From the NCBI GenBank assembly GCA_964536205.1, contig CAZHVT010000004.1, positions 17,960 through 81,959 of the forward strand: DNA of 64,000 nucleotides. Reading direction: 5' to 3'. The DNA comes from an uncultured Gammaproteobacteria bacterium. Its GTDB lineage: Bacteria; Patescibacteriota; Patescibacteriia; Magasanikbacterales; GCA-002688135. Every line of letters begins with the position of its first letter. Within the stretch, counting starts at the first letter, position 1. Shown one piece after another: positions 1 to 64,000 of the stretch. The position numbers and the translations under genes are program-made. The notes beneath the pieces are model-generated. The model worked only from the letters and a program-made list of their open reading frames with translations. It searched no databases and had not been told where the DNA came from.

Positions 1-13
1 AGAACTCGATCAG

Positions 14-283
14 TTGTTTGAGCAACTCGATAAGCCGAGCGAGGCACTTTATCTTTCGACGTCACCAAATCTAGCGGAATTCAAACGTCGGATGCGAAGA
101 ACACTCGCACCAAAAACAGTAACCGGACAAACCAAGCGAATGTTCAAGCAGGCGTCAATGATGTTTCGGCAGATGCGCAGCGAAAGAGGTGAGCCTACGG
201 TCTCGTATGCTGATCATTACAGACAAGTCAGAAAAAACAGACCAATCTGGAAAAGGGTTTTTGGCCTTTTCCGATTGTTGTAG
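14..283 (+). CDS. hypothetical protein; reading frame is open to the left window edge, so this is probably a C-terminal fragment
   Basis: 89-aa ORF in the track with no stop codon upstream to position 2. No recognisable motif. Confidence 0.25.
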   Translation: MFEQLDKPSEALYLSTSPNLAEFKRRMRRTLAPKTVTGQTKRMFKQASMMFRQMRSERGEPTVSYADHYRQVRKNRPIWKRVFGLFRLL

Positions 284-292
284 GAGATAGTC

Positions 293-1285
293 ATGGATAG
301 TTTGTTTTCGTGGTTCAGGAGGGCAACAACCTCGTCTCATGGATTAGGGCCAATTCTTGATCCAATTCTAGAATTTCTTGAGCGACACTTCATGAAAGTC
401 GCATTCTCGCTTTCAATGTTTATCTTTGTGCCGGTCATCGCATGGATCCTGTTTTGGGCATCTGCTGGTGAAAAGCATCATGAGGTAATGTTGGTAAATG
501 GTGTCGCATACTCGCAAGAGCAAATCGATCACCAAATCAAAAGCGGTGCGATCAAAAAAAGCGATGTTGTGGTAACGGTTGAGAAAGAACCTCGTGTCGT
601 GTATGGGGCAGATAAAGGAAAGGTTAAGGTCGCGAAAGCGCTTTTGTTGTTTTCTTGGTTCTATTCCGTCGTAATGCTGATGGTTGCGTGGGGACTGTTG
701 TTTCTGGTTTCGCGCGTTATCGAAAAAGCCGCAAATTACGGAAAAGAGCGTGTATCACCTGTAACGGTGAGAGTGATGTTGCAAAAAGTGGCAAACGTGA
801 TTGCGTGGATATGTGTGGTCAATTTGCTGCTGGCCATCATGCCATTTGAGGATTACAATCCTCACCTCCTTCTGTTTTTCGTTGGCTTCTTCATTATGGC
901 AGCTCTCATGCGCGTGGGATGGATCATGGATCCACCAAAGGCCTTGCAGAGAATCGTCAGTTGGAGTCTTGTCCTGGCTGTTGGGGTTATCGTGTTTGTG
1001 GTTGGTATGAGTCCTGTCATGCCGAACACCAGCGCACAATACAACGGCAGCAGCGCAGATGGCGTCAGCGCGAGAGGTGCATGGGACAATTTCTGGCAGG
1101 ACATGGGAATCGCTGGAAAAAGGACACTGCATGATGTAGGAGGATGGGTTGTAGGTGATGATGATAAGCATCTGCGCAACAAGGCAGGTCGTCCACTTGT
1201 CAATTATGGCACGGACAAAACATCTTCTCGCAGCAGTAAAGAAACAAGCGATAAGGAGTTGCGGCAATTGCTGCAAGATCTTTAG
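293..1285 (+). CDS. hypothetical integral membrane protein
   Basis: 330-aa ORF with several hydrophobic segments ([14 protein letters not shown]; [22 protein letters not shown]; [13 protein letters not shown]). Followed by a hairpin plus T-run. Confidence 0.5.
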
Positions 1286-1291
1286 TATAGT

Positions 1292-1327
1292 ACCCCGAAA
1301 TCTACGGATTGAGGGGTTTTTGTTTTG
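1292..1327 (+). terminator. rho-independent terminator-like hairpin plus T-run
   Basis: ACCCCgaaatc-tacg-gattgaGGGGT followed by TTTTTGTTTT. Confidence 0.5.
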
Positions 1328-1350
1328 TCCACAATCCTCATTTCGCCTAC

Positions 1351-1379
1351 TTGACATGAAAATCAACCCCAGTTATAAT
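1351..1379 (+). promoter_or_regulatory. consensus sigma70-type promoter of the str operon
   Basis: TTGACA at 1351-1356, a 17-nt spacer, TATAAT at 1374-1379, located 67 nt upstream of rpsL. Confidence 0.6.
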
Positions 1380-1445
1380 AGCGACACTTACATTATGAAT
1401 CTCGAGGCTCTTATTTTTTTTGAAATGAGCTTCTCACGCAAGAGC

Positions 1446-1859
1446 ATGCCTACAGCAAACCAATTGGTTCGAAAACCAAGAAAACTCAAGAAATCAAAAA
1501 CAAAATCTCCGGCTATGGGTCGGGGGCTTGATACGTTGCACAGAAAAGTTACTAAAAATAACTCACCATTCAAACGTGGTGTATGTGTAAAAGTCACAAC
1601 TAAAACACCAAAGAAACCAAACTCGGCGCTTCGAAAGGTTGCGCGTGTGCGTTTATCAAATGGTGCAGAGGTGTGGGCATATATCGGAGGAGAAGGACAT
1701 AACCTACAAGAGCATTCAATTGTGCTTGTTCGTGGTGGACGTGTCCGTGATTTGCCGGGTGTGCGTTATCATGTTGTTCGTGGTGTCTATGACGCCGGTG
1801 CAGTAGAAGGACGAAATCAGTCACGATCGCTCTACGGATCTAAGAAACCAAAGAAATAG
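1446..1859 (+). CDS. rpsL: 30S ribosomal protein S12
   Basis: Internal Met of the 1155..1859 ORF begins [13 protein letters not shown]...GVRYHVVRG, matching the S12 family over its full length. Confidence 0.95.
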
Positions 1860-1860
1860 T

Positions 1861-2340
1861 ATGCGAGGTAAACCAGCACCAAAACGAGTAATCGATCCAG
1901 ATCCAAAATACAATTCCACAGTGGTGGCGAAATTTATCAATACCATCATGAAAAGTGGTAAAAAAACTACTGCACAAAATGTGGTCTATGGCGCAATGGA
2001 AATTATTGGAACAAAAGAATTTGAAGATAAAAAACTCGTTCCATTGGAAGTTTTCAATAAAGCAATGAAAAATATTGGACCATCTGTGGAAACTCGGTCA
2101 CGCCGTGTGGGTGGTGCAAACTACCAAATTCCACGAACAGTTCGACCAGAAAGACGACAAGCACTTGCATTCCGATGGATGATCGAAGCATCACGCAAGA
2201 AAAAAGGTAAAACAATGGCAGAAAAATTAGCATCAGAATTGATTGCCGCGTCACAAGGTGAAGGCGATGCAGTTAAGAAAAAGGCAGATGTCCAGAAAAT
2301 GGCGGAATCTAACCGTGCATTTGCGCACTTCGCACGCTAA
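1861..2340 (+). CDS. rpsG: 30S ribosomal protein S7
   Basis: 159 aa starting MRGKPAPKRVIDPDPKY with ...NAFAHFAR at the C-terminus. Canonical S7, immediately after rpsL. Confidence 0.95.
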   Translation: MRGKPAPKRVIDPDPKYNSTVVAKFINTIMKSGKKTTAQNVVYGAMEIIGTKEFEDKKLVPLEVFNKAMKNIGPSVETRSRRVGGANYQIPRTVRPERRQALAFRWMIEASRKKKGKTMAEKLASELIAASQGEGDAVKKKADVQKMAESNRAFAHFAR

Positions 2341-2415
2341 TGTATGATTAAGTAGTATTTTTAAGATCCGCCGAAAGGCGGTTTCCTATTTCCAAAAAAT
2401 TATTTATAGAAACAT

Positions 2416-4497
2416 ATGCCCCGTCAATTCCCATTTGAAAAAGTACGAAACATCGGAATCATCGCTCATATCGATGCCGGAAAAACAACGGTAACGGAGC
2501 GCATTTTGTTTTACACAGGAAAGAAGCACAAAATCGGTGAGGTGCATGAAGGGGAGGCGACAATGGATTGGATGGAACAAGAACAAGAGCGAGGAATCAC
2601 AATTACATCTGCTGCAACAACAGCATTCTGGAATGATCATCGCTTAAACATTATTGATACGCCAGGACACATCGACTTTACTGTTGAGGTAAAGCGTTCA
2701 TTGCGAGTTCTTGATGGAGCGGTGGTGATTTTTGATGGTGTTGCCGGAGTAGAGCCACAATCAGAAACAAACTGGCATTACGCTGATGAATTTAGCGTGC
2801 CTCGCATTTGTTTCATTAATAAATTAGACAGAACGGGTGCGGATTTTTATGCAGACGTACAATCAATTCACGATCGTCTCACAAAAAATGCAGTACCGAT
2901 TCAGCTTCCAATCGGCGCAGAAGACGGATTTTTAGGCGTGATTGATTTGATTGAACAAAAATCTCATATCTTCAAAGATGATCTTGGAAAAGATGTTGAA
3001 GTTGGTGATATTCCGGAGGACATGAAAGAAAAAGCAGCAAAATATCGTGCAGAATTGATTGAAAAGATTGTAGAAAATGACGAAGATTTGATGAATGCAT
3101 ATTTGGAAGGAAATGAAATTCCAGTCGCAGATTTGAAACGCGTATTGCGAAAGGCTGTGGTTGCATTTGAGATTGTGCCTGTTTTATGTGGATCTGCATT
3201 GAAAAATAAGGGTGTCCAAATTTTGCTTGATGCGGTAGTAGATTATCTTCCATCACCACTAGATGTGCCCGCAACAAAAGGAAAAGATATTCATGATGAT
3301 GAAAAAGAAATCGAATGTCCTCCAGACGACTCAAAACCGTTTGCAGCACTCGCATTTAAAGTTGCGGTTGACCCATTCGTAGGACGATTAACTTTTTTCC
3401 GCGTCTATTCCGGAACACTCAAACAGGGGACAACAATTTTAAATAATACAACAGGGAAGAAAGAGCGTGTTGGTCGTATCGTTCGTATGCATGCAAATTC
3501 TCGTGAGGATGTGGATGAAGCATACGCAGGAGATATTGCAGCAGCTATCGGATTGAAAAATACATTTACTGGGCACACATTGACTGATGTAGATCATCCA
3601 TTAATGCTCGAGAAATTCACATTCCCAGAGCCAGTGATCTCCATGGCAGTTGAACCAAAAACAAAATCAGATCAAGAAAAAATGGGCGTAGCACTACAGA
3701 AACTCGCTGAAGAAGATCCAACATTCCGCGTCTATACAAATGAAGACACCATGCAAACGATTATTTGTGGGATGGGAGAACTTCATTTGGAAGTGATTGT
3801 TGATCGCATGCGCCGTGAATTTAAAGTTGAGGTTGGTGTTGGTCAGCCAGAAGTTGCATACAAAGAAACCATTACCAAAACAGCAGAAAATGTTGCCATC
3901 AAATACGTTAAGCAAACTGGTGGGCGCGGACAATACGGTCATGTTGTTATCAATATTGAACCACAAGAACGCGGTGTCGGATTTGAATTTATTGATAAAA
4001 TTAAAGGTGGGGTTATTCCAAAAGAATATATTCCAGCAGTTGAAAAGGGAATTAGTGGTGCACTTGATCGTGGAATTTTAGCCGGCTATCCTGTCATTGA
4101 TGTGAAAGCAACATTAGTTGACGGAAGTTATCATGATGTGGATTCATCTGAAGTCGCCTTTAAGATCGCAGGTTCTATGGCGATGCAAGCAGCTGCAAAA
4201 CAAGCAGGCTTGGCACTACTTGAACCAGTCATGAAAGTAGAGGTTTTGACACCAGAGCAATTCATGGGTGATGTGATCGGAAATTTAAACTCAAAACGTG
4301 GAACAGTTGATGAAATGTTAGAGCGAAAAGGTGTTCGAGTAGTTCGTGCACAAGTCCCTCTTTCAGAAATGTTTGGATATGCAACTGAATTGCGAAGTAT
4401 GACACAAGGACGTGCATCATACTCAATGGAGTTTGGTTCATACGAACAAGCACCACAAAATGTCGCAGCAGCAGTGATGGAGGGAAAAGCTAAGTAG
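2416..4497 (+). CDS. fusA: elongation factor G
   Basis: 693 aa. G-domain motifs [17 protein letters not shown] and NKLD, in str-operon order. Confidence 0.97.
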
Positions 4498-4512
4498 ACT
4501 AACAGCGAACAT

Positions 4513-4836
4513 ATGGAATGGCAGAGAATTATAGACCTAGTGAAAAAAACAGGGGAGCGATGTGTCGTAATCGATCCAGATCATGATGAACCTGTGGTCG
4601 TTATGCCGTTATCGGATTATGAATTTTTAGCAGATCGTGATGAAGAAAACGAATTTGATTTTGGACTAGATGACATGCCCAGTGACATCCCATTTGAGCC
4701 AGAAGCAGATTGGATCCCAGATTTTGCACAAGAAGAAGAACCTGTTTTGGAAGTAATTGAAGAACATATTCATGAAGAAACAGAGCCACTTGCTACAGAA
4801 GAATCATGGTATATCGAACCAATTGAGGGCGAATAA
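4513..4836 (+). CDS. hypothetical small acidic protein
   Basis: 107-aa ORF 16 nt after fusA, extremely D/E-rich in its C-terminal half. No recognised domain. Confidence 0.45.
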   Translation: MEWQRIIDLVKKTGERCVVIDPDHDEPVVVMPLSDYEFLADRDEENEFDFGLDDMPSDIPFEPEADWIPDFAQEEEPVLEVIEEHIHEETEPLATEESWYIEPIEGE

Positions 4837-4847
4837 AGGATGTGGAC

Positions 4848-4872
4848 AAAATCGGGATAAATAACCGATTTT
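4848..4872 (+). terminator. terminator-like hairpin
   Basis: AAAATCGG-gataaataa-CCGATTTT. Confidence 0.4.
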
Positions 4873-4886
4873 AACCCCAAAAAGAC

Positions 4887-4915
4887 TTGCCAACATAATA
4901 AGGCTATGTTACAAT
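4887..4915 (+). promoter_or_regulatory. sigma70-type promoter upstream of tuf
   Basis: TTGCCA, 17 nt, TACAAT. A DnaA-box-like TTATCCACT lies just downstream. Confidence 0.45.
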
Positions 4916-4990
4916 TGCGACGTCATTTATCCACTAGAAACCAATTTCGTGGGATGACGTTAAATTTAAACTAAAATAAGATAAATATAT

Positions 4991-6181
4991 ATGGCAGAGC
5001 AATTCGACCGATCAAAGACACACGTCAACGTCGGTACAATCGGTCACGTTGACCACGGTAAAACCACAACAACTGCTGCACTTTTAGCAGTATTACGTTC
5101 TGGAGGAAAAACAGCACAAGACAAATCAATGGCTGAAATTGACGCAGCTCCAGAAGAGCGCGAACGTGGAATTACTATCAACACAGCTCACGTTGAATAT
5201 GAGACAGATGGACGTCATTACGCTCATATCGACTGTCCAGGTCACGCTGACTACATCAAAAACATGATTACAGGTGCTGCTCAAATGGACGGCGCAATTT
5301 TGGTAGTTTCAGCAACGGATGGTCCAATGCCACAAACACGTGAGCACATTTTGCTTGCTCGACAAGTTGGTGTGCCACATATCGTTGTATTTTTGAACAA
5401 AGTAGACCAAGTTGATGATTCAGAATTGCTCGATCTCGTAGAAGAAGAAATTCGTGATTTGTTGAAGAAATACGAATTCCCTGGAGACGAAACTCCTATC
5501 ATCCGAGGATCAGCTTTAAAAGCTCTTGAAAATCCAGAAGATGAAGCTGCAACAAAACCAATTCATGATTTGCTCGCAGCACTTGATTCATACATTCCAG
5601 ATCCAGTTCGTGACACAGACAAGGATTTCTTGATGCCTGTTGAAGATATCTTCTCAATTGAAGGTCGTGGAACAGTTGCAACAGGAAGAATCGAACGTGG
5701 AACAGTCAACATTAACGATGAAGTAGAAATTGTTGGATTCGGAGATGTGCAAAAAACAGTTATCACGGGAATCGAAATGTTTAACAAACAACTCGATAAG
5801 GGAATGGCTGGTGACAATGCTGGATTGCTCATGCGTGGAACTAAGAAAGATGAAATCGAACGTGGAATGGTTTTGGCAAAGGCTGGAACAGTTACTCCAC
5901 ACACAGAATTCGATGTTGAAATCTATGCTCTTACAAAAGAAGAGGGTGGACGACACAAACCATTCATGACTGGATACAAACCACAGTTCTACATCCGAAC
6001 AACTGACGTGACTGGAGAAATCAAGTTGAAAGAAGGTACAGAAATGGTTATGCCTGGGGATACATTCCAAGGTGCAGTAACATTGATTTCACCAATCGCA
6101 TTGGAAGAAAAGCAAAAATTCAGCATCCGTGAAGGTGGAAAAACAGTTGGTGCTGGTATCGTATTGAAGATTAATAAATAA
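4991..6181 (+). CDS. tuf: elongation factor Tu
   Basis: 396 aa with [17 protein letters not shown] and NKVD motifs. Confidence 0.97.
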
Positions 6182-6187
6182 TGAACT

Positions 6188-6207
6188 CCCTGCGAAAGCA
6201 GGGTTTT
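6188..6207 (+). terminator. hairpin with GAAA tetraloop plus TTTT between tuf and rpsJ; possible terminator or attenuator
   Basis: CCCTGC-gaaa-GCAGGG-TTTT. Confidence 0.45.
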
Positions 6208-6217
6208 CTCGTGTCTC

Positions 6218-6562
6218 ATGTCTGCAAAAGAGGATAACAAAAAACCGGAAGGCGAGGTTTCAAATCGCATCCGCATCAAAATCAGAGCATTCGATCACAA
6301 AATTGTTGATGAATCAGTTAAGAATATTGTGGAAACTGCAGAGCGATCAGGCGCTAAGGTCGTAGGGCCAGTGCCGTTGCCAACAGAAAAAAGCAAGATG
6401 ACTGTGAATCGTTCAACATTTGTACACAAAGATGCACGAGAACAGTACGAAGTTCGTACGCACAAGCGATTGATGGATATCATCAATCCAACTCCAAAAA
6501 CAGTAGATAACTTGATGAATTTGAATCTACCGGCAGGAGTAAACATCGAAATTAAAATGTGA
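6218..6562 (+). CDS. rpsJ: 30S ribosomal protein S10
   Basis: [40 protein letters not shown]... with a short N-terminal extension. Ends with a TGA stop. Confidence 0.9.
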
Positions 6563-6745
6563 GATATCGCTACACGATATTTCATCACCCGACAGGGTGA
6601 TCTAATAATTAACAATAAGATGGGCGCCGGATCTCAGCAGATACAGTCTTCTGAGATCCGGAACTCATCCGGAAACTGATCCAAGATAAAGGTATAAGAT
6701 CCAACAGAACCTTCTTAATAAAATAATTGTTTGTAGATACAAATT

Positions 6746-6828
6746 CGTTTTGGCTGCAAAGCGCTCAAAGCTCCTCGACGATACTTCGGTATCGCCTCAT
6801 CGCTTATTCACGCTTTTCGCCGAAAACG
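6746..6828 (+). ncRNA. candidate structured RNA element, copy A, in the rpsJ-rplC spacer
   Basis: About 85-nt hairpin. Outer stem CGTTTTGGCTGCAAAGCG / CGCTTTTCGCCGAAAACG encloses the core CTCAAAGCTCCTCGACGATAC-TTCG-GTATCGCCTCATCGCTTATTCACG. Homologous to 14161-14249. Confidence 0.4.
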
Positions 6829-6987
6829 ATATTCATATCTACTAAACACTATTTTATCAAAAAGATTCATGGAAAACATACCCACATCACGGAATCAGAG
6901 GAGTATAAAGAAGATACATGCGGATTCCCGAATGGAATTCGTACACAATTCGACATATTAAGGCATGCATAGCATGTCATGTTGAGT

Positions 6988-7024
6988 GGTATCCTTTATA
7001 TTCATTAGAGATACCTCTTTTTTT
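6988..7024 (+). terminator. terminator-like hairpin plus T7 run abutting the rplC start codon; candidate attenuator
   Basis: GGTATC-ctttatattcatta-GATACC-TCTTTTTTT, followed directly by ATG at 7025. Confidence 0.4.
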
Positions 7025-7843
7025 ATGAAATGTATCATTGGAAGAAAATTGGAAATGACTCGAATTTTTGACGAGCAGGGGACAGCGACTCCCGTGACTG
7101 TTATTGCTGCACCAAAACAAGTGGTTACGCAGGTTCGTGAACGTGCAATTCAAGTGGGGTGTGAATCTGTAAAAAAGAACGTCAAAAAAGCACAACAAGG
7201 TCATTTGAAAGGATTGCCAATGATGAAAGTCATGCGCGATTTCAAAATTACCGACGATCAATTATTTGAGCGTGGTGATTCTTGGGATGCTGGCGTATTT
7301 GAAAAAGGGGATAAGGTAACCGTAACAGGTCATGCAAAAGGACGTGGATTTCAAGGTGTGGTGAAACGATGGGGATTCCATGGTTCACCAGCATCTCACG
7401 GACACAAAGATCAGTTGCGTATGCCTGGTTCAATTGCATCACGAACACAAGGTCCTGTGGCAAAAGGAAAGAAGATGGGTGGTCACATGGGAACAAATCG
7501 TGTGAGTGTTCATAATATTGCAGTCGTAGATATCAATCCTGAAGCTGGATTATTGTACTTGAAGGGAGCAATTCCTGGAGCACGCGGTTCAGTGGTATTG
7601 GTTAAAGGATTGGGTGAAATGGTTGTCGAGAAAACGAAAAAACAAGAAAGCGAAAAAACAGAAGAAACACCAGCAGAACCAAAAGCTGAGGTTGTTGAGG
7701 AAGTAAAAGAAGCGGTTGTAGAAGAGTCAAAAGCTGAAGAGAAAGTAGAATCATCTGAAGAGAAAAAACCAGAAGCAGTTGAAGAAAAACAAGAAGTTGC
7801 AGAAGAACCAAAAGCCGAGGAGGCGGCAGAAGAGACTAAATAA
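7025..7843 (+). CDS. rplC: 50S ribosomal protein L3 with about 75-aa E/K/A/V-rich C-terminal extension
   Basis: Begins MKCIIGRKLEMTRIFDEQG and contains the L3 core. Low-complexity tail EKTKKQESEKTEE...AEETK. The track ORF starts at 6986 but the internal Met matches the L3 N-terminus. Confidence 0.9.
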   Translation: MKCIIGRKLEMTRIFDEQGTATPVTVIAAPKQVVTQVRERAIQVGCESVKKNVKKAQQGHLKGLPMMKVMRDFKITDDQLFERGDSWDAGVFEKGDKVTVTGHAKGRGFQGVVKRWGFHGSPASHGHKDQLRMPGSIASRTQGPVAKGKKMGGHMGTNRVSVHNIAVVDINPEAGLLYLKGAIPGARGSVVLVKGLGEMVVEKTKKQESEKTEETPAEPKAEVVEEVKEAVVEESKAEEKVESSEEKKPEAVEEKQEVAEEPKAEEAAEETK

Positions 7844-7881
7844 AATCATAGAACGTAGAACATAGAACGTACAACATTAAT

Positions 7882-8511
7882 ATGAAAGCACCTCTGTACA
7901 ACATCAAAGGAGAAAAACAGCGGGAAGTCGAACTTCCAGCAGCTGTCTTTGGTGTAGAAACAGAAGCTTCAATTATTCAAGAAGTAGTAGTAGCTTTTGA
8001 GGCAAATCAACGTCAGCAATTCGCACATACAAAAGATCGTGGAGATGTTTCAGGTGGTGGTAAAAAACCATGGAAGCAAAAAGGAACAGGACGTGCGCGT
8101 CATGGATCTATCCGGTCACCTTTGTGGGTTGGTGGTGGTGTGACATTTGGTCCACGCAATAACAGAAATTTCAAAAAGAAAGTAAACAAAAAAGTTGCAC
8201 GAAAAGCACTCAAAATGGTGTTGTCAGATCGTGCATCACATGGAGTCGTATCTTTGATTGATACCTTTGATTTGAAAGAAGGTAAAACAAAAACATGCGC
8301 ACAGCTCGTGAAAGCGGTTGGTGCTGAAAAAGCAAAACGCGTGTTGTTTGTTACAAATGGTGTCAACAAAGATGTGGTTCGATGTGTAAATAATATCCCT
8401 AACGCAGAAGTTACTTCTGTGGCGGACCTTAATGCATACACTGCGATTAAGCATAAAGCATTGGTCATGGAGGAAGGAACAATCGAAGCATTAACCACAC
8501 GATTGAAATAA
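7882..8511 (+). CDS. rplD: 50S ribosomal protein L4
   Basis: 209 aa, canonical S10-operon position. Confidence 0.95.
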   Translation: MKAPLYNIKGEKQREVELPAAVFGVETEASIIQEVVVAFEANQRQQFAHTKDRGDVSGGGKKPWKQKGTGRARHGSIRSPLWVGGGVTFGPRNNRNFKKKVNKKVARKALKMVLSDRASHGVVSLIDTFDLKEGKTKTCAQLVKAVGAEKAKRVLFVTNGVNKDVVRCVNNIPNAEVTSVADLNAYTAIKHKALVMEEGTIEALTTRLK

Positions 8512-8515
8512 TTGT

Positions 8516-9025
8516 ATGTCATTCTTAGGAAAATGGTTTAAAAAGGATAAGCAAGAACGTCTGGATAAACAGACAGATGTTGATGTTGATGCAGAACAAA
8601 AAATCGAAAAATCGAAAAAACCAGAAATCGATAGAACTGAGATAAAATCTGAAAAGAAAAAGGAAGATGCAAAAAAAGCAGGTACTAAGAAAGATGAGGA
8701 AGAAAAAGTAGATGCGCCAATGATGACACTGAAAACGCCAGACTACATGTCGAATATCATTAAGCGATTGCATGTAACAGAAAAGGCTGCAGATGCTGAA
8801 TCACAATCAGTTTACACATTTGTAGTAGACATGAAGGCAACAAAGAATGAAATTGCTAAAGAGATTAAACGTACATATAACGTGACACCTGAAAAAATTC
8901 GTGTCATGAATATGCGTGGGAAACGAGTACGATGGGGTCGAAATCGTGGGCAGCGTTCAGGTTGGAGAAAAGCTATGGTTGCTTTGAAAAAGGGTGAAAA
9001 GATTAATCTTCACGAAGGAACTTAA
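8516..9025 (+). CDS. rplW: 50S ribosomal protein L23 with about 68-aa K/E-rich N-terminal extension; alternative start at 8720
   Basis: C-terminal 100 aa ([23 protein letters not shown]...) are L23. Upstream part is low-complexity KE-rich. Confidence 0.9.
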
Positions 9026-9030
9026 TTCGT

Positions 9031-9870
9031 ATGGCGATTAAACGATATAAACCAACAACTCCCGGAAGACGCAAATCTAGTGTGAACACCACAAAAGATT
9101 TGACGCAGAAACGACCGGAAAAAAGTTTGCGTGTTATCAAAAAGCGAAAAGCTGGACGATCACGTGGGCGAATTGCGGTACGTCATCGTGGTGGGGGAGC
9201 AAAACGGTTTATTCGAATTATCGATTTCAAACGAACAAAGTTTGATGTACCTGCAACAGTTACTGCGGTAGAATACGATCCAAATCGTGGAGCACGCATC
9301 ATGTTGTTGCTATACAAAGATGGTGAAAAACGATATTCATTGGCGCCACAAAAAATCAAAGAAGGTGATACGGTTATTTCATCTGAAAAAGAAGTTGATT
9401 TGAAACCAGGAAACAGAACAAAGTTGAAAAACATTCCGGTAGGTTTGGATGTGCATGATATCGAATTGCAGCCGGGCGCAGGATCACGCATGGTTCGCGG
9501 CGCTGGAGGTTCAGCTCGATTGCGTGCATTGGAAGGAAAATACGCATTGATCAAATTGCCATCAGGAGAAATTCGAAAGGTATTGGCAGAATGTAGTGCG
9601 ACACTCGGCGCTGTTTCAAATCCAGATCACAACTTGGTTCGATACGGAAAAGCTGGCCGAACACGTCACCGAGGTTTCCGACCAACAGTTCGTGGTAAGG
9701 TTATGAATCCATGTGATCACCCTCACGGTGGTGGTGAAGGTTCTACCTCAATTGGTATGACTCATCCAAAAACACCATGGGGAAAGCACGCATTGGGTGT
9801 CAGAACACGAAAGTCGAAAAAGTTCAGCAACAAATTTATTGTAAAACGTCGTTACCATAAAGGAAGGTAA
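9031..9870 (+). CDS. rplB: 50S ribosomal protein L2
   Basis: 279 aa with the GRNxxGxITxRHRGGG-like motif ([11 protein letters not shown]) and C-terminal HPHGGGEG. Confidence 0.97.
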
Positions 9871-9883
9871 ACAAAGCGATTAG

Positions 9884-9941
9884 CGTCTAGCGTTTAGCGT
9901 TTAGAAAATTTCTAATCGCTAAACGCTGTACGCTATACGCT
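9884..9941. repeat. word-built imperfect palindrome, family 1 (AGCGTTTAGCG words), copy a
   Basis: AGCGATTAGCGTCTAGCGTTTAGCGTTTAGAAA / TTTCTAATCGCTAAACGCTGTACGCTATACGCT. Lies between rplB and rpsS. Confidence 0.7.
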
Positions 9942-9949
9942 CAAATATT

Positions 9950-10234
9950 ATGTCTAGAAGTCTTAAAAAAGGACCATACGTTGACGAGAAACTGATGAAA
10001 AAAATCGGGAAGTTAAAGCAAGGTGATTCTACGGTCGTGAAAACCTGGGCTCGTCATTCAACAATCGCTCCGCAAATGGTGGGATTTACGATTGGTGTAC
10101 ACAATGGAAAGGATCATATTCCTGTGTATGTTGTTGAAAATATGGTTGGACATAAATTAGGTGAATTTGCTCCAACACGTAAATTTGTTCGTCATGGTGG
10201 TAAATTACAAAAGACACAAGAGAAGAAAAAATAG
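9950..10234 (+). CDS. rpsS: 30S ribosomal protein S19
   Basis: 94 aa, [12 protein letters not shown]... Confidence 0.95.
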
Positions 10235-10237
10235 AAT

Positions 10238-10705
10238 ATGGATATTAAAGCACACGCAAAATTTGTTCGAATCTCACCACGCAAAGTTCGCTTGGTAACA
10301 GGTTTAGTGAAAGGCATGACAGTGCCGCATGCGTTGGTGCAATTAAAAATGACAACAAAACGATCAGCTCCAGTAGTCAAAAAGTTGATCGAATCAGCAA
10401 TGGCAAATGCTCGCCATAATTTCAAGGTAGACCCTGAAGCGCTTGTGATTTCAGAAGCGCTGGTGAACCAAGGGCCGACCATGAAAAGATGGCGACCGCG
10501 TGCCATGGGGCGTGCAGCGAAAATTCGCAAACGCACATCACATATCAGCATCACACTTTCAGATATGAAGGGAGATGCAAAACCAGTTGAAAAAACTGAA
10601 GCGGTAAAGGAAGAAAAACCAAAAGTCGAAGCAAAAAAGGATGCAGCAGAAGCTCCAAAGAAACCAGAAAAGAAGCAGGAAGAGGCAAAGGCCGCAAAAA
10701 AATAA
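10238..10705 (+). CDS. rplV: 50S ribosomal protein L22 with K/E/A-rich C-terminal extension
   Basis: N-terminal 110 aa match L22. The tail is EAVKEEKPKVEAKKDAAEAPKKPEKKQEEAKAAKK. Confidence 0.93.
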   Translation: MDIKAHAKFVRISPRKVRLVTGLVKGMTVPHALVQLKMTTKRSAPVVKKLIESAMANARHNFKVDPEALVISEALVNQGPTMKRWRPRAMGRAAKIRKRTSHISITLSDMKGDAKPVEKTEAVKEEKPKVEAKKDAAEAPKKPEKKQEEAKAAKK

Positions 10706-10735
10706 TTCTTGATTCATAATTCATAATTCCTACAC

Positions 10736-11383
10736 ATGGGTCACAAAGTACATCCAAAAATTTTCCGCATGCAGGTCATCTACAAATGGCCATCACGTTG
10801 GTTTGCGAAATTGAATAAAGAAGAGTATCGAAAAAATCTTCGACAAGATATTGAGATGCGCGAATTTATTCGTAAGCAATGTAAAGATGCGGGCGTGGAT
10901 GAAATTAAGGTAGAACGTGACTTATCAGGAGAGGTAACCATCACATTGACAGTCGCAAAGCCAGGGCTTATTATTGGTCGCGGTGGATCGGGTGTTGAGG
11001 ATCTCACAACAAAACTTGAAAAGAAGATTTTGAAGGGAAAGAATAAGATTCGCATGAATGTGGTTGAAATCAAGAAACCAAATCTTTCAGCTCGAGTTGT
11101 TGGAATGAACATGGCTGCAGATCTTGAAAAACGAATGCCATATCGTCGTGTATTGAAACAGGCACTTGATCGAGTTGATAAAGCAGGAGCAAAAGGTGTG
11201 CGCGTTATGGTTGCAGGTCGATTAAATGGTGCAGATATTGCTCGCCGCGAAACATTATCACGTGGAAAAATTCCTTTACAGAATCTTCGTGCAGATATTG
11301 ATTATGCGCGTGTGAATGCTCACACCATTTACGGAGTGATTGGAATTAAGGTATGGATTTATAAAGGTGAGGTGTTCGAATAA
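10736..11383 (+). CDS. rpsC: 30S ribosomal protein S3
   Basis: Begins [11 protein letters not shown] and contains a KH domain. Confidence 0.95.
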
Positions 11384-11388
11384 GTTAT

Positions 11389-11814
11389 ATGTTGATCCCA
11401 AAGAAAGTAAAACACAGAAAGTGGCATAAAGGACGTCGTCGCAACAAAGGTGTTGCACAAACAAAGACGACGGTTGATTTTGGTGCATATGGATTGAAAT
11501 CACAGTCACACGCTTGGGTAACATCCCGACAAATTGAGGCTGCACGTCGTGCAATTACACGTCACATCAAACGTGGTGGAAAGCTCTGGATTCGTATTTT
11601 CCCGGACAAACCAATTACCAAAAAAGGTAATGAAATGCCTATGGGAAAAGGAAAGGGAGCTGTTGATCACTATGTGGCAATTGTAAAACCAGGATGTATT
11701 ATTTTCGAATTGGATGGTGTTGAGAAAGATCTAGCGAGACGAGCATTCGAATTGGCAGCACACAAATTACCAGTCAAAACTTTGTTTGTTGAGAAAAATG
11801 AAATCAGAATTTAA
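11389..11814 (+). CDS. rplP: 50S ribosomal protein L16
   Basis: Begins [21 protein letters not shown]. Confidence 0.95.
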
Positions 11815-11819
11815 GTTAT

Positions 11820-12005
11820 ATGGCTAAGAAAGAAAAATTCTCAGTGCATGACACAAAAGCACTCAAACAAATGTTGAATGATAAACAAGTAGAACTTGCA
11901 GGATTAAGATTTCAAGCATCAAACAAAGCATTGAGACAGGTAAACAAAATTAGTATTGTTCGACGCGACATTGCTCGCATCAGAACAGCACTAGCACAAA
12001 AATAA
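11820..12005 (+). CDS. rpmC: 50S ribosomal protein L29
   Basis: 61 aa, operon position. Confidence 0.88.
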   Translation: MAKKEKFSVHDTKALKQMLNDKQVELAGLRFQASNKALRQVNKISIVRRDIARIRTALAQK

Positions 12006-12010
12006 TTAGT

Positions 12011-12283
12011 ATGGATAAAGGCACAACAACGCAAAAAGATGTCATCAAGCGAGTATTTTCTGGCGTGGTGGTAAAAAAGACAGCCGATAAAACGGTGCGT
12101 GTTAAAGTTGCGCGAACAGTTGTGCACAGTAAATACAAAAAACGATATACAAGACATGAAAATTATCTCGTCCATGATCCAAAAAATCAGTTTGAGGTAG
12201 GTCAAAAAGTTTCGTTTGAACAATGTCGTCCCATTTCAAAAATGAAACGATGGCGAGTATTGTACGAATCAGCAAAGAAATAA
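12011..12283 (+). CDS. rpsQ: 30S ribosomal protein S17
   Basis: 90 aa, S17 family. Confidence 0.9.
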
Positions 12284-12284
12284 T

Positions 12285-12656
12285 ATGTTACAACAAGAGT
12301 CAAAATTGTTATCAGCAGATAATAGTGGCGCAAAGCGGCTCAAGGTTATTCGTGTTCTTGGAGGATATAAAAAACGCTATGCGAGAATCGGCGATATCAT
12401 TACATGTTCAGTAAAAGAAGCAACTCCACGCGGACAAGTAAAAAAGGGTGAGGTGGTACATGTGGTATTGGTACGAAGCAAAAAAGAGACAGTACGTCCT
12501 GATGGAACAGCAGTACGATTTTCAGAAAACGCCGGGGTAATTATCGATAAGAAAAATAAGGAACCGCGAGCAACACGTATTTTCGGTCCAGTCGCTCGTG
12601 AATTACGCGCAATGGGATATAACAAAATTATCTCACTCGCACCTGAAGTACTCTAA
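12285..12656 (+). CDS. rplN: 50S ribosomal protein L14
   Basis: 123 aa, [17 protein letters not shown]... Confidence 0.95.
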
Positions 12657-12657
12657 A

Positions 12658-12727
12658 AGCGATTAGCGATTAGCGTCTAGCGTTTAGAAAAAATTCTAAT
12701 CGCTAGACGCTGTACGCTAAACGCTAC
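12658..12727. repeat. word-built imperfect palindrome, family 1, copy b
   Basis: AGCGATTAGCGATTAGCGTCTAGCGTTTAGAAAAAATTCTAATCGCTAGACGCTGTACGCTAAACGCT, nearly identical to copy a. Lies between rplN and rplX. Confidence 0.7.
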
Positions 12728-12733
12728 AAAATT

Positions 12734-12979
12734 ATGGCTAAACAACACGTAACATCTGGAGATAACGTCAAAGTGCTTGCCGGTAAAGACAAAGGTAAAA
12801 CCGGTAAGATTCTTCAGGTATTTCCAAAAAAGAATCGCGTTGTTGTTGAAGGTGTAAATGTCATGAAAAAACATTTGAAATCACGCGGAAATGAAAAAGG
12901 ACAAGTAATTGAACTATCAGCGCCTATCCATATTTCAAATGTGAAGAAAGTAGCTGAAGAAAAACCAGCTAAGAAATAA
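12734..12979 (+). CDS. rplX: 50S ribosomal protein L24
   Basis: 81 aa, KOW motif. Confidence 0.9.
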
Positions 12980-12980
12980 T

Positions 12981-13532
12981 ATGTCAGCACTCAAAGAATT
13001 GTACAACACAGCAGTACTGCCGAAACTCAAGCAAGAACTTGGGTGTGACAACGTGCATGCATGTCCAAAACTTGAAAAAGTTGTTGTTCATGTAGGCTTT
13101 GGAAAACATGCAAAAGATGGTGAGTATATCAAAAATGTAAAAAAGACATTGCGAAACATTACAGGACAAGAACCTGTAGATGCACCCGCAAAGAAATCAA
13201 TTTCAAACTTTAAGGTTCGTGAAGGAAATATTATTGGCGCAAAAGTTACGCTACGTGGGAAATTGATGTATGACTTCGTGGAACGTATTATCAATGTGAC
13301 ACTGCCGCGAGTTCCGGATTTCCGTGGATTGAAAGTAAAAAATATTGATAGTAATGGAAACATGAATTTCGGATTTAAAGACCAGATCGCATTTCCAGAA
13401 AGTTCGCCAGAAGATATTCATAATCCGCATGGTGTACAAGTTACAGTTGTTACGACAGCAGATAATCACAAAGATGGGTTTATGTTGTTGGACACACTCG
13501 GATTTCCATTTGCAAAGGAAGAAACTAAATAA
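12981..13532 (+). CDS. rplE: 50S ribosomal protein L5
   Basis: 183 aa, L5 family. Confidence 0.95.
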
Positions 13533-13537
13533 CTCAT

Positions 13538-13723
13538 ATGGCTACAAAAGCTCAGATAATCAAATCTCAAAAGAAGCAAAAGTTCTCAACGCGTGGTGTG
13601 AACAGATGTTGGCGTTGTGGACGAAAACGCGGATACATGAGAAAATTTGATCTCTGCAGAATTTGTTTCCGTGAATTAGCTAACGCCGGACAAATTCCGG
13701 GAGTACGTAAATCATCTTGGTAA
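13538..13723 (+). CDS. rpsN: 30S ribosomal protein S14, zinc-binding short form (type Z)
   Basis: 61 aa with CWRCGRKRG...CRICFRE (a CxxC...CxxC zinc motif). Confidence 0.9.
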
Positions 13724-13727
13724 ATAT

Positions 13728-14120
13728 ATGATGACAGATCCAATCGCAGACATGTTGACCAGAATTAGAAACGCATGTATGGTACGCAAACCATCAGTGT
13801 CTTTGCCGTACTCAAAATTGAAATTTGCGATTGCACAGAAAATGGCTGAAGCAGGATATGTGAAAGAGGTTGTAAAGGAAGATGGTGCTGGAAAACCAAC
13901 CATGACCATTTCACTCAAATACAAAGGCAAGCTTCCACATATTACAGAAATCACACGTGTAAGTAAGCCCGGATTGCGTATTTACGTGAAATCAGACGCA
14001 ATTCCTAAAGTGAAAGGTGGATACGGAACAGCATTTTTATCAACATCACAAGGTTTAATGACAGACGAGCAGGCGCGCGAAAAGGGCGTCGGAGGAGAGC
14101 TTGTATGCACACTATATTAA
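13728..14120 (+). CDS. rpsH: 30S ribosomal protein S8
   Basis: 130 aa, MMTDPIADMLTRIRNA... Confidence 0.95.
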   Translation: MMTDPIADMLTRIRNACMVRKPSVSLPYSKLKFAIAQKMAEAGYVKEVVKEDGAGKPTMTISLKYKGKLPHITEITRVSKPGLRIYVKSDAIPKVKGGYGTAFLSTSQGLMTDEQAREKGVGGELVCTLY

Positions 14121-14160
14121 GGAGGATCATTCAAAATAAGTACTGATTGAATATATGACA

Positions 14161-14249
14161 TCCACTTCTGCTAAAAAGGGTTCAAAGCTCGTCAACGATG
14201 CGTCCGGCATCGCTTCCTCGCTTGTTCACCCTTTTTATCTAGAAGTGGA
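14161..14249 (+). ncRNA. candidate structured RNA element, copy B, in the rpsH-rplF spacer
   Basis: Outer stem TCCACTTCTGCTAAAAAGGG / CCCTTTTTATCTAGAAGTGGA enclosing the core TTCAAAGCTCGTCAACGATGC-GTCCG-GCATCGCTTCCTCGCTTGTTCAC. About 80% identical to the copy A core. Confidence 0.4.
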
Positions 14250-14288
14250 GGCCATCTATCCTAATCAGTATTATTCCGAATAATCCAT

Positions 14289-14834
14289 ATGTCACGTATC
14301 GGACGAAAACCCATTACGATTCCGGAGGGCGTCAAAGTCGCAATTAGCGATGGGTATATTGTGGTTAACGGACCAAAAGGTGAATTGAAACAAACAACAA
14401 ATCCTGCGGTAAATATTGATATTAAAGATAATGTAATTGGAGTAACAGTGAATCAACCTGAAGATAAGAAGGAGCGAGCATTGTGGGGGTTGTATGGATC
14501 ACTTGTCGCCAACATGATTACAGGAGTCACAGAGGGTTACGAAAAACAGTTGGAAGTTCGTGGTGTTGGATTTAAAAGTAAAGTAGATGGAAAGAAATTG
14601 GTTTTGGATGTCGGATATTCTCATCAAGTAAATTACGAGATTCCAGAAGGCATTGAAATCAAGGCAGAAAAAAACATTTTAACAATTACAGGAATTGATA
14701 AACAACAAGTTGGATTTGTCGCAAGTCGTATTCGGTCAGTTCGAAAACCTGAACCATATAAGGGGAAAGGAATTCGATATGTCGACGAACAAGTCCAAAT
14801 GAAAGCTGGTAAAGCAGCAAAGGCTGCAGGATAA
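14289..14834 (+). CDS. rplF: 50S ribosomal protein L6
   Basis: 181 aa, MSRIGRKPITIPEGVKV... Confidence 0.95.
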   Translation: MSRIGRKPITIPEGVKVAISDGYIVVNGPKGELKQTTNPAVNIDIKDNVIGVTVNQPEDKKERALWGLYGSLVANMITGVTEGYEKQLEVRGVGFKSKVDGKKLVLDVGYSHQVNYEIPEGIEIKAEKNILTITGIDKQQVGFVASRIRSVRKPEPYKGKGIRYVDEQVQMKAGKAAKAAG

Positions 14835-14837
14835 CAT

Positions 14838-15215
14838 ATGAAAACAGCACACAAAACATCAAATAAAGTTGTTGCGAAAAAAAGACGTCAAAAGCGCGTA
14901 CGCGCACAGATTTCTGGTACCGCAACTCGACCGCGTTTGGCTGTTTTCAGATCAAACACTGCAATACGCGCACAACTTATCGATGACGTAAAAGGCACAA
15001 CATTAGTTTCTGTTGATTCAAAAAAAATGGATGAAAAAGACGCAGGCGAGAGAAAAGCAAAAGTCGCACGAGCATTTAATGTGGGACGTGAAGTTGCAAA
15101 ACAAGCTCAAGCAAAAAAAATAGATACAATTGTATTTGATCGTGCAGGATATGCATATCATGGCCAAGTCAAAGCGGTCGCCGATGGCGCACGCGAAGGC
15201 GGCCTTCAATTTTAG
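14838..15215 (+). CDS. rplR: 50S ribosomal protein L18
   Basis: 125 aa, RPRLAVFRSN motif region. Confidence 0.9.
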   Translation: MKTAHKTSNKVVAKKRRQKRVRAQISGTATRPRLAVFRSNTAIRAQLIDDVKGTTLVSVDSKKMDEKDAGERKAKVARAFNVGREVAKQAQAKKIDTIVFDRAGYAYHGQVKAVADGAREGGLQF

Positions 15216-15223
15216 GAACTTAT

Positions 15224-15760
15224 ATGCCAGAAGCAGCAACAGTACAAAAAAAGCAGCAAGGAAATCGAGGAAGAAATCAACGTCCTCGTGGTAACAGACG
15301 ACCACGTCGTGAAGAGCGTGAATTCGAACAACGCGTAGTAGATCTTGCGCGTGTCACGCGTGTGACATCTGGTGGAAAACGAATGAGCTTTCGTGCGACT
15401 GTTGTGGTTGGTGATAAAAAAGGAAGAGTAGGTTACGGAATCGCAAAAGGAAAAGATGTGCAAGCAGCAATTCAAAAAGCTGTAGCAAAAGGTGAAAAAT
15501 CCGTCATTCGTGTTCCCATGAAAAAGAATACGATCCCGCACGCAATCAACAAAAAATTCAAAGCAGCAAAAGTTTTATTGAAACCAGCTCCAGATGGTAC
15601 AGGAGTTATTGCAGGTGGTGCGGTTCGTATCGTATTAGAATTATCAGGAATTAAAGATATTGTTGGAAAGATGCTTGGATCAACAAGTAAACACAACAAT
15701 GTACATGCAACCATCGAAGCACTAAAAGACTTGCAGTTGGCTGCAGCAAAAAAAGCATAA
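15224..15760 (+). CDS. rpsE: 30S ribosomal protein S5 with RG-rich N-terminal extension
   Basis: 178 aa. The S5 dsRBD plus C-terminal domain follow a QQGNRGRNQRPRGNRRPRREE head. Confidence 0.95.
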   Translation: MPEAATVQKKQQGNRGRNQRPRGNRRPRREEREFEQRVVDLARVTRVTSGGKRMSFRATVVVGDKKGRVGYGIAKGKDVQAAIQKAVAKGEKSVIRVPMKKNTIPHAINKKFKAAKVLLKPAPDGTGVIAGGAVRIVLELSGIKDIVGKMLGSTSKHNNVHATIEALKDLQLAAAKKA

Positions 15761-15764
15761 ATAT

Positions 15765-16190
15765 ATGTCGTTATCTCTCAACACCCTCACCAAAAAAGGT
15801 AAGAATGCAAAACCTCGTCGTGGACGCGGTAATGCTTCTGGTGCAGGAACATATTCAGGAAGGGGAATGAAAGGGCAAAAATCTCGCTCAGGTTCTTCTG
15901 GTTTGAAAGAAATGGCATTGCGGCGCGTAGTCCAGCGAATTCCAAAAAAACGTGGATTTAAGCCAGTTCGAACAAAACCAGAAGGTGTAACATTGGCAAC
16001 TATCGAGAAACATTTTGAAGAAAATGCTATAATCACTCCTAAGGTTCTACGAAAAGCTGGATACATCAAGACTCCGCAAGTACGCATCATAAACACAGGT
16101 ACACTCAAAAAGAAATTTTCATTTAAATCATGCAATGTAACTGAAGGCGCACGCGCAGCTATTGAAGCGGCTGGTGGAACTATTGCATAG
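15765..16190 (+). CDS. rplO: 50S ribosomal protein L15. Follows rpsE directly, so no L30 gene
   Basis: 141 aa with a G/R-rich N-terminus typical of L15. Only 4 nt separate rpsE and rplO. Confidence 0.9.
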   Translation: MSLSLNTLTKKGKNAKPRRGRGNASGAGTYSGRGMKGQKSRSGSSGLKEMALRRVVQRIPKKRGFKPVRTKPEGVTLATIEKHFEENAIITPKVLRKAGYIKTPQVRIINTGTLKKKFSFKSCNVTEGARAAIEAAGGTIA

Positions 16191-16306
16191 AAGATGCGTA
16201 AATCGTAAATCGTAAAGCGTAATGAGGGAAAAGGTATCGCTGCACGCGATCTATTAATATGTCGCCCTTGGCGACTCCGCTACCCGCATTACGAGTTACT
16301 AATAGT

Positions 16307-17581
16307 ATGATCGAGCAACTAAAGAAAATCTGGAAGATCAAAGAATTGCGTAACAGCATTCTTTTTGTCATTGGTACACTTATAATTTTCCGCATTGTTG
16401 CACATATTCCATTACCGGGAGTAGACGTAGCAAGTTTGCGTCAATTCTTCAGCAACAATCAATTACTCGGATTGTTGAATATTTTCTCCGGTGGAACACT
16501 TCAGAATTTCTCCGTTATTGTGATGGGTGTTGGTCCATTTATTACCGCATCCATTATTCTGCAATTGCTGACAATGGTAATTCCAAAACTAGAAGAACTT
16601 TCAAAAGAAGGAGAATACGGACAAAAGAAAATCAACCAATATACACGATTGCTCACCGTCCCACTTTCATTTCTACAAGGATACGGAACAATCCAACTCA
16701 TCAATCAGTCAGCACACAACATCTTCCCAGACCTCACAGGATTCATGATGTTAAAAACACTTCTGACAGTTACAGCTGGAACAATATTCCTCATGTGGCT
16801 CGGTGAGTTAATTTCAGAAAAAAACATCGGAAACGGAATCTCATTCCTCATCTTCGCAGGTATTATTGCTGGATTGCCACAATTCGTACAACAAGCTGCC
16901 GTAACATTTACTGAGGCAGACTTCATCACATACTTACTCTACGCAATCCTAACTGTCGGAACGGTCGCTGGTGTGGTCTACATTACGGAAGCGCAGCGAA
17001 ACATTCCTGTGGTGTATGCACGTCATGTACGTGGTTCACGAATGGGCGGAGGATCACGATCATTTCTGCCATTGCGTTTAAATATGGGTGGAATGATCCC
17101 CATCATTTTCGCAATTTCTGTTGTGCTATTCCCATCACTAATCGCACAATTTTTCATCAATGCACAAACCCCTTGGGTCGCAAACTTCGCGGCCAACACT
17201 ATCGCATTCTTTGAAAACCAATTCTACTACGGATTATTCTATTTTGCGCTCGTGATGATTTTCACATTCTTCTACGCATCTGTCATTTTCCATCCAGAAA
17301 AAATCGCAGAGAATTTACAAAAACAAGGGGGATTCATTCCAGGTATTCGACCAGGAAAACACACACAAGAATACATCAACACCATCAAAAACCGCATCCT
17401 ACTTTTCGGAGCACTTTTCTTGTCAGTGATCGCAGTTTTCCCATTAGTACTCCAAGCATTCACAAACACAACAGTCCTCACGATCGGTGGTGTAAGTATT
17501 CTGATCGTCGTGGCTGTTGTCATCGACATCATCAAAAAAATCGAAGCTCAAATACAAATGAGAGCATACGATCAAGTCTAA
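16307..17581 (+). CDS. secY: preprotein translocase subunit SecY; alternative upstream start at 16259
   Basis: 10-TM protein. MIEQLKKIWKIKELRNSILFVIGTL matches the SecY N-terminus. Confidence 0.93.
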   Translation: MIEQLKKIWKIKELRNSILFVIGTLIIFRIVAHIPLPGVDVASLRQFFSNNQLLGLLNIFSGGTLQNFSVIVMGVGPFITASIILQLLTMVIPKLEELSKEGEYGQKKINQYTRLLTVPLSFLQGYGTIQLINQSAHNIFPDLTGFMMLKTLLTVTAGTIFLMWLGELISEKNIGNGISFLIFAGIIAGLPQFVQQAAVTFTEADFITYLLYAILTVGTVAGVVYITEAQRNIPVVYARHVRGSRMGGGSRSFLPLRLNMGGMIPIIFAISVVLFPSLIAQFFINAQTPWVANFAANTIAFFENQFYYGLFYFALVMIFTFFYASVIFHPEKIAENLQKQGGFIPGIRPGKHTQEYINTIKNRILLFGALFLSVIAVFPLVLQAFTNTTVLTIGGVSILIVVAVVIDIIKKIEAQIQMRAYDQV

Positions 17582-17636
17582 GCTGTCATCCTGTAGTCGT
17601 ACGGGATCCATGCCACTAATCGAGAGAAATGAAGTC

Positions 17637-17659
17637 AAATCCCTATACATGGGATTTTT
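17637..17659 (+). terminator. rho-independent terminator after secY
   Basis: AAATCCC-tatacat-GGGATTTTT. Confidence 0.55.
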
Positions 17660-17732
17660 ACTTTACCATAGACAAACCCACAAAAATCAACTAAAGTAAT
17701 CAGAGTTCATTGAAACAAAAGAGGTGCAACAT

Positions 17733-18395
17733 ATGAAAGGACAAGCTATGGAACATGATGAAGGTACGCAAGAAGCTGATGAAGAAGTCAAAGGCTTTGA
17801 TTTCTTGAGCGACATGATCGGACAAGAAGTAATGGAAACCGCGCTAAGAAATGGCCTATCCTTAAGTGATTTTCGTAAACTAGGTGAAGATGCGCTGATG
17901 CAACAAATTGCCCCAACAATCAAAGCATACACAACAGGAGCTGGCGATGCTGATATGGAGAATCAAGTAAAAGCAGAGATAGAAAAAAACATCATCGATT
18001 GCGATGCGAGTCCATTCATTCACGACGGGTGGTCCGTCTATCCTGGAAATCACATCAAGGGTGGTCAACTCGAGTGGGATCCGGGGAAAATCGAGCTCTG
18101 GCTCTCGCAAGAACAGAAAAACAGTTCGATTCCAGGACACGAGCTGCGCAAGCAGCTAGTAGAACAGAAACCACTGAATGCCAACGTGCTGGACTACCTG
18201 CTAGCCAACCCTCACCTCATTCCCGAGAAGTGGAAGGGTCAGTACGTCTTCTTCTGGGGAACCATTTACCGCGGCCGGCGCGGCAACCTGCTTGTCCGTT
18301 GTCTTTGCTGGAGTAGTGATGCCTGGCACGGGCACTATCACTGGCTGGGCAATCGCTGGACCGACGGCCATCCGGCGTTGGTGCTCGCACCGTAA
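17733..18395 (+). CDS. hypothetical protein; the 3' half is GC-rich, unlike flanking DNA
   Basis: RBS AAGAGG sits 8 nt before ATG 17733. Inserted between secY and adk. Composition shifts at about 18040. Confidence 0.45.
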   Translation: MKGQAMEHDEGTQEADEEVKGFDFLSDMIGQEVMETALRNGLSLSDFRKLGEDALMQQIAPTIKAYTTGAGDADMENQVKAEIEKNIIDCDASPFIHDGWSVYPGNHIKGGQLEWDPGKIELWLSQEQKNSSIPGHELRKQLVEQKPLNANVLDYLLANPHLIPEKWKGQYVFFWGTIYRGRRGNLLVRCLCWSSDAWHGHYHWLGNRWTDGHPALVLAP

Positions 18396-18470
18396 CTAGC
18401 CCTTTGGGCTCACATACTTAGTACTACTAGTCCTCGACCCTTAGTTCTTTGTCCTTAATATTTTAATCCA

Positions 18471-18512
18471 CAGACCTACAATGGTGCAACGCACTGGTGT
18501 AGGTCTTTTTTA
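18471..18512 (+). terminator. terminator hairpin plus T-run
   Basis: AGACCTACA-(17-nt loop)-TGTAGGTCT-TTTTT. Confidence 0.5.
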
Positions 18513-18513
18513 T

Positions 18514-18542
18514 TTGTCATCAAAGCAAAATTTCCTTATAAT
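18514..18542 (+). promoter_or_regulatory. sigma70-type promoter for adk-map
   Basis: TTGTCA, 17 nt, TATAAT. Confidence 0.5.
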
Positions 18543-18575
18543 ACAGCTGTATTTACATAATCAAAAAAACCTCAT

Positions 18576-19253
18576 ATGGCACCCAGCCAAGAACTTGAGG
18601 GTGGTCCGCCGATTATCATCGTGTTGGGTCCGCCAGGTTCCGGAAAAGGAACACAAGCGCAGCGCTTGAAAGATCGCTGTAATATGTCACATTTATCACC
18701 AGGAGCACTCCTGCGAGAGCTCAAGAAAAAAGATCCAAAAAAACTTCCGCCAAAAACACGGCGTGAATTAAAGAAGATGGAAAGAGGTGATATGGTAGGG
18801 CATTGGTTGGTGTATGATCTCATGTTTCCCAAAATCAAAAAAGCATTAAAAAAAGGAAACGGAGTTATTATTGATGGAGCCATTCGTACAGTAGAACAGG
18901 TTGAAGGTTATACAGAATTTTTTGAAAAAAATGACTTGATGAATCGAGTGATCGTAGTATACGTGCATGTTGCAAAAGTTGAGGCCGTAAAACGATTGAA
19001 AGCGCGAAGAATTAAAGTAAATGGAAAATGGACAAAGCGCGATGATGATGTCAACAAAAAAGCAATGGAACATCGATTCGCTGTACAAGGAAACGCAGCA
19101 CAGCGACCAGTATTAGCTGCACTAAAAAAACATGTGTTAGTTGAAAAAGTTGATGGACACGGAACCATCAATCAAATCGAAAAACGCATCGCAAATCAAT
19201 TAGTAAAAAAAGGAGCTCTCAAGAAAAAAAGTGGGAAGTACATCTGTATATGA
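18576..19253 (+). CDS. adk: adenylate kinase
   Basis: P-loop IIVLGPPGSGKGTQAQRL, 225 aa. Confidence 0.88.
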   Translation: MAPSQELEGGPPIIIVLGPPGSGKGTQAQRLKDRCNMSHLSPGALLRELKKKDPKKLPPKTRRELKKMERGDMVGHWLVYDLMFPKIKKALKKGNGVIIDGAIRTVEQVEGYTEFFEKNDLMNRVIVVYVHVAKVEAVKRLKARRIKVNGKWTKRDDDVNKKAMEHRFAVQGNAAQRPVLAALKKHVLVEKVDGHGTINQIEKRIANQLVKKGALKKKSGKYICI

Positions 19254-20026
19254 GCCTCATTAAATCGAAAGAAGATATTGACTTGATAAGAGAAGGAGGG
19301 CATAAACTTTCACGTATTGTGGAAGATCTTGTGAAACTCGTAAAACCTGGGGCGAAAACAGATGATATAGATAAAGCTGCGGAAGATGCAATTGTTGCAC
19401 TAGGCGCACGCCCAGCATTTTTGAACTATGCGCCAGGTGGGCACAATCCATTCAATTCAACAATCTGTGCATGTATTAATGAAGAAGTTGTACATGGCCC
19501 AGCTCATCCAGGGCGTGAATTAAAGGAAGGAGATATTTTTTCGATAGATATTGGAATGGAATATAAGGGGCGATATACTGACATGGCGGTGACTGTTCCG
19601 GTTGGAAAAATTTCAGACGAAGCAGAAAAAATAATTGATGTCGCAAAGCGATCTTTTTTTGCAGGGTTAGAAGGGATTAAATCTGGCGCATCTTTAAATG
19701 TAATTGGAAAAGCTGTACAAAAGCTTGTTGAGGGAGAGGGGTATCATATTGTTCGCGCATTGGTAGGGCATGGTGTGGGCCATGCAGTTCATGAAGATCC
19801 ACAAGTTCCAAATTTTGATGATCCGCGCGCAGAAAAAATCATCTTGGAAGAAGGAATGGTGTTGGCGATCGAACCTATGGTCACAACACATTCATATGAA
19901 GTAGAAACTGCGCCCGATGGTTGGACAGTTATTCCAAAAGATGGAGGATTGTCAGCACATTGGGAGCATACGATAGTAGTGACAAAAGATGGACACGAAA
20001 TACTGACACAATATGTCGAAGCTTGA
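19250..20026 (+). CDS. map: methionine aminopeptidase type I
   Basis: 258 aa with metal-ligand motifs (DIGMEYKGRYTDM, HGVGHAVHE). Overlaps the adk stop by 4 nt. Confidence 0.93.
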   Translation: MSLIKSKEDIDLIREGGHKLSRIVEDLVKLVKPGAKTDDIDKAAEDAIVALGARPAFLNYAPGGHNPFNSTICACINEEVVHGPAHPGRELKEGDIFSIDIGMEYKGRYTDMAVTVPVGKISDEAEKIIDVAKRSFFAGLEGIKSGASLNVIGKAVQKLVEGEGYHIVRALVGHGVGHAVHEDPQVPNFDDPRAEKIILEEGMVLAIEPMVTTHSYEVETAPDGWTVIPKDGGLSAHWEHTIVVTKDGHEILTQYVEA

Positions 20027-20402
20027 AGGTTTAAAAATGCTCGGGATCGATTATGGTGAAACCCATATCGGTTTTGCGTTTAAACCAGAAGGATCAAAGC
20101 TTGCTGTCCCACATCAAATTTTCGACAGAAAACCTGGAGATCGAGAAGTATTGATTGAGGAAGTAAAAGATATTATTGAAGAGTTAGAAGTAGAGATGGT
20201 GATCGTAGGCTTGCCTCTCACGCTCCAAGGAAAGCCAGACAAGATGTGCGATCGCGTAGCATTATTCATTCATGATCTGCGCAAAAATATCTCGATAAGG
20301 GTCGATCAAGAAGATGAACGCATGACAACGCGTATGGCTGGCAAGCATGCTCACGATCTCTCTGCTGCAATCATTTTACAAACGTATATAGATACTAACT
20401 AA
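20013..20402 (+). CDS. ruvX: YqgF/RuvX-like Holliday-junction resolvase-like nuclease
   Basis: MLGIDYGETHIGFAF... matches the YqgF N-terminal motif. Confidence 0.8.
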   Translation: MSKLEGLKMLGIDYGETHIGFAFKPEGSKLAVPHQIFDRKPGDREVLIEEVKDIIEELEVEMVIVGLPLTLQGKPDKMCDRVALFIHDLRKNISIRVDQEDERMTTRMAGKHAHDLSAAIILQTYIDTN

Positions 20403-20406
20403 GTGT

Positions 20407-20961
20407 GTGAGTTACAACACAAAAGCTGTAATACTTTCACGTCGTCCTTATCTTGAGGACGATTGTTTAGTTACGATGTTTACACAGCGATATGGAAAGA
20501 TACAGGCGCGAGCGATTTCAGCACTCAAGCCAAAAAGTAAATTACGCGGGCACTTAGAGCAGGGTAGATTGGTTGATGTCATGCTCACACAAATAGACAG
20601 ACAGGGAAAACTCGCACAAATCATCACATTAAAAAATTATGCCTCGTCTGATCCAATACGATTTACAGCACTAACCGCGATATTAGAATTGACGGACTTG
20701 ATGTCACAACCTACTCCAGATATAGATTTGTGGAGAAGCGTACAATCAGCGTTGAGTGGAGTGCGAGATATCTCATCTCTAGATCAGTTAATAAACACAT
20801 TATCAGCAGGGATGATGGGGATTCTTAAAAGCGGCGGAATTGGAATGGAATCTGCATCAAATCTCGGCCAAATTCACGCACATATTCAATGGAATCTCGG
20901 TAAAAAAATCAATAGTCTAAGCAAGATTGGGGCACTTGAACTCAAACAAACAATTAGTTAA
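20407..20961 (+). CDS. recO: RecO-like DNA repair protein (short), GTG start
   Basis: N-terminus AVILSRRPYLEDDCLVTMFTQRYGKIQARA resembles the RecO OB-fold N-terminal domain. Confidence 0.55.
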   Translation: MSYNTKAVILSRRPYLEDDCLVTMFTQRYGKIQARAISALKPKSKLRGHLEQGRLVDVMLTQIDRQGKLAQIITLKNYASSDPIRFTALTAILELTDLMSQPTPDIDLWRSVQSALSGVRDISSLDQLINTLSAGMMGILKSGGIGMESASNLGQIHAHIQWNLGKKINSLSKIGALELKQTIS

Positions 20962-20970
20962 GATGCGTCT

Positions 20971-22257
20971 ATGATACACATAAAAGATATCGCTAAACAC
21001 GAGGGAAAAGAGGTAGAAATCAATGGTTGGGCCTACAATATGAGATCAAGCGGCAAGCTTGGCTTTATTCAGTTACGAGACGGATCAGGGATAATTCAGG
21101 CTGTGGTATCAAAGTCTGATGTTTCAGAAGATGCATGGCGAGCTGTGCAAGATATGACAATAGAATCATCTGTGAAGGTGAGAGGATTAGTAAAGAAGGA
21201 TGATCGATCAGCTTCAGGATTTGAGCTTCAGGCAATCGACGTATCTCTCATTCACAAAGCTCCGGAATATCCAATTGGAAAAAAAGAGCATGGCCCGGAT
21301 TTTTTATTGAACAATAGGCATCTTTGGTTACGCTCAAAACGACAATGGGCAATCCAGCGAATAAGATGGGGAATCACAAAAGCAATCTATGATTTTCTCG
21401 AACAAGATGGATGTGTAAAATTTGATTCACCAATACTCACACCAAATGCATGCGAAGGAACAACGACACTTTTTGAAATTGATTATTTTGATGAAACTGC
21501 ATATCTATCACAATCGGGACAGTTATATCTGGAAGCCGGTGCATATTCACTCGGAAGAGTATTTGATTTCGGCCCAGTTTTCCGTGCAGAGAAATCCAAA
21601 ACACGAAGACACCTTATGGAGTTTTGGATGCTCGATGTAGAACTCGCATTTGTGAATTGGCAGGGTAATATGGATCATCAAGAAGCGTTGATCAAATTTG
21701 TTGTTCAATCCATACTAGAAAAATATAGTAATGAATTGAAGATTTTAGAACGAGATACAACGCTATTAGAAGGTATGAATAAGCCATTTCCGCGTCTCAC
21801 TCATGCAGACGCTGTTGCAAAGTTGAAAGAGTTAGGTTCTGATATTGGTGAGCGTGATGATCTTGGAGGAGATGATGAAACAATACTCACACAACAGTAC
21901 AATACACCTATTTTCATTGAAAAATATCCTGCAGAAGTAAAAGCATTTTACATGAAACGAGATCCAGAAGATGATTCTCTCGCTCTATGTTCTGATATGC
22001 TCGCGCCAGAAGGATATGGAGAAGTGATTGGAGGAGCGCAGCGTGAAGAAGATCACGATACACTACTCAAAAGAATTAATGAACACAAATTGAGTCCAGA
22101 AACATTTCAGTGGTATCTCGATCTAAGAAAGTATGGAGCAATAGAAACTTCAGGATATGGATTAGGATTGGAAAGGCTTGTTTCATGGATATGCGGATTA
22201 AAGCATGTCAGAGAGACAATCCCATTTCCACGAATGCTCAATCGACTGTATCCGTAA
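20971..22257 (+). CDS. asnS: asparaginyl-tRNA synthetase (class IIb)
   Basis: 428 aa with an anticodon-binding OB fold. FRAEKSKTRRHLMEFWMLDVELAF is the AsnRS-type motif 2. Confidence 0.85.
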   Translation: MIHIKDIAKHEGKEVEINGWAYNMRSSGKLGFIQLRDGSGIIQAVVSKSDVSEDAWRAVQDMTIESSVKVRGLVKKDDRSASGFELQAIDVSLIHKAPEYPIGKKEHGPDFLLNNRHLWLRSKRQWAIQRIRWGITKAIYDFLEQDGCVKFDSPILTPNACEGTTTLFEIDYFDETAYLSQSGQLYLEAGAYSLGRVFDFGPVFRAEKSKTRRHLMEFWMLDVELAFVNWQGNMDHQEALIKFVVQSILEKYSNELKILERDTTLLEGMNKPFPRLTHADAVAKLKELGSDIGERDDLGGDDETILTQQYNTPIFIEKYPAEVKAFYMKRDPEDDSLALCSDMLAPEGYGEVIGGAQREEDHDTLLKRINEHKLSPETFQWYLDLRKYGAIETSGYGLGLERLVSWICGLKHVRETIPFPRMLNRLYP

Positions 22258-22408
22258 CAAGTAAACAACAAGTACCAAATAACAAAAAACAAACAAATCG
22301 GAAAATTCAAATCTCAAATTCCAAAAAAGCACGATCATGACGTTTGAAATTTGGTGCCTGAGAATTGTAATTTCCCGCAGGGCTATGTACATAGAACCAA
22401 ATGTAAAA

Positions 22409-23494
22409 ATGCTGAAAAAAACCTTCTTGGGATCTACTATGTTCCTCATCATTGTGTTTTTACTATTTTTTATAGTGATGTGGGGGAAAGAAGCAGCGAT
22501 AGAAGAGCCGAAGGTTATTGGTTTATCGGGAGAATTAATAAAAGAAGATGGTGTATTTTGGGTCGATAAGCAGGTGATATTTTCTGAGAAAAATTTGGAT
22601 GGTTTGGTGGGTGAAACAGTTGCGGTTGTCGGAACGCTAGATGACGAGGGATTATTGATGATTGATCAATTATTAACATCACCAAAAGAAGAACCAAAAA
22701 AAATACCTGAAAGTGAAACATATCGAGCTACGGCAAAATCGAATCTAGCATTTTCTGTGAATGTTCCAAATAGTTGGCAGGTGCGAGATAAATCGACAGA
22801 TGCAAATGGATGGCTCGTACTTACAAAAGGAAAAAAGAAAATCGAACTTAATAGATTTCCGGATGCAGAAGATATAGGTGTGCAATTCGAACCAGTTCCG
22901 GTAAGTGAAAAACCAATTCTCATAAATGGCTTCCCGTATCTTGAGCAAAGAGCAATAGCACAAACAACAAAACGAATGATGGATTACATAACTCCATCAG
23001 AAGAGTGTTTGAAAGATGATGCATGTCCGCGATTCATGGCATCATCAAACGAATCCGATCCAGAAACAACTGTAGTTATACAGAATGTGATGAGTGATTT
23101 AGTATTTCTACCAGAACCACAAGGATGGAAAATATTACGACACTCATTAAAAAATTCGGATTGGAATATGTATTTGTACTACCCACCCGAGTTTGAGCTT
23201 GTACCATCGGAGAAAGGATATGTATTGATGAGTCCAGCGGAAAACATTGATATTCATATTGCAGATGAAATTCCAGGACATCATATTACTGGCGTGGGAG
23301 AGAAAGAAACTGAAATCATCAAGCTTCCAACAAGAGATGAAAAGTTGTATCACACAGAAAGTCCTAAGGACGGTAAGCCATTTGACGCAATGTTATTGAG
23401 AAATCCAGATGACACGCAACACATCCTCATCACCGGTTTGGGTCATGGATTCAACGCAGCAATCCGAACAATAGTATTTGAGGAAAAACAGTAG
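22409..23494 (+). CDS. hypothetical secreted or membrane-anchored protein
   Basis: The internal Met gives an N-terminal TM/signal segment (MLKKTFLGSTMFLIIVFLLFFIVMW). No recognised domain. Confidence 0.45.
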   Translation: MLKKTFLGSTMFLIIVFLLFFIVMWGKEAAIEEPKVIGLSGELIKEDGVFWVDKQVIFSEKNLDGLVGETVAVVGTLDDEGLLMIDQLLTSPKEEPKKIPESETYRATAKSNLAFSVNVPNSWQVRDKSTDANGWLVLTKGKKKIELNRFPDAEDIGVQFEPVPVSEKPILINGFPYLEQRAIAQTTKRMMDYITPSEECLKDDACPRFMASSNESDPETTVVIQNVMSDLVFLPEPQGWKILRHSLKNSDWNMYLYYPPEFELVPSEKGYVLMSPAENIDIHIADEIPGHHITGVGEKETEIIKLPTRDEKLYHTESPKDGKPFDAMLLRNPDDTQHILITGLGHGFNAAIRTIVFEEKQ

Positions 23495-23543
23495 ACGTGA
23501 TTTTGAATTTCGAGTATACTAAGACAGTAATTTAAGGAATTTT

Positions 23544-24983
23544 ATGAAAAGAACTCTAATAAAAGAGACGCACAACAACGTCGACAATGAAGTAAGGTTG
23601 ATAGGTTGGGTCGATACGCGGCGTGACATGGGGAAGATGGTATTCATCGAACTCAAGGATCGCACGGGCGTGATTCAATGCACATTACTTCCTGATGCAT
23701 CTGATGAGGCAAAGGCTATCGCAGCTGAAATCCGACCACAATTTGTGGTATCGATTACAGGAAAAGTTGTGAAACGCCCTGAAAAAATGGTGAAGGCTGA
23801 TAAACCATTTGGCGATGTGGAGTTGGTTGTAAGCGCATTGGAAATAATCAACTCATCGGAAACTCCTCCGTTTCCATTAGAAACAGATGGCACAGAAATA
23901 AAAGAAGAATTGCGATTAGAATATCGCTATTTAGACATGCGCCGAAATCGTGTACGCCGCAACATGGTGGTACGATCACAAGTATTCTCAATGATTCGGG
24001 ATATCATGCGCGATTTAGAATTCCTTGAAATTGACACGCCAGTTCTCACAAAAGGCACACCAGAAGGAGCTCGCGAATATCTCGTACCTGCGAGAAATAA
24101 ACCAGGAGAATTTTACGTATTGCCACAATCTCCACAACAATTCAAGCAGTTGTTGATGGTTGGTGGGTTAGAAAGGTATTTTCAAATCGCACGATGTTTC
24201 CGCGATGAAGATGTACGTGCAGATCGTCATCAAGAATTCATTCAACTTGATATTGAAATGAGTTTTGTGAAACAAGAAGAAGTGATGGAGACAGCGGAAA
24301 AGATTTTTGTAACACTCATAGAACAAATTCAAAACTACAAAGTGACAGATAAAGATTGGCCAGAATGGGCAGAGTTTGTAAAAAATTGCCCGCGATTACA
24401 ATCAAAAGAATTTCCCATCATGACCTATGCCGAAGCGATGGAAAAATTCGGTACAGACAAACCTGACATCAGAAATAATAAAGATGATCCGTCAGAACTC
24501 GCATTTCTGTGGGTAGTAGACTTCCCATTATTTGAAGATGCTGGAGATGGAAAACTCGCATCATCTCATCATCCGTTCACCATGCCGCATCCAGATGACA
24601 TGGATAAGCTCGAATCAGATCCATTATCAGTGCGTTCATATGCATATGATTTAGTATTGAATGGATACGAAGTTGGGGGAGGAAGTATTCGTATTCATGA
24701 TCCAGAATTGCAAAAGAAAATTTTCACCATGCTGGGTGTTGATGAAAAACAACAGGAAATCAAATTCGGACATTTGTTACGCGCATTTGAATACGGCGTA
24801 CCACCACACGGCGGAATTGCTCCAGGACTCGGACGGTTATTGATGGTATTACTCAACGAACCAAGCATTCGCGAAGTTATTCCATTCCCAAAAACTGGAG
24901 ATGGAAATGACCTATTGATGGGTGCACCAAGTCCAGTTCCAGAACATCGTCTCGATGAAGCACACATCAAAATCCAAAAATAA
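23544..24983 (+). CDS. aspS: aspartyl-tRNA synthetase with a reduced insertion domain
   Basis: LEYRYLDMRRN, QSPQQFKQLLMVGGLERYFQIARCFRDEDVRADRHQEFIQLDIEMSF (motif 2) and GGSIRIHD (motif 3). Confidence 0.88.
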   Translation: MKRTLIKETHNNVDNEVRLIGWVDTRRDMGKMVFIELKDRTGVIQCTLLPDASDEAKAIAAEIRPQFVVSITGKVVKRPEKMVKADKPFGDVELVVSALEIINSSETPPFPLETDGTEIKEELRLEYRYLDMRRNRVRRNMVVRSQVFSMIRDIMRDLEFLEIDTPVLTKGTPEGAREYLVPARNKPGEFYVLPQSPQQFKQLLMVGGLERYFQIARCFRDEDVRADRHQEFIQLDIEMSFVKQEEVMETAEKIFVTLIEQIQNYKVTDKDWPEWAEFVKNCPRLQSKEFPIMTYAEAMEKFGTDKPDIRNNKDDPSELAFLWVVDFPLFEDAGDGKLASSHHPFTMPHPDDMDKLESDPLSVRSYAYDLVLNGYEVGGGSIRIHDPELQKKIFTMLGVDEKQQEIKFGHLLRAFEYGVPPHGGIAPGLGRLLMVLLNEPSIREVIPFPKTGDGNDLLMGAPSPVPEHRLDEAHIKIQK

Positions 24984-24988
24984 TCTAT

Positions 24989-25567
24989 ATGAGGGAGGAG
25001 TTATTTCCGCATGACAAAATCATGGCGGTTACATTTTTACCGTTGATACCACGATGGGTTACGCCAAATGCAATTACGATTGCCAGATTCGTACTCACAC
25101 CGCTGGTTGTATTTTTGATTCTGATAGAAAATTATAATATCGGAATTCCGTTATTTATCGCAACAGCATTCACAGATGTGTTGGATGGATCACTCGCACG
25201 AGTTCGAAAAAAAGTAACAGAGTGGGGAACCTTGTATGATCCAGTCGCAGACAAGCTATTAATCGGATCATCTTTGGCAGTATTGGTCGTGCGTTACATC
25301 CATCCAATTATCGCAGTTATCATTATCTTGATGGAAGTGATTTTTTTGACAGGAGGATACAGAAAAAAATGTCGAGGGAAAATTGCATGTCCTTCGTGGT
25401 ATGGCAAATTCAAAATGATGTTTCAAACACTCGGCGTCACACTTATTTTGGTAGCAGTCGCATACGACATATCAATACTCGTATATGCATCCACTATTTC
25501 ATTTCTCATCTCAATCACACTCGGAATCATCAATCTAATAAAGTATGGCGTCAACATCACCAACTGA
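24989..25567 (+). CDS. CDP-alcohol phosphatidyltransferase family protein
   Basis: Contains the D-x2-DG-x2-AR...G-x3-D-x3-D signature (DVLDGSLARVRKKVTEWGTLYDPVADK). Confidence 0.7.
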   Translation: MREELFPHDKIMAVTFLPLIPRWVTPNAITIARFVLTPLVVFLILIENYNIGIPLFIATAFTDVLDGSLARVRKKVTEWGTLYDPVADKLLIGSSLAVLVVRYIHPIIAVIIILMEVIFLTGGYRKKCRGKIACPSWYGKFKMMFQTLGVTLILVAVAYDISILVYASTISFLISITLGIINLIKYGVNITN

Positions 25568-26270
25568 AACATCAACAGAATACAGCGTGAAGACAGAGCA
25601 ATTCGAAGGTCCATTTGGTGTGTTGTTGGAGTTAATTGAAGCGCAAAAATTAGACATCACAGAGATTTCATTAAGTACGGTGGCAGAACAATTTTTGGAA
25701 TATATCGATACGCATCATGAATTGCCAGCACAAGAATTAGCAGATTTCTTGTTAGTTGCATCGCGATTACTGTACATCAAATCAAAGGCACTACTCCCTC
25801 GTTTGGGACCCGAAGAAGAGGATGATGGATTATCGCTCGAATCGCAGTTAAGGATGTATAAGGCATATATCGATGCAGCAAAAGTAATCGAGGGAAGGGT
25901 GGCAAGTTCACAAACATCATTTTTTGGAAAAATAAAAGGACCACAGCTCGCAACAGGATTTTATCCACCTCAATCACTAAAAGCAGAAGATCTGGAAGAT
26001 GCGATGCTAAATATACTTAAGAGGTTAGAGCCGCTATTGTCTTTACCAAAAGTTCAGGTTGAGCGCGTAGTTTCCATCAATGAAAAGATTTCGCATATTA
26101 AAGAGCGATTAACAAAACAAGCCACCATGACGTTTCGCGAGGCACTGGATCAGGGAACGCGGGTGGATGCGATAGTGAGTTTTTTGGCTTTGCTGGAGCT
26201 CGTGAAAAATCGATCAATCGATGTAAAACAAACAAATCTATTTGAGGACATGATAATCGAAAAGGTATGA
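25545..26270 (+). CDS. scpA: segregation and condensation protein A
   Basis: GPFGVLLELIEAQKLDITEISLSTVAEQFLEYI. Confidence 0.8.
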   Translation: MASTSPTETSTEYSVKTEQFEGPFGVLLELIEAQKLDITEISLSTVAEQFLEYIDTHHELPAQELADFLLVASRLLYIKSKALLPRLGPEEEDDGLSLESQLRMYKAYIDAAKVIEGRVASSQTSFFGKIKGPQLATGFYPPQSLKAEDLEDAMLNILKRLEPLLSLPKVQVERVVSINEKISHIKERLTKQATMTFREALDQGTRVDAIVSFLALLELVKNRSIDVKQTNLFEDMIIEKV

Positions 26271-26821
26271 ACACGAATGAATCTACAATAGAAGCGTTAT
26301 TATTTGTGGCAGGATCAGAAATGAGCGCAAAAAAAATAGCTGACACAACCAACCTGAAAATTGAGGAAGTTGAGCAGCACCTCAAAACAATTGAGGAAAA
26401 ATACCACGACAAAAGTGGGGTTGTATTAATGCGATCAGGATCAAAAGTACGATTAGCGACAAATCCACATATCGCACCAACAATCGCAGAATATTTAAAC
26501 AGCGAAGTTACAGGGGATCTCACGCGACCACAACTAGAAACCCTCACTATCATCGCGTATCGCGGTCCCATCATCAAACCAGAAATCGAAATGATTCGAG
26601 GTGTAAATTGCACAATCATTTTGAGAAATTTATTGATGCGAGGATTTGTGGAAGAATCAGCTGGAGCCATCGAGCCAAAATATTCAGTCACATTAGATTT
26701 TCTCCGATATCTCGGTGTGCAAGATGCAAGTCAGTTACCAAATCACGAAAAGCTCGCATCAGATGATTTGATTGAGAGATTACAAGAGGTTGTCGATCAG
26801 CAAACTAAAGAACACACATGA
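26267..26821 (+). CDS. scpB: segregation and condensation protein B
   Basis: Winged-helix repeats: EALLFVAGSEMSAKKIA... and TRPQLETLTIIAYRGPIIKPEIEMIRGV. Confidence 0.8.
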   Translation: MNTNESTIEALLFVAGSEMSAKKIADTTNLKIEEVEQHLKTIEEKYHDKSGVVLMRSGSKVRLATNPHIAPTIAEYLNSEVTGDLTRPQLETLTIIAYRGPIIKPEIEMIRGVNCTIILRNLLMRGFVEESAGAIEPKYSVTLDFLRYLGVQDASQLPNHEKLASDDLIERLQEVVDQQTKEHT

Positions 26822-27759
26822 TTCAGATAGTACTCTCACTCATCAGCGCATTGGGCGTTTCAGTTGGAATTGTAGACGAACCGCGCAGTACTCCATCATT
26901 CAGTGTCACACCTGTGGCATTAGCTGCTGATACTCAAACAATTTCTCGTGCACGCGGAATGCCGCGATTAGGCGATAGAGAAGTTGTACAAAAAAGAATT
27001 GATAAAGCTTCTCCAGAAAAATTAAATGGGCGGGCAGCTCTTGTGGTAGATAACACATCAGAAGCAATTTTATACGAATATCAGGCAGATACAGTCGTGC
27101 CATATGCAAGCATTACAAAGCTCGCAACAGCGCTCACATTTGTAGGAACAGAAACAAATCTTGATACAGAAATTGAAATTATTGAAGAAGATGTTATTGA
27201 GGAATTTTCAGCACTCGCGGTTGGAGATGTGGTGACGCATAGAGATTTGTTAGGTTTGGCGTTGGTAGGATCATCAAATTCAGCTGCGCATACGCTCATA
27301 CGAGCATCTGGATTTACAAGAGAATATTATATTGGTCGAATGAATCAGGTCGGACAGGAATTAGGGTTAACAAACTCACGATTTGTCGGACCATCAGGGT
27401 TAGACCCAAAAAATGTTGGGACAGCGCGCGATGCATATAGGTTGTTAAAAGCTGCACTCGCACATCCAGATTTAGCAGAAGTGATGGGAGATTCAGAATA
27501 TGTATTTTCAAACGGAGAGAAAAACAAAAAAGTATTTTCAACAAACGCTTTTAAGATTGGGGTTCTGCCATTTGATGGAGACACAATCATTGGCGCAAAA
27601 ACAGGACACATTCCAGAAGCAGGATTTCATTTTGCTATGGAGGCGCGAGATATAAACGGCGCAATTCGACAGGTGATTGTGATGGGAGCGCCGGGTCATT
27701 TAGATCGATTCACTGAAGCAGAGCGTTTATTACTTTGGGCTCAAGAATCATCAGAATAA
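26818..27759 (+). CDS. D-alanyl-D-alanine carboxypeptidase-like (S11 peptidase, PBP5/6 family)
   Basis: SITK (SxxK) active-site motif, SxN-like and KTG (GAKTGHI) motifs. Confidence 0.75.
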   Translation: MIQIVLSLISALGVSVGIVDEPRSTPSFSVTPVALAADTQTISRARGMPRLGDREVVQKRIDKASPEKLNGRAALVVDNTSEAILYEYQADTVVPYASITKLATALTFVGTETNLDTEIEIIEEDVIEEFSALAVGDVVTHRDLLGLALVGSSNSAAHTLIRASGFTREYYIGRMNQVGQELGLTNSRFVGPSGLDPKNVGTARDAYRLLKAALAHPDLAEVMGDSEYVFSNGEKNKKVFSTNAFKIGVLPFDGDTIIGAKTGHIPEAGFHFAMEARDINGAIRQVIVMGAPGHLDRFTEAERLLLWAQESSE

Positions 27760-27760
27760 T

Positions 27761-28246
27761 ATGTCATTTTGGATTTCACTCGCACCGCAAATAAAAATCT
27801 TTTTACTCGCAATGCTCCCCATCATTGAGGTTCGTGGTGCTATTCCGCTTGGACTCACGGTATACGATCAGTCAATTATTACTACATTCATATTTGGAGC
27901 TGCAGGAAATTTCATCGCAGCCGCAATCGTATTTTTAGGATTACACATGTTCGGCGACAAAGTCATCGAAAAGATTCCTAAGATCGGACCGATGCTAGAA
28001 AAATATCTCGCCAGGGCCCGTAGAATTTTTAAGGGAAAGTACGAGCACTGGGGAGTACTCGGACTAATTTTATTTGTAGGAATTCCATTACCGATGACAG
28101 GGGGGTGGACGGGAGCTGCGGCAGCGTATGTATTCGGATTCCCAAAAAAGAAATCACTCGCCGCGCTCGCTGCGGGTGTACTTCTTGCATCCACGGTAAT
28201 GACGCTTCTCACGACAGGAATTGAATGGATAATAAGGTTGTTTTAG
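27761..28246 (+). CDS. small polytopic membrane protein (COG2426-like)
   Basis: 161 aa with 4 predicted TM helices. Confidence 0.45.
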   Translation: MSFWISLAPQIKIFLLAMLPIIEVRGAIPLGLTVYDQSIITTFIFGAAGNFIAAAIVFLGLHMFGDKVIEKIPKIGPMLEKYLARARRIFKGKYEHWGVLGLILFVGIPLPMTGGWTGAAAAYVFGFPKKKSLAALAAGVLLASTVMTLLTTGIEWIIRLF

Positions 28247-28265
28247 CAGGTAGCAGGTAGTAGTT

Positions 28266-28292
28266 TAAAAAACGGCGTAAGCCGTTTTTTTT
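28266..28292. terminator. bidirectional rho-independent terminator
   Basis: AAAAAACGGC-gtaa-GCCGTTTTTTTT between convergent genes. Confidence 0.6.
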
Positions 28293-28321
28293 GTAGAACG
28301 TATGGCGTACATCGTACAACA

Positions 28322-28786
28322 TTAAATAATCACCTTAACTAAGATCGCCAACAAAAACGCCTGCATCACAAAGCCATGTTTCAAAGACATGTCTTTTTTT
28401 CTGTCAACAAAATAATTATGAAACCAGAAATGCACACGATGAAATGCTTCCAGCCACGGATGTTTATATAACTCACACAATCCAACCAACAAATCGGGGA
28501 GTACAGAACCAACTAATCCCCACGCAACAATAGTAGCATTTACATTTGGAACATAAGCAAAAACCCAAGCGACGAGCATAACAGCAGCAAGTGCATCAAA
28601 ACTTACCTTAGCAAGGGCCTGTTTCATCTTCTTGCCACTTTTATATTCCTTATACAAATGAGCATCGCCATGAGGAATCATGTCGATCAAAAGATGCGAA
28701 ATAAAGCCCAAAACAAAGGCCCAGAAAGCCGTAGGGCTATTTTGAGCTACAACTGCTCCAACTGCGACATGAGTGGCGATTAGCAT
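28322..28786 (-). CDS. membrane-bound metal-dependent hydrolase-like protein (YdjM/DUF457-like)
   Basis: 154 aa with TM segments and HLLIDMIPHGDAH. Confidence 0.45.
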   Translation of the reverse strand: MLIATHVAVGAVVAQNSPTAFWAFVLGFISHLLIDMIPHGDAHLYKEYKSGKKMKQALAKVSFDALAAVMLVAWVFAYVPNVNATIVAWGLVGSVLPDLLVGLCELYKHPWLEAFHRVHFWFHNYFVDRKKDMSLKHGFVMQAFLLAILVKVII

Positions 28787-28961
28787 AAAAGACTAATTTT
28801 ATTGGAATATAGTATAGCAGATTTCCTACAAAAAGTCATTTGTGGATTATGAACGCTAAAAAAGCACATTTTGTTGCATATATTATTACAAAATTAGTAT
28901 CAAATATAATACTAAATTTAGCAAAATAACCAAAAAAAGAAAAGAAAGGGTAAGACTACCA

Positions 28962-28990
28962 TTGACAAAATAACAAAAACATGATAGTAT
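28962..28990 (+). promoter_or_regulatory. strong sigma70-type promoter reading into the GC-rich island
   Basis: TTGACA, 17 nt, TAGTAT, about 60 nt upstream of the first island ORF. Confidence 0.5.
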
Positions 28991-29049
28991 ATGCGCGTAT
29001 TACATGAAGTAGTACGAGAACATTACAAGACGTAGGTTTTGGAGATGAC

Positions 29050-29265
29050 ATGCGGCGAATGTTGCGAAAAATAAAGCGCGTTATCCAGCACTGGCTGGAC
29101 GAGCAACGTGAGGCAATTTTCTTTTTCCGATACCTGTGGGTACGGACGAAAGTGGATTGCAGAATGGGTCTGATCGAGGAGTTTCTCTTCGACCCAAGCG
29201 CGTTGAAACAGCGCTACTTCGAAGAACGAAAGTTCGAGCAATCGCTGGCAGGTCGCTGGCGTTAG
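29050..29265 (+). CDS. hypothetical protein (island gene 1)
   Basis: 71 aa with a GGAG RBS. First ORF after the composition jump. Confidence 0.35.
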   Translation: MRRMLRKIKRVIQHWLDEQREAIFFFRYLWVRTKVDCRMGLIEEFLFDPSALKQRYFEERKFEQSLAGRWR

Positions 29266-29316
29266 CTTTCATATTGAGCCTGTTCCCGGGCTAAAAGAAA
29301 GGGGAGTGGAGCGAGC

Positions 29317-29628
29317 ATGAGTAAGAATTCCGTAGTCGTAGGTGATGGCATCACAGTGACGCGCGCGCAGTTGAAGCGCGCGCAGAAGCAGTATGCCAGA
29401 CGCAAAGGTGGCTTGCCGGGTTTCTGGCAGACAGCACTGGACCTCATGGGTCCGGAGCCGGAGCGGGTCAAGAAGACTCGTTCTGCCAAGCCGCGTCGGA
29501 AGCCGGTTGATACTGGTTTCTCGGAGGGTTACCTCGCTCAGCACAAGGCCGAGATCGGCCTGTCGAGTAAGGATCGGCGCCGCGAGCGTCGGGCCGCATC
29601 GAAGCGGTCTCGTCATCGTGACGAATAA
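29317..29628 (+). CDS. hypothetical highly basic protein (island gene 2)
   Basis: 103 aa. RBS GGGGAGTGGAG. K/R-rich C-terminal half (KKTRSAKPRRKP...RRRERRAASKRSRHRDE). Confidence 0.45.
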   Translation: MSKNSVVVGDGITVTRAQLKRAQKQYARRKGGLPGFWQTALDLMGPEPERVKKTRSAKPRRKPVDTGFSEGYLAQHKAEIGLSSKDRRRERRAASKRSRHRDE

Positions 29629-29800
29629 TCCTCGGCTTCGGCCAACCCCGAATCTACAAACTCTGGACTGTTGTGAAACAGACCACATAACCCGCGAGCA
29701 AGACCAAGGTCAAGTTCGCGGATCTAACTCGGTTGCTCAACAAAGTGTTGAGAGACCGTGAGGATCATTAACCCCATCCCTGGGGCAAAAGAATAAGGGC

Positions 29801-29869
29801 ATGGAGATGCAAATGTTGACGTTTGGCATTATCCAGCTGGCCGTTTTGGTCGGCGCCGTCATCCTGTAA
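29801..29869 (+). CDS. candidate 22-aa hydrophobic peptide (MEMQMLTFGIIQLAVLVGAVIL)
   Basis: Follows leader copy L1 (29757 CGTGAGGAT...AAAAGAATAAGGGC). Followed by hairpin 29893-29922. Confidence 0.3.
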   Translation: MEMQMLTFGIIQLAVLVGAVIL

Positions 29870-30002
29870 GGGTGGCTGGCGGGGGTGTCGCGGTTTACGA
29901 ACCTAGCGACACCTCTCCAACTTGAAAGCTTAATCATTCGATTCAGCTTTCGTGAGGAGACACACTCAAAGACCTTTGAAAAACACATAGTCAGGAGAGG
30001 TA

Positions 30003-30257
30003 ATGAACCCGGAATTGATGAATTTGTTGGTCGTACTGACCATGTGCTGGTTCTGCCTCGGCGCGATTGCTCACATGGTGGGTGGTCAAAAGTGGGCGAA
30101 CAAAGTCTGGAGATGGCCGTTCAAGATGATCGGAAAAGCCATCCGTTGGGTGTTGGTCCAGATTCGAGCTTTCATTCGTGAGGCTCTGGTCGGACTCTGG
30201 AATGCACTGCGAGGACGCAGAGGTAACCAAAACAACAACCGCGGCAACAACCCATGA
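30003..30257 (+). CDS. hypothetical 84-aa membrane protein: one TM helix, then an amphipathic basic helix and an RG/N-rich tail
   Basis: RBS AGGAGAGG. Leader CGTGAGGAG at 29951. Paired hairpins downstream at 30283-30355. Confidence 0.45.
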   Translation: MNPELMNLLVVLTMCWFCLGAIAHMVGGQKWANKVWRWPFKMIGKAIRWVLVQIRAFIREALVGLWNALRGRRGNQNNNRGNNP

Positions 30258-30383
30258 CTCAACCCTAACCCGCGAGCAGCATATGCGTCGCGGCAAGCCC
30301 TGTACCCAACGTGGTACAGGGATCCAAATCGATTTCGCAGTCCTGAATTGCGAAGTCACGAGGATTCATTCACAGGAGGAGAG

Positions 30384-30572
30384 ATGGAGAGTTTTCTGGG
30401 CAATGTCTGGGCGCTAGTCTGCCTTTGGGCTGGTCTGTGCATCTTCTATGCCATGATCAGCGCAGTCGTGATGTTCAAATACTCGGCGTGGGACATGTTC
30501 TTGCTGCCATTCAAGGCGATCATCATGCTGTGCAAAGGTCTCGGGAAACTCGTTCCCAGGACGTTCACCTAA
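30384..30572 (+). CDS. hypothetical 62-aa two-TM peptide
   Basis: RBS AGGAGGAGAG sits directly before ATG 30384. The upstream in-frame Met in the track lacks an RBS. Confidence 0.45.
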   Translation: MESFLGNVWALVCLWAGLCIFYAMISAVVMFKYSAWDMFLLPFKAIIMLCKGLGKLVPRTFT

Positions 30573-30617
30573 GAAGGGTGAGATCAAGAGTCAGGTGAAA
30601 ACACAATAAAAGGAGAA

Positions 30618-30683
30618 ATGATGGGAATCGAACTCATTCTGGGTCAGGCGCTTGTCTGCATCATGTACGCAGCTTTCCGCTAG
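30618..30683 (+). CDS. candidate 21-aa hydrophobic peptide (MMGIELILGQALVCIMYAAFR)
   Basis: RBS AAAAGGAGAA. Followed immediately by paired-hairpin module T1. Confidence 0.3.
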   Translation: MMGIELILGQALVCIMYAAFR

Positions 30684-30697
30684 GAGAGGTGTGTATC

Positions 30698-30750
30698 CGA
30701 GGATCTACGGATCCTCACAACGCAGCCGCGAACCAACATGGTTCGCGGCT
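30698..30750 (+). repeat. paired-hairpin module T1 (GAGGATC-tacg-GATCCTC, then CCGCGAACC-aacat-GGTTCGCGG)
   Basis: Two adjacent perfect stems. About 85% identical to T2 at 30966-31014. Confidence 0.6.
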
Positions 30751-30846
30751 CCAACTCGATCTCTGAGCACAGTATTCGTTCAGACTCGTGAGGAGATCTA
30801 CTGGTTACACCTAACCCCGGGTGGAAAGAAATGGGGAGGAGAGAGA

Positions 30847-30948
30847 ATGGACTGGCCAGGGATTCATCGAGACATGACGATTACAGCGATTTCGCTGGTA
30901 ACAATCATCTTTCTGTTCTGGGCATGCAGCGGCTCAAGCCTCTGCTAG
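30847..30948 (+). CDS. candidate 33-aa hydrophobic peptide (MDWPGIHRDMTITAISLVTIIFLFWACSGSSLC)
   Basis: Leader L2 (30787 CGTGAGGAG...ACCCCGGGTGGAAAGAAATGGGG), RBS GGAGGAGAGAG, followed by module T2. Confidence 0.35.
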   Translation: MDWPGIHRDMTITAISLVTIIFLFWACSGSSLC

Positions 30949-30965
30949 AAATTAACAACACATAT

Positions 30966-31014
30966 CGAGGGTCTACGGATCCTCGCGCAGTCCCGAACCA
31001 ACGCGGTTCGGGGC
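30966..31014 (+). repeat. paired-hairpin module T2
   Basis: GAGGGTC-tacg-GATCCTC, then CCCGAACC-aacgc-GGTTCGGGG. Confidence 0.6.
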
Positions 31015-31109
31015 TCCAAATCGGAAAGATTAATGAAAATTAAGCATCCGTGAGGAGTTACAAATAAAAGCCCTGACCCGGGGTAAAAGAAATGGGTTTT
31101 AGGAGGCAC

Positions 31110-31490
31110 ATGATCTTTTGGATCAGTCGTCACGAGCTGTCCCCGGCGCAGACCAAGGCTATCTTGGATCTGCACGGAGACGTTGAGGTAAAGCGACAGG
31201 AAGTCGTTTTCGATGAGGTGGGTGGTTTGAAATCGCTCATCGAGTCGGTAGATGAAGGAGACTTCGTCTACGCCGTGGCCGGTGCGCCGCACTACTTGGC
31301 AGCCGCTTTGAGTGGTTGTGAGTTCGGTGTTTTTCTCAATCACCCGGGTCGGCGTGCCAATGGCACGTTCGGTCTTCATTGCGTATTTCACGTGGTCGGT
31401 GGAGAGCTGGTAAAGGTCTGGGAAAACCCAGATCCGAACAGCGATGAGGGAGAGCGTCTCGATGTCACAGTCGAGCGTCCCATTCTTTAA
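31110..31490 (+). CDS. hypothetical 126-aa soluble protein (last island gene)
   Basis: Leader L3 (31049 CGTGAGGAG...GACCCGGGGTAAAAGAAATGGG), RBS AGGAGG. The ATG inside AAAGAAATGGG (31092) is in frame and is an alternative start. Confidence 0.45.
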   Translation: MIFWISRHELSPAQTKAILDLHGDVEVKRQEVVFDEVGGLKSLIESVDEGDFVYAVAGAPHYLAAALSGCEFGVFLNHPGRRANGTFGLHCVFHVVGGELVKVWENPDPNSDEGERLDVTVERPIL

Positions 31491-31568
31491 ACCAGAGGGC
31501 GTGCTATGGCACGTCACTCCAACTAAAATTTCAATGTATTGAAGTTTTTGAGGAGAAATGGGAAGAGC

Positions 31569-31596
31569 AAAAAACCGGCATTGTGCCGGTTTTTTG
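31569..31596. terminator. bidirectional terminator between the island and tRNA
   Basis: AAAAACCGGCA-ttgt-GCCGGTTTTTT. Confidence 0.6.
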
Positions 31597-31616
31597 TTTG
31601 CAGAAAAGCTTCTGAC

Positions 31617-31690
31617 TACCAGGGGGGAGAATTGAACTCCCGACCTCAGGCTTATGAGTCCTGCGCTCTAACCTTCTGAGCTACCCTGGT
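31617..31690 (-). tRNA. tRNA with anticodon CAU (elongator Met or Ile2-type)
   Basis: Minus-strand cloverleaf ACCAGGG-TA-GCTCAGAAGGTTAGAGC-G-CAGGA-CTCATAA-GCCTG-AGGTC-GGGAG-TTCAATT-CTCCC-CCCTGGT-A. CCA not encoded. Confidence 0.75.
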
Positions 31691-31746
31691 AGTCAATAGC
31701 TTTATGATTGCTAACGGCGATAGTATAAGAGAAATTGAAATGATCG

Positions 31747-32697
31747 TCAATGTAATGTCATGAGGACAATTTCAGGAGGATTAAACAGGCGTGCGCGAGG
31801 TCCAGATTCTCCTAAACCAGCCGTTACATACAATGTTGTCTCTCCAAATTTAGATGCACCTTTAAATGTATCTCTTGGTAGCTGTGTAGGGCCTGGTTTA
31901 GCAAGTGGACCAATTCCAGGCAAGCGAATCTGCCCGCCGTGCGTATGTCCAGAAACTACCATATCAACTTTGTCTTGCGCATCCAAAATTAAATCCGGAT
32001 TATGACTGATTACAATTGTACGTGCAGATCGATCAGGCAACTCTATCGAATCAAAATCATCAGCCTCACTCCAGATATCTTGTGCACCAACAATATACAA
32101 AGGATCCTCATCAAAAAACTTTGCAACAGCGTCCTCTAATCCTAGTATTCCTAAATCTTGCAAAACCGTTCGCACGTCGTCTGCCTCTTCATAATCCGGA
32201 ATATGTTTTCCGGGAATACCAACTCGAAAAGCATGATTTCCCAAAACAGCAACGGTCGGCGCAATCAAAGGCAATTCACCATACGGCTCAAAATGATAAC
32301 GCGCTTCATTCGCATGATCTCCCAAGAAATAATCACCAGCCATTAAAATTAAATCTGGCTCAATCTCTGCAATCTTGTTCACGACACGAGTAGAAAAATC
32401 TCTTTTCTTGTATGGACCAACATGAATATCAGAAATCAACACAACTTTCTTTGGGGACTTCAGAGCCTTTTCAGCAGGGAAGGAATAATCATATTCACGC
32501 ACAACCAACATCCGAGATTCAATAAAACTACCATAAATTAAAATCAATCCTGGAATCAACACAATCACAGCGAGCAGCCAGCACGGATACGGTTTTTTCG
32601 ACTTACAAGAATGATGATGCAAAAAATATCCTGTCAGCCAAAAGGACAGGACAATACCTCCGAGAATAAAAAAGTCGAAAAAGAGTACTTGAAACAT
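31747..32697 (-). CDS. membrane-anchored calcineurin-like metallophosphoesterase
   Basis: N-terminal TM helices, then the motifs LISDIHVG, MAGDYF, GNHA and GHTHGGQ. Confidence 0.8.
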   Translation of the reverse strand: MFQVLFFDFFILGGIVLSFWLTGYFLHHHSCKSKKPYPCWLLAVIVLIPGLILIYGSFIESRMLVVREYDYSFPAEKALKSPKKVVLISDIHVGPYKKRDFSTRVVNKIAEIEPDLILMAGDYFLGDHANEARYHFEPYGELPLIAPTVAVLGNHAFRVGIPGKHIPDYEEADDVRTVLQDLGILGLEDAVAKFFDEDPLYIVGAQDIWSEADDFDSIELPDRSARTIVISHNPDLILDAQDKVDMVVSGHTHGGQIRLPGIGPLAKPGPTQLPRDTFKGASKFGETTLYVTAGLGESGPRARLFNPPEIVLMTLH

Positions 32698-32734
32698 GAA
32701 GGTATGATAATTGAAATCAGTAAATTGTTCAAAT

Positions 32735-32767
32735 AAAAAACCGAATCATGAGATTCGATTTTTTATT
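32735..32767 (-). terminator. terminator downstream of the tRNA pair
   Basis: AACCGAATC-atga-GATTCGATT, then TTTT. Confidence 0.45.
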
Positions 32768-32838
32768 GCGGGGGTCGGACTCGAACCGGCGACCTGCAGG
32801 TTATGGGCCTGCCGAGCTGCCAACTGCTCTACCCCGCG
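32766..32838 (-). tRNA. tRNA with anticodon CAU and initiator-like features (C1.A72 mismatch, A11:U24)
   Basis: CGCGGGG-TA-GAGC-AGTTGGCA-GCTC-G-GCAGG-CCCATAA-CCTGC-AGGTC-GCCGG-TTCGAGT-CCGAC-CCCCGCA-A. One T-stem mismatch. CCA not encoded. Confidence 0.65.
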
Positions 32839-32902
32839 GAAAAAATCTGAAAACAGAATCTTTCCGCGAAATACAGATCCGTTGATGCTATATACGTAGT
32901 TG

Positions 32903-32989
32903 TGGTACCGGGAGAGAGACTTGAACTCTCACGAGCTTGCGCTCATTGGATTTTGAGTCCAACGCGTCTACCAGTTCCGCCATCCCGGC
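32903..32989 (-). tRNA. tRNA-Leu (anticodon CAA), class II with long variable arm, CCA encoded
   Basis: GCCGGGA-TG-GCGG-AACTGGTAGA-CGCG-TTGGA-CTCAAAA-TCCAA-(long variable arm)-GAGAG-TTCAAGT-CTCTC-TCCCGGT-ACCA. Confidence 0.8.
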
Positions 32990-33178
32990 CTACAGACTTA
33001 CAGTTTGATCAGATGGGCGAGCTATACCTATCTTCCCTCGTTGAATACGACTCATTTCGTCACTCAATCCAGATAGGCATATCTCATCCCATCTGATACA
33101 AGCTGTATCTCGTTTGTGAGCGTCGAAACTATTCCCACCAATCTGTTACGCGCATAAGTATAACTTGAGCGGTAATTA

Positions 33179-33208
33179 TTGTCAATAAAGTTGGGTTTCG
33201 TGTATAAT
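33179..33208 (+). promoter_or_regulatory. sigma70-type promoter for parA
   Basis: TTGTCA, 18 nt, TATAAT, ending 12 nt before the parA start. Confidence 0.45.
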
Positions 33209-33219
33209 GAAGTCAAGGT

Positions 33220-33990
33220 ATGTCACGAATCATTTCTGTCGTCAATCAGAAGGGGGGCGTTGGTAAGACAACAACATCCATTAATGTGGGTGCGTTTTTG
33301 GCAAACATGGGGAAATCTGTGTTATTGGTGGATTTGGATCCGCAGGCTAATGCAAGCGCAGGGCTTGGTATCAATCACAAAGAATTGGAGTTGGGTATTT
33401 ATCATTGTTTGATTGGTGAGGCTCGGATGCCGGAAATTATCAGAAATACATCTATCCAGGGATATCGCGTGGCACCATCTACACCAGATTTGGCAGGAGC
33501 TTCGGTAGAATTAGTAAATGCAGATCGTCGAGAATATCGTCTGGCCGATGCAATTGATGAGGTGAAACATGGATATGATTATATTATTATCGATTGTCCG
33601 CCGTCACTTGGATTGCTTACCATCAACGGCTTGATTGCGTCAGATGAGGTTTTAATTCCAGTACAAGCAGAATATTATGCGTTGGAAGGGTTGGGGCAAC
33701 TCATGAATACCATCAAACTTGTTAAAGAACACATCAAGCCAGAATTAAAGATTTTAGGCACAGCCCTCACTATGTTTGATAAACGAAATAAATTATCCAC
33801 AGAGGTGATGCATGAATTATATAAATTTTTCCCAGACAAAATTTTCAGATCGGTTATTCCAAGAACTGTCCGTCTCGCCGAAGCTCCAAGTTTCGGACAA
33901 TCAATTTTGGAATACGACCCGCGGTCAAAAGCGTCAAACGCATATCAACGCCTAGCAAAAGAAATCGTAGAAACCCAAAGGTGGGAATAA
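33220..33990 (+). CDS. parA: chromosome partitioning ATPase ParA/Soj
   Basis: Deviant Walker A KGGVGKTT. 256 aa. Confidence 0.9.
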   Translation: MSRIISVVNQKGGVGKTTTSINVGAFLANMGKSVLLVDLDPQANASAGLGINHKELELGIYHCLIGEARMPEIIRNTSIQGYRVAPSTPDLAGASVELVNADRREYRLADAIDEVKHGYDYIIIDCPPSLGLLTINGLIASDEVLIPVQAEYYALEGLGQLMNTIKLVKEHIKPELKILGTALTMFDKRNKLSTEVMHELYKFFPDKIFRSVIPRTVRLAEAPSFGQSILEYDPRSKASNAYQRLAKEIVETQRWE

Positions 33991-34139
33991 CCGCAAAGCG
34001 GAATGACCAAAAAACAAATAACAATGTTCAAACAAATCTCAAGCTCCAAAAAACGATATGTGTAATTTGAACATTAGAATTTGAATATTGTTTATTATTT
34101 GGAATTTGGTACTTGTAATTTATTGACAACGTCAATTAT

Positions 34140-35009
34140 ATGGCATTAGGAAAAGGATTGAACGCACTTATTGGATCAAAGACATCCGGAAGCAAAAAGG
34201 CTTCAAAAAAACCGACGACCAAGGTTGAAGAAAAACAGTCGGTACAAGAGGGGAGTCTTATGATTCCTGTCTCGCAGATTCATGCAAACCCAGATCAGCC
34301 GCGTAAACAGTTCGGCATAGATGAATTACAAGATTTAGTACAATCAATTGAAAAGCATGGAATTTTGCAACCGCTTGTTGTGAAAGAGGAAGAGGATGGG
34401 ATGTATCAAATTATCGCAGGAGAGAGACGTTTTCGTGCATCACAGATGATCGGTATGACACGAGTGCCATGTACAGTAAAACCGGTTGATAAAAAACAGG
34501 AGCTAGAAATTTCTCTCGTTGAGAACATTCAGAGAAAAAATTTGAATCCACTTGAAGAAGCTTTTGCATATCAACGATTAACAGACGAATTTGGAATGAC
34601 GCAGGCAGAGGTTGGATCGCAGGTTGGTAAAAGTAGATCGTATGTTGCAAATACAATTCGATTGTTAGATTTGCCACAGGATGTTCAAAAAGGATTGAGT
34701 GAAGGAAAAATTTCACATACAAAGGCGCGCGCATTGTTAGGCTTGCCAACTATCAGACAACAACTAAAAGCGTTCTACGATATTGCAGGGGATAAGCAAA
34801 TTTCAACACGCGCAACAGAACAGATGGTACGAAAGCATCGAACAAAACTGGGGCGACGAGATCCATTACTAAACGCACTTGAAGAACGTCTCCGTGAAAA
34901 ATTGGGCACGAAAGTGTATGTGACAAATACAAAAGGAAAGGGAAGTGTGAAGATTGATTTCTTTTCAGATGAGGAGATGAATGGGGTTGTGCAGAAGATT
35001 TTGGGGTAG
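34140..35009 (+). CDS. parB: chromosome partitioning protein ParB/Spo0J
   Basis: ParB box GILQPLVV...IIAGERRFRAS, HTH, C-terminal dimerisation region. Confidence 0.9.
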   Translation: MALGKGLNALIGSKTSGSKKASKKPTTKVEEKQSVQEGSLMIPVSQIHANPDQPRKQFGIDELQDLVQSIEKHGILQPLVVKEEEDGMYQIIAGERRFRASQMIGMTRVPCTVKPVDKKQELEISLVENIQRKNLNPLEEAFAYQRLTDEFGMTQAEVGSQVGKSRSYVANTIRLLDLPQDVQKGLSEGKISHTKARALLGLPTIRQQLKAFYDIAGDKQISTRATEQMVRKHRTKLGRRDPLLNALEERLREKLGTKVYVTNTKGKGSVKIDFFSDEEMNGVVQKILG

Positions 35010-35027
35010 GTTGAGATTGAAATTCAA

Positions 35028-35050
35028 AGAGCGGTTAAGCCGCTTTTTTG
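35028..35050 (+). terminator. terminator after parB
   Basis: AGCGG-ttaa-GCCGCT-TTTTTG. Confidence 0.5.
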
Positions 35051-35193
35051 GTTTGCGATGTGCCTCGCCTCTTCAGCCAGGTACATGCGTAGTTTCTAAA
35101 AAAGCGTGTAGCACGTCATTCAAGCTTTCTACATAAGCCTGCTGGGCTTTGATGCATTGTAAACGATCACGAAATCGAAGATTTCTGTCGTTA

Positions 35194-35249
35194 ACAAAAA
35201 AAGACTTCGATATATTCCTCAACCGTAGTTGATAAAAATATCGAAGTCT
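35194..35249 (-). terminator. terminator for the GC-rich minus-strand gene
   Basis: AGACTTCGATAT...ATATCGAAGTCT 12-bp stem, followed on the minus strand by T7. Confidence 0.5.
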
Positions 35250-35260
35250 GGGGGGGTGGA

Positions 35261-36883
35261 CTAGCGACTACCCAATCCGGAAAGGAATGAGCTGTGTGGC
35301 ACAGGGCCATCCGGTCGCGGCGGGTTCATGACATCGTCACAGCGCTTCAGGCTGTGGCGAAACATCTTTGTGGAGCATGCAACACCAGCGCATACGCCAT
35401 CAGCGATGCATTCGGGAGCCATTCGTCGGCTGTCGAATGCGATCAGAACCAGGTCCTTCAGCTCCTCCCACGGAATCGTGGTTGGCTTGATGTTCAATGC
35501 AGAGCGCGTACCGTTGGCAAGCAGTGGTATGCGCGCATCGTAGAACCAGTTTTCAGCACCCGGAATCTGACCTTCAGCAATCAGCTGATGCTTGTTGTAG
35601 CCGTAGAGAGTCGTCGTTCCATGTCGACGTTCAGCCATGCGGATCATCCGCGTAAGCTGATCGAGATAGGTTTTACGATTCGTATCGCTGTTGATCCGGC
35701 CGACGTTGAGCTTCTTGAGAACGCGGAAATTCGTCAAAATCACGACATGACCAGTCTCCGGATTTCGGATGACAATGATCGCAGCTTGATCGAACTTCCT
35801 TGCGCATCGGTCGAGACCGAACGTTGTCGTTTCGAGAAATACGATCTTCATGGTCTTGCGACCTACAGGAATGTCGACGAGTTCTTTGTTCGCGTCATAC
35901 TCAGCGCGGCCAACCGTGAAGAAGTGCTGTTGCTCAACATGCTTCATGATGACGAGCATCTGCATCTGAACAGGTCGATCGGTACGCCACAAATCACTAT
36001 GCTCCGACAGACTGCCAGGTTCGGCAAACATCAGTCGGGGAAACATCGCGAACTCGTAAAGCTCGATCTTGTTCTCTCGGACTCTCTGCTCGAGATGCCG
36101 ACAGTACGTGAGCAGCTGCTCCATGGCCGGATTGCTTTTGCAATCCAACTCTTGCGCCAGCGCATCGGGAGTTGCAGAGTAGAACGTCTGACCTTCCTCT
36201 CCGAACTGCTCCTTCATGAACTGCATCACCACCTCATATACAGAAGTGGGGTGAGCAAGGTCTGCTGGGGCAACATGTGCCGGCCAACGCATGCGTCCGA
36301 TCACGAGCTTCTCGAGGAAGTCATAGATCGGGTCATCAGGCGTATTGATGTTCTGCATCATCCGCACGAGCTGTGAAAGCTCGAGTGGTCCGCAGTACAT
36401 GCGCTTGTGGCGTGCATCTTCTTCGTCGACGTACTCCACAAAATCCTCGAGCTGCGCAGGAAGATTATCGCCAAGCGCATCGGCAATCAGCCGAATGCTA
36501 GAGGTGTTGACCTCACGTCCGAGTTCCGGATCCGGATGCTCGTCGAATCGACCACCACCAGTACCCACGAACAGAATCCCGCAATGTTCCTCGAGCTCAT
36601 CGGCAGTCAAATTGCAGATCCGAATATCATCGAATTTCGGATACACACCCAGGTCATTGCGCCCGGCGTCCGCATCTTTCCAGTCGCAGTAACCCTGCTC
36701 CTCGAGCAGATCTCGAATCTCCGGATTGTCCCAACTCAATGTGCCAGTAGCATCAATGAGATGATGAGGAGTGGTAAGATCCACACCCATGCTTTCGCCA
36801 AAGTGACGAAGCAAGATCAGAGCACAAAGCTCATCCAGATGTGGCTGTCGATGCATCACAATTACTCGTTTATCATTTTTCAA
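35261..36883 (-). CDS. GC-rich 540-aa protein; N-terminal motifs resemble MYG1/UPF0160 metal-dependent hydrolases (tentative)
   Basis: VIVMHRQPHLDELCALILL and ILFVGTGGGRFDEH resemble the H-x-x-H-x-DE...VGG...DHH signature. About 58% GC against an AT-rich genome. Long antisense ORFs are composition artefacts. Confidence 0.4.
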   Translation of the reverse strand: MKNDKRVIVMHRQPHLDELCALILLRHFGESMGVDLTTPHHLIDATGTLSWDNPEIRDLLEEQGYCDWKDADAGRNDLGVYPKFDDIRICNLTADELEEHCGILFVGTGGGRFDEHPDPELGREVNTSSIRLIADALGDNLPAQLEDFVEYVDEEDARHKRMYCGPLELSQLVRMMQNINTPDDPIYDFLEKLVIGRMRWPAHVAPADLAHPTSVYEVVMQFMKEQFGEEGQTFYSATPDALAQELDCKSNPAMEQLLTYCRHLEQRVRENKIELYEFAMFPRLMFAEPGSLSEHSDLWRTDRPVQMQMLVIMKHVEQQHFFTVGRAEYDANKELVDIPVGRKTMKIVFLETTTFGLDRCARKFDQAAIIVIRNPETGHVVILTNFRVLKKLNVGRINSDTNRKTYLDQLTRMIRMAERRHGTTTLYGYNKHQLIAEGQIPGAENWFYDARIPLLANGTRSALNIKPTTIPWEELKDLVLIAFDSRRMAPECIADGVCAGVACSTKMFRHSLKRCDDVMNPPRPDGPVPHSSFLSGLGSR

Positions 36884-36937
36884 TGAAACCTCCTATGAAA
36901 TTTAGTTTACTTTTTGTTTTGATGAAAGATCGTTCGA

Positions 36938-36956
36938 AGATGACACAATGTCATCT
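36938..36956. promoter_or_regulatory. perfect palindrome AGATGACA-caa-TGTCATCT about 55 nt upstream of the 35261..36883 gene; candidate operator
   Basis: 8-bp inverted repeat in the AT-rich upstream region of a GC-rich gene. Confidence 0.35.
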
Positions 36957-37124
36957 CCACACAACTATCCTCAAAAACAAATCTGATATAACATTATTTT
37001 ACACTAAATTAACCAAAAATAATACCACAAAAACAGCCTTTTGTCAACCCCTACGAACATCTTGTTGCTCTACTAAAATAAGTGGTATTTATGGCATTTT
37101 ATGGGTAAGTGAGAGGTATCGAGA

Positions 37125-37210
37125 AAGCGAAGAATCTAAAAAACAAGAAATCAAAAAAGCAGCAGAGCCACTTTCGATTTCTAGCTTTCTAGTTTTCTGG
37201 TTTTTTCGAA
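37125..37210. repeat. word-built imperfect palindrome (AAATC/GATTT, CTAG words) immediately downstream of relA
   Basis: CGAAGAATCTAAAAAACAAGAAATCAAAAAAGC...GATTTCTAGCTTTCTAGTTTTCTGGTTTTTTCG. Confidence 0.55.
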
Positions 37211-38683
37211 CTATTTTTTAGGCAAAACTCCCTTAATCCAATCAGAAATAGACTTCTTCGCATGCGTACGAATGCGAGATTTCGCGATAGATGTTTTCAC
37301 AAAATTGATCCAATCTGCACTTGGACCCTTTCGGTTCTTATCAGTTATTACCTCAACCACATCACCACTTTTCAAAGGTGTATCAAGTCGAGTAAGCTCG
37401 CCATTCACACGAGCTCCAGAACATTTATTTCCAATATCTGTATGAATCGCATATGCAAAATCAACCGGCGTAGCATCTTCCGGCAAATCAATAACATCAC
37501 CTTTAGGAGTAATGACAAAAATACGACTCTGAAAAAAATCCAATTTAATCGATTCTATATCCTTCAGGCCCTTCACCATTTCTTTATGCACACGAGCTAA
37601 CTCATCAATCCAGCGCCTGTGTCGTTCTGGCATTTTTGAAGTTTTCGCATTCTCATTATAATGCCAATGCGCAGCCAAACCATACTCGGCCGCTTCATGC
37701 ATTTCTTCGGTTCGAATCTGAAACTCCACAATTTCACCACCCATCGCAAAAACCGTCGTATGCAATGATTGATATCCATTTGGTTTTGGTTGAGAAATAT
37801 AATCTTTAATTCGTCCCTTCAAAGGTTTCCACAAATTATGCAAAACACCAAGCGTGCTATAACACTGCGCAACATCCGGCACGATCACTCGAATCGCAAT
37901 CAAATCATAAATCTTTGTAATATCTCGATCATATTTTTCCAATTTTCGATGTAACGAATACAAATGTTTCAATCGACCAACCATAGATTTCATCTGAATC
38001 CCAGAACGTTTCAATTCCTTTTGCGCAATTTTCATCACCGTATTGATATACTCATTCTTAGCATCATACCTCTGTTGCACAATTTTCTTCACATAATCAA
38101 AACGTTTCGGATATACATATTGAAATGCTAAATCCTCGATCGTTCCCTTCATTTCACCCATCCCCAAACGTGAGGCAACAGGAGAAAAAATCTCAAGTGA
38201 TTCCAGTGCAATTCGATACTGTTTTTTTGGAGGAAGAGATTCAAGTGTACGGAGATTATCAATACGATCAGCAAACTTCACGATCAAAGATCGAGCGTCT
38301 GCAGCCATAGCAATAAAAAAACGCCGCATATTCTCAACATAGCGAGAAACACCGCGATACTTCACCTTACCGACCTTCGTAACACCCTCAACAATCGAAC
38401 CAACGTCCTCACCAAATTCCTTTGTGATGGTTTCCAAAGTAACATCAGTGTCTTCTGGAACATCATGCAGCATCCCTGCAATCACAATTGGTAATTGCAA
38501 TTCCATTTCAGCTAGAGTAATCGCTGTACGAAGAGGATGATTGACATATGGCTCGCCAGACATGCGCCGCTGTCCTTTATGTGCATCAACTGCAAGCTTG
38601 TAGGCTTTTTCTACCAAATCAAAATCAGCGTCTTTGTGGTACGCTTTGATGGTGCTGATGAGTTGGTCGTATTCGCTAGCCAT
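37211..38683 (-). CDS. (p)ppGpp synthetase/hydrolase RelA/SpoT family (HD, synthetase and TGS domains; no ACT)
   Basis: HD motif MLHDVPEDT, synthetase-domain region, C-terminal TGS-like region. 490 aa. Confidence 0.88.
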   Translation of the reverse strand: MASEYDQLISTIKAYHKDADFDLVEKAYKLAVDAHKGQRRMSGEPYVNHPLRTAITLAEMELQLPIVIAGMLHDVPEDTDVTLETITKEFGEDVGSIVEGVTKVGKVKYRGVSRYVENMRRFFIAMAADARSLIVKFADRIDNLRTLESLPPKKQYRIALESLEIFSPVASRLGMGEMKGTIEDLAFQYVYPKRFDYVKKIVQQRYDAKNEYINTVMKIAQKELKRSGIQMKSMVGRLKHLYSLHRKLEKYDRDITKIYDLIAIRVIVPDVAQCYSTLGVLHNLWKPLKGRIKDYISQPKPNGYQSLHTTVFAMGGEIVEFQIRTEEMHEAAEYGLAAHWHYNENAKTSKMPERHRRWIDELARVHKEMVKGLKDIESIKLDFFQSRIFVITPKGDVIDLPEDATPVDFAYAIHTDIGNKCSGARVNGELTRLDTPLKSGDVVEVITDKNRKGPSADWINFVKTSIAKSRIRTHAKKSISDWIKGVLPKK

Positions 38684-38689
38684 TGTGAG

Positions 38690-38798
38690 GAATTATGAAT
38701 CAAGAATTATGAATAATGGACTAAGAGGGGGTTGGGCGACGCCCAGTAATTATAAATCGTCGCTACGCGACACATTCCCATACCTCATTATTCATACT
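38690..38798. repeat. composite element C1: outer ATTATGAAT-word stem enclosing the conserved core ATAAATCGTCGCTACGCGAC
   Basis: GAATTATGAATCAAGAATTATGAATAATGG...core...CCATACCTCATTATTCATACTTCATGATTC. Between the topA 3' end and the relA start. Confidence 0.6.
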
Positions 38799-40997
38799 TC
38801 ATGATTCTTGTTCCTTTTCTGCAGGAGCTTCGGGTTTCTTAACTCGCGCTAATTGTGTGGCAATCTGCTTCTCATCTTCCTCTGTCTTTTTTCTAGAAAA
38901 ATCACATTCCTTATAATTCGAACACTTCACCTTTGTTTTCCCAGACGCCATCAAAACAGATTTACATGCTTCACAAAATTGATTCTCAAGAGGCATCCCC
39001 CACAGCGCATAATCACATGTTGGATATGTTGAACATCCATAGAATATCTTACCACGCCGAGTCTTTCTCTCAACCAATGGAGCTTTGCATGTAAAACACG
39101 GAACACCAATTTCCTTTGGCACAGCTTTTTCTTTCTTATCTTTTTCAAGCGGCTCTGTATGCTTGCAATCTGGATATCCTGAACACGCATAAAATTTCCC
39201 ATAACGCCCCACACGAATAATCACATCCTTTCCACACTCACTACATTTCTTATCCGTTTTCTCCATCACAATATCTTCTTTTTTCACTTCTTCAGTCTTC
39301 TTCTCAAGATTATCTTTAAATGGTTTATAAAAATCTTTGATGATCGGTTTCCATTTTTTCTCACCATCCGCAATATCATCAAACTGTTCCTCCATATGAG
39401 CCGTAAAATCGTAATCCACAATTTTGGGAAAATGCGCCACAAGCACATCATTCACCACCTCACCAATATCAGTAGGGGAGAATCGACGTCGATCCAAACG
39501 CTCAACATAACCACGCGCTTCAATCGTCGCAATAGTCGGTGCATATGTTGAAGGACGCCCAATGCCATGTTCCTCCAAAATCTTCACCAAACTTGCATCA
39601 TTAAATCGTGGAGGAGGTTCAGTGAAATGTTGTTCTGGAATGATGGATTGTACGGTCAATTCCTCTCCTTCTTTTAATTCAGGAAGCGTACGATCTTTCA
39701 ATTGCTCGGGATACACCGCCAAAAATCCATCAAACACAATCACACTTCCTGTTGTTTTGTAGGTATATGTTTTTTTATCAGAACCATCAATGTTCATCAA
39801 AATGGTTGTTAATCGAGATTGTGCAGGATTCATTTGAGATGCCAACGCTCGACGCCAAATCAAATCATACAATTTCCATTGTTGGTCATTCAAAGAATCT
39901 TTCAACTTGTCTGGAGTTAGCTCAACATGTGTTGGACGAATCGCCTCATGCGCCTCCTGCGCAGATTTTGACTTCGTCTTATATTGATGAGGTTTCTCTG
40001 GAATATATTTGTCAGAAAACGTATGTTTTGCATAATCTCGCGCTGCTGCCAAATACTCTTCTGATAAATTCACAGAATCCGTACGCATATACGTAATCAA
40101 ACCAGTCGTTCCTTCTTCACCGGGAGTTTCAATACCTTCATACAATTGTTGCGCTAAACGCATGATATTTTTCGCCGACCATCCAAATTTTGAATGAGCT
40201 GCTTGTTGCAGAGTAGAAGTGGTAAAAGGCGCATTTGGATTTCGCTTTTTATCCTTCTGTTCAATGCTTTTGATTTTTGCTTTCTTGTCCTTGCATGCAT
40301 CCACAATCGCATGCGCATCCTTTTCATTTCCTATACTCAACTTCTCCAATTTCTCATCATCAATTTTAAATAATGCACCTTCAAGCGGATGATCTTTTGC
40401 ATTATCAGAAAGAAACATCCCATCAATACTCCAATATTCGTCTGGTTTAAATTTACGAATTTCACGCTCGCGCTCAACAATCAAACGAACGGCAACAGAT
40501 TGCACACGACCTGCAGACAATCCCCGCGTAACTTTCTTCCACAGAAAAGGGGATAACTCATATCCAACCAATCGATCCAAAACACGTCGCGCTTGCTGCG
40601 CATCAACACGAGCCAAGTCAATTTTACGAGGATTTTCCAAAGCTTTTAAAATGGCTTTTTTGGTAATTTCATGAAACGCAATACGCTTAACTTTCGCAGG
40701 ATCTAATTTCAAAATGTGAGCTAAGTGCCAAGAAATAGCCTCTCCCTCGCGATCTTCATCAGTAGCAAACAAAATCTCATCCGACTCTTTCGCTAACTTC
40801 CGCAATTTCGCAACCTGCTTTTTCTTATCAGGCATCACGTCATACTCCGGCTCAAAATCACCTTCAGTATCAATCCCCATAGTTTTTTTAGGGAGATCAC
40901 GAAGATGGCCATACGAAGATTCAACAACGTATTCTTTGGGTAAAAATTTCGTGATAGTTTTGGCTTTGGTTGGGGACTCTACGATGACAAGTTTCAT
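38799..40997 (-). CDS. topA: DNA topoisomerase I with C-terminal zinc-ribbon repeats
   Basis: TOPRIM N-terminus, active-site Tyr region, repeated C-x2-C...C-x2-C fingers. 732 aa. Confidence 0.95.
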   Translation of the reverse strand: MKLVIVESPTKAKTITKFLPKEYVVESSYGHLRDLPKKTMGIDTEGDFEPEYDVMPDKKKQVAKLRKLAKESDEILFATDEDREGEAISWHLAHILKLDPAKVKRIAFHEITKKAILKALENPRKIDLARVDAQQARRVLDRLVGYELSPFLWKKVTRGLSAGRVQSVAVRLIVEREREIRKFKPDEYWSIDGMFLSDNAKDHPLEGALFKIDDEKLEKLSIGNEKDAHAIVDACKDKKAKIKSIEQKDKKRNPNAPFTTSTLQQAAHSKFGWSAKNIMRLAQQLYEGIETPGEEGTTGLITYMRTDSVNLSEEYLAAARDYAKHTFSDKYIPEKPHQYKTKSKSAQEAHEAIRPTHVELTPDKLKDSLNDQQWKLYDLIWRRALASQMNPAQSRLTTILMNIDGSDKKTYTYKTTGSVIVFDGFLAVYPEQLKDRTLPELKEGEELTVQSIIPEQHFTEPPPRFNDASLVKILEEHGIGRPSTYAPTIATIEARGYVERLDRRRFSPTDIGEVVNDVLVAHFPKIVDYDFTAHMEEQFDDIADGEKKWKPIIKDFYKPFKDNLEKKTEEVKKEDIVMEKTDKKCSECGKDVIIRVGRYGKFYACSGYPDCKHTEPLEKDKKEKAVPKEIGVPCFTCKAPLVERKTRRGKIFYGCSTYPTCDYALWGMPLENQFCEACKSVLMASGKTKVKCSNYKECDFSRKKTEEDEKQIATQLARVKKPEAPAEKEQES

Positions 40998-41003
40998 AAT
41001 TTT

Positions 41004-41090
41004 TCGTAACGAGTAAAGCGTAATGCGTAAAGAGGGATTTCGCCTTCGGCGATCGCTTTACGCTTTGCGCATTACGCTTTACGAACTACC
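41004..41090. repeat. word-built palindrome, family 2 (CGTAAAGCG words around GGGATTTCGCCTTCGGCGATCGC), copy a
   Basis: Right arm overlaps the last 5 codons of the rimK-like gene. Near-reverse-complement of copy b at 44250-44313. Confidence 0.65.
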
Positions 41091-41947
41091 TGAGCAAGAA
41101 AATCCATGATTTCAGCAGCAACATCGATACCAGTAGCCATCTCAAAATGCTGGAAACCTGGATTGCGATTTACTTCCAAGATCTTCATAACTCCTTCATG
41201 CTCGCGCATATCAACCCCAGCAACAGGAATGTGTAACACAGCCGCAGCAGAAACAGCAATATCTCGCATGTTATCTGTCATGTCAAATGATTCGAATTGT
41301 GAACCTAAGTCTGTATTCGATCGAAACTCTCCATCAACAGGAATTTTTTTCACAGCTCCAAGCGCAACACCATCAACAACAAACACACGAAAATCATGCG
41401 GAGCGTCAAGGTATTCTTGCACAATAAAAGTTCCTACAGGGCCAGAAGCCACAGCACGCCGTACATCATTCATTGTATCACAGCGACGAATGTCAGTCCC
41501 ATGCGATCCGTGAATCGGTTTGATGATGACCGGAAATGTAAATGAGGCTTCCACAGCATCTATGGAAGGTTCATGTGTGAGAAAAGATGTGTGAGGAATA
41601 GGGAGTTGCGCGGATTTCAACTTCATCATTTGATGAAGCTTATTCCACACAAATGGCACATCAATCAAAGCAGGATTTGCAACCGTAATATGTTTGCGCT
41701 CCAAAGCTTGCGCAAGAGAAAGATACGCAGAAATAAACTGCGGATGCATATCACGAAAAAAAGCTACATCAAATGAATCGTGTGAAATCTCATTTCCATC
41801 AACAATTATGTGTTCACCAAGCTCGTCCACAGAAAGAGAAATCGATTCCATATGAACAACGCGAGCTTCATGATCGCGCGCGTTGGCTTCCTCAATGATT
41901 CTTAGATTTCCAGGGCTTTCTGGATTGCCCAATATAAGTAGTTTCAT
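41072..41947 (-). CDS. RimK-like ATP-grasp ligase
   Basis: 291 aa, ATP-grasp fold (FPVIIKPIHGSHGTDIRRC..., EYLDAPHDFRVFVV). Confidence 0.7.
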   Translation of the reverse strand: MKLLILGNPESPGNLRIIEEANARDHEARVVHMESISLSVDELGEHIIVDGNEISHDSFDVAFFRDMHPQFISAYLSLAQALERKHITVANPALIDVPFVWNKLHQMMKLKSAQLPIPHTSFLTHEPSIDAVEASFTFPVIIKPIHGSHGTDIRRCDTMNDVRRAVASGPVGTFIVQEYLDAPHDFRVFVVDGVALGAVKKIPVDGEFRSNTDLGSQFESFDMTDNMRDIAVSAAAVLHIPVAGVDMREHEGVMKILEVNRNPGFQHFEMATGIDVAAEIMDFLAQVVRKA

Positions 41948-41949
41948 AA

Positions 41950-42060
41950 AGCTCGCGACTTAAGAACTTAAGAACCAAAGAACTGAAGAACTCACGCACT
42001 GAAATTGGCAGCTACAAATGAGAGATTGCCGAGTTCATAAGTTCTTACGTTCATCAGTTC
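41950..42060. repeat. word-built imperfect palindrome (AAGAACT/AGTTCAT words) between the rimK-like gene and dprA
   Basis: ACTTAAGAACTTAAGAACCAAAGAACTGAAGAACTCACG...CGAGTTCATAAGTTCTTACGTTCATCAGTTCATAAGT. Confidence 0.55.
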
Positions 42061-43174
42061 ATAAGTGGAATGAGATACGAACGTATCTCATTCCCGATAT
42101 CTGTTTGACGATACGTTTTGTTTCAAGCATTGTCAAGAGTGTCATCACGCGCGCTGCCGGTAAATCCGCCTTCACAATACAATCATCAATATGCAACGCT
42201 TCATGAGATAAAAGACTCAAAATAAGAGCTTCTTCTGGAGATGTTGGTTCATAATCCACGCGAGTTTGCTCATCACTTTCAATCTGAAAAACATTCAAAA
42301 TATCTTCCGAAGATGTCACACAATGCGCACCCATGGCAATTAATGTATTACAACCCTTGGAGGTTTGAGAAAATACAGATCCAGGCGATGCAAACACCTC
42401 ACGATTTTGCTCCAAGGCAACTCGTGCTGTAATCAACGAACCAGATTTTTCTGCAGCCTCAACAACAAATGTCCCGCGCGACAATCCTGAAATAATACGA
42501 TTACGAAGTGGAAAGTGATGTTTGAGTGGGGGAGTGTGTGGGGGGAATTCAGAAATCACTGCTCCGCCAGACTCAATAATTCTCTTTGCTAATTGCGCAT
42601 GTTGTCGAGGATATACATGTGCATCGTCATTTCCCGAACCCAAAACCGCAACTGTATATCCATCAGATTGTAAAGTCTGTTCATGAGCGCGACCATCCAC
42701 ACCCAAAGCCAATCCAGAAATAATAGAACATCCAGACTTCACCAAAGATGGCATAATAGTATCAATAATTTGCTCGCCATAATGCGACATTTTCCGAGAG
42801 CCGACCACTGCAATCGGCATGTCTATACTTGGATTCAAAAACCCACGAACAAACAACACAGCTGGCGGATCAAAAATGTGTGAAAGCAATTCAGGAAAAT
42901 CATCATCAAAAAAACAGACCAACCGAATGTCCTGTTTTGAAAGTAAGCTAGAAAATTTGGAAATATCAAAACGTTTACGATGTTCAATAAACTCATTCAC
43001 CAACCCATCTGTAATGCGTGCATTTTGAAGTTCGGAATGTGACGCTCCCCAAGCACGCTCCATCGAACCAAAATGGTTATGCAGTTGTCGTAATCGAACA
43101 CTGCCGAATTTCGGAAAAGATGTGCATGCTATCCAGTAGTCTTGTTCGGTATGAGGGCTTGACATAAGCTGCAA
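42059..43174 (-). CDS. dprA: DNA processing protein DprA (Smf)
   Basis: Rossmann-like DprA core VVGSRKMSHYG...GLALGVDGRAHE...GSLITAR. Confidence 0.85.
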   Translation of the reverse strand: MQLMSSPHTEQDYWIACTSFPKFGSVRLRQLHNHFGSMERAWGASHSELQNARITDGLVNEFIEHRKRFDISKFSSLLSKQDIRLVCFFDDDFPELLSHIFDPPAVLFVRGFLNPSIDMPIAVVGSRKMSHYGEQIIDTIMPSLVKSGCSIISGLALGVDGRAHEQTLQSDGYTVAVLGSGNDDAHVYPRQHAQLAKRIIESGGAVISEFPPHTPPLKHHFPLRNRIISGLSRGTFVVEAAEKSGSLITARVALEQNREVFASPGSVFSQTSKGCNTLIAMGAHCVTSSEDILNVFQIESDEQTRVDYEPTSPEEALILSLLSHEALHIDDCIVKADLPAARVMTLLTMLETKRIVKQISGMRYVRISFHL

Positions 43175-43212
43175 AAACTGTTAGTATGGCGTCACGTCAA
43201 AAGGAGGCGTTC

Positions 43213-43482
43213 ATGGAAGTCATTTCGATCACTTCACCCCCGATCGATCGTAACAAACAAATTCAATTCTGTCTGAAGTGCAGCATCATCATTCACGAGC
43301 CGATTGATGAATTCAGCGTGTGTAACCACAATTCCAGTATTACCCTGGAGTTGACCGGTTTCGATCACGGAACTGGTGTCGAATGCATGGAGCGCGACTG
43401 CGCTTTCAATGGGATTGGACGATCGCCAAGCGAGCTGTCCAGAATGTTGATTGGACACGCCGAGCGTCACAAAAAGAGTTGA
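43213..43482 (+). CDS. hypothetical Cys-rich small protein
   Basis: RBS AAAGGAGG 5 nt before ATG 43213. Followed by terminator 43488-43517. Slightly GC-richer than flanks. Confidence 0.35.
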   Translation: MEVISITSPPIDRNKQIQFCLKCSIIIHEPIDEFSVCNHNSSITLELTGFDHGTGVECMERDCAFNGIGRSPSELSRMLIGHAERHKKS

Positions 43483-43487
43483 ACGCA

Positions 43488-43517
43488 GCCCTGAACCTAT
43501 GTGGTTCGGGGCTTTTT
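43488..43517 (+). terminator. terminator of the same hairpin family as the island modules
   Basis: GCCCTGAACC-tatgt-GGTTCGGGGC-TTTTT. Compare CCCGAACC-aacgc-GGTTCGGGG at 30992. Confidence 0.55.
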
Positions 43518-43542
43518 AATTCTCTTTAACAAGCCCAAAACC

Positions 43543-43585
43543 TATTATACTACAAGCCCAAGGGGCTTGTAGTATAATAGGATCT
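43543..43585. repeat. perfect 19-bp palindrome CCTATTATACTACAAGCCC / GGGCTTGTAGTATAATAGG. A third (direct) copy at 43705-43725 overlaps the pth stop
   Basis: The two arms are separated by 3 nt. The copy at 43705 (CCTATTATACAACAAGCCC) is inverted relative to the right arm and lies about 120 nt away, a MITE-like geometry. Confidence 0.55.
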
Positions 43586-43709
43586 TTGCCAAAATTTCCA
43601 TATTGAAGCTCAATTCTACAAAAAGTTTTTTGCCTTAGCTACTGCTAGGGCTGCAAAACTTATTTGAAGAATTGATCATTCAATCTGAAAATTTGTGACT
43701 GAAAACCTA

Positions 43710-44240
43710 TTATACAACAAGCCCCTCAACATAATCTTCCACACCGGAAAAAGTTGAAATAAGTTTTTTGTAATCGTCTGGAGAAAAATTCTTTAAAACA
43801 AGATCAATAGAAGATGTATCATCGCCATCCGGACGCACACCAAGCCTAATCCGCTCAAAATCCTGACTACCAACATGCGAAATAATAGATGCAATCCCTT
43901 TGTGCCCTGCAGACCCTCGGTTAGACTGAATTTTCATGCCACCAACCGCAAGATCAGTATCATCATGAATAACAATCAAATCTGTTGGATCCATTTTGTA
44001 CCATTTCAAAAGCGCGAAAACACATTGACCGGACTCATTCATAAAAGAATTCGGCTTTGCGAACAAAAACTTTGTGCCCTCAAATGTACAATCAGCAACA
44101 AAACAATTTGTCTTTTTCATTAAGCTCCATGCTTCACACTCAAAATGTTCTGCTAAATAATCCACAGCCAAGTATCCAGCATTGTGTCGGGTGAGTTTGT
44201 ATTCATCGCCTGGATTACCAAGGCCTATTACAATTTTCAT
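43710..44240 (-). CDS. pth: peptidyl-tRNA hydrolase
   Basis: Internal Met gives MKIVIGLGNPGDEY...H..G. The longer track ORF adds a non-conserved N-terminus. Confidence 0.9.
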   Translation of the reverse strand: MKIVIGLGNPGDEYKLTRHNAGYLAVDYLAEHFECEAWSLMKKTNCFVADCTFEGTKFLFAKPNSFMNESGQCVFALLKWYKMDPTDLIVIHDDTDLAVGGMKIQSNRGSAGHKGIASIISHVGSQDFERIRLGVRPDGDDTSSIDLVLKNFSPDDYKKLISTFSGVEDYVEGLVV

Positions 44241-44249
44241 ATGAATTTT

Positions 44250-44313
44250 GTAATGCGTAAAGCGATCGCCAAAGGCGAAATCCCGCATTACGCTTTACGA
44301 ATTACGCATTACT
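44250..44313. repeat. word-built palindrome, family 2, copy b
   Basis: GTAATGCGTAAAGCGATCGCCAAAGGCGAAATCCCGCATTACGCTTTACGAATTACGCATTAC. Confidence 0.65.
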
Positions 44314-45709
44314 TCTTTATATAAAACACCATCGGCACCCCCTCAAAACCAAACACACGCCGAATCTGTCGCTGCAAATAACGCAAATACGTTTCATGTA
44401 AATCCGTCTTCGCTTTGAGCTTCAGCTCAAACACAGGAGGAGATATCGCAATTTGTTTAATCGAAAATATTTGTGGGTGTCGTACGCCCTTTCCTTTTGT
44501 GGGCAAATGTTTGCGTTTAATCTTTTCAAATGCTTCTTCAAGTTCTACTGGGTCAAGCCATTTTTTTCGTTCATGATCAATTTTCTCAATCATCGGAAAC
44601 AATCGAAGTACATGTCTTCCTGTCAAAGCTGATAGATACACAATCGGTGCAAAACGCACGAACTTAAAAATCCTCGTAATATATTGTAGATAATGTTCAC
44701 GCGCATCATTATACTTCTGCGATTTATCTGTAATCCGCAAAAAGCTAAAATCTTCATGTCCTTCTGACGTAAGATCCCATTTATTTGCCACAATAATAAT
44801 CGGTTTTTTTGAATCCTCAATCAGCCCAGCCAAGTGTTTATCCTGCGATGAAATCGGCTGTGAGCTATCCAACACAAATAAAATAACATCAGCCTCTTTA
44901 ATTTGATTGATAGATTGCGAAACTCCCTTTTGCTCAATTCCTTTTCCAACTCGAGATTTTTTTCGAATCCCAGCTGTATCAATAAACAAGAAATGATGAC
45001 CTTCCCATGAGACAAGCGTATCAAATGTCTCGCGCGTCGTATGTGGAATATCAGAAACAATAACCGCATCCTCTCCAATTAATTCATTGAACAACGAAGA
45101 TTTCCCAACATTTGGTTTTCCAATGAGTGCTATCTTCACCGTATCTTCGGGAAGCTCTTGGGTTGGTGTTTCAGAAACATCAAGCTGATCATATATAAGA
45201 TCCAACAAATCACCGACCCCTTTTCCTGTGGATGCAGAAACAGGTTCTGGATCACCAAATCCCAGTCCACGCCATTTCTGTTGATGCACTTCAGTAATGA
45301 GTTGCATGGTGTCCGCTTTGTTTGCTGCCAAAATCACAGGTTTTTCAGAAGCCTGTAATTTCAACGCCATTCGTTTATCATCATGATCAAGCGGTGCACG
45401 TACATCGATCACAAACACAATCACATCAGCCTGCTCAATTGCGAGATTCACTTGATGAATAACATCTTCAGCAAACGGATCGTCAGCAGGAGCAACCATT
45501 CCGCCTGTATCAATAAATCTGATGGGCTGTCCTCGCCAATATGCGATTGCGCGGTTGCTCGTTCGAGTTGTTCCCTCAATATCAGTCACGATCGCAGAGT
45601 ACTTCCCAGTAATCACATTAAACAACGTAGATTTCCCAACATTAACACGACCTACTAGCGCTACAGTCGGCATTGAATCTTCTTGTTTTGTGGCAGAGGT
45701 TAAGGTCAT
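44309..45709 (-). CDS. der: GTPase Der/EngA (tandem G domains plus KH-like C-terminus)
   Basis: Two P-loops (GRVNVGKSTLFN, GKPNVGKSSLFN) and two DxxG/NKxD sets. Confidence 0.9.
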   Translation of the reverse strand: MTLTSATKQEDSMPTVALVGRVNVGKSTLFNVITGKYSAIVTDIEGTTRTSNRAIAYWRGQPIRFIDTGGMVAPADDPFAEDVIHQVNLAIEQADVIVFVIDVRAPLDHDDKRMALKLQASEKPVILAANKADTMQLITEVHQQKWRGLGFGDPEPVSASTGKGVGDLLDLIYDQLDVSETPTQELPEDTVKIALIGKPNVGKSSLFNELIGEDAVIVSDIPHTTRETFDTLVSWEGHHFLFIDTAGIRKKSRVGKGIEQKGVSQSINQIKEADVILFVLDSSQPISSQDKHLAGLIEDSKKPIIIVANKWDLTSEGHEDFSFLRITDKSQKYNDAREHYLQYITRIFKFVRFAPIVYLSALTGRHVLRLFPMIEKIDHERKKWLDPVELEEAFEKIKRKHLPTKGKGVRHPQIFSIKQIAISPPVFELKLKAKTDLHETYLRYLQRQIRRVFGFEGVPMVFYIKK

Positions 45710-45722
45710 GTTGTTATGGGAT

Positions 45723-45822
45723 TCGTAAAGCGTAAAGCGTAAAATGTGTCGCGCAGTGACGATCTATAAATCGTCGCTTCAGCGACCAATTTCCCGAGTT
45801 ACGAGTTACGCTTTACGAGTTA
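45723..45822. repeat. composite element C2: outer CGTAAAGCG-word stem enclosing the core ATAAATCGTCGCTTCAGCGAC
   Basis: TCGTAAAGCGTAAAGCGTAAAA...core...TTACGAGTTACGCTTTACGAGTTA. Between the LCP gene 3' end and the der start. Core homologous to C1. Confidence 0.6.
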
Positions 45823-47229
45823 CTAATTTCCTAAATGTCTCTTGGCCCACTCATTTCCAATAATAATCACAATATCAGCATCATTGCCAACTGTAAATGC
45901 TGGAGCTTTCTGAACAATATCCGCTGGAACAAAAGGCGCAATACGAGATAATGCAGCATCAGACTTTTCATCAACAGTAACTTGATAAATTAATGTTTCA
46001 TCAAACGTACGATCTGGTGTATTTCCAATATGTTTCACATTAATTCCTTCATCTTCAAGCAACTGACGCATTGCCGCGGCCATTCCAGCCTCCCACGTTC
46101 CATTTAAAATTGTCACACGAGATTCACGAAATTTCGAAACATCAACTGCATATCGACGTGGTGGTGGCGGAGGATCAACATCAAACATATTATTCACAAA
46201 ATGCGCAACTTCTGAATAATCACCAGCTTTAGGCAACAAGAAATATCCATAATCCGTGTTCAGTTCTTGTAAGAGTGAGTCTGCGCCAATCGTTAAAACG
46301 TGCTGCACTACATCATCTGGATCAACATTTTTCCCTTTTTTCGCAAACTCCAAAATCTCAACTAAATTAAAATCTGTATCAACGTGTTTTTTCAACGTGT
46401 TAAAAAGTGAGGTAAGTTTTGAAGGATTGATGAGTGTTGTTGGTTTAAGAATTTTCGCGCGCAATGCAGTCAGAATTTTTTGTTGGCGATGAGCTCGCGC
46501 AAAATCAGAGCCCTCGCCATGACTACCATGACGCGAGCGCGCATACTCAAGTGCACGATTACCATCCATCAATTCCGTCCCAGCTTCAAATACAACGGTT
46601 TTATAACCGAAGTTATCTGTCGGAAACTGATCATCAATAAACGTTTGTTCAATCGTAACTGACAATCCACCCAGCGTATCCACAATATCCTCAAACGCTC
46701 CAAAATCCACACGAACATAATAATGCATTGGTTCATCCAAAACTGTACTAATCACTTTGCTCGCAAATGCACCGCCATCCCCAGGAAATTCTTCCTCTCC
46801 ATACGCATTTGCATGATTAATTTTTTTCACACCATATCCAGGAATCGCAACTGCCATATCGCGGGGAAGCGAAAGCATCGCAACTTTATTATCAGAAGGT
46901 CGATAGCTCGCAACAATAATTGTGTCAGATAATTGAGGGCCGTCATGCCCAGCTCCACCAACTCCCAGGAACAAGATATTAATACGATCCTCATTAAATC
47001 CATCCAGTAAACGATTTTCAGAAAAAACCAATCGCTTAATCCCACGCACAATCGAAGGCTTTTCACCTTCCGGTAGCGAACCTTCTGTAATCTGCATTAA
47101 AGCACTCACAATATTATATACCCAAAAAAGAGCTCCAATCACGAAAATCAAAAAAAATATACGTAGAACATTACGTATGCTGAACCGAGACTTCGGTCGC
47201 AGATCCATATCACTCTTATATTTGCGCAT
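45823..47229 (-). CDS. LytR-CpsA-Psr (LCP) family cell-envelope protein
   Basis: N-terminal TM, then LCP core (ILFLGVGGAGHDGPQLSDTIIVASY...) and a C-terminal LytR_C-like region. Confidence 0.8.
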   Translation of the reverse strand: MRKYKSDMDLRPKSRFSIRNVLRIFFLIFVIGALFWVYNIVSALMQITEGSLPEGEKPSIVRGIKRLVFSENRLLDGFNEDRINILFLGVGGAGHDGPQLSDTIIVASYRPSDNKVAMLSLPRDMAVAIPGYGVKKINHANAYGEEEFPGDGGAFASKVISTVLDEPMHYYVRVDFGAFEDIVDTLGGLSVTIEQTFIDDQFPTDNFGYKTVVFEAGTELMDGNRALEYARSRHGSHGEGSDFARAHRQQKILTALRAKILKPTTLINPSKLTSLFNTLKKHVDTDFNLVEILEFAKKGKNVDPDDVVQHVLTIGADSLLQELNTDYGYFLLPKAGDYSEVAHFVNNMFDVDPPPPPRRYAVDVSKFRESRVTILNGTWEAGMAAAMRQLLEDEGINVKHIGNTPDRTFDETLIYQVTVDEKSDAALSRIAPFVPADIVQKAPAFTVGNDADIVIIIGNEWAKRHLGN

Positions 47230-47345
47230 GAATGTGTATTACGAGCATTAAGTATATGAAAAAAGTCCTACTATGACAAGGTACAAAAAAATGTTACTAT
47301 AAAGAAGATATTGGTTTCGACCTGAATTTTTTTGGTCACACTACT

Positions 47346-50300
47346 ATGATGCGTGCTATTGGCAGAATGACGACTCAATATCTTGTCAGATTTGCTATCG
47401 CGTTGGTGATAAGTGCCTTCGCGTTTCTTCGGGTTGTGATGGCATATGATTTATCGACCGCAAGTTATGACAGTAAAAATGTGTCCGTTCAATCTCAATG
47501 TGCACATCCATATGAATTGGAATTCGACGATGATGGAGATCGAATGTATATCGCATGTCTCACAAATGACATTTTTCAATACACATTGACCACTGCGTGG
47601 GATGTTTCAACAGCTTCATACGCCAGTAAATCATTTGATACATCAGGAGAAGAGAGCGGAACAGTAACACTTGCATTTAACTCTGATGGTACAAAAATGT
47701 ATTCCGGTGGAACAACAAACGACACGGTATTTCAATACTCACTTTCAACAGCATTTGATGTTTCTACAGCGACGTACGATAGTGTGAGTTTCGATGTAGG
47801 AAGTCAAGAAAGTAATTTCTTCAATTTAGAGTTCAGTACTGACGGTACAAAAATGTATGTGATTGGAAATGTCTCTGACAAAATTCATCAGTATACACTT
47901 TCAACTGCATGGGATCTCTCAACAGCAAGCTACGACAGCAAAACACTTAATGTAAACTCACAAGCCATCAATCCACTTGGAATGCAGTTTCACACAAGTG
48001 GTACGTATGTATATGTGATCAATCACTCAACCGACAGGGTCTATCAGTATTCGATGACAACAGCATGGGATGTATCAACAGGAAGTTACGATAATGTCAG
48101 TTTTTATGTAGGAAGTCAGGATGGAAGTGGATACGATCTCGCATTTAAAGACGACGATGGAACGAAGATGTTTGTAACAGGAAACTCGAATGATCGAATT
48201 TATCAATACACTCTCACGAATTTCGACACCACTGATCCGACATTATCATCTTCATCCCCAGCAGATAATGCAACAGACGTCACAACAACGGACAACATCG
48301 TACTGACATTTTCAGAGGCCGTAGATGCAGAATCTGGAGATATTGTGATCTACAAAACATCTGATGATTCAACGGTTGAAACAATGGATGTGGGTGGTGC
48401 TGCTGTGTCTGGTTCAGGCTCAACTGAAATTACAGTAAATCCTACAAGCAACCTTGATGATTCCACAGAATTTTATGTGATTATTGATGCAACAGCGTTT
48501 GATGATGCATCTTCAAACAGTTACGCTGGAATTTCCGCATCAACAACATTGAGTTTCACAACTGCAGATGAAACCAATCCGACGGTTTCAACATATTCTC
48601 CAGCAGATAACGCAACAAGTGTATCGCAAACCGCAAATCTCGTTCTTACATTTTCAGAAGCAGTCGATGTAGAATCCGGAAATATTGTAATTTATAAATC
48701 AAGCGATGATTCAGTCGCAGAAACAATTGCTGTTACAGACTCACAGGTTACCGGAACAGGAACTACAACCATCACTATTAATCCATCAATCACATTTGCA
48801 GGAGACACGGAATATTACGTCCAAATTGCTGCAACAGGATTTGATGATTCCTCAAGCAATAGCTACGCCGGAATTACTGACACAACAACATGGAGCTTCA
48901 CAGTGGAAGATGCAAACGGCCCAACACTTTCAAATGAAGGGCCAGAAGGACAAAAAAATATCGGAACAAAAAGTGCAACGCTTTCAGCCACCACAAACGA
49001 AACATCAAATTGTAGATATTCCACGTCATCAAGTGCTGCATGGGCAGCCATGACAGCTTTTGAAACAACAGGAGGAACAAGTCATGCATCAGCAATTTCA
49101 GGATTAGAAAACGGAACAACATATAATTATTATGTGTTCTGTCAGGATAGCGTTGGAAATCAAAGTTCAAAATCAACTATCACATTTAATATTGCACAGC
49201 GAGAACGTTCAGGTGGAAGCAGTGGTGCTGGAGCAGGAATTTCAAGTGGGAGAAGTGGTGGAGCGGTAGGAAGTTCTACTAAAAGCGCAAAGCGTGTGAG
49301 TGTAAAGGCTGGAAGGAAGGTTGATGTAGGTTCGGTGACACGAGGAAGCACAAGTCTCACATTGCCAAAAAGTTCAACGGTAATGTTCAAAGTAAAAGAA
49401 AAAAAAGTTGACATGAACATCGCAAAAATAGAAGGACGCGGAACAAATCGAACGGTTGAAATGCATCTCCCGTCAGAACAAAAAATGTTGAAACTAAAAT
49501 GGAACGAGATTGCTGCGGTTGATATTGATGGAGATGGAGTCGGGGATCTTGCGGTGAAATTTGCAGCTGGCGTGAAGGATAAAATAGAAGTTACGTTATC
49601 CACAAAAATTCCGCTTGATGCGGTTGTGCAAAATCATCCAATTGAAGTTGAGGAAGAGGTTGAGGAGGTGAAGCTAGAAATTCCGGTGGAGACAGAGAAG
49701 GTTGAGGAAAAAGATGAGGAAGTAGAAGTTGAGAAGGTTAAGGAGGTAGAAGAAGTAGTTGAGGAGGTGATCAAGACTGCGCCAGTTATTGAGCCAGTTC
49801 TACCAGTACCCCCAAGCGATCAAATCGCACCACAAGTTGAAATCTTCGTGAAAGATGCACAATTCCAATTCAAACGAGATGTAGGAGTTGGTACGAGAGG
49901 AGAGGATGTAAAAGAATTACAAAAATTCCTAAATTCAAACGGATTTCCGGTCTCACAATTCGGCGCAGGATCACAAGGAAATGAATCAGAGTATTTCGGA
50001 AACAGAACGCGCGCAGCTCTCATCAAATGGCAAAAAGCTCAAAAATTCATAAAACCAAATGGAGTGATGGGAATTGAAACGCGCGCGGTGATGAATGGAT
50101 CGCAAATAATTATGATTAAAAAAGGTGAGAAAGCGCAAGAAGTTTCAGCTCCTGTTAAAGTTACTCAACCAATAATAGAGAATATTAAAAAAGAACCAGT
50201 CGCCACAAATAATTCGCTACACAGTTTCGCGCGGAATTTGAGAAGAGGGGATAGAGGAGAAGATGTAAAACAATTACAAATATTCCTCAATAATTTCGGA

Positions 50301-50456
50301 TTCCCTGTTGCAGAATCCGGCATCGGATCATCAGGAAATGAAACGTCATACTTTGGATCACGCACGCAATCAGCACTCATCAAATATCAAAAAGCCGTTG
50401 GCGCGCCATCACAAGGATTTTTCGGACCAGCAACGCGCGATTCCATTAACAAATAA
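47346..50456 (+). CDS. large surface protein: signal/TM, 6x about 60-aa blade-like repeats, Ig-like/Fn3-like repeats, E/V-rich spacer, 2x peptidoglycan-binding domains
   Basis: Repeats of the form STASYDSK...DGTKMYV...D.I.QYTLST, then SPADNAT.V....LTFSEAVD.ESG.IVIYK x2, then two RGDRGEDVK.LQ.FLN..GFPV...G.GS.GNE..YFG..T..ALIK.QKA modules. Confidence 0.7.
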   Translation: MMRAIGRMTTQYLVRFAIALVISAFAFLRVVMAYDLSTASYDSKNVSVQSQCAHPYELEFDDDGDRMYIACLTNDIFQYTLTTAWDVSTASYASKSFDTSGEESGTVTLAFNSDGTKMYSGGTTNDTVFQYSLSTAFDVSTATYDSVSFDVGSQESNFFNLEFSTDGTKMYVIGNVSDKIHQYTLSTAWDLSTASYDSKTLNVNSQAINPLGMQFHTSGTYVYVINHSTDRVYQYSMTTAWDVSTGSYDNVSFYVGSQDGSGYDLAFKDDDGTKMFVTGNSNDRIYQYTLTNFDTTDPTLSSSSPADNATDVTTTDNIVLTFSEAVDAESGDIVIYKTSDDSTVETMDVGGAAVSGSGSTEITVNPTSNLDDSTEFYVIIDATAFDDASSNSYAGISASTTLSFTTADETNPTVSTYSPADNATSVSQTANLVLTFSEAVDVESGNIVIYKSSDDSVAETIAVTDSQVTGTGTTTITINPSITFAGDTEYYVQIAATGFDDSSSNSYAGITDTTTWSFTVEDANGPTLSNEGPEGQKNIGTKSATLSATTNETSNCRYSTSSSAAWAAMTAFETTGGTSHASAISGLENGTTYNYYVFCQDSVGNQSSKSTITFNIAQRERSGGSSGAGAGISSGRSGGAVGSSTKSAKRVSVKAGRKVDVGSVTRGSTSLTLPKSSTVMFKVKEKKVDMNIAKIEGRGTNRTVEMHLPSEQKMLKLKWNEIAAVDIDGDGVGDLAVKFAAGVKDKIEVTLSTKIPLDAVVQNHPIEVEEEVEEVKLEIPVETEKVEEKDEEVEVEKVKEVEEVVEEVIKTAPVIEPVLPVPPSDQIAPQVEIFVKDAQFQFKRDVGVGTRGEDVKELQKFLNSNGFPVSQFGAGSQGNESEYFGNRTRAALIKWQKAQKFIKPNGVMGIETRAVMNGSQIIMIKKGEKAQEVSAPVKVTQPIIENIKKEPVATNNSLHSFARNLRRGDRGEDVKQLQIFLNNFGFPVAESGIGSSGNETSYFGSRTQSALIKYQKAVGAPSQGFFGPATRDSINK

Positions 50457-50480
50457 AAACGACCACCGTGGTGGTCGTTC
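50452..50480. terminator. bidirectional terminator (perfect palindrome)
   Basis: AACGACCACCGTGGTGGTCGTT flanked by an A-run and T. Confidence 0.55.
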
Positions 50481-50483
50481 GCG

Positions 50484-51701
50484 TTAGCCCGTCACTGCTT
50501 CGCCGATAGCGAGCGCGGCTTCACGCGCAAGAGCATCAGCTTTGACAGCTGCTGCTTTCTTTTTTTCTTTCTTCCTTGTCTTGCCTTTGACTGCCTGCAT
50601 CTCGAGCTTCTTAAGTCGCTCGTGTGTCGCGTTCCGTTCCTCAATCATTGCATCAAGCGTCGCAAGGTCTTCTGGAGTAGCTTCGCTAGATTTCAGTTCA
50701 TACTGAACATCTCGCAGAACTGCATTGATGACCCGATTATACACACGCAAGCCTTCCCGATGCTTGGTAGAGGTAATCCGTGTCGAAGCTCGACAGATTG
50801 TGAGCGCTTCATCCAAGTAAGCTCGCAGAGAACGCCGTTGAATCTCAATCCGCTTCAGCCGATCAATCTCCACCTTCTGCTCATCAATGACTTTAGCGCC
50901 AGCAGCAACCGAAGCATGAAGATCCTGAATGGTATTTCGAGATTCGCTGATGAACGAACCAACATCTTGCATCGGCAGATCTGCCTTACGTTCAGCCATC
51001 AAATTGAGTGCTTCTTCAACATTCAGCCAAAACAAATCGCCGAGCGTCGTTTTGAGCTGAACACTAATTTGGAACAGCTGAATTGGATTGCCGATCTTAA
51101 CATCAGCAATAGCGTAAAACATCTGTGTTTTAACATGCGGCATGTGGCAACGAGATGTCATGTTGGGACCGCCCAAAGGAACAGCAAGTGTAGCAACAAT
51201 CATATCACGACTTTCCGTGCTAGATTGGATGACTTCACCATTGCGGTGCGAAAAGTGTACGCGTTTGAAATCATGCGTAACGCTGAATGGCTTGAATACA
51301 CCCTTAGAATTAAAGAGTGCACGTCGATTAACGATAAACCAGAGAAAATCTCCGTTGTTCCACCGCTGCACGAGTAGCACAAAACCGATCCTGTTTCTAT
51401 ATTTCTGCGCACGGATGAATCGGAACGGCCAGACATCATCTAGATCAGCGTCGCCGAACAACATAAGTTTGATGAAGTAGATCACCCATCCCACAAACAG
51501 CGAAACAATCAGTCCGCCAAAAGTGTAGATCAGATAATCAGCTTGCGTCAATGATCCATCGAATCGATGTGCAAAGCATAAATATGCCAGCACAGCAAGC
51601 GTGAGCCCAAGTGACATCCCAAGCCAATACTTGAGACGACCATATGGAATAGCGCGAAAATCTGCAATCGCGCTTCTAAAGTCTCCGTTTCTGTGTTCCA
51701 T
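50484..51701 (-). CDS. hypothetical membrane protein with C-terminal coiled-coil, K-rich tail
   Basis: RBS AAGGAGA 5 nt before the internal Met (MEHRNGDF). Two N-terminal TM helices. GC moderately elevated. The antisense track ORF 50622..51377 is likely spurious. Confidence 0.5.
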   Translation of the reverse strand: MEHRNGDFRSAIADFRAIPYGRLKYWLGMSLGLTLAVLAYLCFAHRFDGSLTQADYLIYTFGGLIVSLFVGWVIYFIKLMLFGDADLDDVWPFRFIRAQKYRNRIGFVLLVQRWNNGDFLWFIVNRRALFNSKGVFKPFSVTHDFKRVHFSHRNGEVIQSSTESRDMIVATLAVPLGGPNMTSRCHMPHVKTQMFYAIADVKIGNPIQLFQISVQLKTTLGDLFWLNVEEALNLMAERKADLPMQDVGSFISESRNTIQDLHASVAAGAKVIDEQKVEIDRLKRIEIQRRSLRAYLDEALTICRASTRITSTKHREGLRVYNRVINAVLRDVQYELKSSEATPEDLATLDAMIEERNATHERLKKLEMQAVKGKTRKKEKKKAAAVKADALAREAALAIGEAVTG

Positions 51702-51845
51702 GACGTTCTCCTTAACTGCCTCACAATCCGTCAAGTCATGAGGGAGCGATGATAACGGATCAGTCCAATAAGTTCGCGGCCTCAACGAGTACGTTGAGGC
51801 GGCTCTTCATATCAAACCATCGGTCACATCTGGTTTTAAAAAACA

Positions 51846-51872
51846 TACTATCAAGTCGCTTGATAGTATGCG
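51846..51872. promoter_or_regulatory. perfect 12-bp palindrome CATACTATCAAG-tcg-CTTGATAGTATG in divergent promoter region; candidate operator
   Basis: Lies between divergent genes 50484..51701 (-) and 51926..52525 (+). Confidence 0.4.
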
Positions 51873-51925
51873 TAAACTAACATCAGAATTGAACAATGTC
51901 AAGCATTTCGTTATCATCCATGTAT

Positions 51926-52525
51926 ATGAAATTATTCATCGTGCGTCATGGCAAAACAACACATAATGAATTGGGGATTATTCAGGGTACAGGGGTTGAG
52001 GGTGAGTTGAGTGATTTGGGGATTGAGCAGGCCACAGTTGCGGCGCAGCAATTACAAAACGAAACATTTGATCGAATTATTTCAAGCGATCTCAATCGAT
52101 GCAAACAAACAGCAGATATCATCGGAAAGCATCACACAGATAATCAGATTGAATACACACCAACATTACGAGAACGATGTGCTGGGGTTTTTGATGGTCA
52201 ACATAAAAAGCATTACTACGACGCAATTGAAGTATCGCCATTATCTTGGCAATCATACCGACCAGAAAATGGAGAATCGCAATTAGATCTCATTCAGCGC
52301 GTCGGAGATTTTCACACAAAACTATTCAAAAAACATTACGGCGAAAAAATATTAGCTGTATCACATGGCGCATTTATTTCCGCATGGCTTCTACATGCAC
52401 AAGGAAAAAGCATGAATCGTGAGAACTTTGTGGGTGTTCATCCATTAAACTGCTCAATTTCAAAAATGGAATTCGATGAGCAGGGAAAATTAATAGATAT
52501 CCACATGGGAAAAACAGATCACTAA
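51926..52525 (+). CDS. histidine phosphatase superfamily (phosphoglycerate mutase-like)
   Basis: MKLFIVRHGKTTHN (RHG catalytic motif) and a downstream H (SHGAFI). Confidence 0.8.
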   Translation: MKLFIVRHGKTTHNELGIIQGTGVEGELSDLGIEQATVAAQQLQNETFDRIISSDLNRCKQTADIIGKHHTDNQIEYTPTLRERCAGVFDGQHKKHYYDAIEVSPLSWQSYRPENGESQLDLIQRVGDFHTKLFKKHYGEKILAVSHGAFISAWLLHAQGKSMNRENFVGVHPLNCSISKMEFDEQGKLIDIHMGKTDH

Positions 52526-52552
52526 AAAACCCCGATCGTGTCGGGGTTTTTT
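52524..52552. terminator. bidirectional terminator
   Basis: AAAAAACCCCGA-tcgtg-TCGGGGTTTTTT. Confidence 0.6.
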
Positions 52553-52560
52553 GATTGCCA

Positions 52561-52989
52561 TTAAAATGATGTCGGAGGAGTTGGGGGTGCTGCTGGTGGA
52601 TCTGGAAATTCAGATGCTGGCGGCGGCATGTGTGCAGCTGGCGGCGGAGTTGGGGGTGGTGTTGGTGCAGAAGGTGCAGATGTTGCTCCTGGTGCGCTCC
52701 CAGCTAAAGCTCCTTCTTTCACAGATTTTTTCAATCGTGATCCTGCTTTAAATTTTGGTACAGGAACAGCAGGGATATCAATCGCTTTTGATGGATCTTG
52801 TGGATTAACTCCAACGCGACCCTTGCGCACGCGAGCGCTAAATTCACCAAAACCTGCCAAGGTGACGCTGCCGCCTCCTGCAATAGTTTCAGTAATAATA
52901 TCTGTCATTGCTTCAACCGCAGCTTCAGCCTGCGATTTATTTAAGCCGAGTCGATCGGCCACAGCTTGCGCCAAATCGGATTTGTTCAT
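52561..52989 (-). CDS. hup: HU-family DNA-binding protein with about 50-aa P/A-rich C-terminal extension
   Basis: MNKSDLAQAVADRLGLNKSQAEAAVEAM...GFGEFSARVRKGRVGVNPQ is the HU fold. Tail APGATSAPSAPTPPPTPPPAAHMPPPASEFPDPPAAPPTPPTSF. Confidence 0.85.
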   Translation of the reverse strand: MNKSDLAQAVADRLGLNKSQAEAAVEAMTDIITETIAGGGSVTLAGFGEFSARVRKGRVGVNPQDPSKAIDIPAVPVPKFKAGSRLKKSVKEGALAGSAPGATSAPSAPTPPPTPPPAAHMPPPASEFPDPPAAPPTPPTSF

Positions 52990-53062
52990 AGATGGGAATT
53001 ATGAATTATGAATAATGAATCATGGGGTTCTCATTTAAAGAAATCATCCATAATTCCTTATT
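52990..53062. repeat. word-built imperfect palindrome (ATTATGAAT words) between hup and ymdB
   Basis: GGGAATTATGAATTATGAATAATGAATCATGG...CATCCATAATTCCTTATTCGTGATTCATATTTC. Confidence 0.55.
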
Positions 53063-53068
53063 CGTGAT

Positions 53069-53860
53069 TCATATTTCGGTCACTATATTGAACGGTTCAA
53101 TATGAGAACAATGACCTGTTTTTTCATCGACATCAACAACGATTCCCGAAAGTATCGCTTCTCCAGATTCCGCAAAGTCATGTGAACGTGTGTGATCTGG
53201 ATGAAGAAAATTATTGAGAATCGTATCTTGTTTCACTCCTAAAACGCCATTACGATCACCACACATACCAATATCGGTTATGTAGCCAGTTCCTTGAGGG
53301 AGGATTCTCGCATCATTTGTTTGTACGTGTGTATGCGTTCCCCAAGCCGCGGAAACACGTCCATCCAAATGCCAACCCATCGCAATCCGCTCGCTCGTTG
53401 TTTCTCCATGAAAATCGAGCAGCGCGATTGAGATGTCTTTGTGTTCTGGCATGTTCAAGATTGTATCGATCACAGCAAACGGAGAATCAACCGTTTCCTT
53501 CATAAACATCTCACCCTGTAAGTTTAGCACAATAATAGTTGTACCAGCAACATCGAATGTGCGAAACCCCACACCAGGCGTTCCACCCGGATAATTCGCC
53601 GGACGAATCACATCAGCATCATCCAACAGAGGAATACCAGGAGGTTTTGAGAATGTATGATTACCACCAGTAAAACAATCGATATTCAGAGCGCGCATTT
53701 CATCTAAGGTACGCTGTGTAATCCCTTTTCCATGCGCTAAATTCTCAGCCTGAACAATCGTAAAGTCAGGCTTAAGATCAGCCTGCAATCCCGGCAGCTC
53801 TTTAGTGAGCGCCTTTCTTCCAAGTTTTCCTACAACATCGCCGAAGATTAAAAATCTCAT
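53069..53860 (-). CDS. ymdB: YmdB-like metallophosphoesterase (2',3'-cyclic-nucleotide phosphodiesterase family)
   Basis: Internal Met gives MRFLIFGDVVGKLGR...QAENLAHGKG...GNH. The longer track ORF N-terminus is not conserved. Confidence 0.85.
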   Translation of the reverse strand: MRFLIFGDVVGKLGRKALTKELPGLQADLKPDFTIVQAENLAHGKGITQRTLDEMRALNIDCFTGGNHTFSKPPGIPLLDDADVIRPANYPGGTPGVGFRTFDVAGTTIIVLNLQGEMFMKETVDSPFAVIDTILNMPEHKDISIALLDFHGETTSERIAMGWHLDGRVSAAWGTHTHVQTNDARILPQGTGYITDIGMCGDRNGVLGVKQDTILNNFLHPDHTRSHDFAESGEAILSGIVVDVDEKTGHCSHIEPFNIVTEI

Positions 53861-53861
53861 A

Positions 53862-54803
53862 TTAGTTCTTTTGGAGTAATGCCGCTTTAAATTTCTCTTC
53901 CACATCTGCCAATGTATTGAACGAATCAGAAAGAGAAGGCCAATCTTTGGCGACGGCATACGTATGACACAATCCAAATACAGCAGCTTGTTCACGCTTC
54001 AATGCAGCAAGATCAGAATCCTTCTGATCAAAGAATGAGGCACAGTCAGTAGCTCGTTTCGATGCGAGCGGTAGAGCAAAATACACGAAATGACCAAATT
54101 CAGATGGAGTCAATCCTTTTTTAGCTACTCGTTGAGCTAAAGACGTAATTGCTGCTCCTCCAATAAGCATATGATCGCTGTTCTGCTCTCCTTCAGTATA
54201 CAACGTAATAAAGTATGCTGATGCAGCATCGTACAATTCGGACGCCGAAACAGCTTTGTTGCGTACGGGTTTCGTGATGTATCTATAAAAACCATCTTTG
54301 TATGAAACCTTTGCTGCTTCCCAGGCTTTTTGCAAATCATCTTTTTGGATGAAGACATGTGGAAATTCAGCAGGATCATGAAGAAAGATTCGATCACCAT
54401 CGTAATCATACGCTAGAACATAATGATCGACACCCTTCAGGTACGTCGCATTGGGATTATAATTCAGATAACCCATATCAAGAGGGCCAAGAACTGCAGC
54501 TCCAGAATCGAGCGCCTGCTTCAATTGTTCAAAAGGAAAATCATCAGGAGATTCCGACACATGAACGTCATAGCTAAAGCCAAGTACATCTAATACTTTG
54601 GTGATACCAAGATCCGGTTCAAGTGATTGATTGTTGAAGTACAACAGATTCTTGTCTGTATCCATGGAGGCACCCAATCCAACACCAGAGAGAACTTCAA
54701 TTGTCGCAGGCGAAACATCTTCTCCAATCGAGCGTAAAAGCATCGAAGCAGAATGTGCATAGCAGTATGCTCCGTTTCCGATATAGGGAACGTAGGTTGC
54801 CAT
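53862..54803 (-). CDS. hypothetical protein with an N-terminal conserved Cys (possible papain-like/BtrH-N-like fold, tentative)
   Basis: 313 aa, GNGAYCYAHSASMLL near the N-terminus. Inserted between rny and ymdB. Confidence 0.45.
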   Translation of the reverse strand: MATYVPYIGNGAYCYAHSASMLLRSIGEDVSPATIEVLSGVGLGASMDTDKNLLYFNNQSLEPDLGITKVLDVLGFSYDVHVSESPDDFPFEQLKQALDSGAAVLGPLDMGYLNYNPNATYLKGVDHYVLAYDYDGDRIFLHDPAEFPHVFIQKDDLQKAWEAAKVSYKDGFYRYITKPVRNKAVSASELYDAASAYFITLYTEGEQNSDHMLIGGAAITSLAQRVAKKGLTPSEFGHFVYFALPLASKRATDCASFFDQKDSDLAALKREQAAVFGLCHTYAVAKDWPSLSDSFNTLADVEEKFKAALLQKN

Positions 54804-54807
54804 AGGT

Positions 54808-56346
54808 TTATCGTGCTAATTCGATAACCCGCTGCTCACGAATCACGGTTACGCGAATCTCTCCTGGATATTGCAATTCTTGTTCAATTTTGTGTGCGAT
54901 GTCGCGCGCCAAAGTATGCGCAGCATAATCATCAACCTTAGAAGGATGCACAAACACACGAACCTCACGCCCCGCAGAAATCGCATATGCTTTTTCAACA
55001 CCAGGAAATGATGTCGCCACATTTTCCAAACCTTCCAATCGTTTAATATAGAATTCGTATGTTCCTTTTCGTGCGCCCGGACGTGCACCAGAAAGTGCAT
55101 CGGCTGCCTTACAAATCGCACCTAACAAAGTTTTCGGATTATCCTCATGATGAGCAATCGAACAATACGCAATCTCTTCAGGAACATTAAATTTCTTCAT
55201 CAATGCATATCCCAATTCCGGATGACCACCGTCATTTTCATGATCAATAGACTTTCCAATATCATGGAATAATCCAGCTGTTTTCGCTAAAGTCACATCC
55301 ATTCCTAATTCACCAGCCATCATCCCACATAAATGCGCAACTTCGAGTGAATGCATCATATTATTTTGACCATAAGAAGTTCGGTATTTCAATCGCCCTA
55401 AAATCGATGTCAATTTCGGATCAAACCCCGTCAATCCCATTTCATACAACATTTCCTCACCAGCCTTTTTGATATCAAGCGCCAATTCCTTTTTAGCTAA
55501 CTCAATTGTTTCTTCAATACGCGCTGGTTGAATACGACCATCCTCAAGTAATTTCTCCAACGTAATCCGCGCAATCTGACGACGAATAGGGGAGAATCCA
55601 GAAATCGTAATCGCTCCGGGTGTATCATCAATAATCAACTCACAGCCTGTAACTTTTTCTAGGGTCTTGATATTACGACCTTCCTTACCAATAATTCGAC
55701 CCTTCATATCTTCAGAAGGAAGCTCAACAGTTGTAGTTGTGGTTTCAGCAGAGTGAGACCCTGCGTAACGCTGCATCACAGTCGTCAAAATTTTCTTCGC
55801 CTTTAATTCAAATTCTTCAGTATTACGCTTTTGCAACTTAAACATACGCTGCGCTAAATCGTCAGCATATTGTTTTTCCATTTTTCCGTACATTTGTTCG
55901 AGTGCTTCTTCCTTCGTCAAACCTGCGATAGTTTGTAATTTATCGATCGCTTCCTGACGAACTTGCGCCAAATCATTCTTATGTTTCTCAACGGCATCAA
56001 TTTTCTGTACTAATTTTTGTTTGGTAGCTTCGATTTCCTTTTGATTATTCTCAACAGCAACTTCACGCTTCTCAATGCGTTGAATCATGCTTTTGAACTC
56101 ATTGCGAGATTTTTGCTCTTCACGCTTTGCTTCATCAACGATTTTCATCGCCTTATCTTTTGCAGATAACAATGCTTCTCGCTCTTTTGTTTTAGCATCA
56201 TCGATGATTTTCTTAGCTTTCGCTTCGATAGAATTAAGTTGTCCTTGTGCGATGGTGCGGCGGGCAACATATCCGATGGCAGCACCAATCAGACCTGTTA
56301 CTGCTGCAATCGCAAGTGCAATTGTAGTAGACATAAAAACGCTCAA
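54808..56346 (-). CDS. rny: ribonuclease Y
   Basis: N-terminal TM, coiled coil, KH domain, HD domain (HDIGK...). 512 aa. Confidence 0.9.
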   Translation of the reverse strand: MSVFMSTTIALAIAAVTGLIGAAIGYVARRTIAQGQLNSIEAKAKKIIDDAKTKEREALLSAKDKAMKIVDEAKREEQKSRNEFKSMIQRIEKREVAVENNQKEIEATKQKLVQKIDAVEKHKNDLAQVRQEAIDKLQTIAGLTKEEALEQMYGKMEKQYADDLAQRMFKLQKRNTEEFELKAKKILTTVMQRYAGSHSAETTTTTVELPSEDMKGRIIGKEGRNIKTLEKVTGCELIIDDTPGAITISGFSPIRRQIARITLEKLLEDGRIQPARIEETIELAKKELALDIKKAGEEMLYEMGLTGFDPKLTSILGRLKYRTSYGQNNMMHSLEVAHLCGMMAGELGMDVTLAKTAGLFHDIGKSIDHENDGGHPELGYALMKKFNVPEEIAYCSIAHHEDNPKTLLGAICKAADALSGARPGARKGTYEFYIKRLEGLENVATSFPGVEKAYAISAGREVRVFVHPSKVDDYAAHTLARDIAHKIEQELQYPGEIRVTVIREQRVIELAR

Positions 56347-56632
56347 GATCAGTCGTCAAAATATGACGATTTTTCTAAGAGCGCTTAGTTCTACTCAAAA
56401 ATGAATCTATGCAAAAATCTCTCGTTTAATTACGAGATGTTTTACTAATGAATTATTTCCCCCTGAGACAGCTAAAATGCTTGTAAATAGAGTTAAATTC
56501 ATGCGATTCACTTCAACCAGTGCGACTCTTACAGTTACTGATCAGAATTACTTATTAATGTGCCCAGACCTTAACATATAAAGACGCTTTTGTAAAGAGG
56601 ATAAAACGTGCATAAATAACGTTAAACAGGCA

Positions 56633-56661
56633 TTGACAAAATCTAATTTTACATGTATAGT
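56633..56661 (+). promoter_or_regulatory. sigma70-type promoter
   Basis: TTGACA, 17 nt, TATAGT, in a 380-bp AT-rich divergent region. Confidence 0.45.
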
Positions 56662-56724
56662 TAAGTGTCGTGTCAAAAATTCTTTTGTCACATGTGGTGC
56701 GAAATCATCAAAAAAGGGCTATAA

Positions 56725-57279
56725 ATGATCGACAAAAAAAGGTTGAGTTTGGCCAAGGGTGAGAAGCTGTTGAGCTGGACGAAAAAGAGTTCAAGTGCTT
56801 TCTTCGTCGAAATGTTCGTTCTTAGTGTGGTCACTATCACTGCGGTGTCCGTAGGGATTTGGGCGATCAGTAGTGCGCCTGGTTGGGTCATGGAATCCAA
56901 GGGTAGGATGCTGAGGACCTTTGAGGTCGTATTTATGTGGCTGGTTTGGTGGGTGGCTGTCCTGATATCGCTGTGGTGTATCGCAGAGACAATCATTGAA
57001 TACACATTCTATCACTACGCAGTCACAACTCGTCGTGTGGTCAAATACTGGGGATGGATTGGTCGCTACGAAGAAGAAACGTTCTTGCACAAGGTCGAAT
57101 CAATCGACACAAAGCAGGGGATTATCGCTCGGATATTCGGCTACGGAAGCGTGAAGGTGTGCGGAACGGGTGGAGCAAAATTCTGGGTATGCGACATTCC
57201 AAACCACAGACATCACGCAAAAAAAATGACGGGCGCGATCCGTCACCTGCAAAAAGCAGGAAAAGCCAACAAGGCTTAG
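56725..57279 (+). CDS. membrane protein with bacterial PH (bPH_2/YdbT-like) domain
   Basis: Two TM helices followed by a ...YHYAVTTRRVVKYWGWIGRYEEETFLHKVESIDTKQGIIARIFGYGSVKV pattern. Confidence 0.5.
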   Translation: MIDKKRLSLAKGEKLLSWTKKSSSAFFVEMFVLSVVTITAVSVGIWAISSAPGWVMESKGRMLRTFEVVFMWLVWWVAVLISLWCIAETIIEYTFYHYAVTTRRVVKYWGWIGRYEEETFLHKVESIDTKQGIIARIFGYGSVKVCGTGGAKFWVCDIPNHRHHAKKMTGAIRHLQKAGKANKA

Positions 57280-57285
57280 TTCTCA

Positions 57286-57312
57286 AGGGTCTCTAACGAG
57301 ACCCTTTTATTT
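57286..57312. terminator. bidirectional terminator
   Basis: GGGTCTC-taac-GAGACCC-TTTTATTTT. Confidence 0.6.
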
Positions 57313-57975
57313 TATCGAAAAATTTGTGAGATTATCTGAAGAAAGCTCATCGAGAATGGTTGCATTTTTTAAAGAGTGTGTTCCAATCGCAGTTCGTTCC
57401 AGTTCATCCAGATATGCACCGACACCACATTTCTCTCCGATATCTGCACCAAGTGTGCGGATGTAAGTCCCAGAAGTACAATGCACATCAATAACAGCGA
57501 TGGGCCATTCATACGAAATCAATGCAATAGAGAAAATTTCAATATCAACAGATTCGCGCTCCACAACTTTTCCTTCGCGTGCTAATTCATATAATTTTTT
57601 CCCACCGATTTTTTTTGCGGAGTACATGGGCGGGGTTTGTTTTTGTGGGCCGATGAATTTTTGCAAAACCCCCTCTAGCTCCCCCTTGGGAAGGGGGAGA
57701 ATTTGCTGTGGTGATGGGATGACGATTCCGGTACGATCTTGCGTATCAGAAGTTGCGCCGAAATGGATTGTTGCGCGATATTTCTTATCTAACTTCACAA
57801 ACTCGGAAATCCGCTTTGTTGAAGATCGCCCAATCGCAACAATAAGCAATCCTGTTGCAAACGGATCCAAAGTTCCGGCATGTCCAACCTTTCGCTCGCC
57901 AGTTATTCGCCTCACACGATCAACAACATCATGCGAAGTAATCCCAGCTGGTTTATTGATTAAGACAAAAGCCAT
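57307..57975 (-). CDS. truB: tRNA pseudouridine(55) synthase TruB
   Basis: MAFVLINKPAGITSHDVVDRVRRI...GHAGTLDPFATGLLIV (catalytic Asp motif). Confidence 0.9.
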   Translation of the reverse strand: MAFVLINKPAGITSHDVVDRVRRITGERKVGHAGTLDPFATGLLIVAIGRSSTKRISEFVKLDKKYRATIHFGATSDTQDRTGIVIPSPQQILPLPKGELEGVLQKFIGPQKQTPPMYSAKKIGGKKLYELAREGKVVERESVDIEIFSIALISYEWPIAVIDVHCTSGTYIRTLGADIGEKCGVGAYLDELERTAIGTHSLKNATILDELSSDNLTNFSIK

Positions 57976-58021
57976 AATTGACCTAATTAAAGTATATTGC
58001 TAAACTTTCACCAACTTAGTT

Positions 58022-58057
58022 ATACCAGATACCAGATACTAAATACTAGATACTAAA
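58022..58057. repeat. tandem AGATAC(C/T) word repeats upstream of infB
   Basis: TATACCAGATACCAGATACTAAATACTAGATACTAAAAAA. Confidence 0.4.
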
Positions 58058-58060
58058 AAA

Positions 58061-60061
58061 ATGAACGTCACAGAACTCGCACGACGCCTCCGCGTCAACT
58101 CAAAAACACTCCTACAAACTCTCCCAGAGTTTGGTTTTGATATTGGAGCGCGCGCGATCAAAGTAGATGACAAAATCGCACAACAAATTCAAAGAGCATG
58201 GCCAAAAATTAAACGTGAGCTAGACAGACGAAAAGCAGAAGAAGAAAAAGAACGACGCCTGAAAGATATTGCAGCGCGCCGCGAAGAAGTGGGAACAGTG
58301 GAATTATCAGATGTGTTTACGGTTCGCGAATTTGCAGCAGCACTTAATTTACCTGTGACGACGTTAATGCAAGAATTGATGAAGAATGGAATTTTGGTAG
58401 CGATGAATGAACGAATCGATTTCGACACCGCACAAATCATCGCAGAAGATTTAGGATACGAAGTGATCAAAAAAAATGAAGGAGAAGCTGTCGTTGAAAC
58501 AACATCAGAAGAATCTGAACTAAAAGAAATGCTTGATGCAGATGCAAAAAACGCCACACCACGTCCAGCTGTTATTGTGGTGATGGGACATGTTGATCAT
58601 GGAAAAACGCGATTGCTCGATGCGATTCGCTCAACTAATGTGATCGATACAGAAGCCGGCGGAATCACACAGCATATCGGGGCATATCAAATAGAAAAAC
58701 AAGGAAAGAAAGTGACGTTTATCGATACGCCAGGGCACGAAGCCTTTACTGTCATGCGATCTCGTGGTGCGCGCGTCGCAGACATCGCTATTTTAGTAGT
58801 AGCCGCAGACGACGGAGTCAAGCCACAAACAAAAGAAGCAATCAAAATTATTCATGCCGCAAAACTGCCATACGTCGTCGCACTCAACAAAATGGATAAA
58901 GCAGAAGCAAATCCCGATAAGGTTAAAAAGGAACTATCAGAACATAACGTATTGGTAGAAGAATGGGGAGGCGACGTGCCAATTGTAGAAATCTCTGCAA
59001 AAGAAGGAACGAATATTGATAAAATTTTGGATGTGATTTTGTTAGTCGCGGATGTAAACGCGGATAAAATCACGGCAAATGCAGATCGTGGCGCTATCGG
59101 AACGGTAATTGAATCTCGTGTTGATAAAGGACAGGGTCCGGTTGCGACAGTTCTCGTACAAGCAGGAACATTGAAGAAAAAAGATCCGCTTAATGTAAAC
59201 GGCCGAAATTATGGTCGCGTGCGAGCTTTGAAGAATTATGTAGGAGAGGATTTAAAAGAAGCACTTCCAGGAACACCTGTCAGAATTTTAGGATTTCAAA
59301 GCGCTCCGGAAGTGGGAGACATTTTAGATGTTGATGCTAAAGACGCGGTGAAGCTGAAGAAAACGAAAACATTAAAATCACAAGCAGTTGCATCAGTACT
59401 TACACAAACAACAGAGGACGAAGACGAAGAAGGAAAGGGAAAGAAGATTCTACCAATTGTTGTGAAGGCTGACACACTGGGATCACTTGAAGCTGTCCTT
59501 AACTCACTTGAGAAAATTCAACATGACGAAGTCGGAATTAAAATCGCTTCACAAGGTTTGGGAAATATCACGGATGCAGAAATTCTCAAAGCCGAAGGAA
59601 CAAACACAAGATTTTATGCATTTAATGTGGTGCCAACAGGAACAGCTGCGCATGTCGCTCGTGAAAAGAAATTACCGATTTATGAAACAGCAATCATTTA
59701 CGATTTACTATCAAACGTAACAGCGGAACTTGAAAAATTACTTGAACCAGAAATTATTGAAACACAACACGGAAACGCAACGGTGCTAGAAATTTTCCGA
59801 CAAGATAAAAAAGGACAAATTATTGGGTGTCGTTTGAACGAAGGAAAATTCCGACCGGAAATTAGTATTCGCATTAAACGTGCAGGTGAATTGATGGGAG
59901 AAGGAAAAATCACCATGCTCAAATCTGGAAAATCAGAAACAAAAGAAGTTCCGGGAGGTTCAGAATTTGGAATGAATTTGAAATCGCGTACAACCGTACT
60001 TGTCGATGATGTTTTAGAAGGGTATACTGTTGAGCGAAAGGAGAAAAAACTTAATCTATAG
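58061..60061 (+). CDS. infB: translation initiation factor IF-2
   Basis: G domain ([26 protein letters not shown]) plus C-terminal beta-barrels. 666 aa. Confidence 0.95.
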
Positions 60062-60147
60062 CGATTAGCGTCTAGCGTTTAGCGATTAGTAATTCACTAG
60101 CGAGCTCAGCGAGAAACTAAAAGCTAAACGCTAAAAGCTAAACGCTA
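60061..60147. repeat. word-built palindrome, family 1, copy c
   Basis: GCGATTAGCGTCTAGCGTTTAGCGATTAG...AGCGAGAAACTAAAAGCTAAACGCTAAAAGCTAAACGCT. Confidence 0.65.
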
Positions 60148-60151
60148 CTCT

Positions 60152-60463
60152 ATGTTAGAACTCACAGACGACAATTTCAAAAAAGAGGCACTAGAAAGCG
60201 ACGTGCCAGTACTGGTAGATTTCTGGGCACCATGGTGTGGCCCATGCCAAAGAATGTTGCCAGTTATGGATGAGCTCGCAAAAGAGATGGAAGGTAAGCC
60301 AGTAAAAGTAGCCAAAATGAATGTAGATGAAAATCAAACAACGCCAGCAGAATACGGCATCCTCTCAATTCCAACCTTGATAGTATTCAAAGATGGAAAA
60401 GCCGCAGAAACACTCCAGGGCGCACAATCAATAGAACAACTCAAGACAGCGCTTGGGGTTTAG
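60152..60463 (+). CDS. trxA: thioredoxin
   Basis: WCGPC active site. 103 aa. Confidence 0.9.
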   Translation: MLELTDDNFKKEALESDVPVLVDFWAPWCGPCQRMLPVMDELAKEMEGKPVKVAKMNVDENQTTPAEYGILSIPTLIVFKDGKAAETLQGAQSIEQLKTALGV

Positions 60464-60582
60464 AAATCGAGAAATCGAAAAAACGAGAAAACCAGAAATC
60501 GAAAAATCGAAAAATCGAAAAAAATCCCGCAAGGGATTTTTAGCTTTCTCGTTTTCTCGTTTTCTCGATTTCTGGTTTCCTC
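60464..60582. repeat. very long word-built imperfect palindrome (AATCGAAA / TTTCTCG words) with GCAA tetraloop centre; convergent-gene terminator
   Basis: Arms of about 55 nt around AAATCCC-gcaa-GGGATTT, between trxA (+) and the antiporter gene (-). Confidence 0.65.
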
Positions 60583-60586
60583 GAAA

Positions 60587-61579
60587 TCATCCTCGCATCG
60601 AAACAAAAATGATATAGGCAAGATACAATACAAGAAGTTGTAATCCCTTTGTGGTGCCAAGCTTGAATCTTTTGCCATAAAACATCGCAACAAAAATCAA
60701 GATGCTAGCAAAAATCGCAAGGGCAAGGTCAGTTTGCAGGGTATGAGAAAATGCAAGTGGGGTGATAGTAGCTGTTGTTCCCAAAACAAAAAATACATTA
60801 AACAAATTCGATCCGATAACATTACCAACAGCCACATCAACCTTTCCTTTCTTGGCAGCAACAATCGACGTGACCAATTCAGGGAGCGATGTTCCGAGTG
60901 CTACGATGGTTACAGCGATAAACGCTTCTGAAAATCCGAGTTGTCCGGCGAGAAGGGTAGCGCTATCCACAGATAATTTTCCACCAATAATCAAACCGGC
61001 CAAACCTATCAATATCCACATGATTGAAGAGCCTAGTGGTTTTTTTACAACATGATCCGCACCATCTTCAGAAGTACCCAATCCAAATGTGTAATATAAA
61101 AAGATAATAAAAAAGCCGAGTAGTGCAATACCTTCAGATCGTCGAATCACACCTTCAGTGCCTCCGTCGATAAGCATATCATTGGCAAACACGCCCAACA
61201 AAATCATGGACAACAGCATGAAGGGGAGCTCTTTCCAAACCGTTCCATGTCGAATAGAGAGCGGCTTTGTTGCCACAATCGCTGTAACACCCAAAATCAA
61301 CAAAATATTTGAAAGGTTACTACCAATAACATTACCAATCGCAATATCTGCAGTTCCAGATAGCGCAGCAACCACACTCACTAACAACTCCGGTGCAGAC
61401 GTACCAAACGAAACAATCGTCAGTCCAATCACAAAATCAGACATTCCCCAGCGCGCAGCAAGAGAAGATGCACCATCAATAAGCCACTCCGCACCTTTAA
61501 TGAGTGCACCAAAACCGATAACAATCAGCAAAAGATAATACAATGAAAGCATAGAAAAAAAGTATAGCAGAAAATCCAA
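60587..61579 (-). CDS. Ca2+/cation antiporter (CaCA family, YrbG-like)
   Basis: Two alpha-repeat regions (GNVIGSNLSNILLILG and GNVIGSNLFNVFFVLG). About 10 TM. Confidence 0.85.
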   Translation of the reverse strand: MDFLLYFFSMLSLYYLLLIVIGFGALIKGAEWLIDGASSLAARWGMSDFVIGLTIVSFGTSAPELLVSVVAALSGTADIAIGNVIGSNLSNILLILGVTAIVATKPLSIRHGTVWKELPFMLLSMILLGVFANDMLIDGGTEGVIRRSEGIALLGFFIIFLYYTFGLGTSEDGADHVVKKPLGSSIMWILIGLAGLIIGGKLSVDSATLLAGQLGFSEAFIAVTIVALGTSLPELVTSIVAAKKGKVDVAVGNVIGSNLFNVFFVLGTTATITPLAFSHTLQTDLALAIFASILIFVAMFYGKRFKLGTTKGLQLLVLYLAYIIFVSMRG

Positions 61580-61618
61580 CTTGATTAAACATGCGCGTCT
61601 CGATACTATTGTGTACTT

Positions 61619-61662
61619 AAGCGAGAAACTAATCGCTAATCGCTAATCGCTAAACGCTCGCT
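61619..61662. repeat. partial copy of the family 1 word element
   Basis: AGCGAGAAACTAATCGCTAATCGCTAATCGCTAAACGCTCGCT. Shares AGCGAGAAACTA with copy c. Confidence 0.5.
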
Positions 61663-61809
61663 ATGACACACATACAAAAACGTCGCCTACTGATTGCTGT
61701 TCTGGCAACAGTCGGGTCACTTCTCGCAATCACGATTTATGTGGACGGCGGCATATCACAAAAAGATATTGTACAAGCAGATCAACAAGAAGTTATACAA
61801 AACCCATAG
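61663..61809 (+). CDS. candidate 48-aa single-TM protein
   Basis: ORF MTHIQKRRLLIAVLATVGSLLAITIYVDGG..., absent from the track (under 60 aa). Ends 1 nt before leuS. Confidence 0.25.
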   Translation: MTHIQKRRLLIAVLATVGSLLAITIYVDGGISQKDIVQADQQEVIQNP

Positions 61810-61810
61810 T

Positions 61811-64000
61811 ATGAAAGATTACAATCCAAAAGAAATCGAACCAAAGTGGCAAAAGCAATGGGAGGATGAAAAATTACACAGAGCGAAAACCGGCGATACA
61901 GCCGAGAAATTTTACTCACTCGAAACCTTTCCATATCCATCCGCAGTAGGTTTGCATGTCGGACATCCAGAAGGATACACAGCCGAAGATATCAATGCGC
62001 GCTATCAAAGAATGAACGGAAAAAATGTGTTGTACACGATGGGATGGGATGCGTTTGGATTGCCGACTGAAAACTACGCGATAAAAGTTGGAAAAAATCC
62101 TAAGGAAGTTGCGCTCGATAATATTGCAAATTTCAAGCGCCAATTGCAGATGTTTGGTTTTTCTTATGATTGGGATCGCGAACTAAACACTTCAGACCCT
62201 TCATATTACAAATGGACTCAATGGTTATTTTTGCAGTTGTATAAAAAAGATTTAGCATATCGAAAGCATGCGCCCGTGAACTGGTGTGAAAGTTGTAAGA
62301 CAGTTTTGGCGCGCGAGCAGGTAATCGAGGGGGCATGTGAGCGATGCAAAAATAATGTTGAACAAAAACCAATGGAGCAGTGGTTTTTCAAGATTACAAA
62401 TTATGCAGATGAATTGTTGGATGGAATTGAGGGATTGGATTGGATTGATGCAACAAAGGAAGGTCAGAGGAATTGGATAGGAAAGTCAATTGGCGCCGCA
62501 ATTGACTTTAGTGTCAAATGTCAAAATCCAAATGTCAAATGTCCGGTGATCGAAGTTTTTACGACAAGACCAGATACACTATTTGGAGCGACATATATGG
62601 TTTTGGCGCCTGAACATGAATTAGTCGATCAGTTGAAAGATCAAATTTCAAATTGGGATGAGATCGAAAAATATAGAAACGAAGCATCAAACAAAACAGA
62701 AATGGAACGCGTGCATTTGGATAAAGAAAAAACAGGAGTCGAATTAAAGGGTGTGGTGGCAATCAATCCAGCAAATCAAAAAGAAATTCCAGTATGGATT
62801 GCAGATTATGTCATGGCTTCATACGGAACAGGCGCAATCATGGCAGTCCCAGCGCACGATGAACGCGATTATGCATTTGCGAAAAAATTCGATCTGAACA
62901 TTGTGGAAGTTATCAGTTCAGATCAGGGCATTACAGAAAAGGCTTTTGTTGGTGATGGAACATTAATCAATTCAGATTTTTTAAATGACGAAGATGTAGA
63001 AGATGCAAAGAAGAAAATTATTGAATGGTTGGGGAAAGAAAAGATCGGAAAAGCTGCAGTAACATATCGTCTGCGTGATTGGCTTGTTTCGCGACAGCGA
63101 TATTGGGGAGCCCCAATTCCAATTATTTGGTGTGAGAAATGTGGAGATGTTCCTGTCCCAGAAAAAGATTTGCCAGTGTTACTTCCAGATGATGTAGATT
63201 TTAATCCAACAGGCGAGCCGCCACTAGCATCCTCAAAAGAATTTCAAAATGTTGAGTGTCCGGAATGTGGTGGATCTGCACGACGCGATTATGAAACAAT
63301 GGATACATTCGTAGATTCAAGTTGGTATTTTTTACGATACTGTTCACCGCATGAGGAATCTGCGCCATTTAACAAAAAGGATGTCGAATATTGGATGCCC
63401 ACAGATTTGTATGTGATCGGAGCAGAACATATCGCACTACATTTATTGTATGCTCGATTTTTTTGCAAAGCTTTTGCTGATTTGGGATTGATTGATATTC
63501 GCGAGCCATTCCAAAAAATCCGACATCAAGGAATGATCATGGGAGAAGATAATCAAAAAATGTCTAAGTCTCGCGGAAATGTTGTCAATCCAGATGAAGT
63601 GATTGAAAAATATGGAGCTGATACTATGCGCATGTATGAAATGTTCATGGGGCCTTTGGCTGATTCAAAGCCGTGGTCAACAGACTCAATGAAAGGCATC
63701 AGCAGATTTTTAGAGAAGATGTGGAAATTGCAAAAGAAAGTTACAGAGCAAAAAAACGATGAATATCAAAAAGTCCTCCATCAAACCATCAAAAAAGTAA
63801 CAGAAGATATTGAATTAATGCACTACAACACAGCCATCGCTCAAATGATGATTTTGAGTAATGTGTTACACAAAGTTGAAAACATCGCGAAAGAAGATTG
63901 GGAAATGATTTTAAAAATCCTACATCCATTCGCTCCACATATCACAGAGGAATTATGGCATGTTGATCATGACACATTCATCATGACAGAATCCTGGCCT
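61811..64000 (+). CDS. leuS: leucyl-tRNA synthetase (N-terminal 730 aa; continues past the window end)
   Basis: Uninterrupted frame from ATG 61811 to the window end. HVGH (HIGH-class motif), editing domain, QKMSKSRGN (KMSKS). Not in the ORF track because it has no stop. Confidence 0.95.
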   Translation, partial: MKDYNPKEIEPKWQKQWEDEKLHRAKTGDTAEKFYSLETFPYPSAVGLHVGHPEGYTAEDINARYQRMNGKNVLYTMGWDAFGLPTENYAIKVGKNPKEVALDNIANFKRQLQMFGFSYDWDRELNTSDPSYYKWTQWLFLQLYKKDLAYRKHAPVNWCESCKTVLAREQVIEGACERCKNNVEQKPMEQWFFKITNYADELLDGIEGLDWIDATKEGQRNWIGKSIGAAIDFSVKCQNPNVKCPVIEVFTTRPDTLFGATYMVLAPEHELVDQLKDQISNWDEIEKYRNEASNKTEMERVHLDKEKTGVELKGVVAINPANQKEIPVWIADYVMASYGTGAIMAVPAHDERDYAFAKKFDLNIVEVISSDQGITEKAFVGDGTLINSDFLNDEDVEDAKKKIIEWLGKEKIGKAAVTYRLRDWLVSRQRYWGAPIPIIWCEKCGDVPVPEKDLPVLLPDDVDFNPTGEPPLASSKEFQNVECPECGGSARRDYETMDTFVDSSWYFLRYCSPHEESAPFNKKDVEYWMPTDLYVIGAEHIALHLLYARFFCKAFADLGLIDIREPFQKIRHQGMIMGEDNQKMSKSRGNVVNPDEVIEKYGADTMRMYEMFMGPLADSKPWSTDSMKGISRFLEKMWKLQKKVTEQKNDEYQKVLHQTIKKVTEDIELMHYNTAIAQMMILSNVLHKVENIAKEDWEMILKILHPFAPHITEELWHVDHDTFIMTESWP

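Follow-up and report, generated by a model that had tools for sequence, protein, structure and literature searches.

The DNA examined here (the window, 64 kb) contains a GC-rich segment of ~2.6 kb, the island, that starts near position 29000 and in which stable hairpins follow the stop codons of small open reading frames (ORFs). An earlier note on this sequence read the hairpins as terminators, referred to below as T1, T2, and the third variant, and saw the same design in a hairpin at position 43488, which it ascribed either to a second small fragment of the same foreign origin or to a family of mobile terminator hairpins. Are these elements terminators, are they foreign or mobile, and if they are none of these, what might they do?

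The sequences on which that description was based are all present where it had placed them. T1 and T2, said to be about 85% identical, differ at 7 of 49 aligned bases (~86% identity) plus a 4-nt indel, and the stem pattern GAACC-N3-7-GGTTC occurs three times in the window versus 0.21 times expected. The two stems assigned to T1 and to T2 are real, but the description fell short, since each element continues into a third hairpin, TCCAAMTCG...CGTGAGGAG, that had been overlooked. What had been quoted as T1 and T2 accounts for the 5' two-thirds of a larger module of 58 to 102 nt. Similarly, both stems of the third variant exist, but they are the helices called P1 and P3 below and are not homologous to the pair (P0 and P1) seen in T1 and T2. 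Also missed were three further island copies, whose cores are at 29723, 29916, and 31518.

The module may begin with a hairpin, P0, which is optional and carries a tetraloop of the UNCG type (cUACGg) or the GNRA type (GUGA). P1 is a stable GC-rich hairpin with a stem of 7 to 13 bp. It directly abuts the P2/P3 hairpin, with a spacing of 0 or 1 nt, and the latter is laid out as N-UCC-AAM-[variable stem-loop]-YGA-GGA-N'. P2 is the base of this second hairpin, N-UCC paired with GGA-N'; the UCC belongs to the P2 helix because the N before it covaries with the base after GGA. Above P2 is an internal loop, AAM opposite YGA, that is conserved in sequence, and above the loop is the upper stem, P3, that is conserved in structure and not in sequence. 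In copies of the window type P2 has 4 to 5 bp, the loop is 3 by 3, and P3 has 8 to 12 bp. The helices drift, but the nucleotides at the internal loop, UCCAAM/YGAGGA, vary little or not at all, and the 3' end of the module reads YGAGGAG.

Twenty copies were available from three syntenic islands, 6 in the window and 8 and 6 in two related marine Parcubacteria contigs (L001 and L004, respectively); every copy is on the coding strand and within an island. The hairpins are genuine, not chance occurrences. In P2/P3, 90% of the pairs form, versus 32 to 51% in slid controls, and double changes are found at 9 of 12 pairs. RNAalifold independently predicted the same P2/P3 fold, with 10 of 14 pairs compensatory, and the closing pair alternates between C-G (15 copies) and A-U (4 copies). 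For P0/P1 the corresponding figures are 93% paired versus 23 to 55%, with 5 compensatory pairs, and compensatory changes back every helix of the module. Single-sequence folds gave z-scores of −2.8 to −6.2. None of 500 shuffles reached the covariation observed in P2/P3, and in 16 of the 20 modules folding is more favorable for the + strand than for the − strand (mean, −4.95 kcal/mol; Wilcoxon P = 0.0025), both statistics overstating independence because the copies are in part paralogs and the three genomes that supplied them are related. There are 2 interior A.C mismatches on the + strand versus 15 on the − strand.

From its layout the GC-rich segment appears to be one operon, variable among strains, in a marine Parcubacteria (CPR) chromosome, and it is probably transcribed as one RNA (Table 1). 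The organism is present in the samples JGI 3300009375 and 3300009106 and ENA ERZ23499038, and TARA samples contain the L004-type strain. Eight small proteins of 21 to 126 aa, mostly hydrophobic, are encoded. All six modules of the window, spanning 29664 to 31555, are on the + strand; five are between co-oriented ORFs, and the sixth is after the last ORF. Thus, six of the eight ORFs, the last included, are followed by a module, and there is none before the first ORF, in the gap from ORF A to ORF B, or in that from ORF E to ORF F. A promoter scan found no promoter-like site between the co-oriented ORFs that flank the five modules. Homology between the flanking sequences in the window and in L004 extends to 28999. 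Searches of Pfam, PHROG, NCBIfam, and PDB gave nothing for the island ORFs or for the ORF at 43213. ORF H has 12 homologues in 5.8 billion proteins, all of them metagenomic or from Parcubacteria.

Table 1. Coordinates of the operon, its modules, and other elements of the window.
Feature	Position	Strand	Description
Sigma-70-like promoter	28962-28990	+	TG-extended TTGACA-17-TAGTAT; shortly before the GC-rich segment starts; also kept in L001 and L004
ORF A	29050-29265	+	71 aa; first gene of the operon, no module upstream
ORF B	29317-29628	+	103 aa, arginine-rich C terminus; 70% identity to L004 homologue
Module W1	29664-29765	+	P0' 29664-29685 (GUGA loop); P1 29692-29721 (CCGCGAG...TTCGCGG); P2/P3 29722-29765 (A-TCT-AAC...GTGA-GGA-T); 49.1 bits
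ORF C	29801-29869	+	22-aa hydrophobic peptide, conserved in L004 (MHMLTYGIIQLAVLVGAVIL)
Module W2	29883-29959	+	P1 29883-29914; P2/P3 29915-29959, core TCCAACTTG, tail CGTGAGGAG; 47.8 bits
ORF D	30003-30257	+	84-aa membrane protein; relatives in L001 and L004
Module W3 (third variant)	30270-30365	+	Pre-hairpin 30270-30293; P1 30298-30321 (CCCTGTACC-caacgt-GGTACAGGG); P2/P3 30322-30365 (A-TCC-AAA...CGA-GGA-T), with P3 TTCGCAG/TTGCGAA (TTCGCA...TGCGAA, 30334-30354); 50.2 bits
ORF E	30384-30572	+	62 aa, two hydrophobic segments
ORF F	30618-30683	+	21 aa, hydrophobic
Module W5 (T1 plus third hairpin)	30699-30795	+	P0 30699-30716 (GAGGATC-tacg-GATCCTC, cUACGg loop); P1 30725-30749 (GCCGCGAACC-aacat-GGTTCGCGGC); third hairpin 30750-30795: core TCCAACTCG 30750-30758, P3 30759-30786, tail CGTGAGGAG 30787-30795; 39.5 bits
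ORF G	30847-30948	+	33-aa hydrophobic peptide
Module W6 (T2 plus third hairpin)	30967-31057	+	P0 30967-30984 (GAGGGTC-tacg-GATCCTC); P1 30990-31014 (CCCGAACC-aacgc-GGTTCGGGG, 30992-31013); third hairpin 31015-31057: core TCCAAATCG 31015-31023, P3 31024-31048, tail CGTGAGGAG 31049-31057; 42.8 bits
ORF H	31110-31490	+	126 aa; conserved family without assigned function
Module W7	31498-31555	+	After last ORF; P1 31498-31515; P2/P3 31517-31555, core TCCAACTAA, tail TTGAGGAG; 42.6 bits
Canonical intrinsic terminator of the operon	31568-31596	+	CAAAAAACCGGCA-ttg-TGCCGGTTTTTTG, hairpin plus T7 (31590-31596); conserved in L001 and L004
tRNA-Met flanking the operon	31616-31691	−	No partial duplicate found at left boundary
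89-aa Cys-rich ORF plus intrinsic terminator	43213-43517	+	ORF 43213-43482; terminator 43488-43517 (GCCCTGAACC-tatgt-GGTTCGGGGC-TTTTT), 10-bp stem, T5
YmdB gene	53069-53995	−	
RNase Y gene	54808-56346	−	

The earlier note was right that the hairpins are a repeated family restricted to the GC-rich segment; by both pattern and covariance searches the motif is not scattered through the window. The composite pattern occurs six times in the 2.6-kb island versus 0.03 times expected in shuffles, and there is one chance match to the regular expression elsewhere in the window. A covariance model of P2/P3 scored the copies at 38 to 52 bits and the next matches in 108 kb at no more than 11 bits; it found no further match in the 64-kb window. 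Two contigs that carry ORF-H homologues (L007 and L147; 59 to 61% identity) have, after their ORFs, a GC-rich hairpin placed directly against a second hairpin of 19 to 20 continuous bp with a UCC...GGA base. A scan of a genome collection with the flanking Metallophos gene gave one related MAG only. Every match inspected among those listed from a metagenome pattern scan was due to chance, mostly in high-GC contigs, which is not evidence of absence.

The terminator reading fails because the modules have no T-run and lie within an operon, a unit that has its own terminal terminator. P1 does form the GC-rich stem-loop of an intrinsic terminator, and it is found, as such hairpins are, soon after a stop codon. 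However, its 3' flank in all six island modules is (N)UCCAAM, with no U- or T-tract, and a terminator consensus scan, which requires at least five T's in 8 nt, called none of them. Among the elements compared, a T-tract is seen only at 43513 to 43517 and 31590 to 31596. These belong to the true intrinsic terminators at 43488 and 31568, from which T1, T2, the third variant, and the other three modules differ in lacking a T-run and in being inside the operon, between its single promoter-like site and its single canonical terminator.

The element at 43488 terminates a host gene that is conserved and syntenic, and it is an ordinary intrinsic terminator. It is not a copy of the module because its hairpin alone resembles P1 of T2: 24 of 29 positions match and a GCAG flank is common to both. 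The claim of a shared design holds to the extent that a P1-like hairpin is present, but P0, P2, and P3 are missing and the likeness to P1 is not statistically compelling; the sole seeded match, an 11-mer with E = 0.63, does not stand out from the other chance matches in the window. The gene has its own promoter-like site (TTGACA-17-TAGTAT), and a related contig (L151) has an orthologue with 62% identity in the corresponding position, flanked by dprA and pth, where the terminator differs (GAGGACC-taag-GGTCCTC-T7). A second fragment of the same foreign origin is not supported at this site.

A foreign origin is doubtful for the island as well. The GC-rich segment is at the same locus in three related genomes with the promoter and terminator kept, no repeat of at least 12 nt joins the tRNA-Met region to the left boundary, and no integrase was found among the 20 larger ORFs scanned in the window. 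A tRNA-targeted integrative element was rejected because the left boundary has no duplicate of the tRNA-Met end and because the three strains share the promoter and terminator. A phage or plasmid origin was rejected too, since there were no DNA or protein matches to INPHARED phages or PLSDB plasmids and the ORF-H family is absent from IMG/VR; the 11 pattern matches in IMG/VR lacked hairpins and were due to chance.

With a probability of roughly one-half, the module is a signal for the selective processing and stabilization of intercistronic mRNA. The composite structure would punctuate a single polycistronic transcript on its sense strand, and an endoribonuclease would cut at or within the P2/P3 element. 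The enzyme could be RNase III, acting on a helix equivalent to ~18 to 20 bp, or RNase Y, which is encoded in the window, acting at the conserved single-stranded nucleotides. After the cut, P0/P1 would shield the upstream cistron from 3' exonucleases and the remnant of P2/P3 would cap the 5' end of the downstream cistron, so that the cistrons of the operon would gain different half-lives.

The combination of intercistronic stem-loops with endonuclease cleavage has been described as selective RNA processing and stabilization, or SRPS (PMC10667835). In B. subtilis, the targets of RNase III are reported to be intramolecular structures of long range, and RNase Y to owe its specificity to distributed features (PMC11780869). 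The modules resemble the SRPS stem-loops in being hairpins between operon cistrons without U-tracts, in having a stable 3' hairpin that adjoins a longer helix with an internal loop, and in the differential stability of transcript segments that would be expected. They differ from the SRPS elements of E. coli operons (PMC10667835) in that one composite module with a conserved UCCAAM/YGAGGA loop stands after nearly every gene and is common to three genomes, and in that here the module is known from sequence and its cleavage is predicted. Thus, the motif is new, and its kind is most likely already familiar. The RNase III sites in the early region of phage T7 are an example of the SRPS type.

Several points weigh against this proposal. 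In window-type copies P2 plus P3 is predicted to have 12 to 17 real base pairs with a 3-by-3 loop inside, which is short for a classical RNase III site, a duplex of about two helical turns in which an internal loop often limits cleavage to one cut. The presence of RNase Y says little because the consensus of that enzyme is only weak. The strictly conserved UCCAAM/YGAGGA loop fits a specific recognition site for a protein, or one recognized as single-stranded DNA, no less well than it fits a generic nuclease site. Finally, gene-swap breakpoints at the module between strains are not required by a role purely in RNA stability.

What else could place such a structure after nearly every gene? If the modules were regulated attenuators or pause sites, P1, a strong GC-rich hairpin just past the stop codons, would stall or partly terminate RNA polymerase, and either an island-encoded factor such as ORF B or P2/P3 itself would promote read-through, as in the lambda nut/N or HK022 put systems. 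HK022 put RNAs have two abutting hairpins in the nascent transcript, which the module may recall, and a small arginine-rich protein is encoded upstream in the island too: ORF B, with its arginine-rich tail, is conserved in all three islands, where it comes first or second. Yet no family could be detected for ORF B, no P1 has a U-tract after it, this genome uses canonical hairpin-plus-T-run terminators where they are expected, and there are no terminators for the module to override. One or two sites per operon normally suffice for antitermination, whereas here nearly every gene has one, and the modules have no sequence similarity to put or nut and no match to an Rfam antitermination family. We consider regulated attenuation unlikely. 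A site at which an RNA-binding protein controls the translation or localization of the mRNAs for small membrane proteins, with GAGGAG as a sequestered Shine-Dalgarno (SD)-like sequence, would explain why UCCAAM/YGAGGA is nearly invariant while the helices drift, and CUCC/GGAG does mimic anti-SD/SD pairing. Every downstream ORF, however, has its own SD, 19 to 53 nt past GAGGAG, and the last module has no downstream ORF; the protein itself is hypothetical, and we regard such control as quite improbable. Least credible, and very improbable in our view, is a selfish REP- or MITE-like family of mobile terminator hairpins that spread to sites including 43488. P0 plus P1 of T1 and T2 are alike after unrelated ORFs, the 43488 terminator resembles P1 of T2, and the terminator of the L151 orthologue resembles P0. 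Like REP and BIME elements, the modules are repeated imperfect palindromes in intergenic positions of operons, and REPs can stabilize upstream mRNA, as the modules would. REPs, though, are found genome-wide in both orientations with a conserved GTAG-type head and an associated RAYT (Y1) transposase, none of which is seen here; within the window the copies are confined to one 2.6-kb operon in one orientation, no transposase or RAYT-like gene is among the ORFs examined, the 43488 resemblance is at chance level for seeded matches, and the gene at 43213 is conserved and syntenic.

The gene content of the locus raises a different prospect, that the modules are attC-like, structure-specific recombination sites and the segment an integron-like cassette array of promoterless small ORFs with one resident promoter and exchange at the conserved core. 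The layout is that of such an array: small co-oriented ORFs, mostly tailed by a folded site, the last one included, with a conserved promoter at one end and structure more conserved than sequence. Sites of the attC type consist of an R-box, an unpaired spacer, and an L-box, to which P2, the internal loop, and P3 may correspond by analogy as lower stem, spacer, and upper stem. The three close relatives differ in gene content at the same locus, and some of the breakpoints are at a module. Between the T1-like and T2-like modules the window has ORF G and L004 has a 301-aa ORF; homology between the two stops directly after TCCAACTCG and restarts at the next P0. In addition, P1 types, P3 types, and ORFs are reassorted among copies, and each lineage has its own homogeneous module family, as in L147. 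Against this, neither strand of any of the three islands has a RYYYAAC-N35-130-GTTRRRY pair, and no IntI, other tyrosine recombinase, or Phage_integrase match is among the 20 larger ORFs scanned in the window or the genes that flank the L001 and L004 islands; a canonical attC, which has R''/R' cores and an integrase, was rejected on these grounds. attC recombines via its bottom strand, whereas both the folding and the wobble asymmetry favor the sense (top) strand here, and the module has an extra, abutting P1 and the UNCG and GNRA tetraloops that are hallmarks of RNA. Much of the mosaic needs no site-specific recombination because hairpin sequence under no constraint should no longer be alignable at ~80% coding identity, and varying array content could also arise from drift plus ordinary recombination. 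ORF A was lost in L004 by an indel whose ends have no module. On balance, attC-like sites, although the foremost of the novel alternatives, are a rather improbable explanation, and a hitherto unrecognized integron-like cassette platform in CPR bacteria, with small-ORF cassettes that each end in a folded P1-UCCAAM-P3-YGAGGA site and a non-IntI recombinase encoded elsewhere, would be a long shot; if it existed, it would account for the strain-to-strain swaps, the reassortment of P1, P3, and ORFs, and the base composition that sets the segment apart.

Should the module prove to be a processing and stability signal, polycistronic mRNAs would have in it a small and portable means of punctuation, and it comes from CPR/Parcubacteria, a phylum whose RNA metabolism is scarcely known; the conserved recognition loop could lead to the nuclease or binding protein involved. 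In addition, the operon that it marks is hypervariable and encodes small, conserved membrane peptides, which are plausibly host-interaction or competition factors in these episymbiotic bacteria. Were the modules recombination sites, they would represent a new system of cassette capture. Either way, a tempting misannotation is corrected: GC-rich hairpins past stop codons need not be terminators.

Some known RNA elements were also considered. Rfam searches of the island (gathering thresholds and E ≤ 10) and of L001 and L004 (E ≤ 0.1) gave only tRNAs and chance-level matches, and we rejected known ribozymes, riboswitches, and antitermination RNAs for want of a covariance match. ARAGORN found only three real tRNAs, which disposes of a tRNA-like reading of P1 plus UCCA. 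A hammerhead reading of CGUGAGGAG was rejected, there being no CUGANGA between the hairpins and no Rfam match. A kink-turn, in which tandem G.A/A.G pairs follow a 3-nt bulge, was rejected because 18 of the 20 copies have no G.A on the bulged strand (mostly UC, UU, GG, UG, or UA after AAM; GA in two). The nonbulged strand does fit a kink-turn, having GA beside GGAG.

The repeated module of the G+C-rich segment is a well-supported, real structured RNA motif in an understudied phylum, and it is larger than the earlier note described. All of the sequences quoted there were found at their coordinates, and the claimed ~85% identity between the hairpin pairs T1 and T2 held (a 4-nt indel aside, ~86% across 49 aligned bases). 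The stems are also real, but the description was incomplete in three ways. T1 and T2 each continue into a third, unquoted hairpin. The stems of the "third variant" are present but are P1 (30298-30321) and P3 (30334-30354), not counterparts of the P0 and P1 of T1 and T2. There are three more copies, with cores at 29723, 29916, and 31518. The full module consists of an optional hairpin, P0 (GAGGRTC-UACG-GAUCCUC or a second type, GGACUGUU-GUGA-AACAG), a short spacer, and P1, a G+C-rich hairpin of 7 to 13 bp and variable sequence. P2/P3 starts 0 or 1 nucleotide after P1 and reads N-UCC, AAM, P3 (a variable 8- to 12-bp hairpin), YGA, and GGA-N'. ViennaRNA predicted this arrangement for every copy singly, with z-scores of −2.8 to −6.2.

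Within the window, the module is confined to a small part. GAACC-N3-7-GGTTC occurs 3 times in the window (0.21 expected). A core-plus-tail regular expression matched 6 copies, all plus-strand, within the 2.6-kb segment, versus 0.03 in the shuffled segment; the other 61 kb gave 1 match, and the minus strand gave none. Two related contigs, L001 and L004, carried 8 and 6 further copies, respectively, in their syntenic segments, on the coding strand only. R1, a covariance model of P2/P3, scored the 20 copies at 38 to 52 bits. Across 108 kb (the window plus loci) no other match exceeded 11 bits, and both the regular-expression match outside the segment, at 49637, and the hairpin at 43488-43517 were non-hits.

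Paired cells made up 90% of P2/P3, versus 32 to 51% when the partners were slid by one to three columns. Both sides had changed in 9 of 12 pairs, the closing pair being C-G in 15 copies and A-U in 4, and nucleotides of the internal loop vary little or not at all. None of 500 shuffles reached the observed covariation score, and RNAalifold, run independently, recovered this fold, in which 10 of 14 pairs are compensatory. In the T1-like subfamily, P0/P1 had 93% of cells paired (23 to 55% in slid controls) and five compensatory pairs. Because the copies are mutually related, these statistics for both elements overstate independence, but the slid-partner controls are unaffected by kinship. In 16 of 20 modules, the plus-strand fold was more stable than that of the complement (mean difference, −4.95 kcal/mol; Wilcoxon P = 0.0025). 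Interior A·C mismatches, which would be G·U on the opposite strand, numbered 2 on the plus strand and 15 on the minus strand. Six copies have a cUACGg tetraloop in P0, and the second P0 type has GUGA; loops of the UNCG and GNRA classes are RNA stability motifs. Jointly, the energy bias, the mismatch counts, and the tetraloops suggest that the structure is read on the sense transcript; a palindrome in duplex DNA and a bottom-strand DNA hairpin are both disfavored.

The window comes from the chromosome of a marine Parcubacteria (CPR) bacterium and encodes EF-G, EF-Tu, SecY, Adk, Map, aminoacyl-tRNA synthetases, RelA/SpoT, IF-2, RNase Y, and YmdB, with ScpB, ParA/ParB, TopA, and DprA assigned by synteny; the sole relative with a name is "Parcubacteria group bacterium isolate ARS125." G+C content is 49 to 54% in 29000-31600 against a background of ~41%. 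Just ahead of the G+C-rich start lies the sole good plus-strand promoter-like site, TTGACA-17-TAGTAT with a TG extension (28962-28990), and a canonical hairpin with seven T's (31568-31596) ends the unit. Because there is one such site and one end terminator, both kept in L001 and L004, the "island" is predicted to be one transcription unit. It has eight small ORFs (A to H) of 21 to 126 aa, mostly hydrophobic, several of which are kept as peptides across strains. A module comes after each of ORFs B, C, D, F, G, and H; the stretch ahead of the first ORF, the one after ORF A, and the one between E and F have none. The earlier reading of the modules as terminators fails: no T-run follows any of them, P1 leads into (N)UCCAAM, and a consensus scan called none terminator-like.

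The proposed foreign origin of the segment is also doubtful. There is no repeat joining the tRNA-Met end to the left boundary, no integrase among the 20 larger window ORFs scanned, and no resemblance to phage, plasmid, or IMG/VR sequences, and the segment occupies the same locus in three relatives with varied gene content. L004 lacks most of ORF A and has a 301-aa ORF in the slot of the 33-aa ORF G, and L001 has three additional ORFs beyond ORF H, each with a module of its own after it. Given the shared locus, the variable content, and these negative searches, the segment is a hypervariable resident operon rather than a classical integrated element. In the ORF G swap, homology ends right after TCCAACTCG and restarts at the next P0. 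P1 types, P3 types, and ORFs are differently combined among copies; for example, the P0 and P1 of T1 match L004 4815-4878, and its P3 matches L001 4203-4254. The modules are, at the least, rearrangement hot spots. In L001, an AT-rich insertion of ~165 nt (~4026-4190) with a promoter-like TTGAAC-17-TAGTAT breaks a P1 hairpin of the CCGCGAGT...ACTCGCGG type in its loop and 5' arm; an uninterrupted copy of that module is at L001 4740-4823.

Selective RNA processing and stabilization operates in operons (PMC10667835). The module fits the logic of this mechanism, and we give a probability of about one-half to its being a signal of this kind, the most likely reading. An endonuclease would cut at or inside P2/P3; P0/P1 would then shield the upstream cistron from 3' exonucleases, and the leftover hairpin would guard the 5' end of the downstream cistron. 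RNase III is one candidate enzyme. The module's helix with an internal loop resembles phage T7 RNase III single-cut sites, and the versions in the more distant contigs L007 and L147 are perfect duplexes of 19 to 20 bp. The other candidate is RNase Y, whose specificity depends on distributed features in Bacillus subtilis (PMC11780869).

Coordinates of module brackets, segment borders, and the candidate processing genes
Feature	Position	Strand	Remark
TCCAAMTCG	30750-30758 (T1); 31015-31023 (T2)		5' bracket of third hairpin
CGTGAGGAG	30787-30795 (T1); 31049-31057 (T2)		3' bracket of third hairpin
Membrane-protein gene, 154 aa	28322-28786	−	Borders G+C-rich segment on one side
tRNA-Met	31616-31691	−	Borders G+C-rich segment on other side
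YmdB	53069-53995	−	With RNase Y, candidate processing machinery for modules
Peptidase_C39-like gene	53862-54803	−	Separates RNase Y and YmdB
RNase Y	54808-56346	−	Close to YmdB

Regulated attenuation or antitermination, possibly involving the arginine-rich ORF B, is an unlikely role for the modules, which lack U-tracts and are present in high copy number. Their cassette-like organization and the breakpoints that fall at them are what attC-like recombination sites would give, but this identity is quite unlikely given the absence of RYYYAAC/GTTRRRY cores, the sense-strand bias, and the failure of the ORF scan to find an integrase. An invariant loop would suit a protein-binding element controlling translation; with a separate Shine-Dalgarno sequence for each ORF and no ORF downstream of the last module, we consider such control very unlikely. 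REP-like selfish hairpins are highly improbable, since the modules are restricted to one operon and a single orientation. No Rfam family matched the module, and features that define intrinsic terminators, attC sites, REP elements, and kink-turns proved to be absent. The module is outside all described families and, in its predicted role, works most like intercistronic processing/stability stem-loops.

The hairpin at 43488-43517, which the earlier note suggested might be a second fragment of the same foreign origin, a reading that is not supported, is a textbook intrinsic terminator (10-bp stem, T5). Upstream is an 89-aa Cys-rich ORF (43213-43482) with a TTGACA-17-TAGTAT site of its own. An orthologue of this ORF (62% identity) occupies the same position in a related contig, with dprA and pth on either side, and has a different terminator, GAGGACC-taag-GGTCCTC-T7 (L151 3272-3300). 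The window hairpin agrees with P1 of T2 at 24 of 29 positions, and both have a GCAG flank; P0, P2, and P3 are all absent, and seeding gave only an 11-mer (E = 0.63), which does not stand out from the other chance matches between the modules and the rest of the window. The L151 terminator resembles the island P0 (GAGGATC-tacg-GATCCTC), and the window's own resembles P1, which could be coincidence or hairpin borrowing. A 19-bp inverted repeat, CCTATTATACTACAAGCCC ... GGGCTTGTAGTATAATAGG (43541-43581), lies 25 nt past the window's terminator, in the gap that separates pth from the convergent 89-aa ORF.

Several minor features accompany the operon and its surroundings. Tiny hydrophobic ORFs (21 to 33 aa) at 29801-29869, 30618-30683, and 30847-30948 have counterparts in L004 and L001 that are conserved as peptides (e.g., MEMQMLTFGIIQLAVLVGAVIL versus MHMLTYGIIQLAVLVGAVIL); they are probably real small membrane peptides, missed or mis-started by gene callers. 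A second repeat, CCCGGG-N2-3-AAAGAAAKGGG, closely precedes the Shine-Dalgarno sequence in the 5' leader of each of ORFs B, G, and H (29285-29304, 30816-30835, and 31077-31096), with a variant (29781-29799) preceding ORF C; it is also in L001 and L004. A 540-aa ORF without a Pfam match (35261-36883, minus strand) is inside a second G+C-rich stretch (~50% versus 41%), and L001 and L005 have a G+C-rich gene without Pfam hits in a similar position, after parB. Between the Metallophos gene and parA, the related MAG carries a bAvd/23S_rRNA_IVP-family gene (L004 7933-8292 and L005 2003-2368, both minus strand), a DGR accessory-like four-helix-bundle protein; gene calls of the window-type contigs L142 to L145 have no gene there.

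ORF H (126 aa; 31110-31490) has just 12 homologues among 5.8 billion proteins. In L007 and L147, whose homologues are 59 to 61% identical, a G+C-rich hairpin after ORFs abuts the 19- to 20-bp hairpin, which has the base UCC...GGA. The primary sequences differ and R1 detects neither; because the architecture is nevertheless kept, the two-abutting-hairpin design predates the sequence family. In L149 and L150, a structured leader of ~1 kb follows a sigma-70-like promoter directly upstream of the ORF H homologues. SAM-I riboswitch hits in these leaders (L149 261-433, L149 597-765, and L150 270-465) were below threshold at 33.2, 30.7, and 32.5 bits (gathering score, 44.4) and may be tandem SAM-riboswitch-like aptamers. 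If so, they would hint at a link between the ORF H family and SAM or methionine metabolism.

What the first reader, a model, noticed from the sequence alone, without database searches (positions are those of the whole stretch)
35050..36890. Second GC-rich islet: a single 540-aa gene (tentatively MYG1/UPF0160-like) wearing host-type AT-rich signals
The 35261..36883 minus-strand ORF is about 58% GC, and both strands are ORF-rich, a hallmark of foreign high-GC DNA. Its flanks are host-like: an AT-rich terminator (AGACTTCGATAT...ATATCGAAGTCT plus T7) downstream, and an AT-rich upstream region containing a perfect palindrome AGATGACA-caa-TGTCATCT (36938-36956). This looks like a horizontally acquired gene that has been domesticated. 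N-terminal motifs (HRQPHLDELCALILL; VGTGGGRFDEH) resemble the MYG1/UPF0160 metal-dependent hydrolase signature, but the C-terminal 200 aa are unassigned. It sits between parB and relA, close to the tRNA cluster and the first island, so this 8 kb stretch looks like an acquisition hotspot.
Basis: partly seen in the sequence, partly recalled or inferred. Interest (0 to 1): 0.55.

Follow-up and report, generated by a model that had tools for sequence, protein, structure and literature searches.

The report
Conserved GC-rich MYG1-like nuclease gene
This GC-rich gene in an AT-rich candidate-phyla-radiation bacterium is not a recent import: it is an old, vertically inherited, fast-evolving distant relative of the MYG1/DHH exonucleases, and its high GC content and unusually folded mRNA appear to be actively maintained, so base composition alone misleads about its origin.

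Summary
The 540-aa ORF (35261..36883, minus strand) is real, but it is 53% GC, not 58% (GC3 0.60 against about 0.35 in neighbours). No Pfam, NCBIfam, PHROG or PADLOC model matches it. A profile search found more than 700 unannotated relatives, almost all in Patescibacteria/CPR and WOR-3.

The "foreign island" reading fails. Six related lineages carry the gene downstream of relA, next to parB where that flank is held. They share an invariant promoter, a covarying 5'UTR hairpin and a long terminator. Synonymous divergence equals that of the flanks, and W->S and S->W changes are balanced. All six keep about +10 GC points.

The pattern extends across AT-rich CPR hosts: the homolog is usually the most GC-rich gene in its locus (median +0.10). 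Its coding sequence folds more stably than synonymous shuffles (z about -3 to -8), whereas most neighbouring genes do not.

Best reading: an ancestral nuclease-type gene whose transcript is selected to be GC-rich and highly structured. The reason for that selection is not established.

The parts
37019..37047 (-). Sigma-70-type promoter: -35 TTGACA (37047-37042), 17-nt spacer with TG of an extended -10 (37027-37026), -10 TATTAT (37024-37019). The transcription start is inferred near 37012.
   Evidence: 11 of 12 consensus matches. The core TTGACAAA..GG...TTTTT.TG.TAT.AT is invariant in six lineages whose synonymous sites are saturated. It is unique in the window, with 0 matches in 100 shuffles.
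36884..37011 (-). 5' untranslated leader of about 128 nt (inferred from the promoter), containing the conserved hairpin and the ribosome-binding site AGGAGG (36894-36889).
   Evidence: Sequence. The alignment of six upstream regions shows conserved blocks after the -10.
36929..36965 (-). Leader hairpin.
   Evidence: All six orthologous leaders fold into a 12-16 bp hairpin at the same place, with different upper-stem sequences and G-U pairs. Folding z is -2.4 to -7.7, with at most 2 of 200 shuffles as stable. RNAalifold on a MAFFT alignment failed because of misalignment.
35264..36883 (-). Coding sequence of a 540-aa DHH/DHHA1-superfamily protein distantly related to MYG1. TTG start at 36883-36881, TAG stop at 35263-35261.
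36338..36883 (-). N-terminal DHH-like catalytic domain (about residues 1-182), with nearly invariant H11, H15, D17, E18, G107, D114, H116 and D156. Residues 69-86 are an insertion not seen in the four orthologs aligned with it, and residues 71-90 are modelled with low confidence.
   Evidence: Conservation across 102 sequences. hhalign to MYG1 covers this part. pLDDT profile. Alignment A1.
35888..36337 (-). Helical middle region (about residues 183-332). It is much longer than in the roughly 350-aa core family members.
   Evidence: Secondary structure of the model. Length comparison with core members of 320-370 aa.
35429..35887 (-). C-terminal DHHA1-like domain (about residues 333-485), with nearly invariant G378, R415, E418, W446, N457, G458 and T468.
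35324..35422 (-). Four-cysteine motif (C492, C498, C503, C515) followed by a basic tail. It is probably a metal (Zn or Fe-S) site that binds nucleic acid (inference).
   Evidence: The four cysteines are invariant in the five-sequence clade alignment. The family consensus is CxxGxC...CxxYxxGLxRCRxxR.
35195..35249 (-). Intrinsic terminator: a hairpin of about 20 bp (arms 35249-35228 and 35223-35202) capped by a C-UACG-G tetraloop, then U7 (35201-35195).
   Evidence: Inverted repeat I1. The same architecture and tetraloop occur in L001, L002 and L005 with covarying stems, and L004 and L012 have other long hairpins followed by U-runs.

Best explanation
The ORF encodes a divergent two-domain DHH/DHHA1 metal-dependent phosphoesterase. 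It belongs to a large, unannotated family confined almost entirely to Patescibacteria/CPR and WOR-3, and that family is a distant relative of the MYG1 3'-5' RNA exonucleases. It most likely acts on RNA ends or short nucleotides as an exonuclease or nanoRNase-type phosphodiesterase, with a C-terminal four-cysteine and basic tail that helps bind nucleic acid. This function is inferred.

The gene is not a recent import. It is an ancestral, vertically inherited, single-gene transcription unit in the parAB-relA neighbourhood. It has its own invariant consensus promoter, a structured leader, a weak TTG start behind a strong Shine-Dalgarno sequence, and a long tetraloop-capped terminator.

Its GC-richness is a property of the gene itself and sits at compositional equilibrium. 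The family shares it in AT-rich hosts, and it comes with more local mRNA secondary structure than protein sequence, codon usage and dinucleotide content can explain. The most likely mechanism is selection at the nucleic-acid level for a strongly folded, nuclease-resistant transcript that may also be translated slowly. In an AT-rich genome that can only be achieved by raising GC. Why this transcript must be so folded is inference; possibilities include protection from the RNase it encodes or from the cell's AU-directed RNases, or autoregulation.
For: Protein:
- The model has pLDDT 88.5 and pTM 0.88.
- hhalign of the family against MYG1 gives 88.5% probability and E 2.7e-6, with the motifs in register.
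- A metal-ligand-like set of residues is nearly invariant.

Vertical descent:
- The gene lies downstream of relA, with parB following where that flank is held, in the related lineages.
- dS between the window and L001 is 1.39 for X, 1.31 for relA and 1.04 for topA.
- The promoter is invariant.
- More distant 350-aa members also lie beside parAB.
- No copies exist in phage, plasmid or viral collections.

Maintained composition:
- Orthologs are 47-55% GC, against 37-45% in their flanking DNA, even though synonymous sites are saturated.
- Polarised synonymous changes are 18 W->S against 20 S->W. Decay towards host composition predicts a ratio of about 2.5 (binomial P about 0.01).
- Across 27 loci in AT-rich hosts the median offset is +0.103, and 16 of 27 are at or above +0.09. 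Only 2% of 148 neighbouring ORFs reach that (Mann-Whitney P = 3e-10).
- Of 43 loci, 30 have an offset above +0.02 and 1 below -0.02. The offset grows as host GC falls (rho = -0.54).
- Islet boundaries coincide with the ORF.

Structure:
- Under three kinds of synonymous shuffle the window gene gives z = -5.6, -4.1 and -6.1.
- With the dinucleotide-preserving shuffle, 17 of 20 CPR family genes have z <= -2.5, against 4 of 44 control genes.
- WOR-3 members, in hosts at 63-65% GC, show no excess.
- The first 120 nt of the coding sequence are not over-structured.
- The 5' hairpin and the long 3' hairpin are conserved by covariation.
Against: - No biochemical data exist for any family member.
- The catalytic DHH is DEH here, and the MYG1 'GGH' histidine is replaced by N-G-S/T (motif roles from PMC6582341), so substrate and even activity are uncertain.
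- The excess folding is diffuse, appears equally on the antisense strand, and is not conserved in position among orthologs (SCI 0.05 against 0.37 for relA). It could therefore reflect a DNA-level or mutational process rather than RNA selection.
- A few ordinary genes also show it (EF-Tu z = -3.2).
- Some family members in AT-rich hosts have host-like GC (L024, L030, L050, L055), so the pressure is not universal.
- The family statistics are not corrected for phylogenetic non-independence.
- The polarisation test uses parsimony near saturation and only 38 changes.
- An ancient transfer into the clade's ancestor cannot be excluded.
Confidence: 0.55

Rival explanations
1. One reading: a horizontally acquired high-GC gene, recent or not yet ameliorated, that has been fitted with host promoter and terminator signals and sits in an acquisition hotspot.
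For: - The gene is about 11 GC points above its flanks, with codon usage inverted relative to the host (A3 0.126 against 0.34).
- It is a lineage-restricted family with no Pfam model.
- A second GC-rich islet and tRNAs lie within 6 kb.
- Two family members lie below host GC (L052, L024), so some transfer among lineages is possible.
Against: - The gene lies downstream of relA, with the same promoter, in all related lineages whose upstream flank is held.
- Its dS equals that of its flanks.
- W->S and S->W synonymous changes are balanced.
- The offset is nearly always positive (30 loci against 1) and scales with host AT-richness. Random-direction transfer does not predict this.
- More distant homologs also sit beside parAB.
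- There are no integrase or repeats at the boundaries.
- There are no phage, plasmid or viral homologs.
- Island 1 is also collinear in L005.
Confidence: 0.08
2. GC-biased gene conversion, or frequent homologous replacement. On this view the gene is a recombination hot spot, for example under diversifying selection in naturally competent CPR cells. Repeated conversion tracts raise GC at all codon positions and speed up protein evolution.
For: - GC is raised at first positions as well as third (0.62 against 0.52).
- The protein evolves 3-7 times faster than its neighbours (dN 0.13 against 0.03-0.04; 39-79% identity where relA is 83-97%).
- dprA lies in the same neighbourhood.
- Islet boundaries are sharp.
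Against: - Conversion does not predict that synonymous codons are arranged to increase base pairing (z -3 to -8 against shuffles that keep composition).
- dS is not higher than in the flanks for the closest pair.
- dN/dS is 0.09, which means purifying rather than diversifying selection overall.
- The same offset arises in at least two other genomic contexts (isc operon neighbours).
Confidence: 0.15
3. Translational throttling by codon choice. On this view the gene deliberately uses host-rare G/C-ending codons (NNG instead of NNA), together with a TTG start. This keeps a potentially harmful nuclease at a low, low-noise level despite a strong promoter, or makes its translation depend on the tRNA-modification state. 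GC-richness and structure are then secondary.
For: - Codon usage is close to the inverse of the host's. It is also the opposite of ribosomal-protein and EF genes, whose GC3 is 0.25-0.31.
- The start is non-ATG in 5 of 6 lineages.
- The promoter is consensus-like.
Against: - It does not explain the raised GC1 and the shift from Lys to Arg.
- It does not explain the excess pairing relative to shuffles that keep the same codon usage.
- The tRNA complement of the genome is unknown, so 'rare' is inferred from usage only.
Confidence: 0.15
4. The composition reflects a second gene or RNA encoded on the opposite strand, or a conserved structured RNA embedded in the ORF.
For: - There is a 360-aa antisense ORF.
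- Antisense folding excess is as strong as sense.
Against: - The antisense ORF length is what codon usage predicts (P = 0.39), and it is not conserved.
- No Rfam family matches.
- There is no consensus structure among orthologs (SCI 0.05).
Confidence: 0.03

Closest known systems
MYG1 / UPF0160 exonucleases (Pfam PF03690; human MYG1, solved as PDB 24ah and related entries)
   Same: - The N-terminal catalytic domain aligns profile-to-profile at 88.5% probability and E 2.7e-6.
- The motifs are in register: T-H-x-x-P-H-L-D-E with T-H-N-G-T-F-H-C-D-E, G-G-G-R-F-D-E-H-P with G-G-E-Y-D-P-x-R-H-R-Y-D-H-H-Q, and E-D-A with D-A-x-D-N-G.
- The two-domain DHH-type architecture is shared.
- MYG1 is a 3'-5' RNA exonuclease whose DHH motif is catalytic (PMC6582341).
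   Different: - The Pfam model does not match this protein or 10 relatives.
- Only the N-terminal third aligns.
- DHH is DEH.
- The His of the C-terminal GGH (His344 in MYG1) is S/T after N-G.
- The spacing between the two N-terminal His is one residue shorter.
- This protein has an extra helical region and a four-cysteine basic tail.
- The family is restricted to CPR and WOR-3 rather than being widespread in eukaryotes.
Bacterial and archaeal DHH/DHHA1 phosphoesterases (NrnA, PggH, GdpP catalytic domain, TM1595, PAP phosphatase, NrN, RecJ/Cdc45)
   Different: - There is no sequence-level match to the Pfam DHH or DHHA1 models, and sequence identity is 7-13%.
- The canonical motifs DxD, D, DHH and GGGH are replaced by H-x3-H-x-DE, DEH, D and NGS.
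- There is a large helical insertion between the domains.
Classical genomic islands / compositionally atypical horizontally acquired genes
   Same: Base composition and codon usage are atypical relative to the flanking genes, and the islet is a single gene with sharp edges.
   Different: - The gene is GC-richer than the host, whereas acquired genes are typically AT-richer (general knowledge).
- It is present in all related lineages sampled, downstream of relA.
- Its dS equals that of the flanks and its composition is at equilibrium.
- There are no mobility genes and no mobile-element homologs.
Coding sequences selected for mRNA secondary structure (for example highly expressed genes such as EF-Tu in this window)
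   Same: Folding is more stable than dinucleotide-preserving synonymous shuffles predict. EF-Tu gives z = -3.2 and this gene gives -4.1.
   Different: - Here the effect is coupled to a 10-23 point GC elevation and to codon usage opposite to that of highly expressed genes.
- It is a property of one gene family across many AT-rich CPR genomes.

Membership tests
MYG1 / UPF0160 (PF03690) | Match to the Pfam PF03690 model at or above the gathering score | tested here: not met
   There is no PF03690 hit at E<=1 for the window protein and none at E<=0.01 for 10 family relatives. The same scan gives 458.7 bits for human MYG1.
MYG1 / UPF0160 (PF03690) | Detectable homology to MYG1 by profile-profile comparison | tested here: met
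   hhalign of A2 against A3 gives 88.5% probability and E 2.7e-6 over 147 columns, N-terminal domain only. Against a single MYG1 sequence it gives 34.8% and E 4e-4.
MYG1 / UPF0160 (PF03690) | Catalytic Asp-His-His (DHH, residues 106-108 of human MYG1) | tested here: not met
   The aligned triplet is D114-E115-H116 (DEH). D114 and H116 are nearly invariant in 102 sequences. The role of the motif is taken from PMC6582341.
MYG1 / UPF0160 (PF03690) | C-terminal histidine linked to RNA selectivity (His344, in the G-G-H context) | tested here: inconclusive
   The C-terminal domains do not align by hhalign. The conserved family motif is L-L-N-G-S/T (N457, G458) with no His. Equivalence of position was not shown.
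MYG1 / UPF0160 (PF03690) | 3'-5' exonuclease activity with RNA as preferred substrate | not testable with these tools
   Requires purified protein and labelled substrates.
DHH/DHHA1 phosphoesterase superfamily | Two-domain DHH plus DHHA1 fold | tested here: met
DHH/DHHA1 phosphoesterase superfamily | Conserved acidic and histidine metal-binding motifs in the N-terminal domain | tested here: inconclusive
   H11, H15, D17, E18, D114, H116 and D156 are nearly invariant, but the motifs are non-canonical. Their clustering in the model could not be inspected with the tools.
DHH/DHHA1 phosphoesterase superfamily | Match to Pfam DHH (PF01368) or DHHA1 (PF02272) | tested here: not met
   No hit at E<=1.
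Horizontally acquired genomic islet | Atypical base composition and codon usage | tested here: met
   GC is 0.531 against about 0.41, GC3 is 0.60 against about 0.35, and A3 is 0.126 against 0.34.
Horizontally acquired genomic islet | Patchy presence among close relatives, or divergence discordant with the flanks | tested here: not met
   The gene is present at the same locus in all related lineages found. dS is 1.39 against 1.31 and 1.04 for the flanks.
Horizontally acquired genomic islet | Composition decaying towards that of the host (amelioration) | tested here: not met
   There are 18 W->S against 20 S->W polarised synonymous changes, where decay predicts a ratio of about 2.5 (P about 0.01). 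The offset is kept in lineages with saturated dS. Small counts and parsimony are caveats.
Horizontally acquired genomic islet | Mobility signatures (integrase, flanking direct repeats, tRNA-adjacent insertion, homologs on mobile elements) | tested here: not met
   The flanks are parB and relA. There are no boundary repeats. There are no homologs in viral contigs, phages or plasmids.

The most novel reading that the evidence does not exclude
AT-rich CPR genomes contain a class of ancient, fast-evolving genes that are mostly unannotated. This MYG1-like family is the clearest case. Island 1 of this window and a 706-aa gene in L027 are possible further ones. Their transcripts are under selection to be GC-rich and globally hyper-structured. 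This would be either a self-protection or autoregulation device for RNases and other RNA-active proteins, or a sign that the RNA has a second, non-coding role. If so, 'GC islets' in these genomes mark a mode of post-transcriptional biology rather than foreign DNA.
Probability: 0.2. Interest if true: 0.8.

Novelty: new variant of a known kind. Interest (0 to 1): 0.6.

Why it matters
1. It assigns a fold and a probable chemistry (a DHH/DHHA1 phosphoesterase distantly related to MYG1) to a family of several hundred unannotated CPR and WOR-3 proteins that Pfam and NCBIfam do not cover.
2. It is a clear counter-example to the routine inference that atypical composition means horizontal transfer. 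Here a vertically inherited gene holds a 10-23 point GC excess at apparent equilibrium across a wide radiation.
3. The link between GC excess and excess mRNA folding gives a concrete, testable hypothesis for gene-specific composition in reduced AT-rich genomes.
4. It identifies a conserved promoter-leader-terminator architecture that could be used to study gene expression in uncultivated Patescibacteria.

Tried and rejected
- **Antisense or overlapping gene:** rejected. ORF lengths match codon-shuffle expectation and are not conserved.
- **Embedded conserved RNA:** none found. Rfam finds only three tRNAs in the window, and the structure conservation index over a codon alignment of six orthologs is 0.05.
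- **Defence or phage origin:** no meaningful PADLOC or PHROG hit, and no homolog in IMG/VR, INPHARED phages or PLSDB plasmids.
- **High-expression codon bias:** rejected. Ribosomal-protein and EF genes have GC3 of 0.25-0.31.
- **Palindrome as a repeated operator:** it occurs once, and its sequence is not conserved in orthologs while its pairing is.
- **Internal repeated palindromic elements in the ORF:** none.
- **Sequence search of the PDB** with the protein and with the family profile: nothing.
- **Technical dead ends:**
  - The afdb50 fold library was unavailable.
  - The 102-sequence alignment was too diverse for pattern-based locus search.
  - RNAalifold on the MAFFT-aligned leaders gave no structure because loops of different length were misaligned.
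  - The first AlphaFold model, from 5 sequences, was poor (pLDDT 62).
  - MYG1 structures (24ah and others) did not appear among the reported fold-search matches, so no direct structural comparison with MYG1 was obtained.
- **Literature:** searches found no description of this CPR family or of GC-rich structured genes in Patescibacteria.
Full report
**What is in the sequence.**
The minus-strand ORF 35261..36883 (540 aa) exists as described. It starts at TTG (36883-36881), five bases after AGGAGG. Its GC content is 53.1%, not about 58%. GC by codon position is 0.62/0.38/0.60, whereas parA, parB, relA and topA are 40-42% GC with GC3 of 0.34-0.38, and the whole window is 42.1%. The GC step coincides with the ORF, and the spacer upstream is only 30-35% GC. 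The codon usage is nearly the inverse of the host's. A-ending codons drop from 34% to 12.6%, TTA from 22% of Leu codons to zero, and Lys falls while Arg rises. Ribosomal-protein, EF-G and EF-Tu genes in the window have GC3 of 0.25-0.31, so this is not the bias of highly expressed genes. Long ORFs on the opposite strand are real, but the protein sequence plus codon usage fully explains them (shuffle P = 0.39), and they are not conserved in orthologs.

**Signals around the gene.**
- Upstream lies a near-consensus sigma-70 promoter: TTGACA, 17 nt, TGgTATTAT (37047-37019, 11 of 12 matches).
- relA ends with its own hairpin-plus-T terminator at 37175-37155, so the gene is a separate transcription unit with a leader of about 128 nt.
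- Downstream, the stop codon is followed by a stem of about 20 bp (arms of 22 nt, 86% complementary), closed by a UACG tetraloop and followed by seven U. This is much longer than the parB and relA terminators.

**What the protein is.**
- No model in Pfam, NCBIfam, PHROGs or PADLOC matches it, and no PDB sequence does.
- A word-indexed search of 5.8 billion proteins found only five sequences, the query itself among them.
- An exhaustive profile search found 766 cluster representatives at E<=1e-3 and 398 at E<=1e-10. Most are 320-370 aa.
- Ten of these relatives were checked in Pfam and eight in NCBIfam. None has a match, and none carries a name.
- A scan of one genome per species returned 45 loci. 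Those that carry a phylum label are almost all Patescibacteria/CPR (Parcubacteria/Paceibacterota, Saccharibacteria, Magasanikbacteria and others) or candidate division WOR-3.
- In an alignment of 102 members the nearly invariant residues are H11, H15, D17, E18, G107, D114, H116, D156, G378, R415, E418, W446, N457, G458 and T468. A four-cysteine motif with a basic tail lies at the C-terminus.
- With this alignment AlphaFold gives a confident model (pLDDT 88.5, pTM 0.88).
- A vertebrate MYG1 alignment was built from a recalled human sequence that I first verified against PF03690 (458.7 bits). It aligns to the family profile with 88.5% probability and E 2.7e-6 over 147 N-terminal columns, motif to motif.

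However, the protein is not a member of PF03690:
- The Pfam model does not match.
- Only the N-terminal domain aligns.
- The catalytic DHH (PMC6582341) reads DEH.
- No counterpart of the MYG1 His344 is evident.

The "unassigned" C-terminal 200 aa are a DHHA1-like domain plus the cysteine tail. The middle of the protein (about residues 183-332) is a helical region much longer than in the 350-aa core family.

**It is not a recent acquisition.**
- Every close relative whose upstream flank is held has the gene downstream of relA. parB and parA follow it in four lineages. One deeper lineage (L012) has two extra genes between relA and the gene, and lacks parB downstream.
- Protein identity to the window copy is 79, 47, 42, 41 and 40%. 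For the same genomes relA is 83-97% identical, topA 72-94% and parB 63-88%.
- For the closest pair, dS is 1.39 for the gene, 1.31 for relA and 1.04 for topA, so the gene and its flanks have the same age. dN/dS is 0.09 against 0.02-0.035, so the gene is under purifying selection but evolves about four times faster. All deeper comparisons are saturated at synonymous sites.
- The promoter core is invariant in six lineages.
- The start codon is TTG in four lineages, GTG in one and ATG in one.
- All six leaders carry a 12-16 bp hairpin at the same place, with different upper-stem sequences and G-U pairs. This points to an RNA element rather than a protein-binding DNA palindrome.
- Four lineages share the terminator with its UACG tetraloop and covarying stems.
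- More distant 350-aa members also lie next to parAB (L024, L026, L029, L030, L033), two of them with relA nearby. Another clade lies next to Rrf2-IscS-NifU.
- There are no homologs in IMG/VR viral contigs, phage genomes or plasmids.
- The "first island" (29.1-31.5 kb) is also collinear with the relative L005, at only 26-45% amino-acid similarity.

The 8-kb stretch is therefore not an acquisition hotspot. It holds two old, fast-evolving, GC-rich segments.

**The composition is maintained, not left over.**
- All orthologs keep GC of 47-55% (52-55% in five lineages, 47% in the more AT-rich L012) and GC3 of 0.47-0.61, against 37-45% in their flanking DNA and flank GC3 of 0.26-0.41. The offset is about +0.09 to +0.11 in each, including a lineage whose genome is more AT-rich.
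- With synonymous sites hit more than once per site, a relic of foreign composition should have decayed.
- Third-position changes in the two closest lineages, polarised with an outgroup, give 18 W->S and 20 S->W. The flanks give 51/41 and 76/61. Decay from GC3 of about 0.57 to 0.35 predicts a ratio of about 2.5 (binomial P about 0.01, range 0.003-0.08 depending on assumptions). Counts are small and parsimony is imperfect at this divergence, but the result fits equilibrium.
- The pattern is family-wide. In 27 loci from hosts below 50% GC the homolog is +0.103 above its flanks (median), and 16 of 27 are at or above +0.09. Only 2% of 148 neighbouring ORFs of at least 200 aa reach that (Mann-Whitney P = 3e-10). 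In most of these loci it is the most GC-rich long ORF.
- The islets are single genes with sharp edges, for example 0.55-0.59 against 0.28-0.39 in L025.
- Of 43 loci, 30 have offsets above +0.02 and one below -0.02. The offset grows as the host becomes more AT-rich (rho = -0.54, P = 2e-4).
- Offsets occur on many separate deep branches of a rough family tree.
- Random-direction transfer would give symmetric offsets.
- A few members are at host-like GC (L024, L030, L050, L055), so the force is not universal.

**A nucleic-acid-level signal.**
I compared the mean folding energy of 120-nt windows of each coding sequence with synonymous shuffles that keep the protein.
- Three schemes were used: free permutation of synonymous codons, a dinucleotide-preserving scheme (third bases permuted only among codons with the same first two bases, amino acid and following base), and permutation within 40-codon blocks.
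- The window gene gives z = -5.6, -4.1 and -6.1 under the three schemes. relA, parB, parA and topA give +0.4 to -1.3.
- With the dinucleotide-preserving scheme, 17 of 20 CPR family genes have z <= -2.5 (range -1.1 to -8.2). Only 4 of 44 control genes do. The four are EF-Tu (-3.2), an unannotated ORF at 50484-51785, another GC-rich unannotated islet gene in L027 (-6.1), and one gene in L036.
- The four WOR-3 members, in genomes of 63-65% GC, show no excess (+0.9 to -1.9). This fits the idea that a certain folding stability is required and comes for free in GC-rich hosts.
- The first 120 nt of the coding sequence are not over-structured.
- The excess is diffuse, equally visible on the antisense strand, and not conserved in position among orthologs (structure conservation index 0.05). 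What is conserved is foldedness, not a particular fold. An RNA-level reading is therefore favoured but not proven.

**How it most likely works.**
- Shown: the fold and superfamily, remote MYG1 homology, vertical descent, the conserved expression signals, persistent GC excess, and excess folding potential.
- Inferred: the protein is a metal-dependent exonuclease or oligonucleotide phosphodiesterase acting on RNA.
- Inferred: its transcript is selected to be GC-rich and tightly folded from a strong promoter, with a protective leader hairpin and a long 3' hairpin. Translation is limited by a TTG start and host-atypical codons.
- Speculative: the reason is protection from the encoded or other AU-directed RNases, or autoregulation through the leader hairpin.

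The rivals are ancient transfer without amelioration, GC-biased gene conversion at a recombination hot spot, and pure codon-based throttling. Each explains part of the data. None explains the pairing excess at fixed composition together with the equal dS.

**Verdict.**

Noticed in passing
window 29100-31500: The 'first island' is 50-61% GC and next to tRNA-Met (31616-31691). It contains only small ORFs without Pfam hits and no Rfam match. It is collinear with relative L005 (about 15.0-17.65 kb) at only 26-45% amino-acid similarity, so it is also ancestral and fast-evolving. Two of its ORFs (29317-29628 and 31092-31490) fold far better than synonymous shuffles (z -3.8 and -5.8).
   Followed up: partly
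window 17724-18395; 293-1285; 50484-51785: These are further GC-rich ORFs (GC 0.47-0.51, GC3 0.47-0.53) with no Pfam match. One is wedged between secY and adk in the ribosomal-protein operon region. The ORF at 50484-51785 also shows excess folding (z -2.9); the other two do not.
   Followed up: partly
L027:7962-10082: In a Saccharibacteria-labelled MAG, a second GC-rich islet near the family gene encodes a 706-aa protein with no Pfam hit. It has the same strong folding excess (z -6.1). GC-rich, hyper-structured, unannotated genes may therefore be a recurring class in AT-rich CPR genomes.
   Followed up: partly
window about 35000-36900: Cumulative GC skew peaks here and gene orientation switches from plus to minus (parAB converge on the relA-topA block). 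This would fit a replication terminus, or simply transcription-driven skew. It is unusual for a parAB locus.
   Followed up: no
window 35150-35192 (minus strand), between the gene's terminator and the parB terminator: A second hairpin (GUUAACGACAGAAAUCUUCGAUUUCGUGAUCGUUUAC) is conserved in sequence and pairing in relative L001. Its function is unknown; it may be a back-up terminator or a small RNA element.
   Followed up: no
L001:9971-10000 and L005:9926-10000: The database proteins P0002 and P0005 have mis-called starts. The true ORFs begin at upstream TTG codons and include the conserved H-x3-P-H-L-D-E motif that the deposited sequence of P0005 lacks.
   Followed up: yes
L009, L022, L025, L028, L032: In another clade the family gene lies next to IscS, with NifU also adjacent in four of the five loci and Rrf2 annotated in L009. 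This Fe-S cluster assembly operon is co-directional in L009 and on the opposite strand in the other four. Together with the four conserved C-terminal cysteines, this hints at an Fe-S or Zn site.
   Followed up: partly
window 36626-36679 (residues 69-86 of the protein): An 18-residue insertion (WKDADAGRNDLGVYPKFD) is present in the window copy and absent from the four orthologs aligned with it. Residues 71-90 of the model have low confidence (pLDDT about 52).
   Followed up: no
L012, L013, L025, L028, L044: Several MAG records that carry CPR-type loci (small genes, parAB-relA-topA synteny shared with a Parcubacteria MAG) are titled 'uncultured Gammaproteobacteria bacterium'. These titles are probably placeholder or mistaken taxonomy labels.
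   Followed up: no

Follow-up and report, generated by a model that had tools for sequence, protein, structure and literature searches.

The closest precedents in behavior for the palindromic repeats described here are the TAACTGA repeats and the convergent GGGAATC arrays of Xanthomonas. The TAACTGA heptamers are found as direct repeats in marine Beggiatoaceae, cyanobacteria, and Bacteroidetes (MacGregor 2015, PMC4679880). They carry stop codons in all three frames of one orientation, overlap the upstream ORF by 18 nt or less, and end a few nucleotides before the next start codon, usually without a Shine-Dalgarno (SD) sequence, in ribosomal-protein operons (PMC4679880). Their patchy distribution suggests mobility, by a mechanism that is not known, and a single inverted case has been reported (PMC4679880). 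The Xanthomonas heptamer arrays are intergenic, lie mostly between aligned ORFs, and differ in length and sequence among close relatives (Rehm et al. 2015, PMC4692102). In 70 to 75 cases, convergent arrays form an inverted repeat within 50 bp of a stop codon, some of them overlapping it (PMC4692102).

In architecture and genomic niche, the repeats resemble REP/BIME elements and MITEs. REP sequences are short imperfect palindromes that lie densely in operon spacers, just past stop codons; they are lineage specific, and roles in mRNA stability have been proposed for them. They are single GC-rich stems of 20 to 40 nt with a GTAG or CGTC head, often gathered in clusters of alternating orientation. 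REP/BIME/REPIN elements are mobilized by RAYT transposases (PMC2817692, PMC3116915, PMC3733652). In Coxiella, QMITE1 and QMITE2 overlap the C-terminal 1 to 50 bp of genes or add a tail and a stop codon, and a QMITE gives EnhC a 33-residue tail (PMC5896051). The enterobacterial RU/ERIC-type elements (Delihas, PMC2229807, PMC2759123) are comparable in kind. The repeats described here are like the QMITE, RU, and ERIC sequences in that a small, apparently non-autonomous palindromic element overlaps a gene end or supplies a tail and a stop codon. Tandem heptamers in intergenic DNA, the STRR of cyanobacteria, were reportedly described by Mazel in 1990, and Elhai is said to have described in 2008 small dispersed hairpin-forming repeats nested inside other repeats. 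The genomes of CPR/Patescibacteria are considered minimal and dense, gene overlaps being frequent in them, and our literature search found nothing on such repeats in these bacteria.

The stretch of DNA that we analyzed, called the window throughout, is 64 kb long with a GC content of about 41 to 43%. At 90% identity, the TopA and EF-Tu of the window cluster with proteins assigned to a "Parcubacteria group bacterium" (a TARA MAG), and further TopA relatives, at about 55% identity, come from Magasanikbacteria and other Patescibacteria. Two elements in the window, copies a and b, had been proposed in the original prediction to be near reverse complements of one another, each at a junction between two minus-strand genes, and both proposals are borne out. 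Aligned without gaps, the plus strand of copy a and the minus strand of copy b are identical at 52 of 61 positions, with a score of 77, while the best score among about 300 window segments used as a random control was 33. Because each copy is palindromic in itself, the plus strands of the two copies also align, with a score of 50; the orientation of a copy is set by its asymmetric core alone. This 22-nt core, GGATTTCGCCTTYGGCGATCGC, is present in the 64 kb just two times, at 41035-41056 on the plus strand and at 44262-44283 on the minus strand, and had no match in 100 shuffles of the window.

Copy a (41003-41085), delimited from the sequence together with TRF and an inverted-repeat search, consists of two arms around a short core. 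The left arm (41003-41032) is made of four degenerate heptamers (CGTAACG, AGTAAAG, CGTAATG, and CGTAAAG), the short core (41033-41055) of GGGA, a mini-hairpin (TCGCC-TTC-GGCGA), and TCG, and the right arm spans 41056-41085. The arms are 83% complementary and 23 nt apart. Copy b (44250-44312) lies in the reverse orientation relative to copy a, with a short left arm (44250-44261), a core (44262-44283), and a right arm of four heptamers (44284-44312). The arms of both copies are inverted runs of (C/A)GTAANN heptamers, with a TRF period of 7 and about four units each. As RNA of the transcribed minus strand, copy a folds with -34.1 kcal/mol (z = -4.9) and copy b with -24.2 kcal/mol (z = -3.2); the folds of the elements are stable overall, with z values from -3.2 to -7.9. 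The element region is 100% identical in three independent assemblies (Logan, JGI, and ENA), the longest of which (L001) covers both copies and the other two copy a only. Because these assemblies agree, the copies are not an assembly artifact; among them we saw no strain polymorphism in the elements.

The junctions were defined with NCBIfam, which identified all of the minus-strand genes concerned. Copy a separates the gene of an ATP-grasp ligase of the RimK family (TIGR00768 at 159 bits, above the cut-off; 41072-41947) from topA (38799-40997), whose ATG is 5 nt downstream of the element. Copy b separates der (EngA, 44309-45709) from pth (43710-44240), whose true start is at 44240, with its ATG 9 nt downstream of the element. 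Between the two junctions lies dprA, also on the minus strand, and a gene of the LCP family (45823-47229) precedes der. ORF callers also stretch starts into the elements, as in a 192-amino-acid pth ORF in the window and a 314-amino-acid RimK call in a relative (L013 below).

The overlap of the elements with gene ends differs between the two copies. The RimK-family protein of the window ends in DFLAQVVRKA, and the right arm of copy a holds its stop codon (41072-41074, the TAA of the second heptamer), the codons for R, K, and A, and 2 nt of the preceding V codon. The original prediction had the arm encode the last five residues, VVRKA; this is right for R-K-A-stop and for 2 nt of the second V, and not for the first V, whose codon lies outside the inverted repeat (which ends at 41085) and only inside the slightly longer interval first given. 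At the other junction, the outermost heptamer of copy b contains the der TAA (44309-44311), and this copy does end on the der stop codon, as predicted.

Comparison with orthologous loci clarified what each copy contributes. The relatives were the TARA MAG GCA_002688135.1 (L013/L014), with a TopA 94% identical to that of the window; GCA_964536565.1 (L007/L008), with a TopA 89% identical; the ENA metagenome assembly ERZ24794645 (L009), with a RimK 73% identical; and the Logan assembly of SRR17478311 (L015), with a TopA 71% identical. The gene order LCP-der-pth-x-dprA-rimK-topA-relA is common to all compared loci. In L013, L007, L009, and L015, rimK and topA share a 4-nt ATGA overlap, whose TGA is the rimK stop codon, and carry no element; in the window, the overlap is gone and the 83-nt copy a is present. 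Since all four relatives, including the one with the 94% identical TopA, have the overlap without the element, copy a is a recent insertion. The RimK tails are alike up to F/Y-L and then diverge, reading ETI in L013, ESL in L009, ESFPTSHPLI in L007, and ATL in L015 before the stop. Because the relatives have the overlap without an element and tails that differ from this point on, the R-K-A-stop of the window is derived from the element. The 12 nt upstream (AQVV) and the 5 nt downstream of the inverted repeat of copy a also differ from the empty sites.

The Der tail, F(Y/F)I(K/N)K, ends at the same stop position in the window, L013, L007, L009, and L015, and three of these relatives (L007, L009, and L015) have it without any element at der/pth. 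Because tail and stop are kept where the element is absent, this end of Der is native; copy b does no more than adjoin the existing TAA and adds no residues. The original prediction that an element provides the C-terminal codons of a gene, by insertion into the gene end, thus stands for copy a, where the ortholog tails differ and the comparison of C termini did not refute it, and falls for copy b, where orthologs keep the same Der end with no adjacent element. The elements alter annotated gene ends, and RimK gains a new tail.

Copies a and b belong to a lineage-specific family of non-coding, nested palindromes, about 60 to 120 nt long, in the genome of an ultra-small marine bacterium of the Parcubacteria group (CPR). 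By TRF and the inverted-repeat search, most 60- to 125-nt spacers between co-directional genes of the window hold hairpins with tandem heptamer or octamer arms. A core-less heptamer palindrome with AGCGNTT arms lies at rplB/rpsS (9875-9941) and a near-duplicate, also without a core and matching it even in the order of variant units, lies inside the ribosomal-protein gene block (12658-12726); a related palindrome with TAGCGNT arms is present at infB/trx (60059-60147), where the infB TAG is the first unit. Sister elements with long cores occur at rplO/secY (16197-16300, CGTAAAT/CGTAAAG arms) and at LCP/der (45714-45834, CGTAAAG-type arms and a core with two hairpins), the LCP stop codon TAG (45823-45825) lying at the edge of the arm in the latter. 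The long-core type is combined with GAATTAT-type arms at topA/relA (38690-38807), and an octamer-armed hairpin is found at dprA/rimK (41958-42066); the stop codons of topA and dprA, respectively, lie inside an arm. Further hairpins lie in the spacer between an HU-family gene and a YmdB gene (52996-53063) and between trx and a convergent Na/Ca-exchanger gene (60462-60584). The arm families are CGTAAAG, AGCGNTT/TAGCGNT, GAATTAT, and the octamers ACTTAAGA and AAATCGAA. The elements start 0 to 6 nt past the upstream stop codon or contain it, and they end 4 to 10 nt before the next ATG.

One core type is shared by five elements in the window and four in L013. After an initial GGGA(A/T) it has GC-rich mini-hairpins, each built as (G)TCGC-loop-GCGA(C), with the linker ATNTATNAAT between them; the short core of copies a and b has one mini-hairpin and the long core has two. 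In a MAFFT alignment, copies a and b correspond to the long core minus about 34 nt, comprising the first mini-hairpin and the linker. The deletion is a shared derived feature of the two copies, which are also the most similar pair of cores in all pairwise comparisons (85 to 89% identical). A covariance model built from the core-bearing elements of the window and L013 found five copies in the window, four in L013, one weak copy in L009, and none in L007 or L015. The arms around this core type vary: they are CGTAAAG at 16197, at 45714, and in three copies of L013, GAATTAT at 38690, and CTAAAAG at 15345-15465 of L013. At 9875 and 12658, arms are found without any core. Because cores and arms occur in different combinations and near-duplicates recur, whole elements or modules are dispersed copies and not local products.

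The other junctions showed a mixture of shared and unshared elements. At der/pth, an orthologous element of L013 carries the long core (z = 8.6 for the spacer alignment); the spacers of L007 and L009 are unrelated, and in L015 pth starts a few nucleotides past the der stop. The LCP/der element likewise has a long-core ortholog in L013, about 85 to 87% identical at aligned positions (z = 18) and with more heptamer units, while the genes are 2 nt apart in L007 and overlap in L015. At dprA/rimK, a CGTAAAG-armed long-core element of L013 contrasts with the octamer-armed hairpin of the window, to which it is unrelated (z = 0.9). In L009 this junction holds a small hairpin with AGTAAAG arms; the two genes overlap by 4 nt in L007 and are about 1 nt apart in L015. 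The topA/relA elements of the window and L013 are also unrelated (z = -0.3), and the spacers in L007 and L015 are 1 to 2 nt long. The presence of non-homologous elements at topA/relA and dprA/rimK indicates turnover. The density of period-7/8 arrays per 10 kb is 4.2 in the window, 7.8 in L013, 2.1 in L009, 0.64 in L007, and 0.58 in L015. From these densities and the junction comparisons, we conclude that the family proliferated in one sub-lineage, by gain, replacement, deletion, and changes of arm length.

Between the window and L013, amino acid identity is 85 to 97% and 4-fold degenerate sites are only 43 to 55% identical, while the cores are about 70% identical across genomes in the family alignment. 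Because the elements are more conserved than 4-fold sites in this pair, the family consensus is under some constraint, which hints at either recognition by a mobility enzyme or a host function at the RNA or DNA level.

Set against the known systems, the family combines features of several. Like the TAACTGA repeats, it has tandem 7-nt units that bear stop codons, overlaps ORF ends, and occurs in ribosomal-protein operons. Unlike them, with their one fixed heptamer in direct repetition, it comprises several heptamer and octamer families in inverted arms around GC-rich cores, forms hairpins of 25 to 40 kcal/mol, and resides in a CPR bacterium; the period-7, stop-bearing units are thus of the TAACTGA kind, and the unit sequence and direct arrangement are not. 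The GGGAATC units of Xanthomonas, unlike those here, are G-rich, quadruplex forming, and free of stop codons, with no central core described. Like REP sequences, the elements are imperfect palindromes of lineage-specific families that lie in operon spacers just after stop codons; unlike REP sequences, they are 63 to 120 nt long, with AT-rich tandem-heptamer arms around separate GC mini-hairpins. The arms begin with CGTAA, GTAA, or AGTAA and not with a GTAG or CGTC head, and GTAG adjoins copy a only (CAGGTAGTT/CGTAAAG). MITEs have defined, IS-related terminal inverted repeats and target-site duplications, neither of which is evident here: the arms, 20 to 30 nt long and 83 to 95% complementary, do form terminal inverted repeats, made however of tandem units and not of a unique TIR, and no target-site duplication is seen at rimK/topA. 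The tandem intergenic heptamers and nested hairpin modules are also like the cyanobacterial STRR/SDR repeats, although the sequences are unrelated and the host is not a cyanobacterium. The short core contains GCGATCGC, the HIP1 octamer. A cyanobacterial origin, which this octamer and the heptamers might bring to mind, was considered and rejected; HIP1 is not enriched, having 3 copies in the window against 1.06 expected, a number reached in 9 of 100 shuffles, and such an origin is also ruled out by the Parcubacteria-group names of the closest proteins.

Taken together, we consider that copies a and b are probably non-autonomous, dispersed palindromic repeats, and that they overlap gene ends as a by-product of the stop codons in their arms. 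The members of the family have outer arms of two to five inverted tandem (C/A)GTAANN heptamers and a core that starts with GGGA and holds one or two mini-hairpins. Elements would have been copied into junctions between co-directional genes, presumably by an enzyme or by template switching, and their arms would lengthen and shorten through slippage. Copy b may be the local descendant of an older der/pth element that lost its first mini-hairpin, and copy a, one of only two short-core copies known, a recent copy of this derived short form, placed between the formerly ATGA-overlapping rimK and topA. RimK exchanged its old stop codon in the overlap for the R-K-A-TAA of the arm, and der retained its own TAA, which coincides with the first unit. 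In the mRNA, the element is predicted to form a stable intercistronic hairpin, the base of which may bring the upstream stop codon near the downstream start; at the RNA level, the insertions may be neutral or may have acquired a function.

Searches for a source of mobility and for further copies were negative within their scope. Among about 40 ORFs of the window, NCBIfam, Pfam, and precomputed Pfam tables revealed no transposase or RAYT-like gene (Y1, PF01797), and no IS is present within the 64-kb window. Comparison of the filled site of copy a in the window with the empty sites of L013, L009, L015, and L007 revealed no target-site duplication or defined ends. A further 3.8 kb of the contig beyond the window held no new copies of the core. 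In GTDB species genomes, the core had three matches, all of them chance matches in coding sequence; one of these encodes an AIAEGEI stretch, which by our own reading of the DNA presumably resembles a HIT-family motif. Two chance coding matches were found in metagenome contigs, a weak negative in that the search also missed the JGI contig that carries copy a, and the ten matches of the long-core linker in viral contigs were all unrelated. With Rfam gathering and E-value thresholds, only tRNAs were found in the window and nothing at the elements.

The overlap with gene ends is explained by the units themselves. CGTAAAG contains TAA, and with a period of 7, successive units place TAA in frames 0, 1, and 2. 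Because 7 is not a multiple of 3, an ORF that enters an intact arm in any frame is closed within about five codons. Arms of the CGTAAAG type have stop codons in two to three frames inward, facing the gene, and in none outward, and 10 of 11 hairpins have inward stop codons in at least two frames. This excess is not statistically distinguishable from random heptamers of the arm composition, repeated four times, for which the rate is 0.52, and only about five independent arm families enter the test. Selection for inward stop codons, considered as an explanation, can therefore not be claimed with a random null of 52% and so few families. Stop-capping is a demonstrated property that explains the gene-end overlaps, not a demonstrated adaptation. 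An equivalent argument was put forward for the TAACTGA repeats (MacGregor 2015, PMC4679880).

The main alternative, possible though less probable, is that the elements are intercistronic RNA elements under selection for a function in the host, with the gene-end overlap as part of their design. They might be stem-loops for processing by RNase III or RNase Y or for mRNA stabilization, arrays bound by a protein that recognizes one triplet in each 7-nt unit, or a means of keeping up termination-reinitiation coupling in a genome without Shine-Dalgarno sites. The constraint noted above is in keeping with such a function, since, when the window is compared with L013, the family consensus and the LCP/der and der/pth orthologs exceed 4-fold sites in conservation. 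The elements also fill spacers exactly, 0 to 6 nt from or overlapping the stop codon and 4 to 10 nt before the ATG, and they lie within ribosomal-protein operons. In the window, SD-like motifs precede only 10 of 64 genes, and no transposase was found. Translational regulation was proposed for the similarly placed TAACTGA repeats (MacGregor 2015, PMC4679880). However, the sister lineages L007 and L015 have the same operons without hairpins, their genes simply overlapping, and close relatives have non-homologous elements at the same junction. The orientation of the core differs between copies a and b, large core deletions are tolerated, and L013 shows a systematic difference between the left and the right arm (AGTAAAG versus CGTAAAG), so that pairing is not strictly kept. 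No Rfam family matches.

A more specific version, which we regard as doubtful, holds that the family is adapted to junctions of zero length or with overlapping genes in an ultra-compact genome that lacks SD sites, with arms that act as frame-independent stop caps and a fold that preserves termination-reinitiation coupling, possibly forming a regulon. In this reading, the palindrome would keep the upstream stop codon and the downstream start codon, 60 to 110 nt apart in the sequence, side by side at the foot of the stem. Termination inside the 5' arm would let the ribosome open the stem and expose the following start codon, and coupling would survive the insertion. A ring-shaped, HutP-type RNA-binding protein, for which UAG-N4 repeats are characteristic, could moreover recognize the arms through the conserved GTAA or TAG that recurs every 7 nt.

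It is improbable that the palindromes arose in place, through slippage at stop-containing gene ends and template switching and without any movement, the likeness of copies a and b then being due to convergence or gene conversion. The numbers of arm units do vary between orthologous copies, and arrays that start exactly at the native stop codon are found at der, at infB, and at the gene ending at 10705. The 3' end of pth is duplicated downstream as an inverted pair, so gene-end sequence can seed palindromes. Against this, convergence cannot account for two loci 3.2 kb apart that have a non-repetitive 22-nt core and share its derived deletion, and one of these loci is empty in all relatives, which leaves no resident target for gene conversion. 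The same core type moreover recurs in different arm families, and near-identical whole elements stand at 9875 and 12658.

Least probable is the other suggestion of the original prediction, that the elements are Rho-independent terminators or attenuators with stems expanded into gene 3' ends: stable hairpins do stand directly after stop codons, and one long core has a mini-hairpin (38772-38758) that, with ATTTATAATT after it, weakly resembles a terminator, but copies a and b have no U-run after a GC stem (the transcribed-strand tails are AAAAATT and AAAATTC, respectively), are not called by a terminator scan, and do not mark the end of a transcription unit, sister elements lie inside the S10/spc block (rplB/rpsS and rplO/secY), where termination would harm, the flanking genes overlap at such junctions in relatives, and canonical terminators, in which a T-run follows a GC stem, stand at convergent or operon ends in other parts of the window (about 6190, 28270, 50458, 52525, and 57285).

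With a dispersed, mobile repeat as the preferred reading, what is new is the occurrence of nested, heptamer-armed, core-bearing palindromes in a CPR lineage; small intergenic repeats as such were already known. The supply of a gene end by copy a is, by analogy with the elements cited above, apparently a known side effect of small mobile repeats. One sub-lineage has filled most of its operon junctions with palindromes and sister lineages that share the gene order have none, which provides a natural experiment in the invasion of compact operons by selfish or regulatory hairpins that leave these operons intact. If a protein reads the arms, a selfish repeat would have become a post-transcriptional regulon. 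Should the hairpins maintain translational coupling or serve as binding sites for a regulator, they would offer a way to approach gene expression in uncultivable organisms.

In the contig from a related TARA metagenome-assembled genome (GCA_002688135.1; contig L013), an entire gene appears to be carried as cargo between heptamer arms. The region spans L013 positions 15345-15990, and within it an array of (TTTCAGC)n at 15564-15597 stands in inverted orientation to an array of (CTGACAG)n at 15957-15986. The two arrays flank an open reading frame (ORF) of 121 amino acids that belongs to the 23S-rRNA-IVS protein/bAvd family (PF05635), and the C terminus of the encoded protein (...QSDS*) ends at a TGA stop codon located within heptamer array sequence. 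Just upstream is a heptamer hairpin of the long-core type, containing two GC-rich mini-hairpins (15345-15465). A candidate tRNA gene, judged by eye, was also seen there.

At the 3' end of pth, a palindromic block (window positions 43537-43724) has the look of a distinct insertion of the MITE kind, with a direct repeat of approximately 23 nt, taken from the end of the gene, on either side. The terminal sequence of the gene, GGGCTTGTTGTATAATAGGTTTT, which codes for ..GLVV*, occurs a second time at 43559-43537 with one mismatch, and an inverted occurrence at 43563-43581 generates a perfect 19-bp palindrome. The gene end and this palindrome are separated by a long hairpin with imperfect pairing, some 105 nt in length (about 43590-43690). 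The entire block is missing in L013.

Several other structures were found at gene junctions. At the rplV/rpsC junction, positions 10702-10729 hold a half element consisting of one GAATTAT-type array and a leader, with the rplV stop codon falling within the first unit; it matches almost exactly the 3' arm plus leader (38690-38720) of the element between topA and relA. The largest hairpin of the window (60462-60584) lies between convergent genes, its arms made up of about seven octamers (AAATCGAA) and enclosing a small GC hairpin with a T-run (AAAAAATCCCGCAAGGGATTTTT), and the arms contain no stop codon in any of the frames. The der|pth spacers of two further relatives, L007 (4677-4810) and L009 (147-267), share a conserved structure, AAAATCG..CGATTTT followed by ATCCTGAGCGAA.CCGAACGGATCC ... 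GCTCAGGATGAC, that is unrelated to the heptamer elements.

Pfam searches gave no match for a 107-amino-acid ORF between fusA and tuf (4513-4836; gene order rpsL-rpsG-fusA-orf107-tuf-rpsJ), nor for several small ORFs in 28800-33000. The latter stretch, with a GC content raised to 0.48 versus about 0.41, could represent an island or a hot spot for integration; three tRNA genes (31617-31690, 32766-32838, and 32906-32989) adjoin its small ORFs.

ORF callers placed some gene starts too far upstream, into elements, yielding a RimK of 314 amino acids in L013 (6223-7167) and a Pth of 192 amino acids in the window (43710-44288); the proteins actually begin with the conserved sequences MKLLILGN and MKIVIGLGNPG, respectively. 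Only 10 of the 64 window genes are preceded by a Shine-Dalgarno-like motif, start contexts are rich in A/T (..AATAATATG), and at many junctions just 1 to 5 nt separate a stop codon from the next start. Together, these sequence features point to translation that would be Shine-Dalgarno independent and dependent on coupling.
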